From Malacoraja senta (Eukaryota): a DNA stretch of 64,000 nt. A program made the position numbers and the translations under genes. Below, piece by piece: positions 1-64,000 of the stretch; the first letter of the stretch is position 1; each line of letters begins with the position of its first letter. The stretch lies in contig JAXLNO010000913.1 in assembly GCA_038087875.1 (NCBI GenBank), forward strand, positions 62,001 through 126,000, given 5' to 3'. Below the pieces are notes generated by a model. It worked only from the letters and a program-made list of their open reading frames with translations, made no database searches and was not told where the DNA came from.

Positions 1-79
1 GAAGTGGTACAAGAACTGTATAAATTTACGTTATTGCAGATTACTGTAATGTAAAATTTAAAAAAAGGAAAAAAAAAAA

Positions 80-1272
80 ATACATTCCAAGAAATCCTCT
101 TCCTCAGCACCCCTGCCAATTTGATTCACCCAATCTATATGTAGATTAAAGTCACCCATTATAACTGTTTTACCTTTGTTGCATGCATTTCTAATTTCCT
201 GTTTGATGCCATCCCCAACTCCACTACTACTGTTAGGTGGCCTGTACACAACTCCCACTAGCGTTTTCTGCCCCTTAGTATTTTGCAGCTCTACCCATAT
301 CGATTCCACATCCTCCAAGCTAATGTCCTTCCTTTCTATTGCGTTAATCTCTTTAACCAGCAATGCTACCCCACCCCCTTTTCCATTCTGTCTATCCATC
401 CTGAATATTGAATATCCCTGGATGTTCAGCTCCCAGCCTTGGTCACCCTGGAGCCATGTCTCCGTGATCCCAACTATATCATATTCATTAATAACTATCT
501 GCACATTTAATTCATCCACCTTATTACGAATGCTCCTTGCATTGAGACACAAAGCCTTCAGGCTTGTTTTTACAACACACTTACCCCTTATACAATTATG
601 TTGAAAAGTGGCCCTTTTTGATTTTTGCCCTGGATCTTTCTGCCTGCCACTTTTACTTTTCACCTTGCTACCTATTGCTTCTACCCTCATTTTACACCCC
701 ACTGTCTCTCTGCTCATGCTCCCATCCCCCTGCCACATTGGTTTAAATCCTCCCCGACAGCACTAGCAAACACTCCCCCAAGGACATTGGTTCCATTCCA
801 GCCCAGGTGCAGACCGTCCTGTTTGTACTGGTCCCACCACCCCGAGAACTGGTTCCAATGCCCTAGAAATTTGAATCCCTCCCCCTTGCACCATTTTTCA
901 AGCCACGTATTCATCTGCAATATCCTCCTATTTATACTCTGACTAGCATGTGGCACTGGTAGTAATCCAGAGATTATGACCTTTGAGGTCTACTTTTAAG
1001 TTTATCTCCTAGCTCCCTAAATTCGCCTTGTAGGGCTTCATCCCGTTTTTTACCTATATCGTTGGTGCCAATGTGCACCATGACAGCTGGCTGTTCACCC
1101 TCCCCCTCCAGAATGTTCTGCAGCCGTTCAGTGACATCCCTGATTCTTGCACCAGGGAGGCAACATACCATCCTGGAGTCTCGTTTGCGGCCGCAGAAAC
1201 GCCTATCTATTCCCCTTACAATTGAATCCCCTATTACTATAGCCCTTCCACTCTTTTTCCTCCCCTCCTGTG
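80..1272 (-). mobile_element. CR1 LINE 5' fragment: ORF1 SGNH-esterase plus N-terminal APE endonuclease
   Basis: Translations GDSIVRG, HIGTND, DGLHL (ORF1, frameshifted) and CLNARSI, ITETWL, GGGVALLV, VYRPP, MGDFN (APE endonuclease); 3'-truncated. Confidence 0.9.
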
Positions 1273-2220
1273 CCAAGACAATACATGATTACAATCGAGC
1301 CATTCGGTGTACAGATACATGATAAGGGAATAACTTTTAGTACAAGGTGAAGCCAGTAAAGTCTGATCAAATATTCTCTGAGAGTCCCCAATGAGGTAGA
1401 TAGTAGTTCAAGACTGCTCTTTGGCTGCGGTAGAATGGTTCAGTTGTCTGATAACAGCAAATCTAACTTGGAAAGAAACTCCCTGAATCTGGAGGTGTGT
1501 GTTTTCACACTTCTATACCTTTTGCCTGATGGGAGAGGGGGGAAGAGGTGCGACCCATCCTTGATTATGGTGCTGGCCTTGCCGGGGCAACATGAGGTAT
1601 GAATGGAGTCAATGGAAGGGAGGTTGCTTTTGTGTGATGGTCCGAACTGTCCATAATTTGCTGCAATTTCTTGTGGATGGAGCTGTTCCCAAACATAACA
1701 GTGATAATAATAATAATAATAATAATCATTTTATTTACTGGCGCCTTTCTAAAACCCAAGGACACCTTACAATGCATAGAATCACAAAAAAATACAAAAC
1801 ACATAATCGGAATAAATTAAATATAAAAACATCACAGTACACAAATCAAGGACAGAATTCAATTTCAAGAGCACCAAAAGAAAATAAGAAACACAATTTG
1901 ATGCGATAGAATGCTTTCTAAGACGCATCTGTAAAAGTTGGTGAGGGTTGACGGGAACATTCCGAGGAAGGAAGTAGGAAGTAGAGGTGTTGGTGTGCTA
2001 TCTTGGTTGTTGCTTCAATGTGGGGGTCCAGGAGGTTGTTGGTGATATTTTCTCCTCGGAATTTGAAGTTTTCAACCATCTCCATGGTGTAAAGGAAGTA
2101 GAGCAGGGGGACCAAAGCACACAGCCTGGAGGTGCACCTGTGGTTCATGGTCAGTATGGAGGAGATGTTGTCACTGATCCACAAAGACTGAAGACAGTTA
2201 ATGAGGAAGCCAAGAATTGA
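1273..2220 (-). mobile_element. Degenerate Rex-Babar-type LINE fragments, interrupted by an (AAT)n-tailed insert
   Basis: Degenerate similarity to the DUF1891-region and 3' end of the element at 23038-24170; (AAT)n at ~1704-1727. Confidence 0.55.
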
Positions 2221-2951
2221 GTTGCAAAAGCATCTTTGACTTCCTCACTGTTGACCCTCTGTCATGAATAAAGCCTCAAATCTAACTTGACATATATAAT
2301 TATTTTTCAAAACAAATAGAATCAAATAATTTTAGAACAATTTCTAAATTCTAAATGGAAGATGATTTAAACATGAATACTTAGAACATAATCCCTTATA
2401 GAAGATGAGAAACTTGTTAACATATCACTAATTGATAAATGACATGACTTTTTTTCAACCACAGACACAGGATCTTAGATGGGAATAGAAACCGTGAATC
2501 CGTTTTCAAAGATAAAATCCTTTAGCGATGGGACTTTCATAATTAAAGAGTTCAGATGTACAGGATTAAGTATATATATGTGAATGCAAAAATGCTACTA
2601 ATGTTATTATTTATCTGTTGGACCATACATACATACATACATAGAGGGATAGTTGAAAATAACAACAGTTAGAAATTGAAATCTTTCACTCCTGATGTTC
2701 TGGGACAATAGTCATAGTCAAGGATTAACAATGCAGCAGGAGCACGGCCCAGTGATTGAACAATTATCTACAAGAAATGGACTGAAAAACAGCACTCCAC
2801 CATTACTGTTTGCTTCCATCCATGAAGTTAATTCTCTATCCAGTCTGCTAGCTCTTCCTGGATCCTATGATATCTAACCTTCTAGAGCTAGACACAAAAT
2901 GCTGGAATAACTCAGCAGGACAGGCAGCATCTCTGGAGAGAAGGAATGGGT

Positions 2952-2979
2952 GACGTTTCGGGTCGAGACCCTTCTTCAG
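2952..2979 (-). ncRNA. Minimal hammerhead ribozyme core (GUC variant, putative)
   Basis: CUGAAGA agggUCUCGAccc GAAAC GUC within a solo Penelope repeat at ~2888-2980. Confidence 0.55.
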
Positions 2980-3459
2980 ATACATGGGAACTGTATTGAA
3001 TGCCTTGCTGAAAAACATATTGACAATGTCTATGGCTTAGCCCTCATCAACATTTGTTGTTACAACTTCAAAAAATCTAATCTGATTTGTAGGCATGATC
3101 TCCCACAAACAAAACCATGCTGACCATCCCTAATCAACCTCAGTGTATCCAAATGCATATAAATACTCTCATAATCTTCTGTACTTCTATCAGCCTCCAA
3201 TGCCTAAAGAAAATCATTCAAGTGTATCCAATCTCTTTTACAGCAGTAAGGGTCTCGATCCAAAACGTCACCCATTCCTTCTCTCCAGAGATGCTGCCTG
3301 TCCCGCTGGGTTACTCCAGCATTTTGTGTCCATCTCTGCTTACAGCTAATACCCTCCAATCCAGGCAACATTTTCGGGAACCTCTTTCACACCGTTTCCA
3401 CATTCTTCCTATAGTGCGGTAACCAGAACTCTGCTCAACTCTCTAAATTGAGCCATTGC

Positions 3460-4330
3460 AGATGCAGATCCATTGGGTCTGCTCCCCCAACGCAATATTC
3501 CAGCACTCACCCATTCCCCCAATGCAACCCGTTCCCCCAACGCAACGTGGGAATGTGCGGGGGGGCAGGGTGTGTGTGGGGGAGGGGTGAGGGGGGTGTT
3601 TGGAAGGGATAACTTCATGGCTTTGCAATTTTGGTCCTTTCTTGCTCGGAGCAAATTTCAGAACGATGTGCATTGAAGTCTCTATGGTTTCTGAGCTGTT
3701 GTCAGGAATGTGAAATTGGAGAATGACCTTGAATAACTTTAGAAACTGGTCTGTAAGTGGGATTGAATTCCTTTACTACGGTGTTGAGTTGGCCGTATTA
3801 CTTTCGAATCTCTTTTGGTACATGCTGGGAAATGTGTGGGAGGGGTGGTGAGGAAGGGGTACCGTGCTGTGGGAGGAAGGGAGGCCACAGGCAGGCGTGG
3901 ACCCAAGGACCCAAGCGGGGCTGCAGGCAGGCGTGGACCCGAGGAACCGAGCGGGGCCACGGGCGGGCGTGGACCCGAGAGAGGCCGCAGGCGGTCATGG
4001 ACCCGCGCGAGGCCGCGGGCCTGTGTAAAACGGGCGCTGACCCGAGCCATGGTGCTCACCCACCTCATTGTGACGTCAGCAGTCGAAGCTGGTTGAAGAA
4101 TCTCTGAAAGGCGGTTTAAAAAGGCTGTTTTGTCTTTTTTTAAATTTTATTCACCAATAACGTGAAATATAGGATGAAATCTTAAGTGATCCTGATCACT
4201 GCGTGCAGGGGAAAAATGTGTCAGAATATGTAAAAATGTAAATGCTACCGCGTAGCGTTTTGGCGAAAATACAAAAACACATACACACATACACACACAT
4301 ACAAGATGAGACTTTTATAGGTATAGAGAT
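3460..4330 (+). mobile_element. Helitron/Helentron-like non-autonomous element
   Basis: 5' hairpin gcagatccattgggtctgc, internal ~36-nt GC-rich tandem units (3886-4020), CA-rich microsatellite, then aagatgagacttttataggtatagagat end; no TIR or TSD. A related 3' end occurs at 61965-62170. Confidence 0.5.
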
Positions 4331-5169
4331 ATCCAACTTTTATACTGTCCCATTAGCTCAAACGATTAAAAGATCAGCATTACCCAGGACACATGATAGG
4401 TTGGTATTTTATTAAAAACTTAGAAACGACATACTCAGGAATCCAAAATGTAAGTAATGCATATTTCTGTATTTTTTTAACACTAATAAAAGGTTTCTCA
4501 TATTTCTTCATCTAAAAGAGTAAATTTAAAACCATTTTGAAGAGAGATTTCCTATGAGTGCATAGTGTGGACTTTACCTTATTTCCTTGTGCTCAGAGCA
4601 GCAAAAACAATATTAAATTGTTCAAGCTGCAGATTAATGGATAGCATTACAGAAACAGCAGTGAAAATTTATCCAAACAAGTAACTACTGGAAATTCATA
4701 CCACTGCTTCATAATCTGTTTCATTACCAATCCCTGTAATGATGTGGCTCACAGTAGTTCTTTATGTCTACACACAAAACCGTGTTTCATAAGACATGTT
4801 GAAGGGAAAACAAGGTCAATGTTTTTTCAGGCACGCTGCCTCGAAGCTTGTCTTTTAGATTTGACAGAAAGAGTCCAGACTTGGTTTTGGAACTAGTAAT
4901 TCTCTACCTATGAAACTGAGCAAAGTTATACTCACAGAATTGCCCAATATTGAATCAGTCTGTCAGTATGGTGATATCTGCAGGGAATGGGTGGGAGCCA
5001 GTAAATAGGGTGCATGGCTGATTTGGAGGTTGCCATATTTTTAGCTGGATAAATGTTTATCCAGACTGACACACTATTTTATTTCTTTGGAAAATAAGAT
5101 TTTCTAAGAGGTTGATGGCTGAAGAAGGGTAAAGAATATTTTTCCATTAGTCCACTGTGCACAAGAGGG

Positions 5170-5485
5170 GATGAGATAGGGTAAATGTAGAGACGTTTAC
5201 CCAGAGGAAAGGAATCAAGAACTAGAGAACATAGATTTAAGGTGAAGGGAAAAGGTTTAATAGGAAGATGAGGGGCAACTTTTTTAATACAAAGGTTGGT
5301 GGGTGTATGGAATGAGCTGCCGGAGGAGGGAGTTGAAGCAGGTACTATCACAACGTTTAAAAAACATTTGGACAGGGACATAGATAGGATAGGTTTAGAA
5401 CAATATGGGTCAAAAGGAGGGTGGTGGGACGAGTGTAGATGTGGCATGTTGGTCAGAAGGGTCTGTTTCCACTGTATGACTGTGT
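5170..5485 (+). mobile_element. CR1 LINE 3' fragment
   Basis: RVVGVWNELPEEGVEAGTITTFKKHLD and CR1 3'UTR. Confidence 0.8.
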
Positions 5486-5659
5486 CTCCAGTGCTTCTGT
5501 TGAAAATGCTAAAATGTTGAGACTTTTTCAAGGACATTGAATTTTTTTGCATTCGGTGAGGTAGATACAGAGAAATAATTTTACATCATGCGAAGAAATA
5601 ATTCTCTTCTTCGTGCCACACAGTATGGACACAAGCTCTTTAGATGACTGAGTAAATAT

Positions 5660-6490
5660 TGTGTAAGAAGGAACTGCAGATGCTGGTTTAAACCAAAGAT
5701 AGACACAAAAAGCTGGAATAACTCAGGGGGACAGGCAGCATCTCTGGAGAGAAGGAATGGGTGATGTTTCGGGTCAAGACCCTTCTTCAGATTGGTTAGG
5801 GATAAGGGAAATGAGAGATATAGACAGTGATGTGGAGAGATAAAGAACAATGAATGAAAGAAATGCAAAAAATTAACGATGATAAAGGAAACAGGCCATT
5901 GTTAGTTGTTCGTTGGGTGAAAATGAGAAACTAGTGCAACTTGGGTGGGGGAGGGATAGAGAGAGAGGGAATGCCAGGGTTACTTGAAGTGAGAGAAATC
6001 AAAATTCATACCACTGGGCTGTAAGCTGCCTAAACGAAATATGAGATGCTGGTCCTCCAATTTGCGTTCAGCTTCACTCTGACAATGGAGAAGGCCTAGG
6101 ACAGAAAAGTCTGTATAGGAATGGGAAGGAGAATTAACGTGTCCGGCAACCTGGCGATCAGGTAGGTTCAGGCGGGCTGAGCGAAGGTATTCCATGAAAC
6201 AATCGCCCAGTCTGCGTTTGGTCTCGCCGATATATAAGACTCCACATCTTGAACAACAGATACAGTAAATGAGGTTGGAGGGGGTTCAAGTGAATCTCTG
6301 CCTAACCTGAAAGGACTGTCGGGGTCCCTGGACAGAATCGAGGGAGGAGGTATAGTAACAGGTGTTGCATCTTCTGCGTTTGCAGGGGAAGGTACCTAGA
6401 AGGAGGGGGTGGTTTGGGTGGGAAAAGATGAGTTAATCAGGGAGTTGCGGAGGGAACGGTCCCTGCAGAAGGCGGAAAGGGGTGGGATCC
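5660..6490 (-). mobile_element. Penelope-like element fragment (GIY-YIG region plus terminal repeat)
   Basis: Degenerate ...YIGETKRRLGDCF.EYLRSA..., HLIFRLGSLQPSGMN; terminal repeat with hammerhead-like core at ~5762-5790. Confidence 0.8.
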
Positions 6491-6984
6491 CTTTGGAGGT
6501 GGCGTTTCAATTGTTCAGAATCCTGGTGGCTCACCTTAATCTTTATGCTAGTGTATGCCTTTTTTTTTCTAATATGCTCATTTATTTTCCTGGAAACAAT
6601 CTGAGAGATTAACTCCAAACTCTCATGTTTTGGGGAATATATTTGAATTGCCTCTCATCTCAGGGCATCTGAGCCAGCTGTTATTGCAGATATGTGAAAG
6701 AGCAAGGCCCAAAGATCTAGTTGCAATCTATATTTCTCAAAAGCCTTGTGAAACTACCTCTGATGCATATGGTTTGGCACAGACCAAGCTTTTGGAGTGT
6801 GTACAAGTGTTGGGCTCCTTAGAGATAAAAACATCAAGTGCTTTAATTCTTAAACGTCACAAACAGGGTGTTTGGCACTGCTGGTTTCTCGTTATTGGAA
6901 ATTTAGCCCATGTGTTTAGAATTCTATTGTGGAGTATTGATTCAGGAAACTAAATGCCCTTTTGTCTCTATCGGGAGGCTGCAG

Positions 6985-7360
6985 GGCAGCACAGTGGAGC
7001 AGCCGGCAGAGCTGCTGCCTCAGCGCCAAAGAGCTGGGTTTGATTCTGACCTCGGGTGCTGTTTGTGTAGAGTTTTCACGTTTTCCCTGTGACCGCATGG
7101 GTTTCCTTGGGGTGGTCCAGTTTCCTCTCACATCCCAAAGATGTGTGGGTTTGTAGGCTAATTGGCCTCTGTAAATTGCTCCTAGTGTGTAGGGAGAATG
7201 TGGGATAACATGAGGGATAAAACTGGTATGAGCGGGTGATTGATGGTCGGTTAGGCAAATTCCTTGTAGGTGTGCATACTTGGCTAATAAACATTTATTC
7301 ATTCATTCGTTTGCTGGGCTGAAGGGCCTGTTTCCATGCTGAATCTCTAAAATCACTAAA
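6985..7360 (+). mobile_element. HE1-like tRNA-derived V-SINE
   Basis: A/B-box-like head (ggcagcacagtggagcagc...gggtttgattc), V-domain-like core, CR1-derived tail gggctgaagggcctgtttcc. Confidence 0.8.
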
Positions 7361-8394
7361 AGCCACAAGCCACCACACTCTGCTAGAGCTGCAATCATAT
7401 TGGTGGGTGGAAGGCCTCCCCAGTGGCCCTGCTACCCAACACATATCTGGAAAGCCTGTTCTCCATGTCTTTACACAGTTTCCATATCCTAGCTGTAACT
7501 TTCCTATATTTAAAAAAATGACCATACATTGTCACCACAAGGATCTTCATGCTGTCTGCCAAAGGGCCTGTTCTTGTGTGGACACTCAAACTTTTGTCAG
7601 TGGAGTGATATTTTTGAGAATGGCAATGTAATACATTCAAAATATATTTCCAATTGCACATAATCAGCCACTGTGGTTTGTAATGCTAATTAAAATCATC
7701 AGATATATTTCAGCCAATTGTTGTTCTCTTAAACCAGAGTAGCACATTAGACACACATGGCATTTGTTCTCGGGTGACGAGTTTTGCCAAAATTCCTTAC
7801 AGTCATAGAGGGTGGATGCACTATCTATTAAAATTGTTTTCAGGGGAACTATGCAGACTTGTGTGTTCCATCAATCCATTCACTGTATATTGCAATTATA
7901 GAATCTATACGATTATAGACTCCTGTTAGGCTTTTCTGTTGATCGTGTCAACAAGGAAAACAAATTCAACAGTCATCAGAGACAAACTGGAGTAGTGATC
8001 TAAAATCAGAAATTAAAATAAACTTTACCCAGGGGACTTTATTTTCCATCTACAGCCCTGTTAAAATGTGTTTGTGGTAATTAGGTTCCATCCTGGATTT
8101 TCTGCATGGAGGCTGAATACATAAAATTAATTAAAATGTGGCCTATTTAAAATTATGTAGCAGGCTTCTGGCTTTAATCGTTTAAATAACCATCATACAT
8201 TATGTAAAAGTAATGCATGTTATTTTTCTGGGTAATTAATTTCTGCAACATGTTTAATGCAACATGTTTCGGGAACATGTTTAATTTCAGAATACATTTC
8301 TGGTGATCGACTGTTAAGTTTGCAGCTTAGAATGGTCCTAGAAACATGCAAACCCAGAAAGCTTTGGAAATTGGTCCTAAAATGTGTTGAGTGT

Positions 8395-8745
8395 AGGGCC
8401 TGTCCCACTGACGCAACTTTTTCGGTGACTGCCGGCACCCATCAGGTCGCCGAAAATTGTCAACATGTTGAAAATTCAGCGGCGACCAGAAAGACGCTAC
8501 GACTCTTTAGGTGACTAGGAGACCTGTCACGACCCCCTGGCGACATGCCCCCTGGTGACACCCCGCAACACCCGTGACATGTCGCCAGGGGGGTCGCCTG
8601 TATGGTCGTGAAAGGTCTCCTAGTCACCCAAAGAGTCGTAGTGTCTTTCTGGTCGCCTCTGAATTTTCAACATGTTGACATTTTTCGGCGACCTATGACA
8701 GGTGTCAGCAGTTGCCGAAAAAGTCGCGTAAGTGGGACAGACCCT
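8395..8745. mobile_element. PIF/Harbinger-type MITE, nearly fully palindromic
   Basis: Termini agggcctgtcccact / agtgggacagaccct; ~140-bp inverted arms; TTA on the right flank. Confidence 0.75.
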
Positions 8746-9049
8746 TTAGTTGACAATAAATATTGCCAAAAATGTCACTATAAAGATAATCAATATGCAC
8801 TTTATGTGAATCTCTGTCACGCCGCATCAAGTTGGCTAATGTCAAAATTTTGCTTTGGTGCCAACTGAAATTGAAGAGCCCTCTGGCCAAAACACACTGG
8901 CATGCCTACAAAACAACATCAGGCAGTGAATAGTTCCTGATGTGGCCTCCCTTACATTGGTGAGATCTAGTAGAGACTATGTTACCGTTTTGCTGAACTA
9001 CTGGTTTTCACAGTTGCCAACCATTTTAACACCCCTTCCCGTTCCCAGT

Positions 9050-9600
9050 CCTTGGCCTTCTCCATTGCAAAGAGTGATGCCACAGACAAAATGGAGGTTC
9101 AACACCTCATATTCCACTCGTGTAGCTTGGTATGAACATTGAATTATCCAACTTCAACTAATACCTCCCACCCCCTCGTTCTTTCCTCTGCCCCCCCATC
9201 CCAACTTGAAGCGCTCCCATTCCACCCACCCATTCCCACTTCTTTCCCCTTCTTGTACACGCATACCTCATCCCTGGGTCCCTCATTTCATTTTAACACC
9301 CCATCACTGCCTTCCCCTTGTCTCCTTCCACCTACATCCCTCCATCTGGCCTTACACTTTACCCTGCCTCTCCTCTCCTTTTCTGACACCCTTTTGTCTC
9401 CTTTTCACCTCTAGCCTTTGTCACATTCACCAATCAACCCCCCCTCACCTGTATCCACCTATCACCTGCCAGGCTTGTTTCACCCCCACCTCTTTTTTTA
9501 GCTTTCTCCCTACAAACAGTCTGAAGAAGTGTCCCGACCTTAAACATTGTCTGCCTATTCCCTCTCCATATGATATCTGCTGAGTTCCTCCAATACTTTG
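9050..9600 (+). mobile_element. Degenerate Penelope-like 3' fragment
   Basis: Decayed GIY-YIG C-terminus, pyrimidine-rich tract, and degenerate ctgaagaag...aaac repeat at ~9520. Confidence 0.65.
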
Positions 9601-9639
9601 TATTTGACAGTGAGTAGATCCAGACTTATATTGCATTAA

Positions 9640-11000
9640 CTCATAGAGTCATAGAGGGTTATACAGTGTGGAAACAGGCCCTTTGGCCCAACACCCACAC
9701 CGGCCAACATATCCCAGCTACACTAGTCCCACCCGCATGTATTTGGTACATATCCCCCCAAACTTGTCCTATCCATGTACTTGTTTAACTGTTTCTTACA
9801 CGTTGGGATAGTCCCAGCCTCAACTACCTCCTCTGGCAGCTTGTTCCATACTCCCACCACCCTTTGTGTGCAAAATTTACTGATCCGATTCCTATTAAAT
9901 CTTTTCCTCTTCACCTTGATCCTATATCCTCTGGTCCTCAATTCCCCTACTCTGGGCAAGAGATTATGTGCATCTACCCGATTTATTCCTCTCATGATTT
10001 GATACAACTTTATAAGATCACCCCTCATCCTCCTGCGCTCCAAGGAATAGAGACCCAGCCTACTCAACCTCTCCCTATAGCTCACACCTTCTAGTCCTGG
10101 CAACATCCTCGTAAATCTTATCTGAACTCTTTCAAGTTTGCAATATCTTTCCTATAACATGGTGCCCAGAACTGAACACAGTACTCTATATGCAGTCTCA
10201 CCAATGTCTTATACAACTGCAACATGACCTCCCAACTTCTATACTCAATACTCTGACTGATGAAGGCCAATGTGCCAAAGGCCTTTTTGACCGCCTTATC
10301 TACCTGTGGCTTAACCTTCAAGGAACCATGCACCTTGATCCCTCTGCTCTACAACACTCCCCAGAGGCCTACCATTTACTGTGTAGGTCCTGCCCTTATT
10401 AGACGTCCCAAAATGCAACACCTCACTTTCTCTGTATTAAATTCCATCAACCATTCCTCAGCCCACCTGGCCAATCGATCTAGATCCTGCTGCAATCTTT
10501 CACAACCATGTTCACTATCTGCAAAACCANNNNNNNNNNNNNNNNNNNNNNNNNNNNNNNNNNNNNNNNNNNNNNNNNNNNNNNNNNNNNNNNNNNNNNN
10601 NNNNNNNNNNNNNNNNNNNNNNNNNNNNNNNNNNNNNNNNNNNNNNNNNNNNNNNNNNNNNNNNNNNNNNNNNNNNNNNNNNNNNNNNNNNNNNNNNNNN
10701 NNNNNNNNNNNNNNNNNNNNNNNNNNNNNAAAATTTAACACTATATACTCCAAATGCGGCCTCACCAATGTCCTGTACAATTGTAACAGAACATACCAAC
10801 CTCTACTCAATACCCTCACTGATGATGGCCAAAGTCTATTTTATTGCCTTATATACTTGTGTTGCCATTTTCATCTAGTTGTGGACATGCATCCAAAGTC
10901 CCCCTGTACATCAATGTTCCTAACGTTCCTACCAATTACTACATTCTTTCCTTTTACATTTGACCTCTCAAAATGCCACATTTTGCCCAGATTATACTCT
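9640..11000 (-). mobile_element. CR1 LINE 3' fragments on both sides of an assembly gap
   Basis: LYKTLVRLHIEYCVQFW, LYSLERRRMRGDLI, RVVGVWNKLP; (ctatgact)-type tail at ~9640-9656. Confidence 0.85.
10530..10729. other. Assembly gap (200 N)
   Basis: Run of N. Confidence 0.99.
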
Positions 11001-11283
11001 GACCAGATATACTTGTCACTTGGCACATATTTTTTGAGTGTCTGGGTCCTCTGACCTTGAAGCTTTTAGACCATCCATATGAACAAATACCCCAACTATG
11101 GACAGACAAACAAATATGGTTATGACCACATTTGCTGTGCCAAGTAACAAATACGTCTGGTCTGAAAGTTTCCTTCATCTCTCTAGTGATGATGTGAAAT
11201 AACTTAAGATGAAGATGTCTATTCTGACTGGAGATCTGTGTCTAGTGATGTTTCATTTAGACAGCTGCACAACAAATACTGTA

Positions 11284-11515
11284 GGTTCACAAAAATGCTG
11301 GAGAAACTCAGCGGGTGCAGCAGCATCTATGGAGCGAAGGAAATAGGTAACGTTTTGGGCCGAAACCCTTCTTCATACATAGAGACCAGTCTGAAGAAGG
11401 GTTTCGGCCCGAAAGGTTACCTATTTCCTTCGCTCCATAGATGCTGCTGCACCCGCTGAGTTTCTCCAGCATTTTTGTGTACCTTCGATTTTCCAGCATC
11501 TGCAGTTCCTTCTTT
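11284..11515. mobile_element. Penelope terminal-repeat-derived hairpin element with hammerhead-like cores
   Basis: Two inverted copies of the repeat; 13-bp TSD aacaaatactgta at 11271-11283 and 11516-11528. Confidence 0.8.
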
Positions 11516-12027
11516 AACAAATACTGTAAGGTTGTTGTAGTAGGGAATTTTAACTTTCCAAATATTGACCGGGAAAATCATAGTGTGAAAGGTTTAGGTG
11601 GGGTGCAGTTTCTCAAAGGTGTTCAAGAGAGCTTTCTCCAACAATACATAGAGAACCCCACTCATGAGCGGACGACACTTGATCTAGTCTTATGAAATTG
11701 GGAAGGTCAAGTGTTCGTGGAGGAGCATTTTGAGACAAGTGTTCGATTAGGTTTAAGATAGTTATTGATAGGGACAGAGAGGGCTCACGAGTTAAATGCT
11801 AAATTGAGGTAAGGCCAACTTTCAGGGTATGAGAGAAAGTCTCGCTCAAGTTCATTGGAGCAGGTTGTTTGAAGGGAAAGGAACATCAGCCAAGTGGGAT
11901 GTTTTAAAAGTGTGATGACAAAAGCTCAGGATATGCACGTCCCCGTTAGAGTGAAGGCAAGGCTGGCAAATGTAAGGAAGCTTGGCTGTTGAGAGAAATA
12001 GAGGCATTGGTTAAGAATAAAAGATCA

Positions 12028-13448
12028 CATGGGAGAAACAGGGAGAGAGAAAGCAGGGAATTATAGACCAGTTAGCCTGACATCAGTGGTAGGGAAAATG
12101 TTGGAGTCGATTATTAAAGATGTAATAGCGGCGCATTTGATTAGTAATAACAGGATCGGTCCAAGTCAGCATAGATTTACCAAGAGGAAATCATGCTTGA
12201 CTAATCTTCTGGAATTTTTTGGGGATATAACAAGTAAAATGGACAAGGGAGAGCCAGTGGATGTGGTGTACCTGGACTTTCAGAAAGCATTTGATAAGGT
12301 CCCAAACAGAGATTAGTGGGCAAAATTAGAGCACATGGTATTGGGGTAGGGTATTGACATGGATAGAAAATTGGTTGGCAGACAGGAAACAAAGAGTAGG
12401 GATTAATGGGTCCCTTTCAGAATGGCAGGCTGTGACTAATGGGGTGCCGCAAGGTTCGGTGCTGGGACTGCAACTATTTTCAATATATATTAATGATTTA
12501 GATGAAGGAATTAAAAGTAACATCAGCAAATTTGCAGATGACACAAAGCTGGGTGGTAGTGTGAACTGTGAAAAGGATGCTATGAGGGTGCAGGGTGACT
12601 TGGACAGGTTGGGTGAGTGGGCAGATGCATAGCAGATGCAGTATAATGTGGATAAATGTGAGGTTATCCACTTTAGTAGCAAGAGCAAGAAGGCAGATTA
12701 TTATCTGAATGGTGTCAAGTTGGGAAAAGGGGAAGTACAACGAGATCTGGGAGTTCTTGTTCATCAGTCACTGAAAGTAAGCATGCAGGTACAGCAGGCA
12801 GTGAAGAAAGCTAATGGCATGTTGGCCTTCATAACGAGAGGAGTAAAGGATGAAAGAAGTCCTCCTGCAGTTGTAACACGGCCCTGGTGAGACTACAGCT
12901 GGAGTATTGTGTACAGCTTTGGTCTCCTAATTTGAAGACATTCTTGCTATTGAGGGAGCGCAGCATAAGTTCACGAGGTTAATTCCAGGGATGGCGGGAC
13001 TGTCATACGATGAAAAAATGGAGCAACTGGGCTTGTACTCACTGGAATTTGGAAGAATGAGACGGGATCTAATAGAAACATAAAATTATTAAGGGATTGG
13101 ACACGCTAAATGCAGACAACATGTTCCCGATGTTGGGGGAGTCCGGAACTAGGGACCATTAAGAATAAGGGGTAGGCCATTTAGAACTGAGATGAGGAAA
13201 AATGTTTTCACACAGAGAGTTGTGAATTTGTGGAATTCTCGGCCTCAGAAGGCAGTGGACACCAATTCACTGGATTCATTCAAAAGAGAGTTAGATAGAG
13301 CTCTTATGGCTAGTGGAATCAAGGGATATGGGGAGAAGGCAGGAACGGGATACTGATTGTGGAGGATCAGCCATGATCACATTGAATGGCCCTGGCTCAA
13401 AGGGCCAAATGGCCTACTCCTGCACCTATTGTCTATGTATCTATGTAT
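12028..13448 (+). mobile_element. 5'-truncated CR1 LINE nested in the host CR1
   Basis: GNYRPVSLTS, GVPQGSVLG, KFADDTKL with stops/frameshifts; (ctatgt)n tail at ~13432-13448. Confidence 0.85.
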
Positions 13449-14135
13449 GTAAAAAAGGGAAATCAGAAAGACCAAAAAGGGGCCATGAGATAGCTCTGGC
13501 AGATAGCATCAAGGACAATCCCAAGAGATTTTAAAAATTCATAAAAGGCTAACTAGAGAGAGAGAGTGGGACCCCTCAGGAATCAACGTGGTCACCTCTG
13601 TGTGAAGCCACAGGAGATGGGCAAGGTCCTCAATAAATATTTCTCCTCTGTATTTACCGAGGGGCAGTCAAAGGAAGTGTCTTGAGAGCAGTCAGTGTTA
13701 CGGTCGAAGAGGTGCTGAAGGTACAATCGTGTATGAAGGTAGACAAATCTCCAGGGCTTGGTCATATATATCTGAGGACATTGTGGGAAACCAAAGAGGA
13801 AGAAATTGCAGGAGCCCGGGTTGACATTTATGAGTCGTCTTTAAATACAGGAGAGGTGCCGGAAAACTGGAGGGTGACAAATGTTGTGCCTTTATTCAAG
13901 AAGGGCTGCAGGGAAAATGCTGGGAACTATAGGCCAGTGAACTTAACATTTGTTGTTGGAAAGTTACTAGAGGGTAGTCTCAGCGATAGGATATACAGGC
14001 ATTTAGGCGGACAAGGGCTGATTAGGCTTAGTCAGCATGGCTTTGTACGTGTGAGATCGTGTCACACCAATCTGATTGAGATTTTTGAAGACGTGACCAA
14101 AAAGGTCGCTGTAGATGTTGTATATATGGACTTCA

Positions 14136-14931
14136 TTAGATTAGATTAGATTAGATTAGATTAGATTTCTTTATTTGTCATTCAGACCTTTCGGTCTGAA
14201 CAAAATTTCGTTGCATGCAGTCATACATATAATAATAAATAACAAAACACACAATAAACAAAAATTAACATCCACCACAGTGAGTTCACCAGGCACCTCC
14301 TCACTGTGATGGAGGCAAAAGTCTTAAAGTCTCTGTCTCTTCCCTCTTTGTTCTCCCTCTGCATTGAGGCGATCCAGGCTTCTGATGTTGCGACCCCGCC
14401 GGGTGATGGTAAGTTAGTCCCGCGGCTGAATCCGTGCTCCGCGACGGGCCAGTTCAAACTCCGCGGCCCGGGGTGGCCGAAGCTGCCGAAGCTGCCGCCC
14501 TCCAGTCCAGCGGACGCAGCAGTAGTTGCGGGAGCTCCAGAAAAACAGGTCACCCACCTGTGACCTGCGAGCTCCCGACGATGTCGTCCACTGGGCCAGC
14601 CGGGGCCGAGCCCCGGATTCAGGTCGCCACCAGTGTCTTTGGTTGCCACCGCCGGAATGCCGGAACGCCACCGCAGCCCCGAAGTTGGCCAGCCTCGCGT
14701 TGGTAAGTCCTGGCTCTGCCTCCGGAGCCTCGAGGTCGGTCGCAGTTGGAGGCCACCATTAGGCCTCAGCGCAGAGAAGGGGGATACAAGAAAAAGTCGC
14801 ATTCCCCCGAAGGAAGAGACAAAAATCATGTTTCACCTCCCCCCCACACACACATACACAACCCAATAAATAAAAATGAAACTAAAACAGGACAAAAGGA
14901 AAAAAAAAAAAGTAAAAACAGACGGACTTCC
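14136..14931 (-). mobile_element. Non-autonomous retroelement (Rex/L2-like 3' end) with GC-rich body and (TCTAA)n tail
   Basis: (ttaga)n at 14136-14166; 3' hairpin attcagacctttcggtctgaa; interrupts the host CR1 at ...YMDF|SEAFDK. Confidence 0.6.
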
Positions 14932-15235
14932 GTCAGTGAAGCATTCGACAAGTTTCCTCATGGTAGGTTGCTCTGGAAGGTTAGATTGCATGGGATCCAA
15001 CAAGAGATAGCTGAATATATAGAAAATTGGCTTCGTGGAGAAAACAGAGGGTGATGGTGGATGGTTGCTGCTCGGACTGGAGGTCTGTGACTAGTGGTGT
15101 GCCTCAGGGTTCGGTGCTGGGCCGGTTACTGTTTGTCATCTATACCAATGATTTGGATGAGAACATACATGGCAAAATTTGCAAGTTTGCAGATGGTACA
15201 AAAATGGGTGATTTTGCAGATAGTGAAGATGGTTG

Positions 15236-17777
15236 CACTTGACGGGTTGCACTTGAACCCGAGGGGGACCAATATCCTGGCGGGGAGATTTGCAAAGGCT
15301 ACTGGGGAGACTTTAAACTAGAACGGTTGGGGGGAGGGACTCAAATAGAGAAAGCTAGTAGACAGTGTGTGAGGCAGGTGGCAGAGAAGGGAAGCACTCA
15401 TAACCAACATGTAGGGGGGGAAGAAGAAAAAGATAATAAACAGAGAATAAGAGGTGGTGGGTTTCTTAAATGTGTGAGCAGAGAGGCAGAGGGGTGTAAA
15501 ATGATTAGAATGTAGAGTGACATAATTAATAAGTTCTTCATTAGGATGTAGAGTGACATAATTAATTCAGAAACGAGGGTTCTGAACTTAAAGAAAGGTA
15601 ACTTTGAGGGTATGAGACGTGAATTGGCCAAGATAGACTGGCAATTGATTCTTAAAAGGTTGATGGTGGATATCCAATGGAAGGCATTTAAAGGCTGCAT
15701 GGATGAACTACAACAATTGTTCATCCCAGTTTGGCAAAAGAATAAATCAGGGAAGGTTGTGCATCCAAGGATAACAAGGGAAATCAGGGATAGTACCAAA
15801 ACAAAAGATGAAGCATACAAATTAGCCAAAAAAAGCAGCCTACCAGAGGACTGGGAGAAATTCAGAGTCCAGCAGAGGAGGACAAAGGGCTTAATTAGGG
15901 CAGGGAACATAAAAACTGACTGCAAAAGTTTTTATAGATATGTGAAGAGAAAAAGATTAGTTAAAACAAATGTAGGTTCCTTGCAGTCAGAAACAGGTGA
16001 ATTGATCATGGGGAACAAGGACATGGCAGACCAATTGAATAACTACTTTGGTTCTGTCTTCACTAAGGAAGACTTAATTAATCTGCCGGAAATAGCAGGG
16101 GATCGGGTGTCAAATAAGATGGAGGAACTGAGTGAAATCCAGGTTAGCTGGGAAGTGGTGTTAGGTAAATTGAATGGATTAAAGGCCGATAAATCCCCAG
16201 GGCCAGATAGGCTGCATCCCAGAGTACTTAAGGAAGTAACCCCAGAAACAGTGGATGCATTAGTGATGATTTTTCAAAACTCGTTAGATTCTGGAGTAGT
16301 TCCTGAGGATTGGAGGGTAGCTAATATAACCCCACTTTTTAAAAAGGCACGGACAGAGAAAACGGGGAATTACAGACCAGTTAGTCTAACATCGGTAGTG
16401 GGGAAACTGCTAGAGTCAGTTATTAAAGATGGGATAGCAGCACATTTGGAAAATGGTGAAATCATTGGACAAAGTCAGCATGGATTTATAAAAGGTAAAT
16501 CATGTCTGACGACTCTTATAGAACTTTTCGAGGATGTAACTAGTAGAGCGGATAAAGGAGAAGCAGTGGATGTGTTATATCTGGACTTTCAGAAGGCTTT
16601 AGACAAGGTCCCACATAAGAGATTAGTATACAAACTTAAAGCACACGGTATTGGGGGTTCAGTATTGAAGTGGATAGAGAACTGGCTGGCAGACAGGAAG
16701 CAAAGTGTAGGAGTTAACGGGTCCTTTTCAGAATTGCAGGCAGTGACTAGTGGGGTACAGCAAGGCTCAGTGCTGGGACCCCAGCTATTTACAATATATA
16801 TTAATGATTTGGATGAGGGAATTGAATGCAACATCTCCAAGTTTGTGGATGACACGAAGCTGGGGGTCAGTGTTAGCTGTGAGGAGGGTGCTAGGAGGCT
16901 GCAAGATGACTTGGATAGGCTGGGTGAGTGGGCAAATGCATGGCAGATGCAGTATAATGTGGATAAATGTGAGGTTATCCACTTTGGTGGCAAAAACAGG
17001 AAAGTAGACTATTACCTGAATGGTGGCCGATTAGGAAAAGGGGAGATGCAACGAGACCTGGGTGTCATGGTACACCAGTCATTGAAAGTAGGCATGCAGG
17101 TGCAGCAGGCAGTGAAGAAAGCGAATGGTATATTAGCATTCATAGCAAAAGGATTTGAGTATAGGAGCAGGGAGGTTCTACTGCAGTTGTACAGCGTCTT
17201 GGTGAGACCACACCTGGGGTATTGCGTACAGTTTTGGTCTCCTAATCTGAGGAAGGACATTCTTGCCATAGAGGGAGTACAGAGAACGTTCACCAGACTG
17301 ATTCCTGGGATGTCAGGACTTTCATATGAAGAAAGACTGGATAGACTCGGCTTGTACTCGCTAGAATTTAGAAGATTGAGGGGGGATCTTATAGAAACTC
17401 ACAAAATTCTTAAGGGGTTGGACAGGCTAGATGCAGGAAGATTGTTCCCGATGTTGGGGAAGTCCAGAACAAAGGGTCACAGTTTAAGGATAAAGGGGAA
17501 ATCTTTTAGGACTGAGATGAGAAAAACATTTTTTACACGGAGAGTGGTGAATCTCTGGAATTCTCTGCCACAGAATGTAGTTGAGGCCAGTTCATTGGCT
17601 ATATTTAAGAGGGAGTTAGATGTGGCCCTTGTGGCTAAAGGGATCAGGGGGTATAGAGAGAAAGCAGATACAGGATACTGAGTTGGATGATCAGCCATGA
17701 TCATATTGAATGGTGGTGCAGGCTGGAAGGGCCGAATGGCCAACTCCTGCACCTATTTTCTATGTTTCTATGCTTCT
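15236..17777 (+). mobile_element. Young CR1 LINE with internal deletion of the endonuclease
   Basis: ORF1 C-terminus (DGLHLNPRGTNILAGRF), then ORF2 start FLKCV joined to post-EN sequence; (ttctatg)n tail; TSD atggttg at 15229-15235 and 17778-17784. Confidence 0.88.
15612..17681 (+). CDS. CR1 reverse transcriptase ORF (689 aa, lacks EN)
   Basis: Uninterrupted ORF with KSPGPD, GNYRPVSLTS, QHGF, YLDFQKALDKV, GVQQGSVLGP, FVDD (catalytic YADD position) and CR1 C-terminus. Confidence 0.85.
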   Translation: MRRELAKIDWQLILKRLMVDIQWKAFKGCMDELQQLFIPVWQKNKSGKVVHPRITREIRDSTKTKDEAYKLAKKSSLPEDWEKFRVQQRRTKGLIRAGNIKTDCKSFYRYVKRKRLVKTNVGSLQSETGELIMGNKDMADQLNNYFGSVFTKEDLINLPEIAGDRVSNKMEELSEIQVSWEVVLGKLNGLKADKSPGPDRLHPRVLKEVTPETVDALVMIFQNSLDSGVVPEDWRVANITPLFKKARTEKTGNYRPVSLTSVVGKLLESVIKDGIAAHLENGEIIGQSQHGFIKGKSCLTTLIELFEDVTSRADKGEAVDVLYLDFQKALDKVPHKRLVYKLKAHGIGGSVLKWIENWLADRKQSVGVNGSFSELQAVTSGVQQGSVLGPQLFTIYINDLDEGIECNISKFVDDTKLGVSVSCEEGARRLQDDLDRLGEWANAWQMQYNVDKCEVIHFGGKNRKVDYYLNGGRLGKGEMQRDLGVMVHQSLKVGMQVQQAVKKANGILAFIAKGFEYRSREVLLQLYSVLVRPHLGYCVQFWSPNLRKDILAIEGVQRTFTRLIPGMSGLSYEERLDRLGLYSLEFRRLRGDLIETHKILKGLDRLDAGRLFPMLGKSRTKGHSLRIKGKSFRTEMRKTFFTRRVVNLWNSLPQNVVEASSLAIFKRELDVALVAKGIRGYREKADTGY

Positions 17778-20700
17778 ATGGTTGTGAAAAATTGCAGCAG
17801 GATCTTGATCAATTGGCCAACTGGTCTGAGGAATGGTTGATGGAATTTAATGCAGAAAAATGTGAGGAGTTGCATTTTGAGAAGTCTAACATGGGCAGGA
17901 CCTACACAATGAATGGTAGGGCTCTGGGTAGTGTTGTAGACCAGAGGTACTTAGGAGTGCAGATGCATAGTTCCCTGAAGGTGGTCACAGGTAGATCGGG
18001 TGGTCAAAAATCTTTTGGCACACTTGCCTTCATCAGCCAGTGTATTGAGTATAGAGTGTGTAGGAAAGAACTGCAGATGCTGGTTTAATTCGAAGGTAGA
18101 CACAAAATGCTGGAGTAACTCAGCGGGTCAGGCAGAATCTCTGGAGAGAAGGAATGGGTGACATGTCGGGTTTAGACAAGTATAGTGGTTGGGAGGTCAT
18201 GTTGCAGTTGTATAAGACATTGGTGAGGCCACATTTAGAGTATTGTGTTCAGTTCTGGGCACTGTGTTATAGGAAAGATGTTGTCAAGCTGGAAAGCATA
18301 CAGAGAAGATTCATGAGGATGTTGACAGGACTAGAGGGTCTGAGCTATAGGGGGAGGTTGAATAGGTTGGGACTTCAAAACGCAGTAGAATGAGGGATGA
18401 TCTAATAGTGTATAAGATCATGAGAGGAATAGATCGGGTAGATGCACAGAATCTCTTGACCAGAGTAGGTGAATCGAGGACCAGATGACATAGGTTTATC
18501 GTGAATGGGAAAAGATTTAATAGGAATCTGAGGAGTACCTTTTTCACACAAAGGGTATATGGAACAAGCTTCCAGGAGGAAGTAGTTGAGGCAGGGACCA
18601 ATATTTAAGATGCAGTTATAGACAGGTATATGGTAGGACAGGGTTGGAGGGATATGGACCAAATGCTGGCAGGTGGGACTAGTGCAGCTGGGACATGTTG
18701 GCCTGTGTGGGCAAGTTGGGCCGAAGGGCCTGTTTCCACAATGTTTCACAGTCATACTCTCTATGATTAACTTCTATTGTTTGTTATATTTATAAATGAT
18801 GGACGAAAGTGAACTATTCCCCTCATGATCTTATTCACCTCTATAAGATCACCACTCAGCCTCCTGCATTCTCTGGATTAAAGTCCTAACTTGCCCAACC
18901 ACTCCCTCAGGCCCTTGAGTCCTTGCAATATCCTCATAAATATTCTCCATATTCTTCCCAACTTAATGACTTCCTTCCTATTGCAAAACTGGACACAGTG
19001 CTCTAAATGTGGCCTCACTGATGTCCTGTACAATTGTAACAGACCATCCCAACCTCTCTACTCACTATCCTGACTGATGATGGACAAGACTGCAGATAGC
19101 ATAAAAAGCGGCAAAGTTGTAGATGGTGAGGAAGATTGTGAGGAGGATTCATCGGGATATATTCCAGTTGGAAATGCAAGCAGAAAAATGATGGATGAAG
19201 TTTAATCTGGGCAACTGTGAGATGTGGCATTTAAAAATACTCATCCTCTTGGAGTGCTGAGGTCTCTGGCCATGTAATGGGTCACGACGCACCCTGGACA
19301 AGTTCACAAATGTTGTGACTTGTCACATTAGTCACTCGGAGGTACTGAATTTGGAGATATGAAGGACATCAACGTCTTAGCCAGATTTGTTCATCAATAA
19401 TTGGGGTTTTGGTACTCAAGAGTCAACCTTCACAACATAAATTTTGGAAGTCTGGTATCTCTGACCTCAGAAGCTTTGAGTCTGAAGAAGGGTCTCGACC
19501 CAAAACATTGCCCATTCCTTCTCTCCAGAGATGCTGCTTCACCCACTGAGTTACTCCAGCATTTTGTGTCTTCCTACAGTTTCAGCATCTCCAAATGTTG
19601 CAGTTCACGAGTCTCAACAAGTGTGGCATGAAATTCAGGTCTGAGCAACAGCGTGTTTACTATTAGTTTTCACTTTACACCATCTCTTCTGCCTGAGCTC
19701 AGCTGTTACTGAAACTTTCATTCATACCATTGTTATTTCCAAAATGACCATCTTCAATGATTCAAGACCACTTCAAACCGGGGTCCTGCTTTTCGCTTTC
19801 TAAATGTTTTGCGTATTCAAAACCTCTGCTGCCCATACTTTCTCATCCATTATTCCTATGAAGTTAGAAACATTGGGCTTGCTGACTCATAAAAAGATAC
19901 AAGGGGCAGACTCAAAACCATGAATGATCTTTGTCCTTGCTAATCTAATTCTCTCATTCTCATTTTTTTTTAAACTACCTAAAGGCTCACCCAGTTCATC
20001 AAATTTTTAATCACTACCTTAATATTGTCATTTCTGAACTGAAGTCATTCGTTCAAATCATGGATTGATATTGCATGGATACAGGCATCCTGACTGTTGT
20101 GTACATGTCAGCTACATGAACCATCCAGATGAATTACTTTGTCCCAGCAGATTTGTACTAACTGCACTTAGCGGCATGGTCTGTGGTTTTCTATTCAAGG
20201 TGATTCAAATGCTTCTCCATATATTTCCTAAATGTTTAGAGAGGATTTGCTTCCATTATCCACTTGGGCAGTGCGTTCGAGATTTCAACCACTCTCTGGG
20301 TGTAAATAATTCTTCCTTAGATCCACATTTCTTCCTTGGCATGTATGTGTAAATAGACTGTCCTACTGTCATGGCACAATGGAAATAACATGACGTGTGA
20401 TCACATGCACCAAATTTATTTTTAATAAAATTTTCCACTGCCAAGTTTCCAATGGTTATACAGATTTGAGATTTTAATTTTTATACGAAAACAAGCTAAA
20501 AAAATGTCAAACACACTTTAACGAGGCACTCATAGAAACATTTATCTGATAATGCTGCATGTATGATTTTCTTAACTTATTCTCATAATTCAATTTACAC
20601 TGGTTTCAATTTGTTTTAAAAGTAATCAATCTTGTCCTTTCTCAATTAAATTCAGACCTTTGCATCAGCACATGTGCGTTTCCGTAAATACAGCACTCAA

Positions 20701-22220
20701 TAGGGAAACTGAAGCTCTTCAAACTTCCAGGTTATTTTCCTGTTTTTAATGTAATATTCCCACTGTTTCATATCCTGTAAGTAGCATACAGTAAATCATC
20801 GTCTATGGCCAAAATAATGAGATGAAGCAAAAATAATGAAATCTGTTTTTACAAAAAAAAAAATCAGATATGTCTCTGTGTTTTCTTGCCTTGTTTTGTG
20901 ACATTTTTCAAGCAGGATTTCATCAAATCCTAAGGCTAATTTATACCAGAAAGATTACATTAATTTTGCAATTAAATAACTCTATATAAGCCAAATTCTG
21001 ATTATGCTTATGATTTTTTAATCATTTATCACCCGATTAGATGGCCCAAGTTTGTGCAGCACAACGTGAGTAGCCGTGTCCTTTTGGTCACGTGTGAAAT
21101 GTGTGAATTAAAAGCAGAGTAACCTGCTTTTTTTATTTTTTAATCGTTTTTTATTTATTGTTTCTCTTTTTATTGTTTATATTTTGTGTTGAAGCTTTCC
21201 ATTGAAATACGTAATAATGAATAGAACTTAAAATCATGAAATAAAAATCTAGTTTGCTCACCTATTTTATTGATCTCATTTTCCCTCCAGTTTTTGACAT
21301 CGTCAATGTTATAACGTTTTTTTTTGCACTCGTCGCAATTTATAAAAAATTCAAAAAAACGCAGCTGTAATGACTGACCTGAACTATGGGCCTTGTGGTG
21401 GGTTATGTGCCGACAGTTTGTAAGGGAGCTTAGAAATCAGAATAAGAGACAATGTCCCAGTGGTCATGTTGTGCTCTGAATAACATTGTGTTCACTTTTT
21501 TTTGCTTGGAATCATTGGTTAGTAAAAATCGTTTTGCACTTTTTCATTCTTTTCTCATAAATGTTGCTTCTTGTTTACTATAGAAATGTTTGAATTCCGT
21601 TAAACTTTAATTGCTTGTTGCTATGTTGTTGCAAAGTGTGTGCACTGGAGCGAAAGGAATCGAAAGATCCAGATTACGCCATGTCTCGTTGAAAGTATGC
21701 TCCTGTCTACACAGATGCTTTTGGTTCCAGGCAAATTTCGAGTAACTTAACATCGAATTTGATGAAAGGTTACTATATTCTTTCTCATTTATGTATATAT
21801 ATTTTTTTAATTTTGATATATAATTTCCTGTAGCAATGTTTTACAATAATGATCTTTGTAATACATTCAAAGAAATTGTTCGATAAAATTAGCACAAATT
21901 AACAATACATGTATCGAATCTCAAAACTTCAGACATAAAGGCACTGAGCTGATTATCATCTAGTTGAGAACTGAGTGGTAGTTCACCGAAAATATTGGTG
22001 AAACTCGTACCCACCCCTTCCCAGCAAAGTTTGGACTGATGCCATATTTTGAGAGCCCTTCATATAGATCACGCAGGTCCCTTTAGAAAACAGAAGGGGG
22101 GAATTGGGAATGCTTATTCACAGAAAGCAACTGTGCACTGTGCCAAAGGGGGACTCCCGCGCAATAGTTGAACACCAGACAGAAGGCGTACTACACAAAT
22201 ACAATCCTTCAGAATCATCT

Positions 22221-22371
22221 CTGGAGAGAAGGAATGGGTGACGCTTCGGATCGACACCCACTCGAAACGTCACCCATTCTTTCTCTCCAAAGATGCAGCC
22301 TGTCCTGCTGAGTTACTCCAACATTTTGTGTCTACCTTTGATTTAAAGCAGCACCTGCAGTTCTTTCCAAA
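22221..22371. mobile_element. Penelope terminal-repeat-derived hairpin element
   Basis: Inverted repeat halves flanked by a 20-bp direct repeat acaatccttcagaatcatct (22201-22220, 22372-22391). Confidence 0.7.
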
Positions 22372-23037
22372 ACAATCCTTCAGAATCATCTGTTTTTCCC
22401 ATTTTTCTTAATTTCTTTAACAAAATAGCAATATGTCTACAATATTTGGAAAAGTACATGGGTCGAAAACCTCTAGACGAATAGGAGTCTAGTGGGAAAG
22501 TCGAGGACCAGAGGAAGTAGCCTCAGAATTAAAGGACATTCCATTTGGAATTCATTGCCACAGAAGGCAGTGGAGGCCAAGTCAATAGATATTTTTTAAG
22601 GCAGAGATAGATAGATTCATGATTAGTACCGATGTCAGGGATTATGGGGAGAAGGCAGGAGAATGGGTTAAAAGGTATAGATAGATCAGCCATGATTGAA
22701 TGGGGGAGTAGACTTGATGGGCTGAATTGCCTAATTCTGCTCTTATCACATGAATTTATGTCAAATGCAGGCAAATGGTATTAGTTTAAAGAAGCATATG
22801 ATTGGAACGGACAAATTGGACCAAAGGCCTGTTTCCATGCTGATTTGAGATTTTTATTATTTTTTCCCTGCTATTTTAAATGATACCTTTTATGTTTTTG
22901 CTATTGGATCCAACCTGGTATCCTACTTTTAAGCATTATCTAAAGGTAGAATGAGCCTTGAAACAGGTTATATGGGATTGTTCACACACTTTGATGTGAC
23001 AGGGAACGTCAGGACACGAGCAAGGCACTCAACTATA

Positions 23038-24170
23038 TCAAGTCAAGTCAAGTTTATTCGTCACATACACATACGAGATGTGCAGTGAAATGAAAAGTGG
23101 CAATGCTCGTGGATTGTGCAAAACAAACTACAAACAGAATGGAACAGAATCACATATTCACATATTACATATTTGTGGGAGGAAAGAAAAAGGAAAGAAA
23201 CAGCAATTTAAAAAAAACAGTGAAATGGTCCAGTAAAGTTAGTCCCTGGTGAGATAGGAGTTTACAGTCCTAATGGCCTCTGGGAAGAAACTCCTTCTCA
23301 TCCTTTCCGTTCTCACAGCATGGCAACGGAGGCGTTTGCCTGACTGTAGCAGCTGGAACAGTCCGTTGCTGGGGTGGAAGAGGTCTCCCATGATCTTGTT
23401 TGCTCTGGAGTTGCACCTTCTGATGTATAGTTCCTGCAGGGGGGCGAGTGTAGTTCCCATAGTGCGTTCGGCCGAACGCACTACTCTCTGCAGAGCCTTC
23501 TTGTCCTGGGCAGAGCAGTTCCCAAACCAAATCGTGATATTTCCGGAAAAGATGCTTTCCACAGCCGCTGAGTAGAAGCACTGGAGGAACCTCAGAGACA
23601 CTCTGAATTTCCTCAATTGCCTGAGGTGGTAAAGGCGCTGCCTTGCCTTACTCACGAGTCCTGCAGCGTGTGATGTCCATGTCATATCCTCAGAGATGTG
23701 GACTCCCAGGTATTTAAAGCAGCTCACCCTATCCACAGTTTCCCCATTTATCCTCAATGGTGTGGACGTCCTCGGATGTTGTGCCCTCCTAAAGTCGACG
23801 ATCAGCTCCTTAGTTTTTTTGATGTTCAAGAGGAGGCTGTTGTCCTGACACCAGAGTGCCAGATCAGCCACCTTCTCCCGGTAGGCCTTCTCATCGTTAT
23901 CTGATATCAGGCCCACCACCACAATGTCATCAGCAAACTTGATTATTGAGTTGGAGCTGAACCTAGCCACACAGTCATGTGTGTACAGGGAGTATAGTAG
24001 GGGGCTGAGGACGCAACCCTGGGGGGGGTCCTGTGCTCAGGGTGAGGGACTTCGATGTATTTCCCCCCATCTTGACTACCTGGGGCCTGGTGGTGAGAAA
24101 GTCCAGGACCCAGGCACACAGGGGGGTGTTGAGCCCCAATGCCAGCAGCTTCTCGGCCAGTCTGGTGGGG
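23038..24170 (-). mobile_element. Rex-Babar-type LINE, 5'-truncated RT plus DUF1891 region
   Basis: STG.PQGCVLSPLLY (frameshift), IIKFADD, LNIKKTKELIVDFR, KYLGVHI, ARQRLYHLRQL; (CTTGA)n tail. Confidence 0.85.
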
Positions 24171-24339
24171 ACTGAAATATAGGCTGAAATATACGATTGT
24201 GTAAATATAGCTTTTGTGTGATTTACTTGTGGTCCAACTTTCTTTAAAAAATTGCCTTCAGCCTCCAAATGTTGTGAGAAAATAGCAAGATCAACCTGAC
24301 TCCCATCTGATACTTTCTTATCAGTCTCTTCCATGCCCA

Positions 24340-25415
24340 CTTCCCAAAAATACAGAATGCATACAGGTACAGGAAGCCAAGAAACTGCATGTATATGGAA
24401 TGAGCTGCCAGAGGAATTGGAAAACAATTAAGATACTTAAAAGACACTTGCACAAATACACAGATGAAGAAGCGCCTCAACCTAAAATGTCACTTGAAGC
24501 CCCATTAACAATCATCCAAAGCAAAAGAAAACTAAACTATTTTAGTTTTGGAAGAGTCAGCATGGCTTCATGAAGAAGATATTGTGTCTTAAAAACATAT
24601 CAGACTTTTCTGAGAGCTTTCAACCAAAGTGGGTAGAGGGACCAGTAAATCTATTTGCACTTTCAGAATGCTTTTGACAAAGTGCCTCACAAAGGTAAAG
24701 GCAGAACATAAGAGCCCCTGGTATTGCATGTATGTTTTGGCATCAATAGAGGGTTGGCTAACAGGTAGGAAGCAATGAGTAAGAGATGAAGGTCATTTTC
24801 AGGTTGGCAAACTCTGACCAGTGGTCTACCTCTGAGATCATTGCTGGAACTGCAATATGTGCAACATATGGTAATGACCTGAAAGAAGTAAATGTACAAG
24901 AGCCAAATTTGAGGATGATACAAAAATGGGTTGGAAGACAAGCTGGGAAGCAGATACAAACTACTTATGGATAGATGTTGTTAAATAAAGTAAGTGAGCA
25001 ACTAATTGGTAGATCGTCTATTACATGAGAACATGTAATGGAGGCATGGTGTGGTTGTCCTATGAAGAAAGGTAAAAGAAGTTGAGACTATTCATAGGAT
25101 TCGAAAAGAAAGAGAGTCAATCATTTGAAATATAAGCTTCTTGGAGGGCTGAGAGGCCATCATCTGAGAATAAGATGTCCATTTTAAACAGAGATAAGGA
25201 AGAATTTCTTCTCTCAGAAAGTTGCTAATCTTTTGAATGGGCAGAATCATTGGTTACAATAAAGAGTAAGATAGAAAGATTTTTAAACTGGGGGAATCAA
25301 GAGTTATGGAGAGAGCGCAGGAATGTGGACTTGAGGAATCTTGGATTAGTCATTGTCCTATTGAAGGGTGGAATAGGCTTGAGGGGTGAATGGCCTGTAC
25401 TTGTTTCCACTTATG
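24340..25415 (+). mobile_element. Old, heavily decayed CR1 remnants
   Basis: cagcatggcttc (QHGF), cagaatgcttttgacaaagtgcc (QNAFDKVP), and CR1 3'UTR-like sequence. Confidence 0.55.
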
Positions 25416-25448
25416 GTCTGAACAAAAACAAGATCTACAGGACACTAA

Positions 25449-26011
25449 CGGGGCTGTCCCACTTGGGCGACCTAATCCACGAGTTCTGGCGAGTTTGCCC
25501 TCGACTCATACTCGCAGCATGGTCGACACGAGGTCCTAGGAGGCCTTTGTAACCCTCCTTCATGCTCGAGAGTATTCCCCATGTACTCGGGGCCTCAGCT
25601 AGGTTGTGGCGTATTTATCAACATGTTGAAAAATGCCCGCGAGTAAAATAAGGTCGCCATGGAAAAAATCGATACTTTTTTTACTCGTAGGTTTGGTCGT
25701 AGTAGGTCGGCATGTTAGTCGTAGGTAATCTAGGGTAGTCGAAGGTAGTCATAGCTAGTCTTCATCATAGTCGAAGGGAGGTCAAAGGGAGATCGAAGGA
25801 GGTCGTCTTCACTCTCCACTATTCGGTGTCCAATTTTCCCGAAGTTAGTCGTAGCTACTCGTAGCTAGATGAAGCTAGTCTTCAACATAGTCGAAGGAGG
25901 TCGAAGGAGGTCTTCTACATAGTCGAAGAAGGTCTTCAACATGACATTTTTTCAAACTCTGCTAAACTCTTCTAAACTCGCCAATTAGGTCGCCGCAGTG
26001 GGACAGCCCCT
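25449..26011. mobile_element. PIF/Harbinger-type MITE
   Basis: TIR ggggctgtcccact...ggcgacctaat; TAA TSD at 25446-48 and 26012-14; internal gtcgaagg/gtcgtag repeats. Confidence 0.85.
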
Positions 26012-28107
26012 TAAATCATCTTAAGCCCAGATATCATTTTGTGCATTTTTCACCGTGAATTGTTTACTTTGTGGAGTCCAATACATTGCAAATTTTATAT
26101 TTGGATTGAACCAGACCAAACTTTATAAGTGTCATGAATAGTGGATGTAATTGAAAACATTTCAGTTCATATATTATTGATCCAAAACATACTTGTCACT
26201 TTCCAGAGGATGAGACGGAACTGCTGACGATCTCCTCATCCCTAGCTGGTACCACCCTGACTTATCTCCCAGTATATTATAGTGTCAGGAATGTACTAAA
26301 GGTCAGATGCTGATGGATCTGACCTTCGCCTCTGTTGCTGAACTCTGCAACGTGACTGAGAGTGGACCACAGATATAGGAAATTGAGGAACGAGATGTAC
26401 CCTATATTTGGTTGCTCAGCTTCCCACTGACCACAACTTCCATATGTTTAAATCGGGTAACTGATCATGATGAAAAAGATGAGTGAAGCAAATGGTTCCT
26501 GTACCTTAAACAAAAACAAACACTTGAAGAACACAGCAAGCCAATTACCATTGCGGATGGAAAAGTTGTAAGCCAACATTTGAGGTTGAGACCTTTTGGG
26601 TTGGAACCCTTCTTCAGTCTGAAATGTCACCCATCCTTTTCCTCCAGAGATGCTGCTTGAACTGCTGAGTCACTTCAGCACTTTATGTCTATCTTCGGTA
26701 TAAACCAGCACCTGCAGTTCCTTTCTACCCTGCATTGAAAAGGATTTTGGCAGCAGAAACTGTCACAGGTCATCAAGGCAATCTAGGGTAGCCCCTACAT
26801 CTGAGAGTCATACAGTACAGAAACAGCCCCTTGAGCTTACCTTGTCATGGCCATCCTATCATTACTAAATTCATTTACTACCACTTGGTCTATGATTTAA
26901 AGTGCCTTGGTTTAGTCACTGCTCATGGACCACTCCGGTGGGTCTGCTATGTCAGTGAGCTCTGACGCTCAACAAGATACATAGGGCTACAAAGACTGAT
27001 GTGACCATGGAGGTCATCGCATGTGAGTTGCGAGTTGACCCAATGTAAAATTACAGTATATTCATCCCCATGCTTTGTAAACAAAAGTATGTTATTTAAA
27101 ATAAGCTGCATCAAGAATCTGTGATTAGCATTAATGAATAAATGAATAACACAATCGGATGTCATAACTTGATGTCAGTTTGAGAAGGAAGTGAGAGAGA
27201 TGTTGTTTTTAAAAATCCTACCTTGTAATCTATGATTTAGCTGCGAGTCCGGTATAGTTATAAAATATTTTCCAGTACCAGCCTGGAAAATTTGATGTAA
27301 TTAGGAATGAAGTAAGTGTGAAATTTTAGGGAATCCTGGAGATTAATTAAAACTCAAAGTCAGGTAGGCTGAGTGTGATTAAAAAAGATTCAACCCAACC
27401 TGCCCTCTTCCAAGCATAATGAAGGTGGGACAGTTGATCATCTAATCCCAGAAGATGGATTGACTGATTCAAGCTTGTAGCCTCGAATTTAACATCAAAC
27501 AAGTCCATCCTTTACTGGGTTGCCAACCCATTTCTGTGTTCTGGGCCACAGGACACCTGGCTGATGAAAGAAGATATGGATAACCAAAAACTACCTATGG
27601 GTCGTGAGGAGCAGAAGGAGAACGTACCTTTGCCTTTCTCAAGAAGAGCCCTGTCCCTTCCTCCCTTGCTTAACAGAACAGTAGCTTGCTTACTTTATCT
27701 TGACAATTTCAACATCAAAAGGTACCTAAACCTATTCATATGGACCATACAGGACCACCACCTTATTAATAATAATAGGTATTTTGCACCACCACCTTAT
27801 TAATAACAATAGGTATTAACATCAACATTTAAAAAATATCTCTAATCATCATTGATATTTAACAGTATTTAAAAAAAATCTTTGGCCATACAAGTTGTCA
27901 AAAGTCTATTAGGGCAATTAGAAGGTGTGAAGACTCAGGAGTCAGGACCACCGCCAAGGCCCAACCCAATAACTTGCCCAATCCTTCCATGTCAAGACAG
28001 GGACTTTTTGATTCAAAATTAATATGATCCGTTTGATGTTCTTCGCTAAATTAAGTGTGCAAAAAATGATGGTGTCCTCTCATGCTCTCAAATCTTTAGG
28101 AAAATAT

Positions 28108-29397
28108 CTATACAATGTTTAAAAGATTAGAAATTACTTTATGCCTGAGATGCCACTCTAAGCATTGAATTGCAACATTATCAACCATTGAGTCAAACTT
28201 ATTGGCAAACAGGTGATGCTGCTGTAACATCCACTTCAGATCTCCTGCTCCGTACACACACACTGCACGGATGTGTTCACCAGTGCAGGGTGGATAAGGT
28301 GCTCCTTTGGAAACATCACCTTCTAGGTAGCTCCATTTTACCAGTTTTGCTATAGCATTCATGTCAGAGATGTCAAATTTCTTACTGACAGGGGTTGATC
28401 CAGGGACATCAGGCATTCTTTGAAGGGTTGCCCACATGTGCTCATCGGGACTGTAAGTGTCCTTTTCCCATTCAATAAACTTCTGTACTTTAGGGCTTCT
28501 CCATAAATATTCCACAAAATCTCTATTAACAACAAAATAGGCACTTCCAGAAAACATTGGTGTGTCAATTGGAGGAGGTTCTTTATCAATCGCTGCATTT
28601 TTTATCGCTCCATTCACTATAGTATGTTTCACTTTCCACCTCTTTGCTTTATGGGGTGCGGTCATTTCTGTTTCCAGACTGTTTGATCCTTTTAAGGTTT
28701 TGAGTATTTCCACCATTTCTAGATTGGTTTTTATGGGGAAATCCACGCCACAGAGATTAATGAGGTATTTCCATTTTGATTTATTTCGTAGGAGATCTTT
28801 CATACAGTTTAAATCGGCCTGAACCCTACTCCAGGATGCATAGATTACAGACTCAAAATGGCTAGCAAGAAATACATTATCAAAGCATGCAGCAATGCTC
28901 TTAACTGCATCTTGAAAGATCTTGGGTGATTTTTGGTCCACATGAATACAGTAAAAATTCTGAGGTGTGTATATGGACCTTAAAAGTCTTTCAAACATCT
29001 CAATTCTATGATGGATTATAATTGAATATGCTATTGGAAAATCTTCCTCTTCTTTACTCAGTGGAAATGTGATATATTTTTGTAACTTAATGTAGTTACC
29101 ACAGTGTTTGGTCAAGTTTATGTAATCTTTCTCATTCAGCACATAACGATGTTTATACGCTTTTGACATTGTCTGAAGTTTAGCGTATTGTATTGCCTCT
29201 TCATTTCCATTGATAATGTTCGTACAGTTTACGTAATATCTGGGATCCTCTTCAGTGAGTTCCAAGTTTACATAATCTTTCTCATGGCTTATGAGAATGA
29301 ATAATGCCACCAAAGAGATGACTCCTGTCAAAATCCACTTAGACTGCCTGCACCTGAGATAACGGTACCTGAGATGACAGAGCTTTGTGCACAACAT
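28108..29397 (-). CDS. GCNT1: Core-2 beta-1,6-N-acetylglucosaminyltransferase (GT14 family), GCNT1-like; single coding exon, ~429 aa
   Basis: Intact ORF with type II TM segment (WILTGVISLVALFILIS) and GT14 motifs FPIAYS, YCIHVD, YASWSRVQADLNC, YLINLCG.DFPIKTNLE, FSGSAYFVV, DTYSPDE, EGDVSKGAPYPPC, HHLFANKFD. The ORF track starts at a TTG (29454). In-frame ATGs lie at 29430 (weak context) and 29397 (A at -3, gives GCNT1-like length). Splice acceptor ttttgttgcag ends at 29524. GCNT1 versus GCNT3 orthology is not certain. Confidence 0.9.
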   Translation of the reverse strand: MLCTKLCHLRYRYLRCRQSKWILTGVISLVALFILISHEKDYVNLELTEEDPRYYVNCTNIINGNEEAIQYAKLQTMSKAYKHRYVLNEKDYINLTKHCGNYIKLQKYITFPLSKEEEDFPIAYSIIIHHRIEMFERLLRSIYTPQNFYCIHVDQKSPKIFQDAVKSIAACFDNVFLASHFESVIYASWSRVQADLNCMKDLLRNKSKWKYLINLCGVDFPIKTNLEMVEILKTLKGSNSLETEMTAPHKAKRWKVKHTIVNGAIKNAAIDKEPPPIDTPMFSGSAYFVVNRDFVEYLWRSPKVQKFIEWEKDTYSPDEHMWATLQRMPDVPGSTPVSKKFDISDMNAIAKLVKWSYLEGDVSKGAPYPPCTGEHIRAVCVYGAGDLKWMLQQHHLFANKFDSMVDNVAIQCLEWHLRHKVISNLLNIV

Positions 29398-30112
29398 ATT
29401 TGATCCAGTTAAAATATTGACTGTACTCATCAACAGTTTCCTTTCCACAGCCAAATTGGGGTTTCACGGCAGAGCACCCTCTTTAATCTCAGAAAAGTTG
29501 ATTCTCCTGCAATCGTGGGATAACTGCAACAAAATAAGTTACACAAATTACATTGCCTGTTCAATAAATAAACATTAGAAACACTCAAAATGAATGGTAT
29601 GAAAATAGCACTTCAATTTTACATTTAAAATCAATAAAACACTGAGAGAATTAAAAAGTAACAGCACAACCTGATGATTAGCAATAGTGCTTCAATCTTG
29701 TCCTTATAATGATAGACATGCAATTAAGATTTACAGAGGTGCATTGTAATAATGAAAGTGAAATACTAAATACATGATTGTTGGTATACATTTACAACAA
29801 ACCATTAGTGAAGTACAGTTGTAAACTTGAAAATACATAGCTCTATTATAATACATCTAACTGAAAATTGAAAATTAGGTTTAATTATAATTGTTTTCTG
29901 TTTCAAACATAAAAGCAAAAGTAAATGTCAGAATTAGATCACTGGAACAACTCTGTATGTAGCTGATTGGAAAATGGTGACTAATCTTATTTAACTACTG
30001 TGAAACAATAACAGAAGCTATTTACACACCTCACCAGTATCCCAATCTTTAATAATCCTAGAATAAGCCCACAACCTTTATTCCTTTTCCTTTCAATAAT
30101 ATGCTGTGCCAT

Positions 30113-30419
30113 GTGGCACGATTGCACAGCGGTAGAGTTGCTGCCCTACTGAGCCAGAGATTCGGGTTTGATCCTGACTACAGGTGCTGTCTGTACAGAG
30201 TTTGTACGTTCTTCCCGTGACCTGCGTGGGTTTCCTCCAGGAGCTCTGGTTTCCTCCCACACTCTAAAGACATCCAGGTTTGTAGGTAAATTGGCTTGGT
30301 AAAATTGTAAAATTGTCCCTCGTGTATATGGGATAGTGTTAGTGTCACTGTTTGGTGTGGACATGGTGGGTCGAAGGGCCTGTTTATGCGCTGTATCTCT
30401 AAACGAAACTAAACTAAAT
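30113..30419 (+). mobile_element. HE1-like V-SINE
   Basis: tRNA head (gggtttgatcc B-box), V-domain, CR1 tail, (aaact)n end. Confidence 0.85.
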
Positions 30420-30579
30420 ATATCTGCCTAATCCCTAAATTCAGACAATGTCTCTGGTTCAATAGGATTTTGATCTTCATGATGTTCTAGGTAAAAATAG
30501 CTTCTTCTGGTCCCTGTTCTGGCACTTATATTTAATCACATCTCCATGCCCCATCACTCTACATTTCTCAGTTAATAGA

Positions 30580-33563
30580 AGCCGTTTGATTCTAATGATC
30601 CTTTATCAACTCTCATAATATTTAAAAGCACATATCACCTTTTTTTTGCAACAAAGCTAGGGATAAATGGTTAAATATTTCTCCATTTGTGCTCTGTGGT
30701 ACAACTTCTGTTACCCAAACATTGTTCTTAGTCCCAGTGTCATACAGCAATGGAAACATCCGTTAGCCCAACTCATCCATACCAATCATTTTTTAAAGAC
30801 GAGTGAGACCCATTTGCCTGCATTCATCCTGTATCGCTTTAAACCTTTCTTTTCCATATACTTGTCAAAATGCCCTAAACATCGTCATTTTACCTGCCTC
30901 AACAGCTTCCTCTGGCAACTCATTCCATACACGCAGCATCCTCGGTGTGAAAGACATTTCTCCCCAGGTTGCTTTTACATCTTTCCACTCTTACCATATC
31001 CCTATACCCTCTGTTTCTGGACTCCTCTACTCTGGCAAAAATACTGACCATTCATTTTTTTCTATGTCGGTCAAGATTTTGTATACTTATACAAGGTCAT
31101 CCATCAGCCTCCTACATTCCAGTGATAAGTCCCAGACTATCCAGTCTCTCCTTAAGGTCAGGTTCACTTGGCTTGTGCTGCCAGTTCTATTTAAATAAAA
31201 GTACATTAACCACTCTTCAGTCTCCTGGTAACCCTCTCATTGCTAAACATAATGCAAATATCCCTGCCAGGGCCAAAGCAATCTTGCCTAACTTCCCATA
31301 ATGCCATTGGATGTGCTTTGCCAGGCCCTAGGTATTTAGTTAGCCACCTTAATATTCTTTAAGACTGGCAGCACTCCTTTCTTGGAAATTCAATATAGTC
31401 CATATTCATTTCCTTCAATTTCTTTACTTTCATGACTTTCCCCTCAGTAAATCCAGATGAGAAGTATTTGTTTAACATCTGGCCCATTTCCTGTGGACTA
31501 CAGATAAACAATCATGTTGATCATTAGGGGAACTATTCTCTTCCATGTTATCCTTTGTTTTTAATATACCTATAAAATCTCTTAGGGTTTTTCTTTGTTT
31601 TGTCTGCCAGAGCTATTTCATGTCTTTTTTCCCCCTCCTGATTTCCTTCCTAATGGTGCTCCCACGTTTCTTATATTCATCATGGGATAAGCCTGATCCC
31701 ATCTGCCTGTGTATGACATGTTCCTCCTATTTGGTGACTAGAACCTCAATATCCCTTGTCAACCATAGCCCTACTCCTTCCAGCCTTGCCCTGCACTCTA
31801 ACAGGGAAATGCCTTTCCAGAGCTGTGCCTTAGAACTCCGCCAATCATACTTCCCACAAGCCGTTAATCTCACCCACAAAGAGCATCTCTCAGTGAACAT
31901 CTGTAAGTTTCTGTCTTACACTTTTAGAATTTGCCTTGCCCTAATTTAGGACTTTTAAACGTGACTAATCCTTCCTTTTCCATTACTGAGAATTGATTGG
32001 CAGACAGGAAACAAAGAGTAGGACTAAATGGGTCCTTGTCAGAATGGAGTGGAGTGCCGCAAGGCTCGGTGCTGGGACAGCAGCTATTTACAATATACAT
32101 CAATGATTTAGATGAAGGGATTCAAAGTAACATTAGCAAATTTGCAGATGACACAAAGCTGGGTGGCAGTGTGAACTGTGAGGAGGATGCTATGAGAATG
32201 CAGGGTGACTTGGACAGGTTGGTTGAGTGGGCAGATGCATGGAAGATGCAGTTTAATGTGGGTAAATGTGAGGTTATCCATTTTGGTGGCAAAAACAGGC
32301 AAAAACAGGAAGGCAGCCGTTTGATTCTAATGATCCTTTATCAAATCTCATAATATTTAAAAGCACATATCACCTTTTTTTTGCAACAAAGCTAGGGATA
32401 AATGTTTAAATATTTCTCCATGTTTGCGCTCTGTGGTAAAACTTCTGTTACCCAAACATTGTTCTTAGTCCCAGTGTCATACAGCAATGGAAACATCCGT
32501 TAGCCCAACTCATCCATACCAATCATTTTTTAAAGACGAGTGAGACCCATTTGCCTGCATTCATCCTGTATCGCTTTAAACCTTTCTTTTCCATATACTT
32601 GTCAAAATGCCCTAAACATCGTCATTTTACCTGCCTCAACAGCTTCCTCTGGCAACTCATTCCATACACGCAGCATCCTCGGTGTGAAAGACATTTCTCC
32701 CCAGGTTGCTTTTACATCTTTCCACTCTTACCATATCCCTATACCCTCTGTTTCTGGACTCCTCTACTCTGGGAAAAATACTGACCATTCATTTTTTCTA
32801 TGCCGGTCAAGATTTTGTATACTTATACAAGGTCATCCATCAGCCTCCTACATTCCAGTGATAAGTCCCAGACTATTCATGTCTTTTTTCCCCCTCCTGA
32901 TTTCCTTCCTAATGGTGCTTCCACGTTTCTTATATTCATCATGGGATAAGCCTGATCCCATCTGCCTGTGTATGACATGTTCCTCCTATTTGTTGACTAG
33001 AACCTCAATATCCCTTGTCAACCATAGCCCTACTCCTTCCAGCCTTGCCCTGCACTCTAACAGGGAAATGCCTTTCTAGAGCTGTGCCTTAGAACTCTGC
33101 CAATCATACTTCCCACAAACCGTTAATCTCACCCACAAAGAGCATCTCTCAGTGAACATCTGTAAGTTTCTGCCTTACACTTTTAGAATTTGCCTTGCCC
33201 TAATTTAGGACTTTTAAACGTGACTAATCCTTCCTTTTCCATTACTGAGAATTGGTTGGCAGAGGAAACAAAGAGTAGGACTAAATGGGTCCTTGTCAGA
33301 ATGGAGTGGAGTGCCGCAAGGCTCGGTGCTGGGACCGCAGCTATTTACAATATACATCAATGATTTAGATGAAGGGATTCAAAGTAACATTAGCAAATTT
33401 GCAGATGACACAAAGCTGGGTGGCAGTGTGAACTGTGAGGAGGATGCTATGAGAATGCAGGGTGACTTGGACTGGTTGGTTGAGTGGGCAGATGCATGGA
33501 AGATGCAGTTTAATGTGGGTAAATGTGAGGTTATCCACTTTGGTGGCAAAAACAGGAAGGCAG
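30580..33563. repeat. Tandem duplication (unit 1735 bp; second copy has a ~0.47 kb deletion)
   Basis: 30580-32314 repeated from 32315; near-identical, including embedded CR1 fragments. Confidence 0.9.
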
Positions 33564-34212
33564 ATTATTATCTAAATGGTGTCAAGTTGGGGGAAGTACA
33601 ACGGGATCTGGGGGTCCTTGTTCATCAGTCAAAAAGTACAAAAGGGGAAGTACAACGGGATCTGGGGGTCCTTGCTCATCAGTCAATTTAAGTAAGCATG
33701 CAGGTACAGCAGGCAGTGAAGAAAGCGAATTACATTTTAAGTTCATAAGTTCATAACAGCAAAACCTGTTCCAGCGCATCACAGCTAAAATTAAACTGCA
33801 CAGTTAGGTTCAATTCAGCAACTACTGCAGAATTTCATTCTACAATAAGACTTATAATCTCCCAGAACCATGATCCAGTCTATGCCCCAAGGTTATATGA
33901 CTTGCTCATCAGGCTTCTTGCTATATAAAAAATGCAGTTTGGTCTATCAGACCTTTCTCGTTCCCTGACTTGCCCCTGCCTGCCCCTTACTCACACTGAC
34001 ATCTATATTAGGCAATATTTGCCCACCTGCCACTCTATTGCATTGATACACTACCCCTGCCAAACCATCGAATAGTGTCATCAAGACATGTCCCCTTTGG
34101 CTCCTGGGCATTGCAGTGTTCAAAGATTTAAACCCTCCCAAATGGCATGAGCAAATCTCCCTGCCAGGATATTGGTGCCCCGTAGTTTAGATACAAACCA
34201 TCCCTTTCGTAC

Positions 34213-34830
34213 AATAGACAATAGACTATAGGTGCAGGAGTAGGCCATTTGGCCCTTGGAGCCAGCACCGCCATTCAATGTGAACATGGCTGATCATCCC
34301 CAATCAGTACCCCGTTCCTGCCTTCTCCCCATATCCCCTGACTCCGCTATTTTTAAGAGCCCTATCTAGCTCTCTCTTGATAGCATCCAGAGAACCTGCC
34401 TCCACCATCCTCTGAGGCATAGAATTCCACAGACTCATAACTCTCTGTGAGAAAAAGTGTTTCCTCGTCTCCGTTCTAAATGGCTTACTCCTTATTCTTA
34501 AACTGTGGCCCCTGGTTCTGGACTCCCCCAACATCGAGAACATGTTTCCTGCCTGTAGCGTGTCCAAGCCCTTAACAATCTTATATGTTTCAATGAGATC
34601 CCCTCTCATCCATCTAAACTCCAGAGTATACAAGCCCAGCTGCTTCATTCTCTCAGCATATGACAGTCCTGCCATCCCGGGAATTAACCTTGTAAACCTA
34701 CGCTGCACTCCCTCAATAGCAAGAATGTCCTTCCTCAAATTAGGGGACCAAAACTGCACACAATACTCCAGGTGTGGTCTCACTAGGGCTCTGTACAACT
34801 GCAGAAGGACCTCTTTGCTCCTATATTCGA
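34213..34830 (-). mobile_element. CR1 LINE 3' end
   Basis: LYRALVRPHLEYCVQFWSP...GYGEKAGTGY; (ctattgt)n tail. Confidence 0.9.
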
Positions 34831-35302
34831 TTCTGCTCCTATATTCGATTCGATACAGGTCTACCTCATCTGGAAGAGAGCCCAATGATCCATTTACTCG
34901 AATCCCTCCTCCCTGCACCAGCTCCTGCGTCATGCATTTATTTATCCATGTGTAGGAAGGAACTGCAGATGCTGATTTAAACCGAAGATAGACACAAAAA
35001 GCTGGAGTAATTCAGCGGGACAGGCAGCATCTCTGGAGAGAAGGAATGGGTAACATTTTGGGTCGAGACCCTTCTTCATACTCTTTATCTATACTATATA
35101 TCTGTTCCTTGCCTAGCTAGCTTAAATATTTGAATTAACCAACCCTCATTTACATTATTTATTTGCATATTTGTATCTTTAACCAAATCATAACAATAGA
35201 ATGCATTTTACAACAGCAACATTAATCAAAATTTGAATCTGAGTGATGGAAAGAACTATCGGGGCTAAATGAATAAAAAATGTATTCCAGAGACAGGTGT
35301 TA

Positions 35303-35902
35303 CGGGCCTGTCCCACGAGTATGCGACTGCATGCGGCAAGCGCGACCTAACGTGGTCGCGCTAGCCATGCGGCCTCGCGGGGCCGGTCCCACTTCGATCG
35401 CTGGAGCCGCATGGAGTTGTGCGGTACTGGTCCCGACATCGCGCAGGGCTCCGAAAAACTGATAGTTCATATATTCCGTGCGGCAAAGGCCTGCCGGCCC
35501 GCTGCTGCATGGAGGCCACACGCACCGCCTCGATGGCGCACGCACCGCCTCGACGCCGTACGCACCGTCCCGACGCCGTACGCAGCGTCTTGACGCCGTA
35601 TGTCACGCGCGAACTTCCCACGGACTTCGCTTGAACTTCACGTCAATCACGACCTCCGCGCGGCCCCCGCTTCCGGTTTGGTCGCGCTCGCCGCATGCAG
35701 CCGCATGCTGGTGGGACCGGCCCTGTACAGGGATCACTCGACCTCCGCGCGGCCCCCGCTTCCGGTTTGGTCGCAGTTTCCGCATGCAGTCGCATGCTCG
35801 TGGGACCGGCCATGTACGGGGCTCACTCGATCTCCGCGTGGCCCCCGCTTCCGGTTTGGTCGCGCTTGCCGCATGCAGTCGCATGCTCGTGGGACAGGCC
35901 CT
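35303..35902. mobile_element. PIF/Harbinger-type MITE with triplicated right end
   Basis: TIR gggcctgtcccacgag.atgcgactgcatgcgg; TTA TSD at 35300-02 and 35903-05; 89-bp unit repeated three times from 35650. Confidence 0.85.
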
Positions 35903-36347
35903 TTAGGAAGTTCCACAATTTAGCCAGAAGTGGAAAAACTAGAATGTTTAGGACGGCAACTTTAGAGCTTAGAGACACAGCAGCTGACAATGTGGCTGAG
36001 AGTTGACATCAAAAATTGCTGATGCTAAAACAAAAATGGAAAATACTGGAAATACTAGACTGAAAATACTGGACTAAATCTATCATCCATCCCTCTTTCC
36101 AGCCCACATTTGAGATGCTTCTTAATGTCCACTCCTACTAAAAAAATATTGGTCCCTTCTCCTGATATCTCCTCTATAGCTCAGTTTCAAATTCCGTGTA
36201 ATATTGCCGTTGCAAAGGTTTCGGACTGCTTTGCTCAGCAGGTTGGGGAGTATTTGTGGAGGACAAACAGTCCAAATGTTTGCATCATTGACCTTTCATA
36301 TGATAAATCTATGCTCTATCCCTGTGAAATGAACAATTACAACTTAC

Positions 36348-36463
36348 ATTACTGGGAGAGAGGTTGGCTGTGCTTCTCCGTCGACAGATGCTTCTAACTT
36401 CTGAATGTTTTCTGATCTTGAAGAGTTGCAAGGCTGAAGCAATTTATGTACATCTTTTGGTAG
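36348..36463 (-). other. Candidate 5'UTR exon of the GCNT gene
   Basis: Minus strand: acceptor tttttgctgttctgcatttgcag and donor AAT|gtaagt; unique (non-repeat) sequence; contains short uORF MYINCFSLATLQDQKTFRS*. Confidence 0.55.
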
Positions 36464-36999
36464 CTGCAAATGCAGAACAGCAAAAATAATTTTGCATTTA
36501 GATTACTGACGCAGCTAAATACGTCAGAAGCATTTGAATGTATTACTGTGATGCCTCTTCCCTCTACGGAGATTTGACAGCTTGTAATTATATGGTCCCT
36601 GAACAAAGTCATACAATGGAAACACTAATTTTCCATTTGTCATATTCTCATCTCCCATACGTGCAAGTCTCGAGGCAACAGAAGGAACCAGAGAGCTGAT
36701 GGAAGTGCCATGAATACACATATGGAATCTGACCACAGGTTTATGGACAGTGTAACCAAGAACATAGAACAGTACAGCCCTGGAACTAAGCTCATCGGCG
36801 TATAATATCTGCACCGAATAGGATGGTAAGACCAACTTTTATCTACCTGCACATAATCCATATCCTTCCATTCCCAGCATATCCATGTGCCTCTCCAAAA
36901 GTCTCTTAAATGCCACTATTCTATCTCTTAGTATAACTATTGTGATGTTTGCCCTTCTTTTATTGAAGTTTAGTCCTGACTGTGGTTTAAAATTAATGC

Positions 37000-37290
37000 T
37001 AGTTTAGGTTATTTAGCGATACAGCGTGGAAGCCGACTTTGGCAAACCGACTCTGTGCCAACCAGCGATCACTCCATACACTAACACTATCCTACACACT
37101 AGGGACAATTTACAATATTGACTAAAACCAATTAACCTACAAACTTTTATGTCTTTGGAATGTCAGAGGAAACTGGAACACCCAGGGAAAATCCACGCGG
37201 TCACCAGGAGAATGAACCAACTCCGTACACACAACACCCTGGTCTCTGGTTCTGTAAGGCAGCAACTCTACCGCTGTGCCACCATGCCGC
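37000..37290 (-). mobile_element. HE1-like V-SINE
   Basis: Reverse complement of the SINE head, core and tail. Confidence 0.8.
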
Positions 37291-37722
37291 ACAAAGTTTG
37301 CACACTTGGTTACTACTATGGACATATCTTGCAAGAAGTTTGGACACGGTGTAGCACCAGACCAACTTCCGGCTTCAGCCAATCTGTTCCCATCAGTGTA
37401 GTTGGGTGTTGTCTAAGCATAGAACAACTATGTATTTTTCCTCACAGGGCCATCCATGAATGACACAGATCTTTTCATTAACAAGCATACCACAAAGAAG
37501 TTCTAGTGACGGGTCTCTGACATAAAATATTGTCTCTGTTTCTCAACTCATGCATGCAGTTTGTCCTATCACCAACTTTCTGCCGCAGTTTTAGATTTCC
37601 AGTGAATGCAGAATTTTTTTTCCCTTCAGTCTGAAAAAGGGTTCTAACCCGAAACATCACCTATTACTTTTTGCCAGAGTTGCTGCCTGACCCACTGAGT
37701 TACTCCAGCATTTGTTGATATA

Positions 37723-38362
37723 CAATAGACAATAGACAGTAGTTGCAGGAGTAGGCCATTCGGCCCTTCGAGCCAGCACCGCCATTCAATGTGATCATGG
37801 CTGATCATCCCCAATCAGTACCCCTTTCCTGCCTTCTCCCCATATCCCCTGACTCCGCTGTCTTTAAGAGCCCTATCTAGCTCTCTCTTGAAAGTATCCA
37901 GAGAACCAGCCTCCACCGCCCTCTGGGGCAGAGAATTCCACAGACTCACAACTCTCTGTGTGAAAAAGTGTTTCCTCATCTCCGTTCTAAACGGCTTACC
38001 CCTTATTTTTAAACTGTAGCCCCTGGTTCTGGACTCTCCCCCCCCCCCACCATCGGGAACATGTTTCCTGCCTCTAGCGTGTCCAAACCTGAATAATCTT
38101 ATATGTTTCAATTAGATCCCCTCTCATCCTTCTAAATTCCAGAGTGTACAAGCCCAGCCGCTCCATTCTCTCAGCATATGACAGTCCCGCCATTCCGGGA
38201 ATTAACCTTGTAAACCTACGCTGCACTCCCTCAATAGCAAGAATGTCCTTCCTTAAAATAGGGGAGCAAAACTGCACACAATACTCCAGGTGTGGTCTCA
38301 CTAGGGCCCTGTACAACTACAGAAGGACCTCTTTGCTCCTATACTCCACTCCTCTTGTTATG
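37723..38362 (-). mobile_element. CR1 LINE 3' end
   Basis: Same family as 34213-34830. Confidence 0.88.
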
Positions 38363-38384
38363 AAGGAGGAGTATGTCTCCTTTT

Positions 38385-38708
38385 ATGTCTATCTTCAGTA
38401 TAAACCAGCATCTGCAATTCCTTCCTACACTCTAGATCACTGGGAAAACCATAAGGTGTTCCGTATGTGTAGGAAGGAACTGCAGATGCTGGTTTAATGC
38501 GAAGATAGACATAAGAGGCTGGTGTAGACAGCATCAGCGGGTCAGACAGCATCTCTGGAGAAAATAAATAGGTAATGTTTTGGGTTGAGACCCTTCTTCA
38601 GACCAAAAGAAGACGGTCTGAAGAAGGGTTTCGACCGAAACATCACCTATTCCTTTTCTCCAGAGGTGCTGTCTGACCCACAGATTTACTCCAGTATTTT
38701 GTGTCTAT
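38385..38708. mobile_element. Penelope terminal-repeat-derived hairpin elements
   Basis: Inverted repeat pair with cores at ~38573-38601 (-) and ~38618-38647 (+); direct repeat ataaggtgttc at 38451 and 38709. Confidence 0.7.
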
Positions 38709-39649
38709 ATAAGGTGTTCTGTCGTCTGCCTCCTTTTGCATCTGTAGGTACCATAATGAAACACCATTTCACCATGTTGGTTCAACCAGAGAGGGCTTAG
38801 GACCCTCCGGATAGGCTTTTGCTCCTCCACCCGTACAGGGTGCCTTAAAGGCCAAACTACTCCCTATGTCAAGGTCTGCAAGTCAAGCTTGTCACAACTG
38901 CTTGTAGATAGCTATGGCAATAGTTTTTACTGCTCGTATGATCATAATTCTTGTGTGCTTCCTTATTTTTCATGACTGTGTCGATATAGACAATGTTTCT
39001 CCTTTTTGTTTACTGTTGCCCACTGCTCTCGGATGTCTGGTGCTGGTGTTCTAGTGAGGTAATACAACTTGTAAGAAAAAGGAACTGCAGATGCTGGTTT
39101 ATACCAAAGATAGACACAAAATGCTGGAGTAACTCAGGGGGTTAAGCAACATCTCTGTCAGTCTGTAGAAGGGTCCCAACCTGAAACATCACCTTTCCAT
39201 TTTCGCCTGAGTTGCTGCCTGACCCGCTGAGTTACTGTAGCATTTTGTGTCTGCCATACAAGGTTGAGTGTGCATTGGTTTTAAGGCACCTGGTAACGAA
39301 TCTCCCTGTTCAATCACGCAGAGTCTGATCCAAACTGGCATTTAAGGAGGCAGATTGTGTTTGCACTGCATATGCAGCATTGTAAATAGTTCAGAAATAT
39401 GTCCTTATCATGTTTAGATATGATATTTATTAATCCTTTTACATCCAGTATCACAAATTTCCTTTAAGGTAGTGATGAGAAAAAGCAGGGAATCTCTTTT
39501 AACCAGACGAGATTTCCTGTTCCAACAAACAGAAAGAAAATTGAAATTTGTAAAAAAAAAGGTAACATATTTAGCCCTCTCAACCTCTCATGTCAAAGAT
39601 GTTTGACACTTTAGCATTATAATACTAAATACACTCTGACCGAGGCAGT

Positions 39650-39900
39650 CAAACACCTTTAGTCAGAGGGTGGTGAATCCGTGGAATTCTTTGCCACAGA
39701 AGGCTGTGGAGGCCAAGTCAGTGGATATTTTTAAGGCAGAGATTGATAGATTCTTGATTAGTACGGGTGTCAGGGGTTACGGGGAGCAGGCAGGAGAATG
39801 GGGTTAGGAGGGAGAGATAGATCAGCCATGATTAAATGGTGGAGTAGACTTGAAGGGCCGAATGGCCTAATTCTGATCTTATCACTTATGAACATGAATG
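39650..39900 (+). mobile_element. CR1 LINE 3' tail
   Basis: QRVVNPWNSLPQKAVEA and 3'UTR. Confidence 0.8.
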
Positions 39901-40491
39901 AAATTGCAAATGTTTAGCTAATTGTGTGTAATATTTATTTTACAGGTTATTTATAGTACACATATTAACACCACCTTCAGAAAGTCCCTATGCTATAAGG
40001 TTAATTTTATGAATTTATCTTATCCGGAGAATGAAACATAGCTGCCAAGGATGCCATGAATGCGTTGCAGGTCGGGATTCAAGTTAGAAGTGAAACCCCA
40101 CTCATAGAATTAATAGGCTGACATGAATCAAAATTCTAAATGCAAAAATTATGATCTTTCATAGCTATCTGCCACCCAACTTATTTTCTTATTTCTTAAT
40201 TTGTCAATTATGCTTTATTGTTACATCAGGTAAGAATAACTCATTTGAAGAGGGCATGGCCCGAGTAATGTGATCTTCAATGATGATTGTGGCTTCTTGA
40301 AGCATTAGCTCACTTTTGCTTTTGATAGTGGGGAGGACTGTACCAGGCATGTGCCGTGAGTAATTACTCAGGGTAGGCAGTCAGTCGGCTATTAAAAGAT
40401 CTTAAACCGCGCATGCGTAGATTGTTCTCCTCTCCGTAAGCTGTCAGTCGACTTTTATCTGTCTTCAAAAGCCATATCTCTTAATAAAGTA

Positions 40492-41598
40492 TCATATTTC
40501 CCGGCAATGAAGACGCACCTGCGTCGAAGATGCACCCCCATTTTGAGTTGCTAAATTTTGAAAAAAAGGCTGGCGGGACATAGAATTTCTCACTCTCAAA
40601 AAAATAAAAATAAAGAAAGTAACAATAAAATTTGCCCAAGGCTTCCAAACCTCTACCATTCTTAATTACTGAATGGTGGGGGGTGGAGGGTGACGGCAGG
40701 TGGAAAGATGGTGGGAAAAACGTGAGCACACCGGGACAAGTTGAATCAGTTGTGATCTTATTGAATGATAATACTAGTTCAAGGGACCAAGTGGGGGGAG
40801 AATTCCTTTCACAGCTTGTGGGGAAACTCTCCCGTGGACAGCGCGATCAAGGGACCAATTGAGGTTACTCGCGCTGACACAAGAGTAAGCTCCACCGCCC
40901 ACTGTTCTGTTATCCATCACCCGCTGATCCACTCTTGAGGTGGTCCCCTCACTGTCCGGTCTACATTGAAAGACACAGACCTGGCAGTGAATGCCATGCT
41001 GTGCCACCCAGCGCAGCAAGTGAGGCCATGTCCTGCTCGCAATCGGAATTTACGGATTTGCGGGAAGCGGCTGATATGAGCGAGGCTGGCTAGCGGCAGG
41101 AGAAAGGTGTTCAGACAGTGAGCACTGCCAGAGGTGAGCAGGCCGGCAGAAGGTGCTGAGGTCCCGGCGGCCGCTCGGAGCCACCCGAGCTACTTCTCTC
41201 CCTGGCCACAATGCGGCGCGGTGATGAGTGAGTTGCTGGCATGATCCCCAACCACCCTCCTTCTCAAAGCTCCTGCCCTCCCCGCAACTTTACCCCTGGC
41301 CAGACTCCCCACACGCTGTGTAAGGAACTCTCCCCCACACCCCCCCCAACGGCGCTGCTGTCCTTTTACAGCCGCCTCCCACTTTGCAGCCGCCTCCCTC
41401 TTTGCAGCTGCTTCCCATCAGCTGTGAGGGATAGCAATGAGGGATAGCCTTGGCTATGGTTCTTGATGTTGCTGTACTGAGGGATAGCCAAATCTATCTT
41501 TCTTGGCTAACAACCAAACCTTCGGCCTCCAAGACGCAGGTAAATTTTCGTGCTTTATTTTTGGGTGAAAATAGCATCTTGATTGCTGGGAAATACGG
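40492..41598. mobile_element. Tc1/mariner-pogo-type non-autonomous DNA transposon
   Basis: Imperfect TIRs tcatatttcccggcaatgaagacgc / gcatcttgattgctgggaaatacgg; TA on both flanks. Confidence 0.7.
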
Positions 41599-41634
41599 TA
41601 TTTAAAAACATATAGCTCAAAGAAATTTACTTAC

Positions 41635-41717
41635 CACATTATTTGTACACAAACTCCATTCTTCTCCCTTTGTTTCTTAAGATACTCTTAAGATAATGAC
41701 AATCCATGTTTGAAAAC
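41635..41717 (-). other. Candidate 5'UTR exon of the GCNT gene
   Basis: Acceptor tttcttggcag and donor GTG|gtaagt; contains uORF MDCHYLKSILRNKGRRMEFVYK*. Confidence 0.5.
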
Positions 41718-41724
41718 CTGCCAA

Positions 41725-41900
41725 GAAACTTGCGCTGCGCATGCGCTGTAGGCTGCTGCACAGCACATGCACGCAGTCCACGGTGCAAAGGCAGAATTTC
41801 AGCTGCCTTCAGCTCCCCTCGTCATTGAAGGCTTGAAGCAGCGTCGACGGCACGTGGGCTGCACAAACTTTCACGTGTTACATGTACTGTGGATGAAAGG
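41725..41900. promoter_or_regulatory. CpG-containing putative regulatory patch with NRF1-like motif
   Basis: TGCGCATGCGC at 41736-41746, CACGTG E-boxes near 41851 and 41872, and retained CpGs immediately upstream of a candidate exon. Confidence 0.3.
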
Positions 41901-41902
41901 CG

Positions 41903-41958
41903 CGGGAGAATTATGCCTACCTAAGAGATCGATCTGTTAGGTAGGCATAATTCTCCCG
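41903..41958. repeat. Near-perfect 56-bp palindrome
   Basis: cgggagaattatgcctacctaa-g-agatcgatct-g-ttaggtaggcataattctcccg. Confidence 0.9.
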
Positions 41959-42230
41959 TGCCCTTACTATTTATATTTAATAATTACCATTTTATAAATT
42001 TAGTCAGGGTAGGCACTGCCTGGACTGTACCCATGATGGACCAGGCTCAGTCCACCACTCTCTGTATCCTCGTGTCTTCCTGTGCATCAGAATTGCTGCA
42101 CCAGGCCATGATCAACCAATCAGGAGACTTTCAACCGCACACCTGTAAAGGTTTGTTGGAGTATTCAGTGACATTCAGTGACACTTTAAACTTCTACGGA
42201 ATTAGAGACTCTGCCGCACCTTTTTTGTGT

Positions 42231-42470
42231 AAGCAGATTAAAAACTTTGTGCCAAATTGAACAATGTATCTGGCCCACTCTCTATAATGCCAGTATTTAT
42301 CCGGTAGACACTGCATTCTGTTGTCAGTCAGAAACCCAGAATACACTAAACCCATGTGTATTATGGGTTTCTGATTGACTACACAATGCAGTGTCTACCA
42401 AACAAATACTGGCATTATAGAGTGAGGGGCAGATACATTGTATGACTTGGCACAGTTGTAGATCTGTTTA
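42231..42470. repeat. ~240-bp imperfect palindrome (MITE-like hairpin)
   Basis: Arms tgtgccaa..acaatgtatctg..ctataatgccagtattt..ggtagacactgcatt..cagaaaccca.aatacac are mirrored after a ~9-nt loop. Confidence 0.8.
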
Positions 42471-43033
42471 AAAAAATAAAGTTTCTAGCACTAAAAGTTT
42501 AATAGGGAGTGACATTTAAACCGAGGTCCATTCGTTGCACATTGTAAATAATAGATCACATTTCCACCTAAACAAGCACAGTTCCTATTTCTATGAAGCC
42601 ATATCAAATTTATTTTTGAAACCAAATGAAACCTCTTTGAGTTCCATGTATCTTGTGATTCCAAATTAGAATGCAAATGAAAAAGGATAGATGTCAACAA
42701 TCTCAGTGCAGGTTCTTAAATTATTATTGCATTCCTTAAATTATTATTTGCATTCGGATCAGCAATGGAAAAAAAGACAAGATTGAAAAATAATTGACAC
42801 TTCACCCTATCATAATCTCAAGGCTGTCTCCAAAAATCGAGGACTCTTTGCAAAAAAGAATAGGATTAAAATGTGCTTCCGTACTGAACCTGTTCTCACC
42901 ATCACGATCCAAACCACAGTTTTGTATTCAAAAAAGATGCAGATTGCAAAAACGGATGTCTCACGGACAAAATAAATAAAAGTTTCATAATATAACTGAG
43001 ATCACAATACAATATCACATGAGGTGATATTAC

Positions 43034-43072
43034 CTGCTCAAAATTAAGCCAGTTTTATTAGCATCACGTGCA
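43034..43072 (-). other. Candidate small 5'UTR exon (39 nt)
   Basis: Acceptor tttctcctattttctcag and donor CAG|gtaata. Confidence 0.45.
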
Positions 43073-43391
43073 CTGAGAAAATAGGAGAAATTCCATTTTT
43101 CGTGCTGTCCAGTTAAATCACACCGTACAATCAGATGAATACAACAGCGCAAAAAGAGAAAAGAAACAGAGGGTAGAATATAGTGTTACAGCTACAGAAA
43201 AAGTGCAGATAAAAAAAGTGCATGGTTTGCAACAAAGTAGATTGGGTGATCGAGAATACATTCTTAGCTAATGATCAAGTATCAGCTAACAGTGAGGAAG
43301 AAGCTGTTCTTCTGCCTGGTGAGAGATGGGATGTGAGTGGTCGTTGATTATGTTGGCTGGCTTTCCTGAGGTAGTTTCAAATGTAGATGGA

Positions 43392-45471
43392 GCCTGTCCC
43401 ACTTGGGCGAAATTTGGGGGACATTTAGGCGACAGCCGAAAAAGAGGTTGTCGCGTCGTGGTTGGGTCGTGACGCGGGCGTGATGCGTGGTAACGCATGC
43501 TGTGGCGTGCGGTGCTTCTCTGTCGCCTCAGGACTTTGGAATATTCAAAATCCTGGGGCGACATTTGGGTGTCTCATCTTGTCGTGCGCCCTGTCACACG
43601 CTGACGTATGCTGTCCTGTGGGTGACGTCCAGTTAGGGTTGGGGTTAGGGTTGGGGTTAGGGACCATAGATGGGGTGTAAAATATTCTTCCTTCAATGCA
43701 TGGATTTTAAACATTAATATATTAAAATTAATACAATAAAATCAATTGTGCAAATGAAAAGATGTCTGAGTCATTCAGTTTTATTTATAGATGTATTGGT
43801 CCGCTTCCAGATCCGATCACCGTCTCTATAATTTTTCACAGGGATGGATTCAGTGAGTGTAGACTGAACTCCCCTCTGCCCTCTTCCCCCTTCCCGCCCC
43901 ATCCCTCCTTCTCCACTCCCCGACTCTTCTCCCCTCCCCTCTCCCCTCCCCTCTCCCCCCCTCTTCCCTTCCCCCTGCTCCACTCTTCTCCCCCTTATCC
44001 ACTATCCTCTTCTCCTCCTCTCCCTCCCTTCTCCCATTCTCCAACCCCCCCCCCCCACGTTCCCCGACGCCCCCCCCCAGTTGTAGACCCAGCCTGCGAC
44101 CAGCGATCCCCCACACACTATCCCACACACGCTAGGGACAATTTATACAAACCTGTGCGCCTTTGGAGTGCGGGAGGAAACCCAAATCCTAACCCTAATC
44201 CTAGCCCTAATCCTAACCCTAACCCTGACCCTAACCTTAACCCTGACCCTAACATTAACCGTAACCCTAAACCTAACTCTAAGTTGATGGGCTTGGTATA
44301 AGTATAAATTGTCCCTAGTGTGTGTGGGATAGTGTGCGGGGGATCGCTGGTCGGTGCGGACTCGAAGGGCACTGTATCTCTGAACTAAATGTGACACAGG
44401 GGCCCCAGGAGTTGGACTCGAACCCCCACTGTTCTGCCTGCTCCTCATGGGAACTAAACTCTTGGCCACGAGTTGTCCCAGAGGCAGATCTCTCTTCCAA
44501 TGGTCTCTCCAAACCCCCAAAGACTGCGGGCTTTTCAACTGGGTACAGGCAATGTTGTCAATGTACCAGTGCCACCCACCTGCTCCGGCCACTGAGTCTA
44601 AATACCCACCACCCATTTTGAAGCAAGGCGAGCGTGGGGGGGGGGGGGGGGGGAGGGTGTTGTTCCCAAAGTCTGCATTTATCCCATAGTCAATGTTACT
44701 AAAACAGATGATGTGGCCTATGTATCAGTGAAGAGTGGAGCGGGGAGAAGGGAGGAGAGGGTGCGCCCCCCATTTGTGGACCCAGCCTGTGACAGCTAGA
44801 TCCCACTAACAACTCGTGGTCTACAGTTTAGTTCCAATGAGGCTAGGGTTAGGGTTAGTGTTTGGGTTTCCTCCCCTACTCCAAAGGCGCACAGGTTTGT
44901 ATAAATTATCCCTAGTGTGCGGGGGATAATATGTGGGGGATCGCTGGTCACAGGCTGGGTCCACAAATGGGGGGCATTGGGGAAAGGGGGTGGTGGACAA
45001 TGGTAGAAGGGAGGGAGAGGGGGAGAGGGGGAGAAGGGGATGTGAGGGGAAGGGGGTAGTGGATAAGGGGGAGATGAGTGGAGCGGGGAGAAGGGAGGAA
45101 GAGGGGAGAAGGGAAGAAGGGAGGGGAGGGGAGTGGAGAAGGGTAAGGGGGAGTGGAGAAGGAGGGATGGGGGCGAGAGGGGAGGGAGGTTCAGTCAGTG
45201 ATCGGATCTGGAGACAGTGATCAGATCTGGAAGCAGACCAATACATCTATAAATAAAACTGAACGACTCAGTTCATTTGCACAATTGATTTTATTGTATT
45301 AATTTTAATTGATTAATGTTTGAAATCCATGCATTGAAGAAAGAATATTTTACAGCCTCACCCGCATGACAGCATACGTCAGCGTGTATGTCATGCAACT
45401 TGACGGTTTTATGGGCTTCAGTCACTGACGCTCCGCAGTCGCCCAAATGTCGCCCAAGTGGGTCAGGCCCT
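43392..45471. mobile_element. Large foldback element with Harbinger-type termini, SINE-derived pieces and telomere-like repeats
   Basis: Ends gcctgtcccacttgggcga / tcgcccaagtgggtcaggccct; long inverted arms ~43595-44205 versus ~44845-45388; TTAGGG/CCCTAA-like tracts. Confidence 0.7.
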
Positions 45472-45624
45472 TTAAGGTAGTGAGGGGGGGGGGAGATAGG
45501 GGAGGGGGGGGGGGGGGTTGGGAGGGAAGGAGAGACTAGTTTGCATGATGTATTGGGCTGCATCCACAACTCTGAAATTCCATCCAATCATGGGCAGACC
45601 AATCCTGTTGGTTCTTCTGTGTTC

Positions 45625-46050
45625 TGTGACAGGAAGGAAGTGGAGGCTTTGGAGATTATGTACAAGAGGTTGACTGGAATGCTGCCTGGATTAGAGGGTA
45701 TTATCGCTATAAGGAGAGTTTGAACAAACTTGGATTGTTTTCTCTGGAGCATCAGAGGTTGATGGGAGACCTAGGAGAAGTATATAAAGTTATGAAAAAC
45801 ATAGAAAGGTAGACAATCAGAACTTTTCTCCCTGAGTTAAAATGTCAAACAATGGAGAGCATGCCTTTAAGGTGAGAGGGGAAAACATACAGGAAATGTG
45901 TGAAGGCAGTGGTGTTTGAGAGGTACATGGATATGCAGTGAATGGAGAGATTTAGATCATGTGTTGACGGAGGAGATTAATTAAATTTGACATCATGTCT
46001 GGCACAGATATTGTTGCCTGAAGGACCTGTTGTGTGCTTTATTGTTCTAT
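45625..46050 (+). mobile_element. Decayed CR1 3' fragment
   Basis: EALEIMYKRLTGMLPGLEG..., LGLFSLE. Confidence 0.7.
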
Positions 46051-46117
46051 ATGCGCTTGACAAATTTAAGAGCTTTCAAGTTGCTGGATAACTGCAACCA
46101 AGCACATTGGCTTGGTT

Positions 46118-47180
46118 GCAAGGAAACAGGCCATTGTTAAGGGGCTGTCCCACTTGGGCGACCTAATCTGCGAGTTTAGAAGAGTGTCTTCGACCTTCAA
46201 ACTCGCAGCATGGTCGACACGTGGTCCTAGGAGGTCCTATTAGGTCACTGGAACTGGAACTCTCCTTCAAGCTCGAGGGACGTTCCTGAATACTTTTCCT
46301 GAGTAAAATTTGGTCAGCATGGTTCTTTTTGACTTGTATTGCAGTGGAGTGGGGTTGCTATTTAGTTACAGGCAGTCGAGGGCAGCCGCAGGCAATCTCC
46401 TTTGCTGACCGGGCACTTTGATTGGCTCATTTGAGTTTTCAGGACCAAGGAAAACTTATCGGTAGGTAAAATGCCCGCTAAACTTTATTAAACTTCTTAA
46501 AAGTGTCTTCACTACTTCTCCCCCTTCTCCCCTCCTTCTCTCCCCTTCTCCCCCCTTCTCCCCCTTCTCCCCCCTTCTCTCCCCTTCTCTCCCCTTCTCT
46601 TTCCCTCTCTGCCCTTCTCCCCCCCCCCCCTCCGCGCTCTCTAAAGGACTTGCCATTACTGTGCAGCCATTTTATCTTCCTCTTCATCGCGGGTGTGAAT
46701 TTCAGACAGCGCTCCCCCGCTTTCCCTGGCCCCCGCCTTTGCGATGTGTTTGTGCGTGCGGTCGGTCGATCCAGCTCGCGGTTTCAACGCGGACGGTCGA
46801 TCCAGCTCGAGGGTTTCCAGGCGAGTGCCCTCGAGCTTGAAGGTCGAACACACTCTTCTTAACTCGCGGATTAGGTCGCCCAAGTGGGACAGCCCCTTTA
46901 GCTGTTTGTTGGGTGAAAATTAGAAGCTGGTGTGACTTGGGTGGGGATAGAGGGGGAATGCCGGGGTTACTTGAAGTTAGAGAAATCAATGTTCATACAA
47001 CTGGGCTGTAAGCTGCCCAAGTGAAATATGAGATGCCGTTCCTCCAATTTGCGTTTAACCTCACTTTGACAATGGAGGAGAACTTGGACAGAAAGGTCTG
47101 TGTGGGAATGGGAAGGAGAATTAAAGTGTTTAGCAACAGGGAGATCAAGTAGGTAAGCGAAGGTGTTCAGCGAAACAAAC
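46118..47180 (-). mobile_element. Penelope-like fragment (host of the MITE)
   Basis: LPVAKHFNSPSHSHTDLSV..LLHCQSEVKRKLEERHLIFHLGSLQP. Confidence 0.8.
46140..46897. mobile_element. PIF/Harbinger-type MITE inserted in a Penelope fragment
   Basis: TIR aggggctgtcccacttgggcgacctaat; TTA TSD at 46137-39 and 46898-900; empty site ccattgTTAg is seen in the related Penelope copy at ~5896. Confidence 0.9.
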
Positions 47181-47887
47181 ACTCTTCATATAGAAGAGAC
47201 AGATTGTCATAATAAGAATTATTGGACAGACCAGTCTTGTATCCAATGGTGTTTAGAAGAATAAGAAATTTAACTAAAATATAAGATTCAGAGGGGTCTT
47301 GACAAGGCAAAAATGTTTCAGATCCTAGATGTAGGGTAATTGTTTAAAAATTCCTCTCAAAGTATCATCAGACTCATTGGACAGTGGAAATAGATTCAGA
47401 TGGATTCTTAATAAGCAGGAGGGTAAATAGTTACTAATGGGTGAGGTGGCAGAATGCGGAGTTGAGGTTATGGTCAAAATCATCCATGATCATATTGAAC
47501 AATGGACCTACTGCTGCTCCTAATTCATATGCTCATATAAAATATTGCTTGCGGTGGATCTTATTTGTTGCTGAATGGTTGTTATATTATGTAATGTTAA
47601 ATGAAAGCATTAAACACTAAGATGGCGTTATTAGCACCAGATCACTGTGGCTATTCAGTGTAAATGCACCAATATCTTTAGCAGCACGCCATCCGGCACA
47701 AAATAGACCGTAATTACACAACGTCAATTCACCCTATTTTTTGCATTCAAGAGGAAATGCAGGTTTGTATCCAGTAGCTTTTAATTAAAAGGTTGATTCA
47801 AAAATAACTTTTGCTTGCATTTACTCAAACATGACTTACATAGCATAAATAATATTTAATCAGTAAGCAGAATCATGTTTCAATGTT

Positions 47888-48090
47888 AGACACACAAAAA
47901 ATTGAGTAATTCAGCGGGTTAGACAGCATCTCTGGAGAAAAGGAATGGGTGACGTTTCGGGTCGAGACTCTTCTTCAGACCCTGAATCATCACCTATTCC
48001 TTTTCTCCAGCAATGCTATCTGACCCGCTGAGTTTCTCCATCTTTTTATGTCCATTTTCAGTTTAAACCAGCAACTGCAGTTTCTTCCTG
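47888..48090. mobile_element. Penelope terminal-repeat-derived hairpin element
   Basis: Inverted pair; hammerhead-like core on the minus strand at 47951-47978. Confidence 0.7.
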
Positions 48091-48365
48091 CATATGTAAC
48101 AATGTAATCATTTCTTAGGAATTATCATTCAATTTAAAATTAATTATCATTTATCAACGTTGGTCTCACTTCAGTCACATTTTCACAATGATGAATTTCA
48201 CTCTAATAGAAAGGATGCATTTATGGCCTAAAACTCCTACAAAGGGATAATTTAACAATTATTAACAGTATTATTATGAACAACAATATTTCAGATTAAC
48301 TTCATAAAACAAAAGGTACAGAGGAAATCGAAAATCTACTCTTAAAACAATTCACATTTCTAGAT

Positions 48366-48661
48366 AGACAAAAGTGCTGGAGAAACTCAGCGGGTGCAGC
48401 AGCATCTATGGAGCAAAGGAAATAGGCAACATTTCGGGCCAAAACGTTGCCTATTGAGTCTGAAGAAGGGTTTCGGCCTGAAACATTGCCTATTGAGTCT
48501 GAAGAAGGGTTTCGGCCCGAAACGTTGCCTATTGAGTGAAGAAGGGTTTCGGCCCGAAACGTTGCCTATTTCCTTTGCTCCATAGATGCTGCTGCACCCG
48601 CTGAGTTTCTCCAGCACTTTTGTCTACCTTCGATTTTCCAGCATCTGCAGTTCCTTCTTAA
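48366..48661. mobile_element. Penelope terminal-repeat-derived hairpin element containing a tandem hammerhead-core array
   Basis: 14-bp TSD tcacatttctagat (48352-48365, 48662-48675); inverted arms; 39-nt units. Confidence 0.85.
48442..48570 (+). ncRNA. Tandem minimal hammerhead ribozyme cores (putative)
   Basis: CUGAAGA-agggUUUCGGccc-GAAA-C-GUU repeated at 39-nt spacing (CTGAAGA at 48460 and 48499; third unit lacks CT). Only the second unit has a fully intact core. Confidence 0.6.
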
Positions 48662-48699
48662 TCACATTTCTAGATTATAGGTTTTGATGTAGAATTACA

Positions 48700-50200
48700 G
48701 TTAAGATGACCACTATCATCCCAGTGCCAAAGAAAGCAAGATCATGTTTCTCAATTATCATTGTCCATTGGTTCTGACCTCTAACATCATGAAGTGCTTT
48801 GAGAGGCCGGTCATGGCACACATTAATGCAGCCTCCAAGACAACCCTGCCTATGCCACAACAGGTCCATAACATATGCCATCTTTCTGGCCCTACACACA
48901 TTTGGAACATCTTTCTAGATAACATCAGACTCCTATTTACTGGCTATAGCTCTGCCTTCAATACCATAATCCCAATCAAACTTATCTTCAAACTTTTGGA
49001 ACTAGCAGTCATTCTAATGGGCCGGATCTCGAACAATGACAAGACTGAATACAAAAAGAACATAGAGAACTTTCTTATCTGGTGGCAAGATATCACTGCA
49101 GAAGGATCTCTACTTAAAACGTCACATATTCCTTTTCTCCAGTGATGCTGCCTGACCCACTGAGCTACTCCAGCTTTTTATGTCAACCTCTCCCTCAATG
49201 TCAGCAAGACAAAAGAGCTTGTTATTGACTTCAGGAAATGAGGTGGTGTACATGTCCCAATCAGCATCATTGGTGCTGAAGTGGAAATAGTCAAAATCCT
49301 TAGGTTCCCAAGAGTAAATGTCACCGATAATTTGTACTGAAACAGCCACATTAAAGCTAGGGTAAAAAAACACACAAAGTCTCTACTTCCTCAGAAGACT
49401 AAAGGGCCTGTCCCACGAGCATGCGACTGCATGCGGGTAGCGTGACCTAACGTGGTCACGCTAGCCGTATGGCCTCGCGGGGCCGGTCGCACTTCGATCG
49501 CCGGAGCCGTATGGAGTTGTGCGGAGCTGGTCCCGACACCGCGCGGGGCTCCGTAAAACTGACACTGTCCCAAAATTCCGCGCGGCAACGCCCTGCTGGC
49601 CCGCTGCCGCATTGAGGCGGTACGCACCGCCTTGACGGGCGTAAGCACCGCCTCGACGCCGTACGCACCGCCTCGACACCGTACACAGAGTCTTGATGCC
49701 GTACACAGCGTCTTGATGGCGTACGCCTATCGCGTGGCATTGCGCGATGACGTCACCGCCCGGCGTGCCGTTGCGTGATGACGTAACCGCCCGACGCCGT
49801 GCGACTTCCAACTTTAGTCGGCCCGCCTCCTGCCCAGCTGATTGGTGAGTATGATGTCGGGACCAGCTCCATACGGCTCCGCGGTTGGAAGTGGGACCGG
49901 CCCCGTTTGGTCGCGCTCGCCGCATGCAGTCGCATGCTGGTGGGACAGGCCCTTAAGGCAGTTTGAGATCTCCGAAGACTCTTTCTGTCATCTACAGATG
50001 CACCGTAGGAAGCATACTATCGGTTGTATCTCAGCATGATTTGGGAACAGCTCTGCTTAAGAATGAAAGAAATTACAGAGTTGTAAACGCAGCCCAATCA
50101 CACAAACCAGCCTCTTTCCACAATCAACTCCATCTACACTTCACTCTGCCTTGGGAGAGCAGCCTTCCATAATCAATGACCAATAACACCCTAGTCAATC
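48700..50200 (+). mobile_element. Decayed Rex-Babar LINE fragments hosting a Penelope unit and a Harbinger MITE
   Basis: LTSNIMKCFER, YSSAFNTIIP, LNVSKTKELVIDFRK. Confidence 0.75.
49403..49953. mobile_element. PIF/Harbinger-type MITE (same subfamily as 35303-35902)
   Basis: TIR agggcctgtcccac.agcatgcgactgcatgcgg; TAA TSD at 49400-02 and 49954-56. Confidence 0.9.
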
Positions 50201-50204
50201 TCTT

Positions 50205-50680
50205 TAGACTTTATTTTAGACTTTAGAGTTACAGCGTGGAAACAGACGCTTTAGCCCACCGAGTCTGTGTCCATCAGCAATAACCGTGTACACCAGCACT
50301 ACCCTACACACTAGGGACAATTTTACAATTAACAGAAGCCAATTAACCGACAAACCTGTACGTCTTTGGAGCGTGGGAGGAAACCGGAGTACCCGGAGAA
50401 AACCCACGCTGTCACATGGGGAAAATACAGACGGTAACATAGAAACATAGAAAATAGGTGCAGGAGGAGGCCATTTGGCCCTTCGAGCCAGCACCGCCAT
50501 TCATTGCGATCATGGCTGATCGTCCCCAATCAATAACCCGTGCCTGCCTTCTCCCCATATCCATTGATTCCACTAGCCCCTAGAGCTCTATCTAACAAAC
50601 AAAACAGTACCAATAGTCAGGATAGAAACTGAGTCTTTGGCGCTATAAACACCTCTACCGCTGCACCACCTTGCCGCCCC
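50205..50680 (-). mobile_element. HE1-like SINE interrupted by a CR1 3' tail (50437-50596)
   Basis: SINE core split by a (ttctatgt)n-tailed CR1 end. Confidence 0.75.
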
Positions 50681-50851
50681 AAGTTTGCAAACCTGCACAT
50701 CTGTGGAATGTGGGACGAATCCAGTGCACCCGGAATTTCCGTTTGTACACTACAATTATTAATATAACTTACAAATTATTAACATAATTGTGGTGTACAA
50801 ATGTGTGTTCCAGTTGCTCCGGTAATTATTAACATAATTGTACACAAATGC

Positions 50852-51145
50852 AAGGTCGGCAGTGGTAGAGCTATTGTCTCATAGTCCCAGAGGCACGGGT
50901 TCAATTGTCTGTGCAGAGTTTGTATGTTCTCCCTGTAACTGCATGAGTTTCCTCCGAGTGCTCCGATTCCGTCCCACATTCCAAAAAAGTGCAGGTTTAT
51001 AAGTTAATTGTTTTTTGTAAATTGCCCCTAGTATGTAGAATGCGAAACTGGGATAACATAAAATGAGTGTATGAGTGATCGAATGTCGGCTTAGACTCGG
51101 TAGGCCGAAGTGCCTGTTTCCACACTGTACCTGTATCTCTAAACA
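50852..51145 (+). mobile_element. HE1-like V-SINE
   Basis: tRNA head, V-domain, CR1 tail. Confidence 0.8.
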
Positions 51146-51160
51146 AAACATCTGATGTAA

Positions 51161-51243
51161 GTCACATATATCAGTACTCAATTCCCTGATGGGTTACATG
51201 ATGCCTTTGTTTTACAGCAATCCAATATCTTACTATTCTTTGT
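51161..51243 (+). pseudogene. Relic of a Harbinger-type transposase
   Basis: Translates VTYISTQFPDGLHDAFVLQQSNILLFF, resembling the PGS.HDAF.L..S motif of Harbinger/HARBI1 DDE domains; short match only. Confidence 0.4.
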
Positions 51244-51449
51244 AAAAGAGAGAGCATGTTGGGTGGGGGTTGGAGAGGCTGAGAAGTTATAACAGTGTCC
51301 AGGTGTGATACTCCAACCCACATATCCAATTCTGAATTTAGAAATAAGTTTTAAATTCTATGTCATTGTGTTATTTTCCTTCCATCCAAGCCCATAAATT
51401 TGGTTTCTCTAACCTTCCCTTGTGCCCTTAATTTCGATACCAATATTTT

Positions 51450-52369
51450 TAGCCTACAATGCTTGCAAATTGCCATCTCAGTGGGATGAGATTGGGCAGA
51501 GAAAATATTTTTTTTCTGTCTTTGAGACTTTCCACAGCTGAGCAATTTAAGTCTCAGAAAATATACTGTCCCAACAGATGTAGTTTCCCGCAACAATAAA
51601 AGAAAAATAATGTGAAATTAAAAATCACAATGGGCTGCTGAGTTACAAGCATTCCTTTAAACTTCTACAGGTGCACAGTAGAGAGCAACTTGAACGTCCA
51701 GGAGCGGAAAAGACTAGAAAAAGTTGTGACCACTGTCCAATCCATCACCGGCTTTGACCTCCCCACCATCGAAGGGATCTATCGTAGTCGCTGCTTCAAA
51801 AAGGCAGCCAAAATCATCAAAGACCCACACCATCCTGGCCACACACTCATTTCACCATTGCCATCAGGAAGAAGGTACAGGAGCCTGAAAACTGTAACGT
51901 CCAGGTTCAGGAACAGCTTCTTCCCTGCAGCCTTCAGGCTATTAAATACAACAACAAATAATCTCTGAGCTCTGAACTGCAAAATACTTTATTATTACTG
52001 CACTATATTTGTTATTTATTGAAATTTTTTTCCCTTCCCCCGTTATGTACTATGTTTACACATTCACATATTCTGTTGTGCTGCAGCAAGTAAGAATTTA
52101 ATTGTCCCAGCCAGGACATATGACAATAAAACACTCTTGACTCTTGAGCATTCATTTACAGTGCAATACAATCTCAGGATAAAGCCCAAAGTATTTTCCA
52201 ATGTACAGATGACAAAGTGGTGGAGATTAAAAAACTAATATACTTTCACTCAAAGTATTATTGCATGAGAAAACAGATAATTGTAGGAAAACTGAAAAGG
52301 TAATTAAAATGTTTCTCATGCAATGTCAATTTTTAAGTCCTCCAAATGCATTGTAGTTCACAGACTGTC
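51450..52369 (+). repeat. Copy 1 of a ~0.92 kb direct duplication (copy 2 at 62176-63150); includes a Rex-Babar 3' end
   Basis: Collinear similarity extends through unique flanks on both sides of the LINE fragment. Confidence 0.85.
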
Positions 52370-52468
52370 TACTTAGTCAGAGTCATACATCACAGAAATA
52401 TACAACTTGGAGGAACAGCACCTCTAAGACTGCTTGGGTAGCTTCCAACCTAATGGTACAAACATTGA

Positions 52469-55400
52469 ATTTTACTTCGGAGTCACGTGAGTGACTACGT
52501 GAAGAACCCCGCCAGTGCGCCTGCGCGTCATTACGTCAGACGCATTGGCGCCAACGGACGCGAGGAGCAGAGCTCCTCTAGTGGAATTGTAGTTTTTAAA
52601 CTACAAGGTAAGTATAAACTTTTTTGGAAGTATTTCCGTGTCTGTTTGCTGTGGGTCTGTGGGGATTTTTCCACAGGCGCCATGGAAAAAACAGGCAAGG
52701 GGAGGAGGCGAGCGACTCAGCCGGTAGAAAGTCGCGAGATTGCGGTCGGCGACCAGCCGCCTCTGACCGCGGTACAGTCGCCAGCAGACAGCATAGCGAC
52801 TGGGGATATTGGGGCTGAAGTGAATTTAGTCAGCACCAGTGGGGCAAGGCAAAGCCGATAAAAAGCTGCGGGAATGCGGTCGGTAAAGGACTGCCTCATA
52901 CCCTACAACAGTCGCCGGCTGGGAGCGGGGCAAACTGTGGACCTATACATTAAAGAAAATAACGGAGCCAGCATCAGTTGGGTGCTAGGCAACATACAAG
53001 TCAGGGCCATGGAGCAAGAGTCAGTTTGGGATTCACCTCCAAGGCTGGATACCACTTTCTGAGTGGATATTCCAAATGGATAACCTGTACACAGGTTGCT
53101 CCAACAAAACATACTCCAGGAGGAGTGATGTCAGAACCAGGCTCCAGAAGCCAGGTCAGCAGCACCTAGTAAAGGGCTGCTTGATAGCACCCTCATTGAT
53201 GAGGCGCGTGCACAGGGTCAGCAGAGTTTCCAAACCAAGCGAAGACGGCAGCTGCCAGATGTTTTACTCCTGGTAGTATGATTCGCTGCCCCATCAGAGT
53301 CAGGAGAGCCACTGGAAAGGACGTGGTCTCTGTGATCAACTATTGTGTCTGCCATCAGCTCTAGTAGCTTACGATGGATGAAAGTGCCAAAAAAGCACGA
53401 GATCCCAAGGAACTGCGTATTGCTGAAAGTACTAGCAGTGAACCAAGATAAGGGGTCAGATGGGCGAAGGCATGTAAGCCTAAGGAAAGTAAACTGCAGA
53501 GAAAAGCTGCTGGGTTGATGAACAACTGCAATTTGCAAGACAATGGATGGAGGCCATGGATGTAGATGCATCAAGTGGCACTAAGGTTGCTATGTAGCAC
53601 CCACTTCAAGATGAATTGTTTCAGGAAGTATGCCATTCGGTCCACCATCATCCCAAAGTTGCAGCAACTCTGTAAAGCCCAGCAATGTGCAGTCATTCAA
53701 CTTATTCTTCAGAGAAAAAACCTCATGAATCGTGGGAAAGAGTTGGATAATGAGGCAAAAACAGCAAAGTTGATCACAACATCAATGGTCGTCAAGTCTG
53801 CAAAGAGGACGTATCCTTTCAGACATCATACAAAATCCTGGACCAACATCAGGATCAAATCGACCATTGAAGCAGGTACGCACTTGATGTCCTGCAGCAG
53901 GAAAACAAAAAAGCGTGGGTTTTGCCTGCCAGGAGCCAGGGACCACAGGTCACTCAGATGACAAAGGAGGTAGGTGGACCTGGTTCTTATGGGAACATAT
54001 TAAGGCAAAAACAACCAAATATTGGAAGCAAATTACTTCAAGTATTATTCTGAGTATTATAGAAAGGTTTCTAATTGATTCGATTCAAGTACTGATTTGC
54101 CATCCAGTACGTTCCAAGCAGAACACTCCAATTTCACATAAAAATAAATTGATGGAGGTTCAAGCTGAATTGAAAACTTGTTTATAAACAAGTAATTGAA
54201 AGGTCGGTTTATCAAAACCACCAAATTGTGTTTAAAATTTCTCAACCTAAAAAGATGAGGAGTATTTTAGATCTGACAAGTCTTTAAGATTTTGTGAAGT
54301 ATAGACACTTCAAAATAGAGACTTTGAGACTACCAAACAATTTATTTCAAAAAATATGTTTTATGGCACATAGATCTGAAAGATGTATATTACTTAGTGT
54401 TTGTTCATTTATAAGATAAAATTATCTAAAGGAACAATTATGGCAATTCAAAGTTCTGTCTAACGGGTTAACTTCAGTCCCTAGAAATTCACTAAATTGG
54501 TAAAACCAATTTTGCAGCTAATTAGAGTCCAAGGACAGATGTGGATGGCTTAACTGGATGATGTCCTAATTAGGACGAACAAGAGAATTCATGAGTTATC
54601 TCTCTCAAATTATTCAAACCACTTTTGAAAGTTGGGTTTAATTCATCCAGAGAGAAATTAAGTTAACGATACTTACAACAATTGATTATTTGATTCAATT
54701 GAAATGGTAGTAATTTACCCAGGATAAAGGGTAAAGCTAATTGATGGTTGTATTAAGCAGTTGGAAAAGCAACAATCTTCAATTAAGACAGGTGGCCAGC
54801 TTGTTAGGAGAATTAGTGTTATTTCCAGCAATACAATATGGGCCATTGGACTACCAGCAGCTGCAGACTGCAAAAAGAAAAAACACTAAGATGCATGATG
54901 GCCATTTTTTGATAGGCCATGCAATTAAACAACAAATGCTGTTTCTGATTGCAGTAGTGGATTTAACACGTCTTTAGTAGTTCAAGCAAGATACGGATTG
55001 AACAGCCTTCCATGGTCTTAACCATGGTCTGGTACTAGGATTGATGCCACTGAAAAGGTATCCATCTGTGGACAGATGGAATATGGAAGAAGTATTATTT
55101 TACAGACATGAAGAATCGACGTTTTAAAGTCTATTGGAAGGCTTATGAGCTACAAGCTTGTTGTTAAATACAACTAATCTGCATGTTCAGTTTCAAATTA
55201 ACAACACTACAGCAATGGCATGTATTAATTGTATGGGTGGAATTTCCATGATAACAAAGAATGGATGTTTAACCTTAAGATTTTTTAATGATATAATAGT
55301 CAGATTTGGGAAGCCAGATATGACTTGTTTCCATCCAGACTCAATCACCAGTTACAGAGATATGTGTTATGGGACTACATCGGGAGACAGTAGCGATGGA

Positions 55401-57112
55401 TGTTTCTCGCTATATTAGGATGGTATGTTGTTATATGCATTTTACTTCATCCTGTCTCATAAATCGGTGTATGCTTAAAACGAAGCAGTATGCTGCCTCT
55501 GGGGTATTCGTGGTACCAGACGGGTCTACGCAGCCATGGTTCCCTTTGATATTGGAATTTATGACACAGTTTCTGATAAATGTTCCCAAAAGAAGGAAGT
55601 TACTGGTGTATTTGATAATTGGAGAGTAACATCCGTCATATGCCTGTATGGAAGCAGGTTTTAAAAAAGAGGATTGTCTGGGCATGCTGTGGACATGCTT
55701 ACAGCAGTCTGGCGGAAGAGTACTCAAAAGCAGTACATTTGTGAATCTGTTGTGACTCTGTAAATGCTGCTTTCCCATTATGTAAAGAATGAGGGGAAAA
55801 AATGTCTGTGTATAAAAGAATATGGAATGTTGTACAGCACATGTCTCAAATATCTTGGATTGACCTCTATTTAATGGGTTGAGGTATAGTGCGGTTTATT
55901 CACACAGAAGTATATTATTCCTCATTTTTATTTGATGAGGTTGGAAAGACATCCTGTTGAGTCTCGTTCTTTTATTTCCAGATTAATGAAAGGAATTTTA
56001 ATTCCAGACCTTATAAACCTAGGAGGGAATCTGGAATATAGAATTGTTTTAAGCTACTTCATCAAAGGAGTCTTGGTATGATTCTGATTTGGCCAAGTTC
56101 AGCATGAAGGTAGTCATGTTTATGGCACTTGTAACATTACAAAGTTACAGATACACAGAAGTACCTCAGGATTATGTTATGTTTTACATTTTATGAACTA
56201 CTCAAATGAAGTAGGATCAGGTGTGACAGGATTCAAGATTGTTTATTAACATATTCTATGGATCCATGTCTATATGTTAAGACATATTTATTGCAAAAAA
56301 TTGAGGCTACAAAGATCTTATGAAATATGAAAACAAGATTGTTTATCATTCACGAAAAAACATACAAGATAGTGTCAGTTTAGACTATTTTAAGATGGTT
56401 AAAAACAAGTCTTAGTTGCTGCACGTGTGAACATTGATGGTTTTACATTCCATTCAGTTTAGCAGCAACATTGACGACCAGGGCGAAGGAAGTCCCGTCG
56501 ATCATATTCTCATAGCCGCCGGGTGATCTAATAAGTTGGTGTTTCAACACTTTTACCATCGGGCTATTGCCAATACGGGGCTGTTTGCAGATACTATATT
56601 AAGTTCTGCTTAATTTTCCCTGGGTTAAAGGGGATACTATTAATTCTTTTATTAAAATAAATGAATTACTGCATTTGTGGTACAAATGTTATTATGAATG
56701 CATTATTGAATATTCTCGTTCCGAGTCAATCAATGCAGTGAGAAGCCGGGATTTGTCTGCGGCATGAAATCACAAAGCTTTAAAATCTTCACGTAGTCAC
56801 TCACGTGACTCCGAAGTAAAATAGTAAGATTAAACGAGAACTTACCTAAGTTTGAAGTTTGATCTTTATTTTATGAGGAATTACGTTGGTGATTACGTGC
56901 CCACCACGACCCAACCCTCTATCATAAAGGTCAGATGGAAGTTCTTGTATTACTCGTTTTATTATGATACTATATTACTTCGCTTGTTGTTTTTTGTGAT
57001 TTCACACCGCTGCTTCGAAGATTGACACGCAGGCGCACTGGCGGGGTTCTTCACGTAATAAAATAAAGATCAAACTTCAAACTTAGGTAAGTTCTCGTTT
57101 AATCTTACTATT
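52469..57112 (+). mobile_element. DIRS1-type tyrosine-recombinase retrotransposon, structurally complete but coding-decayed
   Basis: Left ITR 52496-52530 inverted at 57023-57057; ICR 56786-56874 complementary to both termini. RT remnants FVKYRHFK, IDLKDVYY, WQFKVLSNGLTSVPR, *LDD; MT-like DLFPSRLNHQL and VVPDGSTQPWFP; YR remnants HSV and ILIAAG*S..FQHFY. Confidence 0.9.
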
Positions 57113-57530
57113 CTCCAATATTAGGAAACCTCTAACAGCCCCTTCCCACTTGATTATGCCCCCCTTTCTTCCCCCTCCCCTCCCTCCCTGTGCTTCACCT
57201 GAAGTTGCACCTATTTCCCCCTCCTCCTACTTCTTTCCTCTGGCTTCACACTTGTCTCACACCTGTATTTTCATCTCTAGCCTTTATCTAACCATCCGCT
57301 TATCACCCCCCCCCCCCCTATCACCCATACCATGTGCTGCCTGGTAACTCAAATGTCACTGCACTAAATGGTGTATGTGACAATAAATGTCCTTTGTCCT
57401 TTGTCCGTTGTCCACCCATTACCATGCATTATCTTGCCCCCCCCTCTCTTCCAGCCTTATTTCCCCCCATTCACCCCCCATAATGTCTGAAGAAGGTTCC
57501 CAACTGGAAACGCAAACTATCCATGCTCTC
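57113..57530 (+). mobile_element. Penelope-like 3' fragment (left part at ~52400-52468), the host of the DIRS element
   Basis: LEEQHL..CLGSFQPNGTNIE on the left is continued by ctccaat.. and a pyrimidine tract with a degenerate ctgaagaagg repeat at 57487. Confidence 0.75.
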
Positions 57531-57864
57531 CGGGGATCCAGGGACGTACAGGTTTGTAGGGTAATTGACTTTGTATAATTGTAAATTGTCCCTAGTGTGT
57601 GTAAGATAGTGCTAGTGTATGGGGATCACTCGTTCGCCTGACCTCGGTGGGCCGCAGATCCTGTTTCCACGTTGTATCTCTAAACTAAACTAAACTAAAC
57701 TGTTAAAATCACTGGTCAATTTACTGGTCGATCATCTCTAAAAGGTCACTTTATGGTGGACTGCTGTAAGTGGGATTAATGGATTTGTTCATATAAATGG
57801 TCTGGAAAAGATAAGAAACTGGGTTACATTTTCCAAGCCAGGAAGCAGTGATGGGCGCTGCTGA

Positions 57865-58260
57865 CAAATGAGCTGAGGGTCAATCTAGCTCCATGATAAC
57901 ATTACGCCCACTGTAGCCGCAACCAAGCTCAACTAAGTATTTCCCTATCATTAGGAAGCTCTGCAAAAGTCTGCCATTGATGCCCACCAGAAGCTGTAAC
58001 CCATAATTGATCAGCATCTGTGTTACACCAGATAAATGAGGCCCCCAATCTGGGAGAGCTATGGGTAATGATGGGTGTTTCCTCCCCCAAGATGGCATAG
58101 AGAGGCAAATGCTGATTTCCTATGGGGAGTTGGCAATACCAATCATCTCTTTGCAGGTGCACCTCACAAGGGACTTGGTAGACAATACTCATGTGATTTG
58201 GTCTTAACTGGGCCATCTAACCATGTTGGAGTCTCCACACTCAGCTCAGAGGTGGCTGGC
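57865..58260 (+). pseudogene. Possible very old Harbinger transposase relic
   Basis: Frameshifted fragments NLAP, VAATKL, GS/QKSAID, VDNTHV (58178-58195; cf. IDCTHV) and SLHTQL occur in the expected order. Confidence 0.3.
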
Positions 58261-59704
58261 AGATCCCAACTTTCAGGTGTCTTATTTTAGACCTCTTGTG
58301 GCTCTCAGCTAAATCTAAACAGCCAGTGCTCGCGATATTGAAGTGTCTAAAGCTGGGCGGCATCAATCAGCTCCCTGGCAAGAAAGATAGAATAATCAAT
58401 GGCTCATTTTTGTTTCTGCACAGAGGGTCTTATGTATGAGCTTTCACTGCTGGGCAATCTGTTCTTAGATGGCATCACTCAGCTTTATGATGACACCAAG
58501 CTGCTGGGGAGTTTCTGAAGAGTAGCTATCTACTTCTGTGTGGCATTGCCCTGTACTCTGCTTGAACATTGTCTGAATGCTGCTGAATGGTATATCCATG
58601 GCAGATGCCACCTGACCCAACAACAGCTGAGAGACTGGTTTGGCAGCAGACCCACTAACTGAGATGTTTTTTGTCACAGAAAAACAATCCTGCAAGAGGA
58701 GTAAATGGGTTTTTCCACATTCTTTGTAATCTCCTCCATTTAAATCATATCCATCTCTATTCTAGGTACAGCGGCAGCCTCAGGAAAGACTCTCAACAAC
58801 AGTCGTCCGGGCAGCAAGTTGCTGCTCAAGTGCAATAGGTAGAGTAAAGGTGGAAAGACACAGAGTGCAGAATACAGTTCTCAGCATTTTGGCACACGTT
58901 CTTGGTCTCGTCAATATAGAAGAGGTCACATTGTGAGCACAACTACAATAGACCACCACATTGTGCAGTAACTCATGGATTGTTGATAATCCTGGACCTC
59001 TATGAAATTGTAGCATTATCCTGCCATGATTGACTGTCCTTCAGAAGGAAATTCAATTACTTGTTAATTTACGCAATGCATCATGCCTTGCATCTGTGCA
59101 CTGCTGCTTAGCCTGTGACCACATCGTTCTGGTCATTCAGTGGCGCACATCAGAAATCCAGGAAAACACTGAACCCGATTTTCTAATAATTACTGATAAT
59201 TTTTTAATGTGCATTAATTCCTTAAATGCACAACTGACGGCTATAGGTTGCAACAATAAAGGTATATGAATTAAAAGAACCATTAAACTGTGTTCTCTAT
59301 CAGAGACTACAGCAGTAATACATCATCTAGTATTCAGATACGATTGTCACATACAAATCAGCTTATTGTTAATTTTTGCCTCTTGATTCCATGATTAGGC
59401 CGTCTTTTATTTCCAGATAAAATCAATAGCTATGTCGCCCCATTGTTGGCCTTGGAATTTCTTTGCACTTCCCAAATCAAGCCTTCCTGGCCCAGTCTAC
59501 TCTCTGCATTTCTCTGTTATCTGTGGCAGACACAACTCTTTTAGACACTCAAACTTTCTGACTCATACACAAATCCCATTTTTTGGAGGTGCCACACAAA
59601 AGTGGGGAAAGAGTACTGCAATGTTACAGGAACAATCTTTGGATTAGATAAACTGAGATCCCATATGCTCCAAAGGTCCATACTGCTGATGTGAAGAACA
59701 ATGC

Positions 59705-60003
59705 GGCTGCATGGTGGTGCAGTGGTAGAGCTGCTGCCTCACAGTGCCGGGGCCCCGAGTTCGATCCTGCCTACAGATTTTGTATGTCCTCCACGTGACC
59801 ATGTATGATTTCTCCGAGTGCTCCGGTTTCTTCCCACATTCCAAAGACGTGCAGGTTTGTAGGTTATTAGGCTTCTGTAAATTGCCTCTAGTGTGTAGGA
59901 TGTGAAAATGGGATAACATGGAACTAATGTACGGGTGATCAATGTCCGGTATGGATTCGGTGGGGCGGAGGGTCTGTTTACATGCTGTATCTCTAAAACT
60001 AAA
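59705..60003 (+). mobile_element. HE1-like V-SINE
   Basis: tRNA head (gagttcgatcc), V-domain, CR1 tail. Confidence 0.85.
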
Positions 60004-60677
60004 CAGGGAAGTTACACACAATCCTATCCAATATTTATTCTTCAATCAAAAATTTCTAAACAACATTATCTGAACAAGCAAATGCTCTTTGTATAAGCTT
60101 TCTTTGTGTATATTGGCAATTGTTGCTATATTATCACAGTGACTATGGTTCTAAGTTGTTTACTTAGCTATGAAGCAAATTGGATTGGGAAAAGCCCTAT
60201 GTAAATATATACAATCAGGTAAACAGAAGAATTAGGATTGGGATCCAGTCTCTTGGTCACTCAGGTTGATCCGTTATTCAATAATTTCATGGCTGATGAA
60301 TTGTAATCCATTCCTCACTACCCTCGGTAACATGCAGTTCTTTTATTTATTAAGTATCTATTCGCTTCAGTATCTTAGCCTGTGAAATATTCAAAGACTT
60401 ATCTGCCACAGCTCTTGGGGGCAGAGTTTCAAAGTTTCATAATCCTTCACAACTAGATATTTAGCCTAGTTAGCAAATGCAGTGCCTCATTTTTAAACTA
60501 TATCCCCAAGCTCTGAGTTCACCCATTAGGATTCTTCGCCATATCTAGCCAAGCAAAACTCCCTCAGGTTCTTATATGTTTCAATCAAATCATCTTTCTC
60601 CATTTCTAAACTCCATTGAATTAGGTATTAGTCTTTGTAAACCTTTTCTAAAATGATTCCAACACATTTACTAACCT

Positions 60678-61931
60678 GTTAAAGAAGGAACTGCAGATGC
60701 TGGAAAATCGAAGGTACACAAAAATGCTGGAGAAACTCAGCGGGTGCAGCAGCATCTATGGAGCGAAGGAAATAGGTAACGTTTCGGGCCGAAACCCTTC
60801 TTCAGACTGATAGGGGGTGGGGAGAAGAAAGGAAAAAAGGAAAAGGCGGAGGAGGAGCCCGAGGGCTGGGGGAGGAGACAACCAGATGGCTGATGAAGGG
60901 GAGGGGACAGCCAGGGCTAGCAGAATTGGGAGAATTCAACGTTCAGGCCACCAGGATGTAGACTGCTCAAGCGGAATATGAGGTGCATTTCCTCCAATTT
61001 ACGGTGTTGCTCGCTGTGGCCATGGAGGAGACCCAGGACAGAGAGGTCAGATACGGAATGGGAGGGGGAGTTGAAGTGCTGAGCCACCGGGAGTTCAGGT
61101 TGGTTATTGCGGACCGACCGGAGGTGTTCGGCGAAACGATCGCCAAGCCTCCGCTTGGTCTCACCGATGTAGATCAGCTGGCATCTAGAGCAGCGAATGC
61201 AATAGATGAGGTTGGAGGAGATGCAGGTGAACCTCTGTCGCACCTGGAACGACTGCTTGGGTCCTTGAATGGAGTGGAGGGGGGAAGTGAAGGGACAAGT
61301 GTTGCATCTCTTGCGGTTGCAAGGGAAAGTACCAGGGGAGGGGGTGGTATGGGAGGGAAGGGAAGAATTGACAAGGGAGTTACGGAGGGAGCGGTCTTTG
61401 CGGAAGGCAGACATAGGGGGAGATGGGAAGATGTGGCGAGTGGTGGGGTCACGTTGGAGGTGGCGAAACTGACGGAGGATCACTTGTTGTATGTGACGGC
61501 TGGTGGGGTGAAAGGTGAGGACTAGGGGGACTCTTCCTTTGTTGTGAGTGGGGGATGGGGAGAGAGAGCAGTGTTGCGGGGTATGGCAGAGACCCTGGTG
61601 CGAGCCTCATCTATGGTGGAGGAGGGGAACCCCCGTTCCCTGAAGAATGAGGACATTTCAGATGCCCTGGTGTGGAACGCCTCATCCTGGGAGCAGATGC
61701 GGCGTAGACGGAGGAATTGGGAGTGGGGGATGGAGTCCTTACAGGAAGCAGGGTGGGAAGAAGTGTAGTCCAGATAGCCATGGGAGTCGGTAGGTTTGTA
61801 GTGGATGTCGGTAAGGAGTCTATCACCTGCGATGGAGATAGTGAGGTCAAGGAATGGTAGGGAAGTGTCGGAAATGGTCCAGGTGTATTTGAGTGCCGGA
61901 TGGAAGTTGGTGGTGAAGCGGATGAAGTCAG
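60678..61931 (-). mobile_element. Young 5'-truncated Penelope-like element (RT C-terminus, GIY-YIG endonuclease, terminal repeat with hammerhead core)
   Basis: TNFHPALKYTW..LPFLDL..HYKPTDSHGYLDYTSSHP, then after one frameshift CNRKRCNTC..LIYCIRCSRCQLIYIGETKRRLGDRFAEH; 11-bp TSD tttactaacct (60667-60677, 61932-61942). Confidence 0.92.
60778..60805 (-). ncRNA. Minimal hammerhead ribozyme core in a Penelope terminal repeat (putative)
   Basis: CUGAAGA agggUUUCGGccc GAAAC GUU on the element's sense strand. Confidence 0.65.
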
Positions 61932-61964
61932 TTTACTAACCTTATGTGAATCGTGCACCAGGGT

Positions 61965-62170
61965 ACACCTGCGGTTTTAAAGATTTTTTAAACCTCACTA
62001 ACTTTTACATTAGACCACCAATCGGAACGAAACTTGGCACAATTGCAGCACAGGAGAACAGTGAGTAAGCTGGTAACAAATCGTAGCCCTATCAAGTACC
62101 GTTTTTGCGCAAATAGAATGACCGCGCAAACCGGAAGATAACAAGATCAGAGCTTTAGTTGTGTATAGAT
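61965..62170 (+). mobile_element. Helitron-like 3' fragment
   Basis: Ends acaagatcagagctttagttgtgtatagat, resembling the end of the 3460-4330 element. Confidence 0.45.
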
Positions 62171-62175
62171 ATTTC

Positions 62176-63150
62176 TAGCCTACAATGCTTGAAAATTGCT
62201 ATGTCAGTGGGATGAGATTGGGCAGAATATTTTTTTTCTGTCTTTGAGACTTAACACAGCTGAGCAATTTAAATCTCAGAAAATTTACTGTCCCAACAGA
62301 AGTAGCTTCCAGCAACAATAAATTAAAAATAATGTGAAATTAAAAATCACAAAGGGCTGCTGAGTTACAAGCATTCTCCTAAACCTCTACAGGTGCACGG
62401 TAGAGAGCATTCTGACTGGTTGCATCGTGGCCTGGTTCGGCAACTTGAACGTCCAGGAGCAGAAAAGACTACAAAATGTTGTGACCACTGCCCAGTCCAT
62501 CACCGGCCTTGACCTCCCCACCGTCAAAGGGATCTATCGTAGTCGCTGCCTCAAAACAGCAGCCAAAATCATCAAAGACCCACACCATCCTGCCACACAC
62601 TCATTTTACCATTGCCATCGGGAAGATGGTGCAGGAGCCTGAAAACTGGAACGTCCAGGTTCAGGAACAACTACTTCCCTACAGCCATCAGGCTATTAAA
62701 CACAACAACAAATAATCTCTGAGCTCTGAACTGCAAAAGACTTTATTATTATTGCACTATATTTGTTATTTATTGAACTTTTTTTCTCTTCCCCCGTTAT
62801 GTACCATGTTTACATATTCACAAATTCTGTTGCGCTGCAGCAAATAAGAATTTAATTGTCCCATCCGGGACATATCCGGGACATAGGACAATAAAACATT
62901 CTTGATTCTTGAGCATTCATTTACAGTACAATACAATCTCAGGATAAAGCCAGTAGAATACAATCTCAGGATATTTTCCAATGTACAGATGACAAAGTGG
63001 TGGAGATTGAAAGACTAATATACTTTCACCCAAAGTATTATTGCATGAGAAAACAATGATAACCGTAGGAAAACTGAAAAGGTAATTAAAAAGTTTCTCA
63101 TGCAATGTCAATTTTTAATTACTGTAAATGCATTGTAGTTCGCAGACTGT
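62176..63150 (+). repeat. Copy 2 of the ~0.92 kb direct duplication
   Basis: Matches 51450-52369 and retains a ~30-bp segment deleted in copy 1. Confidence 0.85.
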
Positions 63151-63729
63151 CCGCACCGACCAGCGATCCCAGCACGTTAACACTATCCTACACACACTAG
63201 GGCCAATCTACACAAATACCACGCCAAATTACCTACAACCTGTATGTCTATGGAGTGTGAGGTGTTTCACTTTGGGATGTTGATTGCAAGAAGAAAGTAT
63301 ACAGATAATGGCAAGATCCTAAACAGCAATGATGTACAGAGCTTACCAGGGATAGGGGATTGCAATTCATCAGCCATATCTTATTGAGTGGCAAAACATC
63401 TTGTATTACCATGTGGCCTGCTCCTAATTCTTTTGTTTATCTGTATACATGTTAGAGCTCCTTGAAGTGGTCACACAAGTAGATGGAGTATTAAAGAAAT
63501 GTATGGTATGGTATGTTTGCCTCGATTGGTCAGGCATGGAGTATGTGTCAGGATCTTGCAGCTTTGTTTAGGCCACATTTGAACTATTCTGTGCAGTTCT
63601 AGTCTCTCAGGAAGTATGTGGAGGCATTAGTGCAAAGATCCAGTTCCTGTGATTTTCTTTAGAATTTTCCCAACTGTTTGGTTTTCTAAATTTACATTTC
63701 TAACAAAACTCTTTCATTACAGTTTTATC

Positions 63730-64000
63730 TGGGGGAAAGGAACTGAGAAGAAAGTTGAAATATCATTAAAGAGCAGAAAGAGGGATCACAAACTGGAAAA
63801 TTAATTGTTCATACCTCAGCTCTGTAGGCTATTCATGATGAGTTGTTCTTCTATGAGGTCTCATAGTGTCAATAGAGAAGGACAAGGACAGACAGATTGA
63901 TGTGTGAATGCTCAGGGAAGTTAAAATGGCTTGCACCTGGAAACTCAAGATGGCTATGGTGGACAGAGTGCAGATGCTCTGCAAAACGGTGAGCTCTAGT
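63730..64000 (-). mobile_element. Decayed Penelope-like fragment
   Basis: Degenerate similarity to the GIY-YIG C-terminal region (HRFAEHLHSV..HFNF..). Confidence 0.55.

What the first reader, a model, noticed from the sequence alone, without database searches (positions are those of the whole stretch)
48366..48661. TSD-flanked 296-bp hairpin element enclosing a tandem array of minimal hammerhead ribozyme cores
Seen: the element has inverted arms made of the Penelope terminal repeat and a 14-bp TSD. Between the arms lies a 39-nt unit (aaacgttgcctattgagtCTGAAGAagggtttcggcccG) in about three copies; unit 2 is intact, unit 1 has two substitutions and unit 3 lacks CT. Known: Penelope-like elements carry minimal type I hammerheads with a nearly absent, palindromic stem III (GAAAC-GUH) that work as dimers. 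Inference: head-to-tail units would place two cores in cis and could allow dimeric self-cleavage into ~39-nt monomers. That would be a retrozyme-like non-coding replicon smaller than typical ones, or a trace of repeated template jumping/rolling reverse transcription. Stem I pairing is weak, so activity is uncertain.
Basis: partly seen in the sequence, partly recalled or inferred. Interest (0 to 1): 0.78.

Follow-up and report, generated by a model that had tools for sequence, protein, structure and literature searches.

The report
Penelope hairpin insertion with triplicated hammerhead core
This is one recent hairpin-shaped insertion of a very abundant Penelope-like retrotransposon end-piece in a ray or skate genome, and its 39-base hammerhead-type motif was copied three times, most likely as a by-product of the element's copying enzyme and not as a working mini-ribozyme replicon.

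Summary
There is a 14-bp target-site duplication, a 296-bp element at 48366-48661, near-identical inverted arms, and a 39-nt tandem array of about 3.6 copies. Unit 2 is intact, unit 1 has two CpG transitions, and unit 3 lacks CT.

The arms are the 3' end of a Penelope-like element (PLE). About 24 copies lie in the window, and one of them follows a GIY-YIG ORF. The architecture is the textbook PLE insertion signature: an inverted 5'-truncated copy, a 36-nt "tail" on one end only, and a variable-length TSD. It recurs at 6-7 other loci in the window.

The unit matches the published PLE minimal-hammerhead descriptor. However, helix I is only 2 bp, no Rfam hammerhead model matches, and the cleavage-competent fold is predicted in about 6e-8 of the ensemble.

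Every unit junction joins the family's recurrent RNA 5' end, plus an extra G, to an internal ...CCTATT site. The array is not younger than the arms. The best reading is concatenation at the reverse-transcription stage (template jumping or partial-tandem formation), possibly extended later by slippage.

A retrozyme-like 39-nt replicon is not supported, but it is not excluded. The scan has flagged the same family, and other 39-nt arrays, elsewhere in this genome; I could not check those notes. Interest is low to moderate.

The parts
48352..48365 (.). Left copy of the 14-bp target-site duplication (TCACATTTCTAGAT).
   Evidence: Exact direct repeat that abuts both element ends.
48366..48438 (-). 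Inverted, 5'-truncated copy of the PLE 3' terminal region. It has no tail; its outer end corresponds to ...CACTTTTGTCT.
   Evidence: Its reverse complement matches 48553-48625 at 72/73 positions. It shares four diagnostic substitutions with the right arm relative to the nearest family copies.
48421..48455 (.). Head-to-head inversion junction: a near-palindrome with 17-nt arms and 1 nt between them. It is built on the natural near-palindrome GTTTCGG(C/G)CCGAAAC of stem II plus GAAAC. The last 17 nt (48439-48455) form the partial unit U0.
   Evidence: pair I6 (88% complementary). The mismatches are CpG transitions.
48456..48494 (+). Unit 1 (39 nt): G + AGTCTGAAGA...GCCTATT. Position 11.1 is C>T, giving G.U at the base of stem II. 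Position 16.2 is G>A, giving GAAAC-ATT.
48495..48533 (+). Unit 2 (39 nt), the only unit with an intact minimal-hammerhead motif: CUGAAGA-A-GGGU(UUCG)GCCC-GAAAC-GUU.
   Evidence: (0 mismatches).
48534..48570 (+). Unit 3 (37 nt). C3 and U4 of the core are deleted (GAGT--GAAGA), so this core is dead.
48571..48625 (+). Forward copy of the PLE 3' terminal region downstream of the hammerhead motif. It is the right arm of the hairpin.
   Evidence: 97% identical to the copy that follows the GIY-YIG ORF at 60651-61105.
48626..48661 (+). The 36-nt PLE 'tail' extension, present on the right arm only.
   Evidence: The same tail is present on one arm only in the hairpin copies at 11283-11519, 38473-38704, 39066-39250 and 47892-48087. 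The feature is described in PMC8557442, PMC3846280 and PMC11167929.
48662..48675 (.). Right copy of the 14-bp target-site duplication.

Best explanation
The 296-bp element is a single, fairly recent retro-insertion made by Penelope-like element (PLE) machinery. It derives from a short RNA covering the last ~130 nt of the PLE terminal repeat, from just upstream of the minimal hammerhead motif to the 3' end.

Shown:
- Both arms come from one source.
- The element has a TSD.
- It carries the PLE signature of an inverted 5'-truncated copy plus a ~36-nt tail on one end only.

Inferred mechanism for the hairpin: the PLE enzyme nicked both target strands 14 bp apart and primed reverse transcription on both. 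The right-hand cDNA started at the distal start site and so carries the tail. The left-hand cDNA started at the proximal start site and so lacks it. The two cDNAs were joined at the natural near-palindrome GTTTCGGCCCGAAAC, giving the head-to-head hairpin.

Inferred mechanism for the array: the 39-nt array is a head-to-tail concatenation made at the RNA/cDNA stage. Each junction reads ...GCCTATT | G | AGTCTGAAGA.... That is the family's usual RNA 5' end plus one extra G, as expected from copying a cap, joined to a fixed internal site. The reverse transcriptase therefore reached the 5' end and resumed 39 nt downstream. This happened either repeatedly, or once and then expanded by slippage on the resulting direct repeat. 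It happened either in this insertion event or in the source copy.

The hammerhead cores are passengers of this process. The array is not a self-cleaving replicon.
For: PLE identity:
- About 24 copies of the repeat end lie in the window.
- The copy at 60651-61411(-) follows an ORF with a borderline GIY-YIG match (Pfam E 1.6e-4).
- That ORF's nearest Atlas clusters are eukaryotic GIY-YIG / HTH_animal / RVT_1 proteins (score 0.97).

PLE architecture:
- Head-to-head pairs recur at 6-7 other loci, with TSDs of 13, 20 and 11 bp.
- The inverted arm lacks the tail in 5 of 6 of these.
- The literature describes exactly this: an inverted 5'-truncated copy and a 30-40 bp tail at one end (PMC8557442); a palindrome at the inverted junction (PMC3846280); and a PLE protein that nicks and extends both strands, with two RT start sites bracketing the tail (PMC11167929).

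One event from one source:
- The arms differ at 1 of 73 positions.
- They share four diagnostic substitutions.

Junction evidence:
- All three unit junctions are identical.
- AGTCTGAAGA, preceded by an extra G and then unrelated flank, is the 5' end of the solitary copies at 19479 and 35082. The longer copy at 60781 reads CAGTCTGAAGA.
- The leftmost junction is already present next to the inversion point, so at least the founding junction cannot come from slippage of a single unit.

Age: the units differ by 3 CpG transitions and one 2-nt deletion, against 1 CpG change between the arms, so the array is not younger than the insertion.

Against ribozyme function.
Against: - Only one array could be examined. 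The array is unique in this window, and I could not inspect the other 39-nt arrays that the scan notes report.
- No microhomology explains why a jump should land exactly after CCTATT three times.
- Reading the extra G as cap-derived rests on two solitary copies here and on general knowledge of other retrotransposons. It was not tested for PLEs.
- Later DNA slippage could have added units 2 and 3.
- The age argument rests on very few substitutions.
- Secondary-structure energies ignore tertiary contacts and protein assistance, which PMC11167929 shows can matter for a PLE hammerhead.
Confidence: 0.7

Rival explanations
1. Post-insertion DNA replication slippage or unequal exchange. The element inserted with about 1.4 units (the partial unit at the inversion junction plus one full unit). 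The resulting 17-nt direct repeat spaced 39 bp apart, helped by the hairpin-prone near-palindromes, then expanded to three units in the germline.
For: The array is unique in the window. Short tandem expansions on flanking direct repeats are common. An older copy at about 26560-26625 shows a different local 16-nt duplication of the stem II-GAAA segment. This suggests the palindromic region is duplication-prone.
Against: The units are at least as diverged from each other as the two arms are: 3 CpG changes plus an indel, against 1 change. Any expansion would therefore have been immediate. The founding junction (RNA 5' end + G joined to an internal site) still needs an RT-stage event. Scan notes report the same 39-nt period at other loci (s1-178101, s1-141078; not checked by me), which local slippage does not predict.
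Confidence: 0.2
2. Miniature retrozyme. Adjacent units pair through the AACGUU palindromes to form hammerhead active sites. They cleave the transcript into 39-nt monomers, which are circularised and copied by rolling-circle reverse transcription into arrays.
For: Each unit holds every conserved box of the PLE minimal hammerhead (descriptor in PMC4209133). In cis, a 39-nt spacing allows a 4-bp helix III. Animal non-LTR retrozymes are now argued to derive from PLE terminal repeats, with units as short as 51 bp. By that preprint's loose operational rule (two consecutive units with complete motifs), this locus might even be flagged (bioRxiv 10.64898/2026.07.22.740005). Scan notes mention other 39-nt arrays.
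Against: - Helix I within a unit is 2 bp (G.U plus C-G), and the trans duplex is worth -0.9 kcal/mol.
- The hammerhead-competent fold of an idealised two-unit RNA scores -3.2 against an MFE of -32.7 kcal/mol, about 6e-8 of the ensemble.
- No Rfam hammerhead family matches, even at E<=10 in a 145-nt search.
- Today only unit 2 has an intact core and no core/site pair is fully intact.
- PLE minimal hammerheads cleave poorly even as dimers and trimers (PMC4209133). The hammerhead is dispensable for insertion in vitro, and no reads end at its site (PMC11167929).
- The array sits inside an ordinary linear PLE-type insertion with a normal 3' end.
- The unit junction carries a 5'-end signature that a circle would not create.
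Confidence: 0.04
3. Hairpin-RNA source. If transcribed, the near-perfect 73-84-bp inverted repeat gives a long double-stranded stem that Dicer-type enzymes could process into small RNAs against the PLE family. The array is merely the apical loop.
For: The predicted hairpin is very stable: -181.5 kcal/mol, z = -17.6. There are weak, sub-threshold matches to miRNA-precursor models: mir-577 at 38.8 bits against a gathering score of 100, and mir-722.
Against: The Rfam matches reflect hairpin shape only and lie far below the gathering scores. No expression data exist. The hairpin is explained as a by-product of PLE insertion and is shared by many copies. Nothing indicates selection.
Confidence: 0.05
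4. Assembly artefact: a chimeric or palindromic read creating a false inverted duplication with collapsed or expanded repeats.
For: PLE tandem/inverted structures are known to trouble assemblies (PMC8557442).
Against: An exact 14-bp TSD lies at the exact element ends. The arms carry a CpG difference. The tail asymmetry matches PLE biology. Six to seven analogous loci, each with its own TSD, lie in the same window.
Confidence: 0.01

Closest known systems
Penelope-like element (PLE) insertions with an inverted 5'-truncated copy and a one-sided tail (Evgen'ev & Arkhipova; Arkhipova 2013, PMC3846280; Craig 2021, PMC8557442; Frangieh 2024, PMC11167929)
   Same: The repeat end lies downstream of a GIY-YIG ORF. 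There is a head-to-head inverted copy with a palindrome at the junction. A 36-nt tail is present on one end only. The TSD length is variable. The target is AT-rich. A minimal hammerhead lies in the terminal repeat.
   Different: This is an extreme miniature: no ORF and only ~130 nt of terminal repeat per arm. The forward arm carries three head-to-tail 39-nt sub-copies, in place of the usual kb-scale partial tandem.
Minimal hammerhead motifs of metazoan PLEs (Cervera & de la Pena 2014, PMC4209133; Lunse et al. 2016, cited in PMC6765202 and not readable here)
   Same: The CUGANGA and GAAA boxes are present. An unpaired nucleotide lies between positions 9 and 10.1. The G10.1-C11.1 pair is present. 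There is no loop 3, and positions 15.2-16.2 are palindromic, which implies action as dimers.
   Different: Helix I is only 2 bp here, against 4-5 bp in the published consensus. Helix II is 4 bp, against 6-8 bp. Activity is untested.
Animal non-LTR retrozymes (Cervera & de la Pena 2020, PMC7229834; Li, Clavereau & Pollet 2026 preprint, 10.64898/2026.07.22.740005)
   Same: Head-to-tail repeats each carry a type I hammerhead-type motif, derive from PLE terminal repeats and lack coding capacity.
   Different: The unit is 39 nt, against 150-450 nt (or 51-972 bp). The motif is minimal, not a canonical hammerhead with loop-loop contacts. There are only three units, and they are embedded in a normal PLE-type insertion. 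There is no evidence of circRNA.
Template jumping and concatemer formation by non-LTR and group II intron-type reverse transcriptases, and untemplated 5' G from cap copying in LINE insertions (my own knowledge; not verified in the papers held here)
   Same: The junctions consist of a complete RNA 5' end plus one extra G, joined to another template position, and they repeat.
   Different: The landing site here is internal and fixed (after CCTATT), not an RNA 3' end. Such jumping has not been shown for a PLE enzyme.

Membership tests
Penelope-like element insertion (5'-truncated / non-autonomous) | The sequence is the terminal repeat found next to an RT/GIY-YIG ORF. | tested here: met
   The right arm is 97% identical to 60682-60804, which follows ORF 60917-61483(-). 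That ORF has a Pfam GIY-YIG match at E 1.6e-4, 22.3 bits against a 22.6 cut-off. Its nearest Atlas clusters are eukaryotic GIY-YIG/HTH_animal/RVT_1 proteins. No RT domain was found in that decayed copy.
Penelope-like element insertion (5'-truncated / non-autonomous) | An adjacent inverted 5'-truncated copy forms inverted repeats. | tested here: met
   pair I1. The arrangement recurs at 6-7 other loci in the window.
Penelope-like element insertion (5'-truncated / non-autonomous) | A 30-40 bp tail extension is present at one end only. | tested here: met
   A 36-nt tail (48626-48661) is on the right arm only.
Penelope-like element insertion (5'-truncated / non-autonomous) | A target-site duplication of variable length in an AT-rich target. 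| tested here: met
   The TSD is 14 bp and 10/14 A+T. Other hairpin copies have TSDs of 13, 20 and 11 bp.
PLE minimal hammerhead (Cervera & de la Pena 2014 descriptor) | [quoted passage not shown] | tested here: met
   Unit 2 meets all of these. Unit 1 has G.U at 10.1-11.1 and A at 16.2. Unit 3 lacks C3 and U4 (criteria).
PLE minimal hammerhead (Cervera & de la Pena 2014 descriptor) | A helix I of about 4-5 bp. | tested here: not met
   Only G1.1.U2.1 and C1.2-G2.2 can pair. The trans duplex is worth -0.9 kcal/mol in the array context and +0.7 in the native context.
Hammerhead ribozyme (Rfam RF00163, RF00008, RF02275-7) | A match to a curated covariance model. | tested here: not met
   No hammerhead family matched at the gathering score or at E<=10 in 601-nt and 145-nt searches. 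The Rfam models were not built on loopless minimal variants, so this is weak negative evidence.
Hammerhead ribozyme (Rfam RF00163, RF00008, RF02275-7) | Self-cleavage at the UH site. | not testable with these tools
   This needs in vitro transcription or RNA-end mapping. The predicted ensemble fraction of the competent fold is about 6e-8.
Non-LTR retrozyme | Tandem units each carry an active type I hammerhead. | tested here: inconclusive
   There are three units. One motif is intact, one is weakened and one is dead. At insertion all three may have been intact.
Non-LTR retrozyme | A unit of roughly 150-450 nt (51-972 bp in the widest survey) that forms a self-paired circRNA. | tested here: not met
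   The unit is 39 nt. A circular 39-mer is predicted to be essentially unstructured, at -0.1 kcal/mol.
Non-LTR retrozyme | The same tandem unit is present at many independent loci. | tested here: inconclusive
   There are none elsewhere in this window. The metagenome scan for the junction found 0 hits, and the protein-space search of the array frame found 0. Scan notes list other 39-nt arrays in this genome, but I could not read them.

The most novel reading that the evidence does not exclude
The fixed 39-nt period, which scan notes also report at other loci in this genome, could mean the array is not an accident. It could be a product of rolling-circle reverse transcription of a 39-nt hammerhead-processed circular RNA. 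It could alternatively come from a programmed restart of the PLE reverse transcriptase from the capped 5' end to one defined internal site. Either way it would be the smallest retrozyme-like unit known, and a snapshot of how PLE terminal repeats give birth to retrozymes.
Probability: 0.06. Interest if true: 0.7.

Novelty: new member of a known kind. Interest (0 to 1): 0.25.

Why it matters
As it stands, this is one more copy of a hugely abundant PLE-derived short repeat in a cartilaginous-fish genome. It shows the already described PLE insertion architecture.

Its modest value is as a clean, young example. The arms are ~99% identical and the TSD is exact. All the PLE peculiarities are visible in 296 bp: the two RT start sites (tail on one arm only), the joining of two cDNAs at a palindrome, and head-to-tail concatenation.

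The junction structure (RNA 5' end + G joined to a fixed internal site) is a concrete, testable clue to how PLE enzymes build partial tandems. By extension, it bears on how tandem hammerhead repeats (retrozymes) might originate from PLE terminal repeats.

Tried and rejected
- Rfam scans of the whole window at the gathering score, and of 601-nt and 145-nt sub-regions at E<=10, found no hammerhead family. They returned only sub-threshold miRNA-like hairpin matches, which I reject as shape artefacts.
- An empty-site check using other copies of the flanking LINE fragment failed, because no second copy of the flank exists in the window.
- A search for the unit junction elsewhere found nothing: 0 further matches in the window and 0 in metagenome contigs.
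- The core pattern gave one unrelated metagenome contig, L001.
- A protein-space search with the open frame across the array, intended to find other arrays called as ORFs, gave 28 candidates and none significant.
- I looked for stem II covariation among window copies. Only one-sided, wobble-compatible or CpG-type changes occur (U.G <-> U-A), and there are no compensatory pairs. No structural support can therefore be claimed from this window.
- Helix I covariation could not be tested, because most copies begin at the core and lack native upstream sequence.
- I considered a MITE/DNA-transposon reading of the inverted arms. I rejected it because the arm ends are unequal (one-sided tail), the TSD length varies from 11 to 20 bp, and the arms are a retroelement 3' end.
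- Lunse et al. 2016 (PMC5785218) is not held and could not be read.
- I did not find a citable source for cap-derived extra G in the papers opened. That point therefore rests on my own knowledge.

Full report
**1. Observation**

The sequence is as described.
- An exact 14-bp direct repeat, TCACATTTCTAGAT, lies at 48352-48365 and 48662-48675 and abuts a 296-bp element at 48366-48661.
- The element has inverted arms. The repeat finder reports 84 nt at 96% complementarity (I1). Over the 73 nt that are true element sequence, the arms differ at one CpG position.
- TRF finds one array at 48432-48570, with period 39, 3.6 copies and 92% matches.
- Unit 2 (48495-48533) is intact. Unit 1 (48456-48494) carries two CpG transitions. 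Unit 3 (48534-48570) lacks the CT of CTGA.
- As RNA, the element folds into one long hairpin: -181.5 kcal/mol, z = -17.6.

**2. What the arms are**

The right arm and its continuation belong to a repeat family with about 24 partial copies in the 64-kb window. The core string occurs 10 times, against 0 expected.

The copy at 60651-61411 (minus strand) extends upstream into ORF 60917-61483. That ORF has a borderline GIY-YIG match: Pfam E 1.6e-4, 22.3 bits against a cut-off of 22.6. Its nearest ESM-Atlas clusters are eukaryotic GIY-YIG / HTH_animal / RVT_1 proteins, the domain set of Penelope-like elements. A homologous ORF fragment lies at 46967-47182. "Penelope terminal repeat" is therefore supported.

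Earlier notes of this scan say the same about this family in the same ray or skate genome. I treat those notes as leads only.

**3. The hairpin is the standard PLE insertion signature**

Head-to-head pairs of this repeat recur in the window at about 2892/3329, 11283-11519, 22210-22367, 38473-38704, 39066-39250 and 47892-48087. Exact TSDs of 13, 20 and 11 bp flank the three clearest ones.

In 5 of 6 pairs, the inverted arm stops at ...TTTTGTGTCT while the forward arm continues for another ~36-40 nt. In the present element that extension is 48626-48661.

The PLE literature describes exactly this:
- A palindrome at the inverted junction (PMC3846280).
- Biochemically, a PLE protein that nicks and extends both target strands and starts reverse transcription at two nearby internal sites, with the tail lying between them (PMC11167929).

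Both arms share four substitutions that distinguish them from the closest family copies: GTTG, CTTTGCT, GCACTTT and TGTCT. They were therefore made in one event from one source RNA.

The inversion point lies in the natural near-palindrome GTTTCGG(C/G)CCGAAAC, formed by stem II plus the GAAAC box. The forward and reverse-complement forms share 7 nt there (I6, 32).

My inference is as follows. Two antisense cDNAs were primed on the two nicked strands. They annealed through this palindrome and each was filled in. This explains why only one arm carries the array.

**4. Is the unit a hammerhead?**

At motif level, yes. Unit 2 reads CUGAAGA, an extra A, stem II GGGU-UUCG-GCCC, then GAAAC followed directly by GUU. 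Cervera & de la Pena (PMC4209133) list four features of PLE minimal hammerheads beyond the search boxes:
- the G10.1-C11.1 pair;
- a palindromic 15.2-16.2;
- family-level covariation.

The first three are met.

The rest of the evidence is negative or weak.
- Covariation: among window copies, stem II shows only U.G <-> U-A and other one-sided or CpG-type changes.
- Helix I: it is limited to G.U plus C-G. The trans duplex is worth -0.9 kcal/mol.
- Rfam: no hammerhead family matches, even at E<=10 in a 145-nt search. Those models do not target loopless variants, so this is weak negative evidence.
- Folding: in an idealised two-unit RNA, the cleavage-competent fold scores -3.2 kcal/mol against an MFE of -32.7, about 6e-8 of the ensemble. 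Neighbouring units pair with each other through the near-palindromes.
- Present state: core 1 has G.U at 10.1-11.1, the site after unit 1 has A at 16.2, and core 3 is dead.
- Published data: PLE minimal hammerheads cleave poorly even as dimers and trimers (PMC4209133). A PLE hammerhead needed the PLE protein, was dispensable for insertion in vitro, and left no RNA-seq ends at its site (PMC11167929).

**5. How the array arose**

Phasing the array by its junctions gives G + AGTCTGAAGA...GCCTATT, repeated. A 17-nt partial unit (48439-48455) next to the inversion point already ends in ...GCCTATT and is joined to G-AGTCTGAAGA.

AGTCTGAAGA is where solitary short copies begin. The copy at 19479 reads flank-G-AGTCTGAAG, and the copy at 35082 reads flank-G-AGTATGAAG. 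The longer copy at 60781 reads CAGTCTGAAG. Most arms of the other hairpin copies also end within 0-4 nt of CTGAAGA.

Each junction therefore joins a complete RNA 5' end plus one extra G to an internal position. The extra G is what cap copying would add; that point rests on my own knowledge. This is a reverse-transcription-stage signature: a template jump, or a miniature version of PLE partial-tandem formation.

At least the founding junction cannot come from slippage of a single unit. Further units may have been added by repeated jumps or by slippage on the 17-nt direct repeat then present.

The landing site follows ATT, the motif preferred by the anole PLE nuclease. I cannot test whether that is meaningful.

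The units differ by 3 CpG transitions and one 2-nt deletion, while the arms differ by one CpG change. The array is therefore not younger than the insertion, although the numbers are small.

**6. Recurrence**

The array is unique in this window. I could not find it in metagenome contigs or in protein space.

Scan notes list other arrays in this genome: five 39-nt units (s1-178101), four ~39-nt units (s1-141078), two cores in a 151-bp TSD-flanked unit (s1-200054), and an inverted copy plus four tandem copies (s1-175014). All but s1-175014 are first-reader notes without follow-up, and I could not read the sequences behind any of them.

A recurrent RT-stage process or an array-bearing subfamily then becomes more likely than local slippage. 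Neither needs ribozyme activity.

**7. Comparison with known systems**

The element is a member of the PLE-derived short-repeat family and shows known PLE insertion architecture.

It resembles animal non-LTR retrozymes, which are now argued to be PLE terminal-repeat derivatives with units of 51-972 bp. It resembles them only in having tandem hammerhead-type motifs. It fails on unit size, hammerhead quality and context.

Minimal hammerhead copies in tandem within PLEs have been noted before, in axolotl (PMC7229834).

**8. Verdict**

It is a new member of a known kind, of low to moderate interest. Its residual value is as a compact, young record of PLE double-strand priming and concatenation.

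Noticed in passing
window 11283-11519: A second young hairpin copy of the same subfamily (99% identical to the 60781 copy), with a 13-bp TSD (AACAAATACTGTA). Both arms reach the hammerhead core and are separated by 7 nt of filler. The tail is on the right arm only. One arm has ATGAAGA in place of CTGAAGA.
   Followed up: partly
window 26560-26625: An older inverted copy whose reverse-complement arm carries a 16-nt direct duplication of the stem II-GAAA segment (GGGTTCCAACCC-AAAA / GGTCTCAACCTC-AAAT). This is another local duplication at the palindromic core region.
   Followed up: no
window 43632-45184: Interstitial telomere-like repeats: (GTTAGG)n at 43632-43662 and (AACCCT)17 at 44179-44282. 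They are embedded in C-rich and G-rich low-complexity arrays of opposite polarity on the two sides.
   Followed up: no
window 28108-29454 (-): An intact 448-aa single-exon ORF with a Core-2/I-branching enzyme domain (Pfam Branch, E 3.5e-60). It is probably a host GCNT-type glycosyltransferase gene.
   Followed up: no
window 15612-17681 (+): An uninterrupted 689-aa ORF with a reverse-transcriptase domain (RVT_1, E 7e-31). It may be a young LINE-type copy.
   Followed up: no
window 60917-61483 (-) and 46967-47182 (-): PLE endonuclease-region ORFs (borderline GIY-YIG), homologous to each other. The first lies directly upstream of a terminal repeat with an intact core. No RT domain was seen upstream, and a different repeat is inserted at about 62169-63151.
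   Followed up: partly
L001 1-80 (metagenome contig JAAUYA010020226.1, minus strand): This contig has the same core and stem II (CUGAAGA-A-GGGUUUCGACCC-GAAAC). Here they come with a 2-bp helix III capped by the palindromic loop UGCA, a GUC site and a 4-bp GCGG/CCGC helix I, making a more canonical type I hammerhead. It gives a weak Rfam Hammerhead_3 match (15 bits, E 0.7). The contig ends inside the motif.
   Followed up: partly
window 48700-49145 (+): The hairpin element sits just upstream of a decayed LINE reverse-transcriptase fragment (...LTSNIMKCFERPVMAHI...). That fragment is itself interrupted by another old copy of the PLE end at 49091-49183.
   Followed up: no
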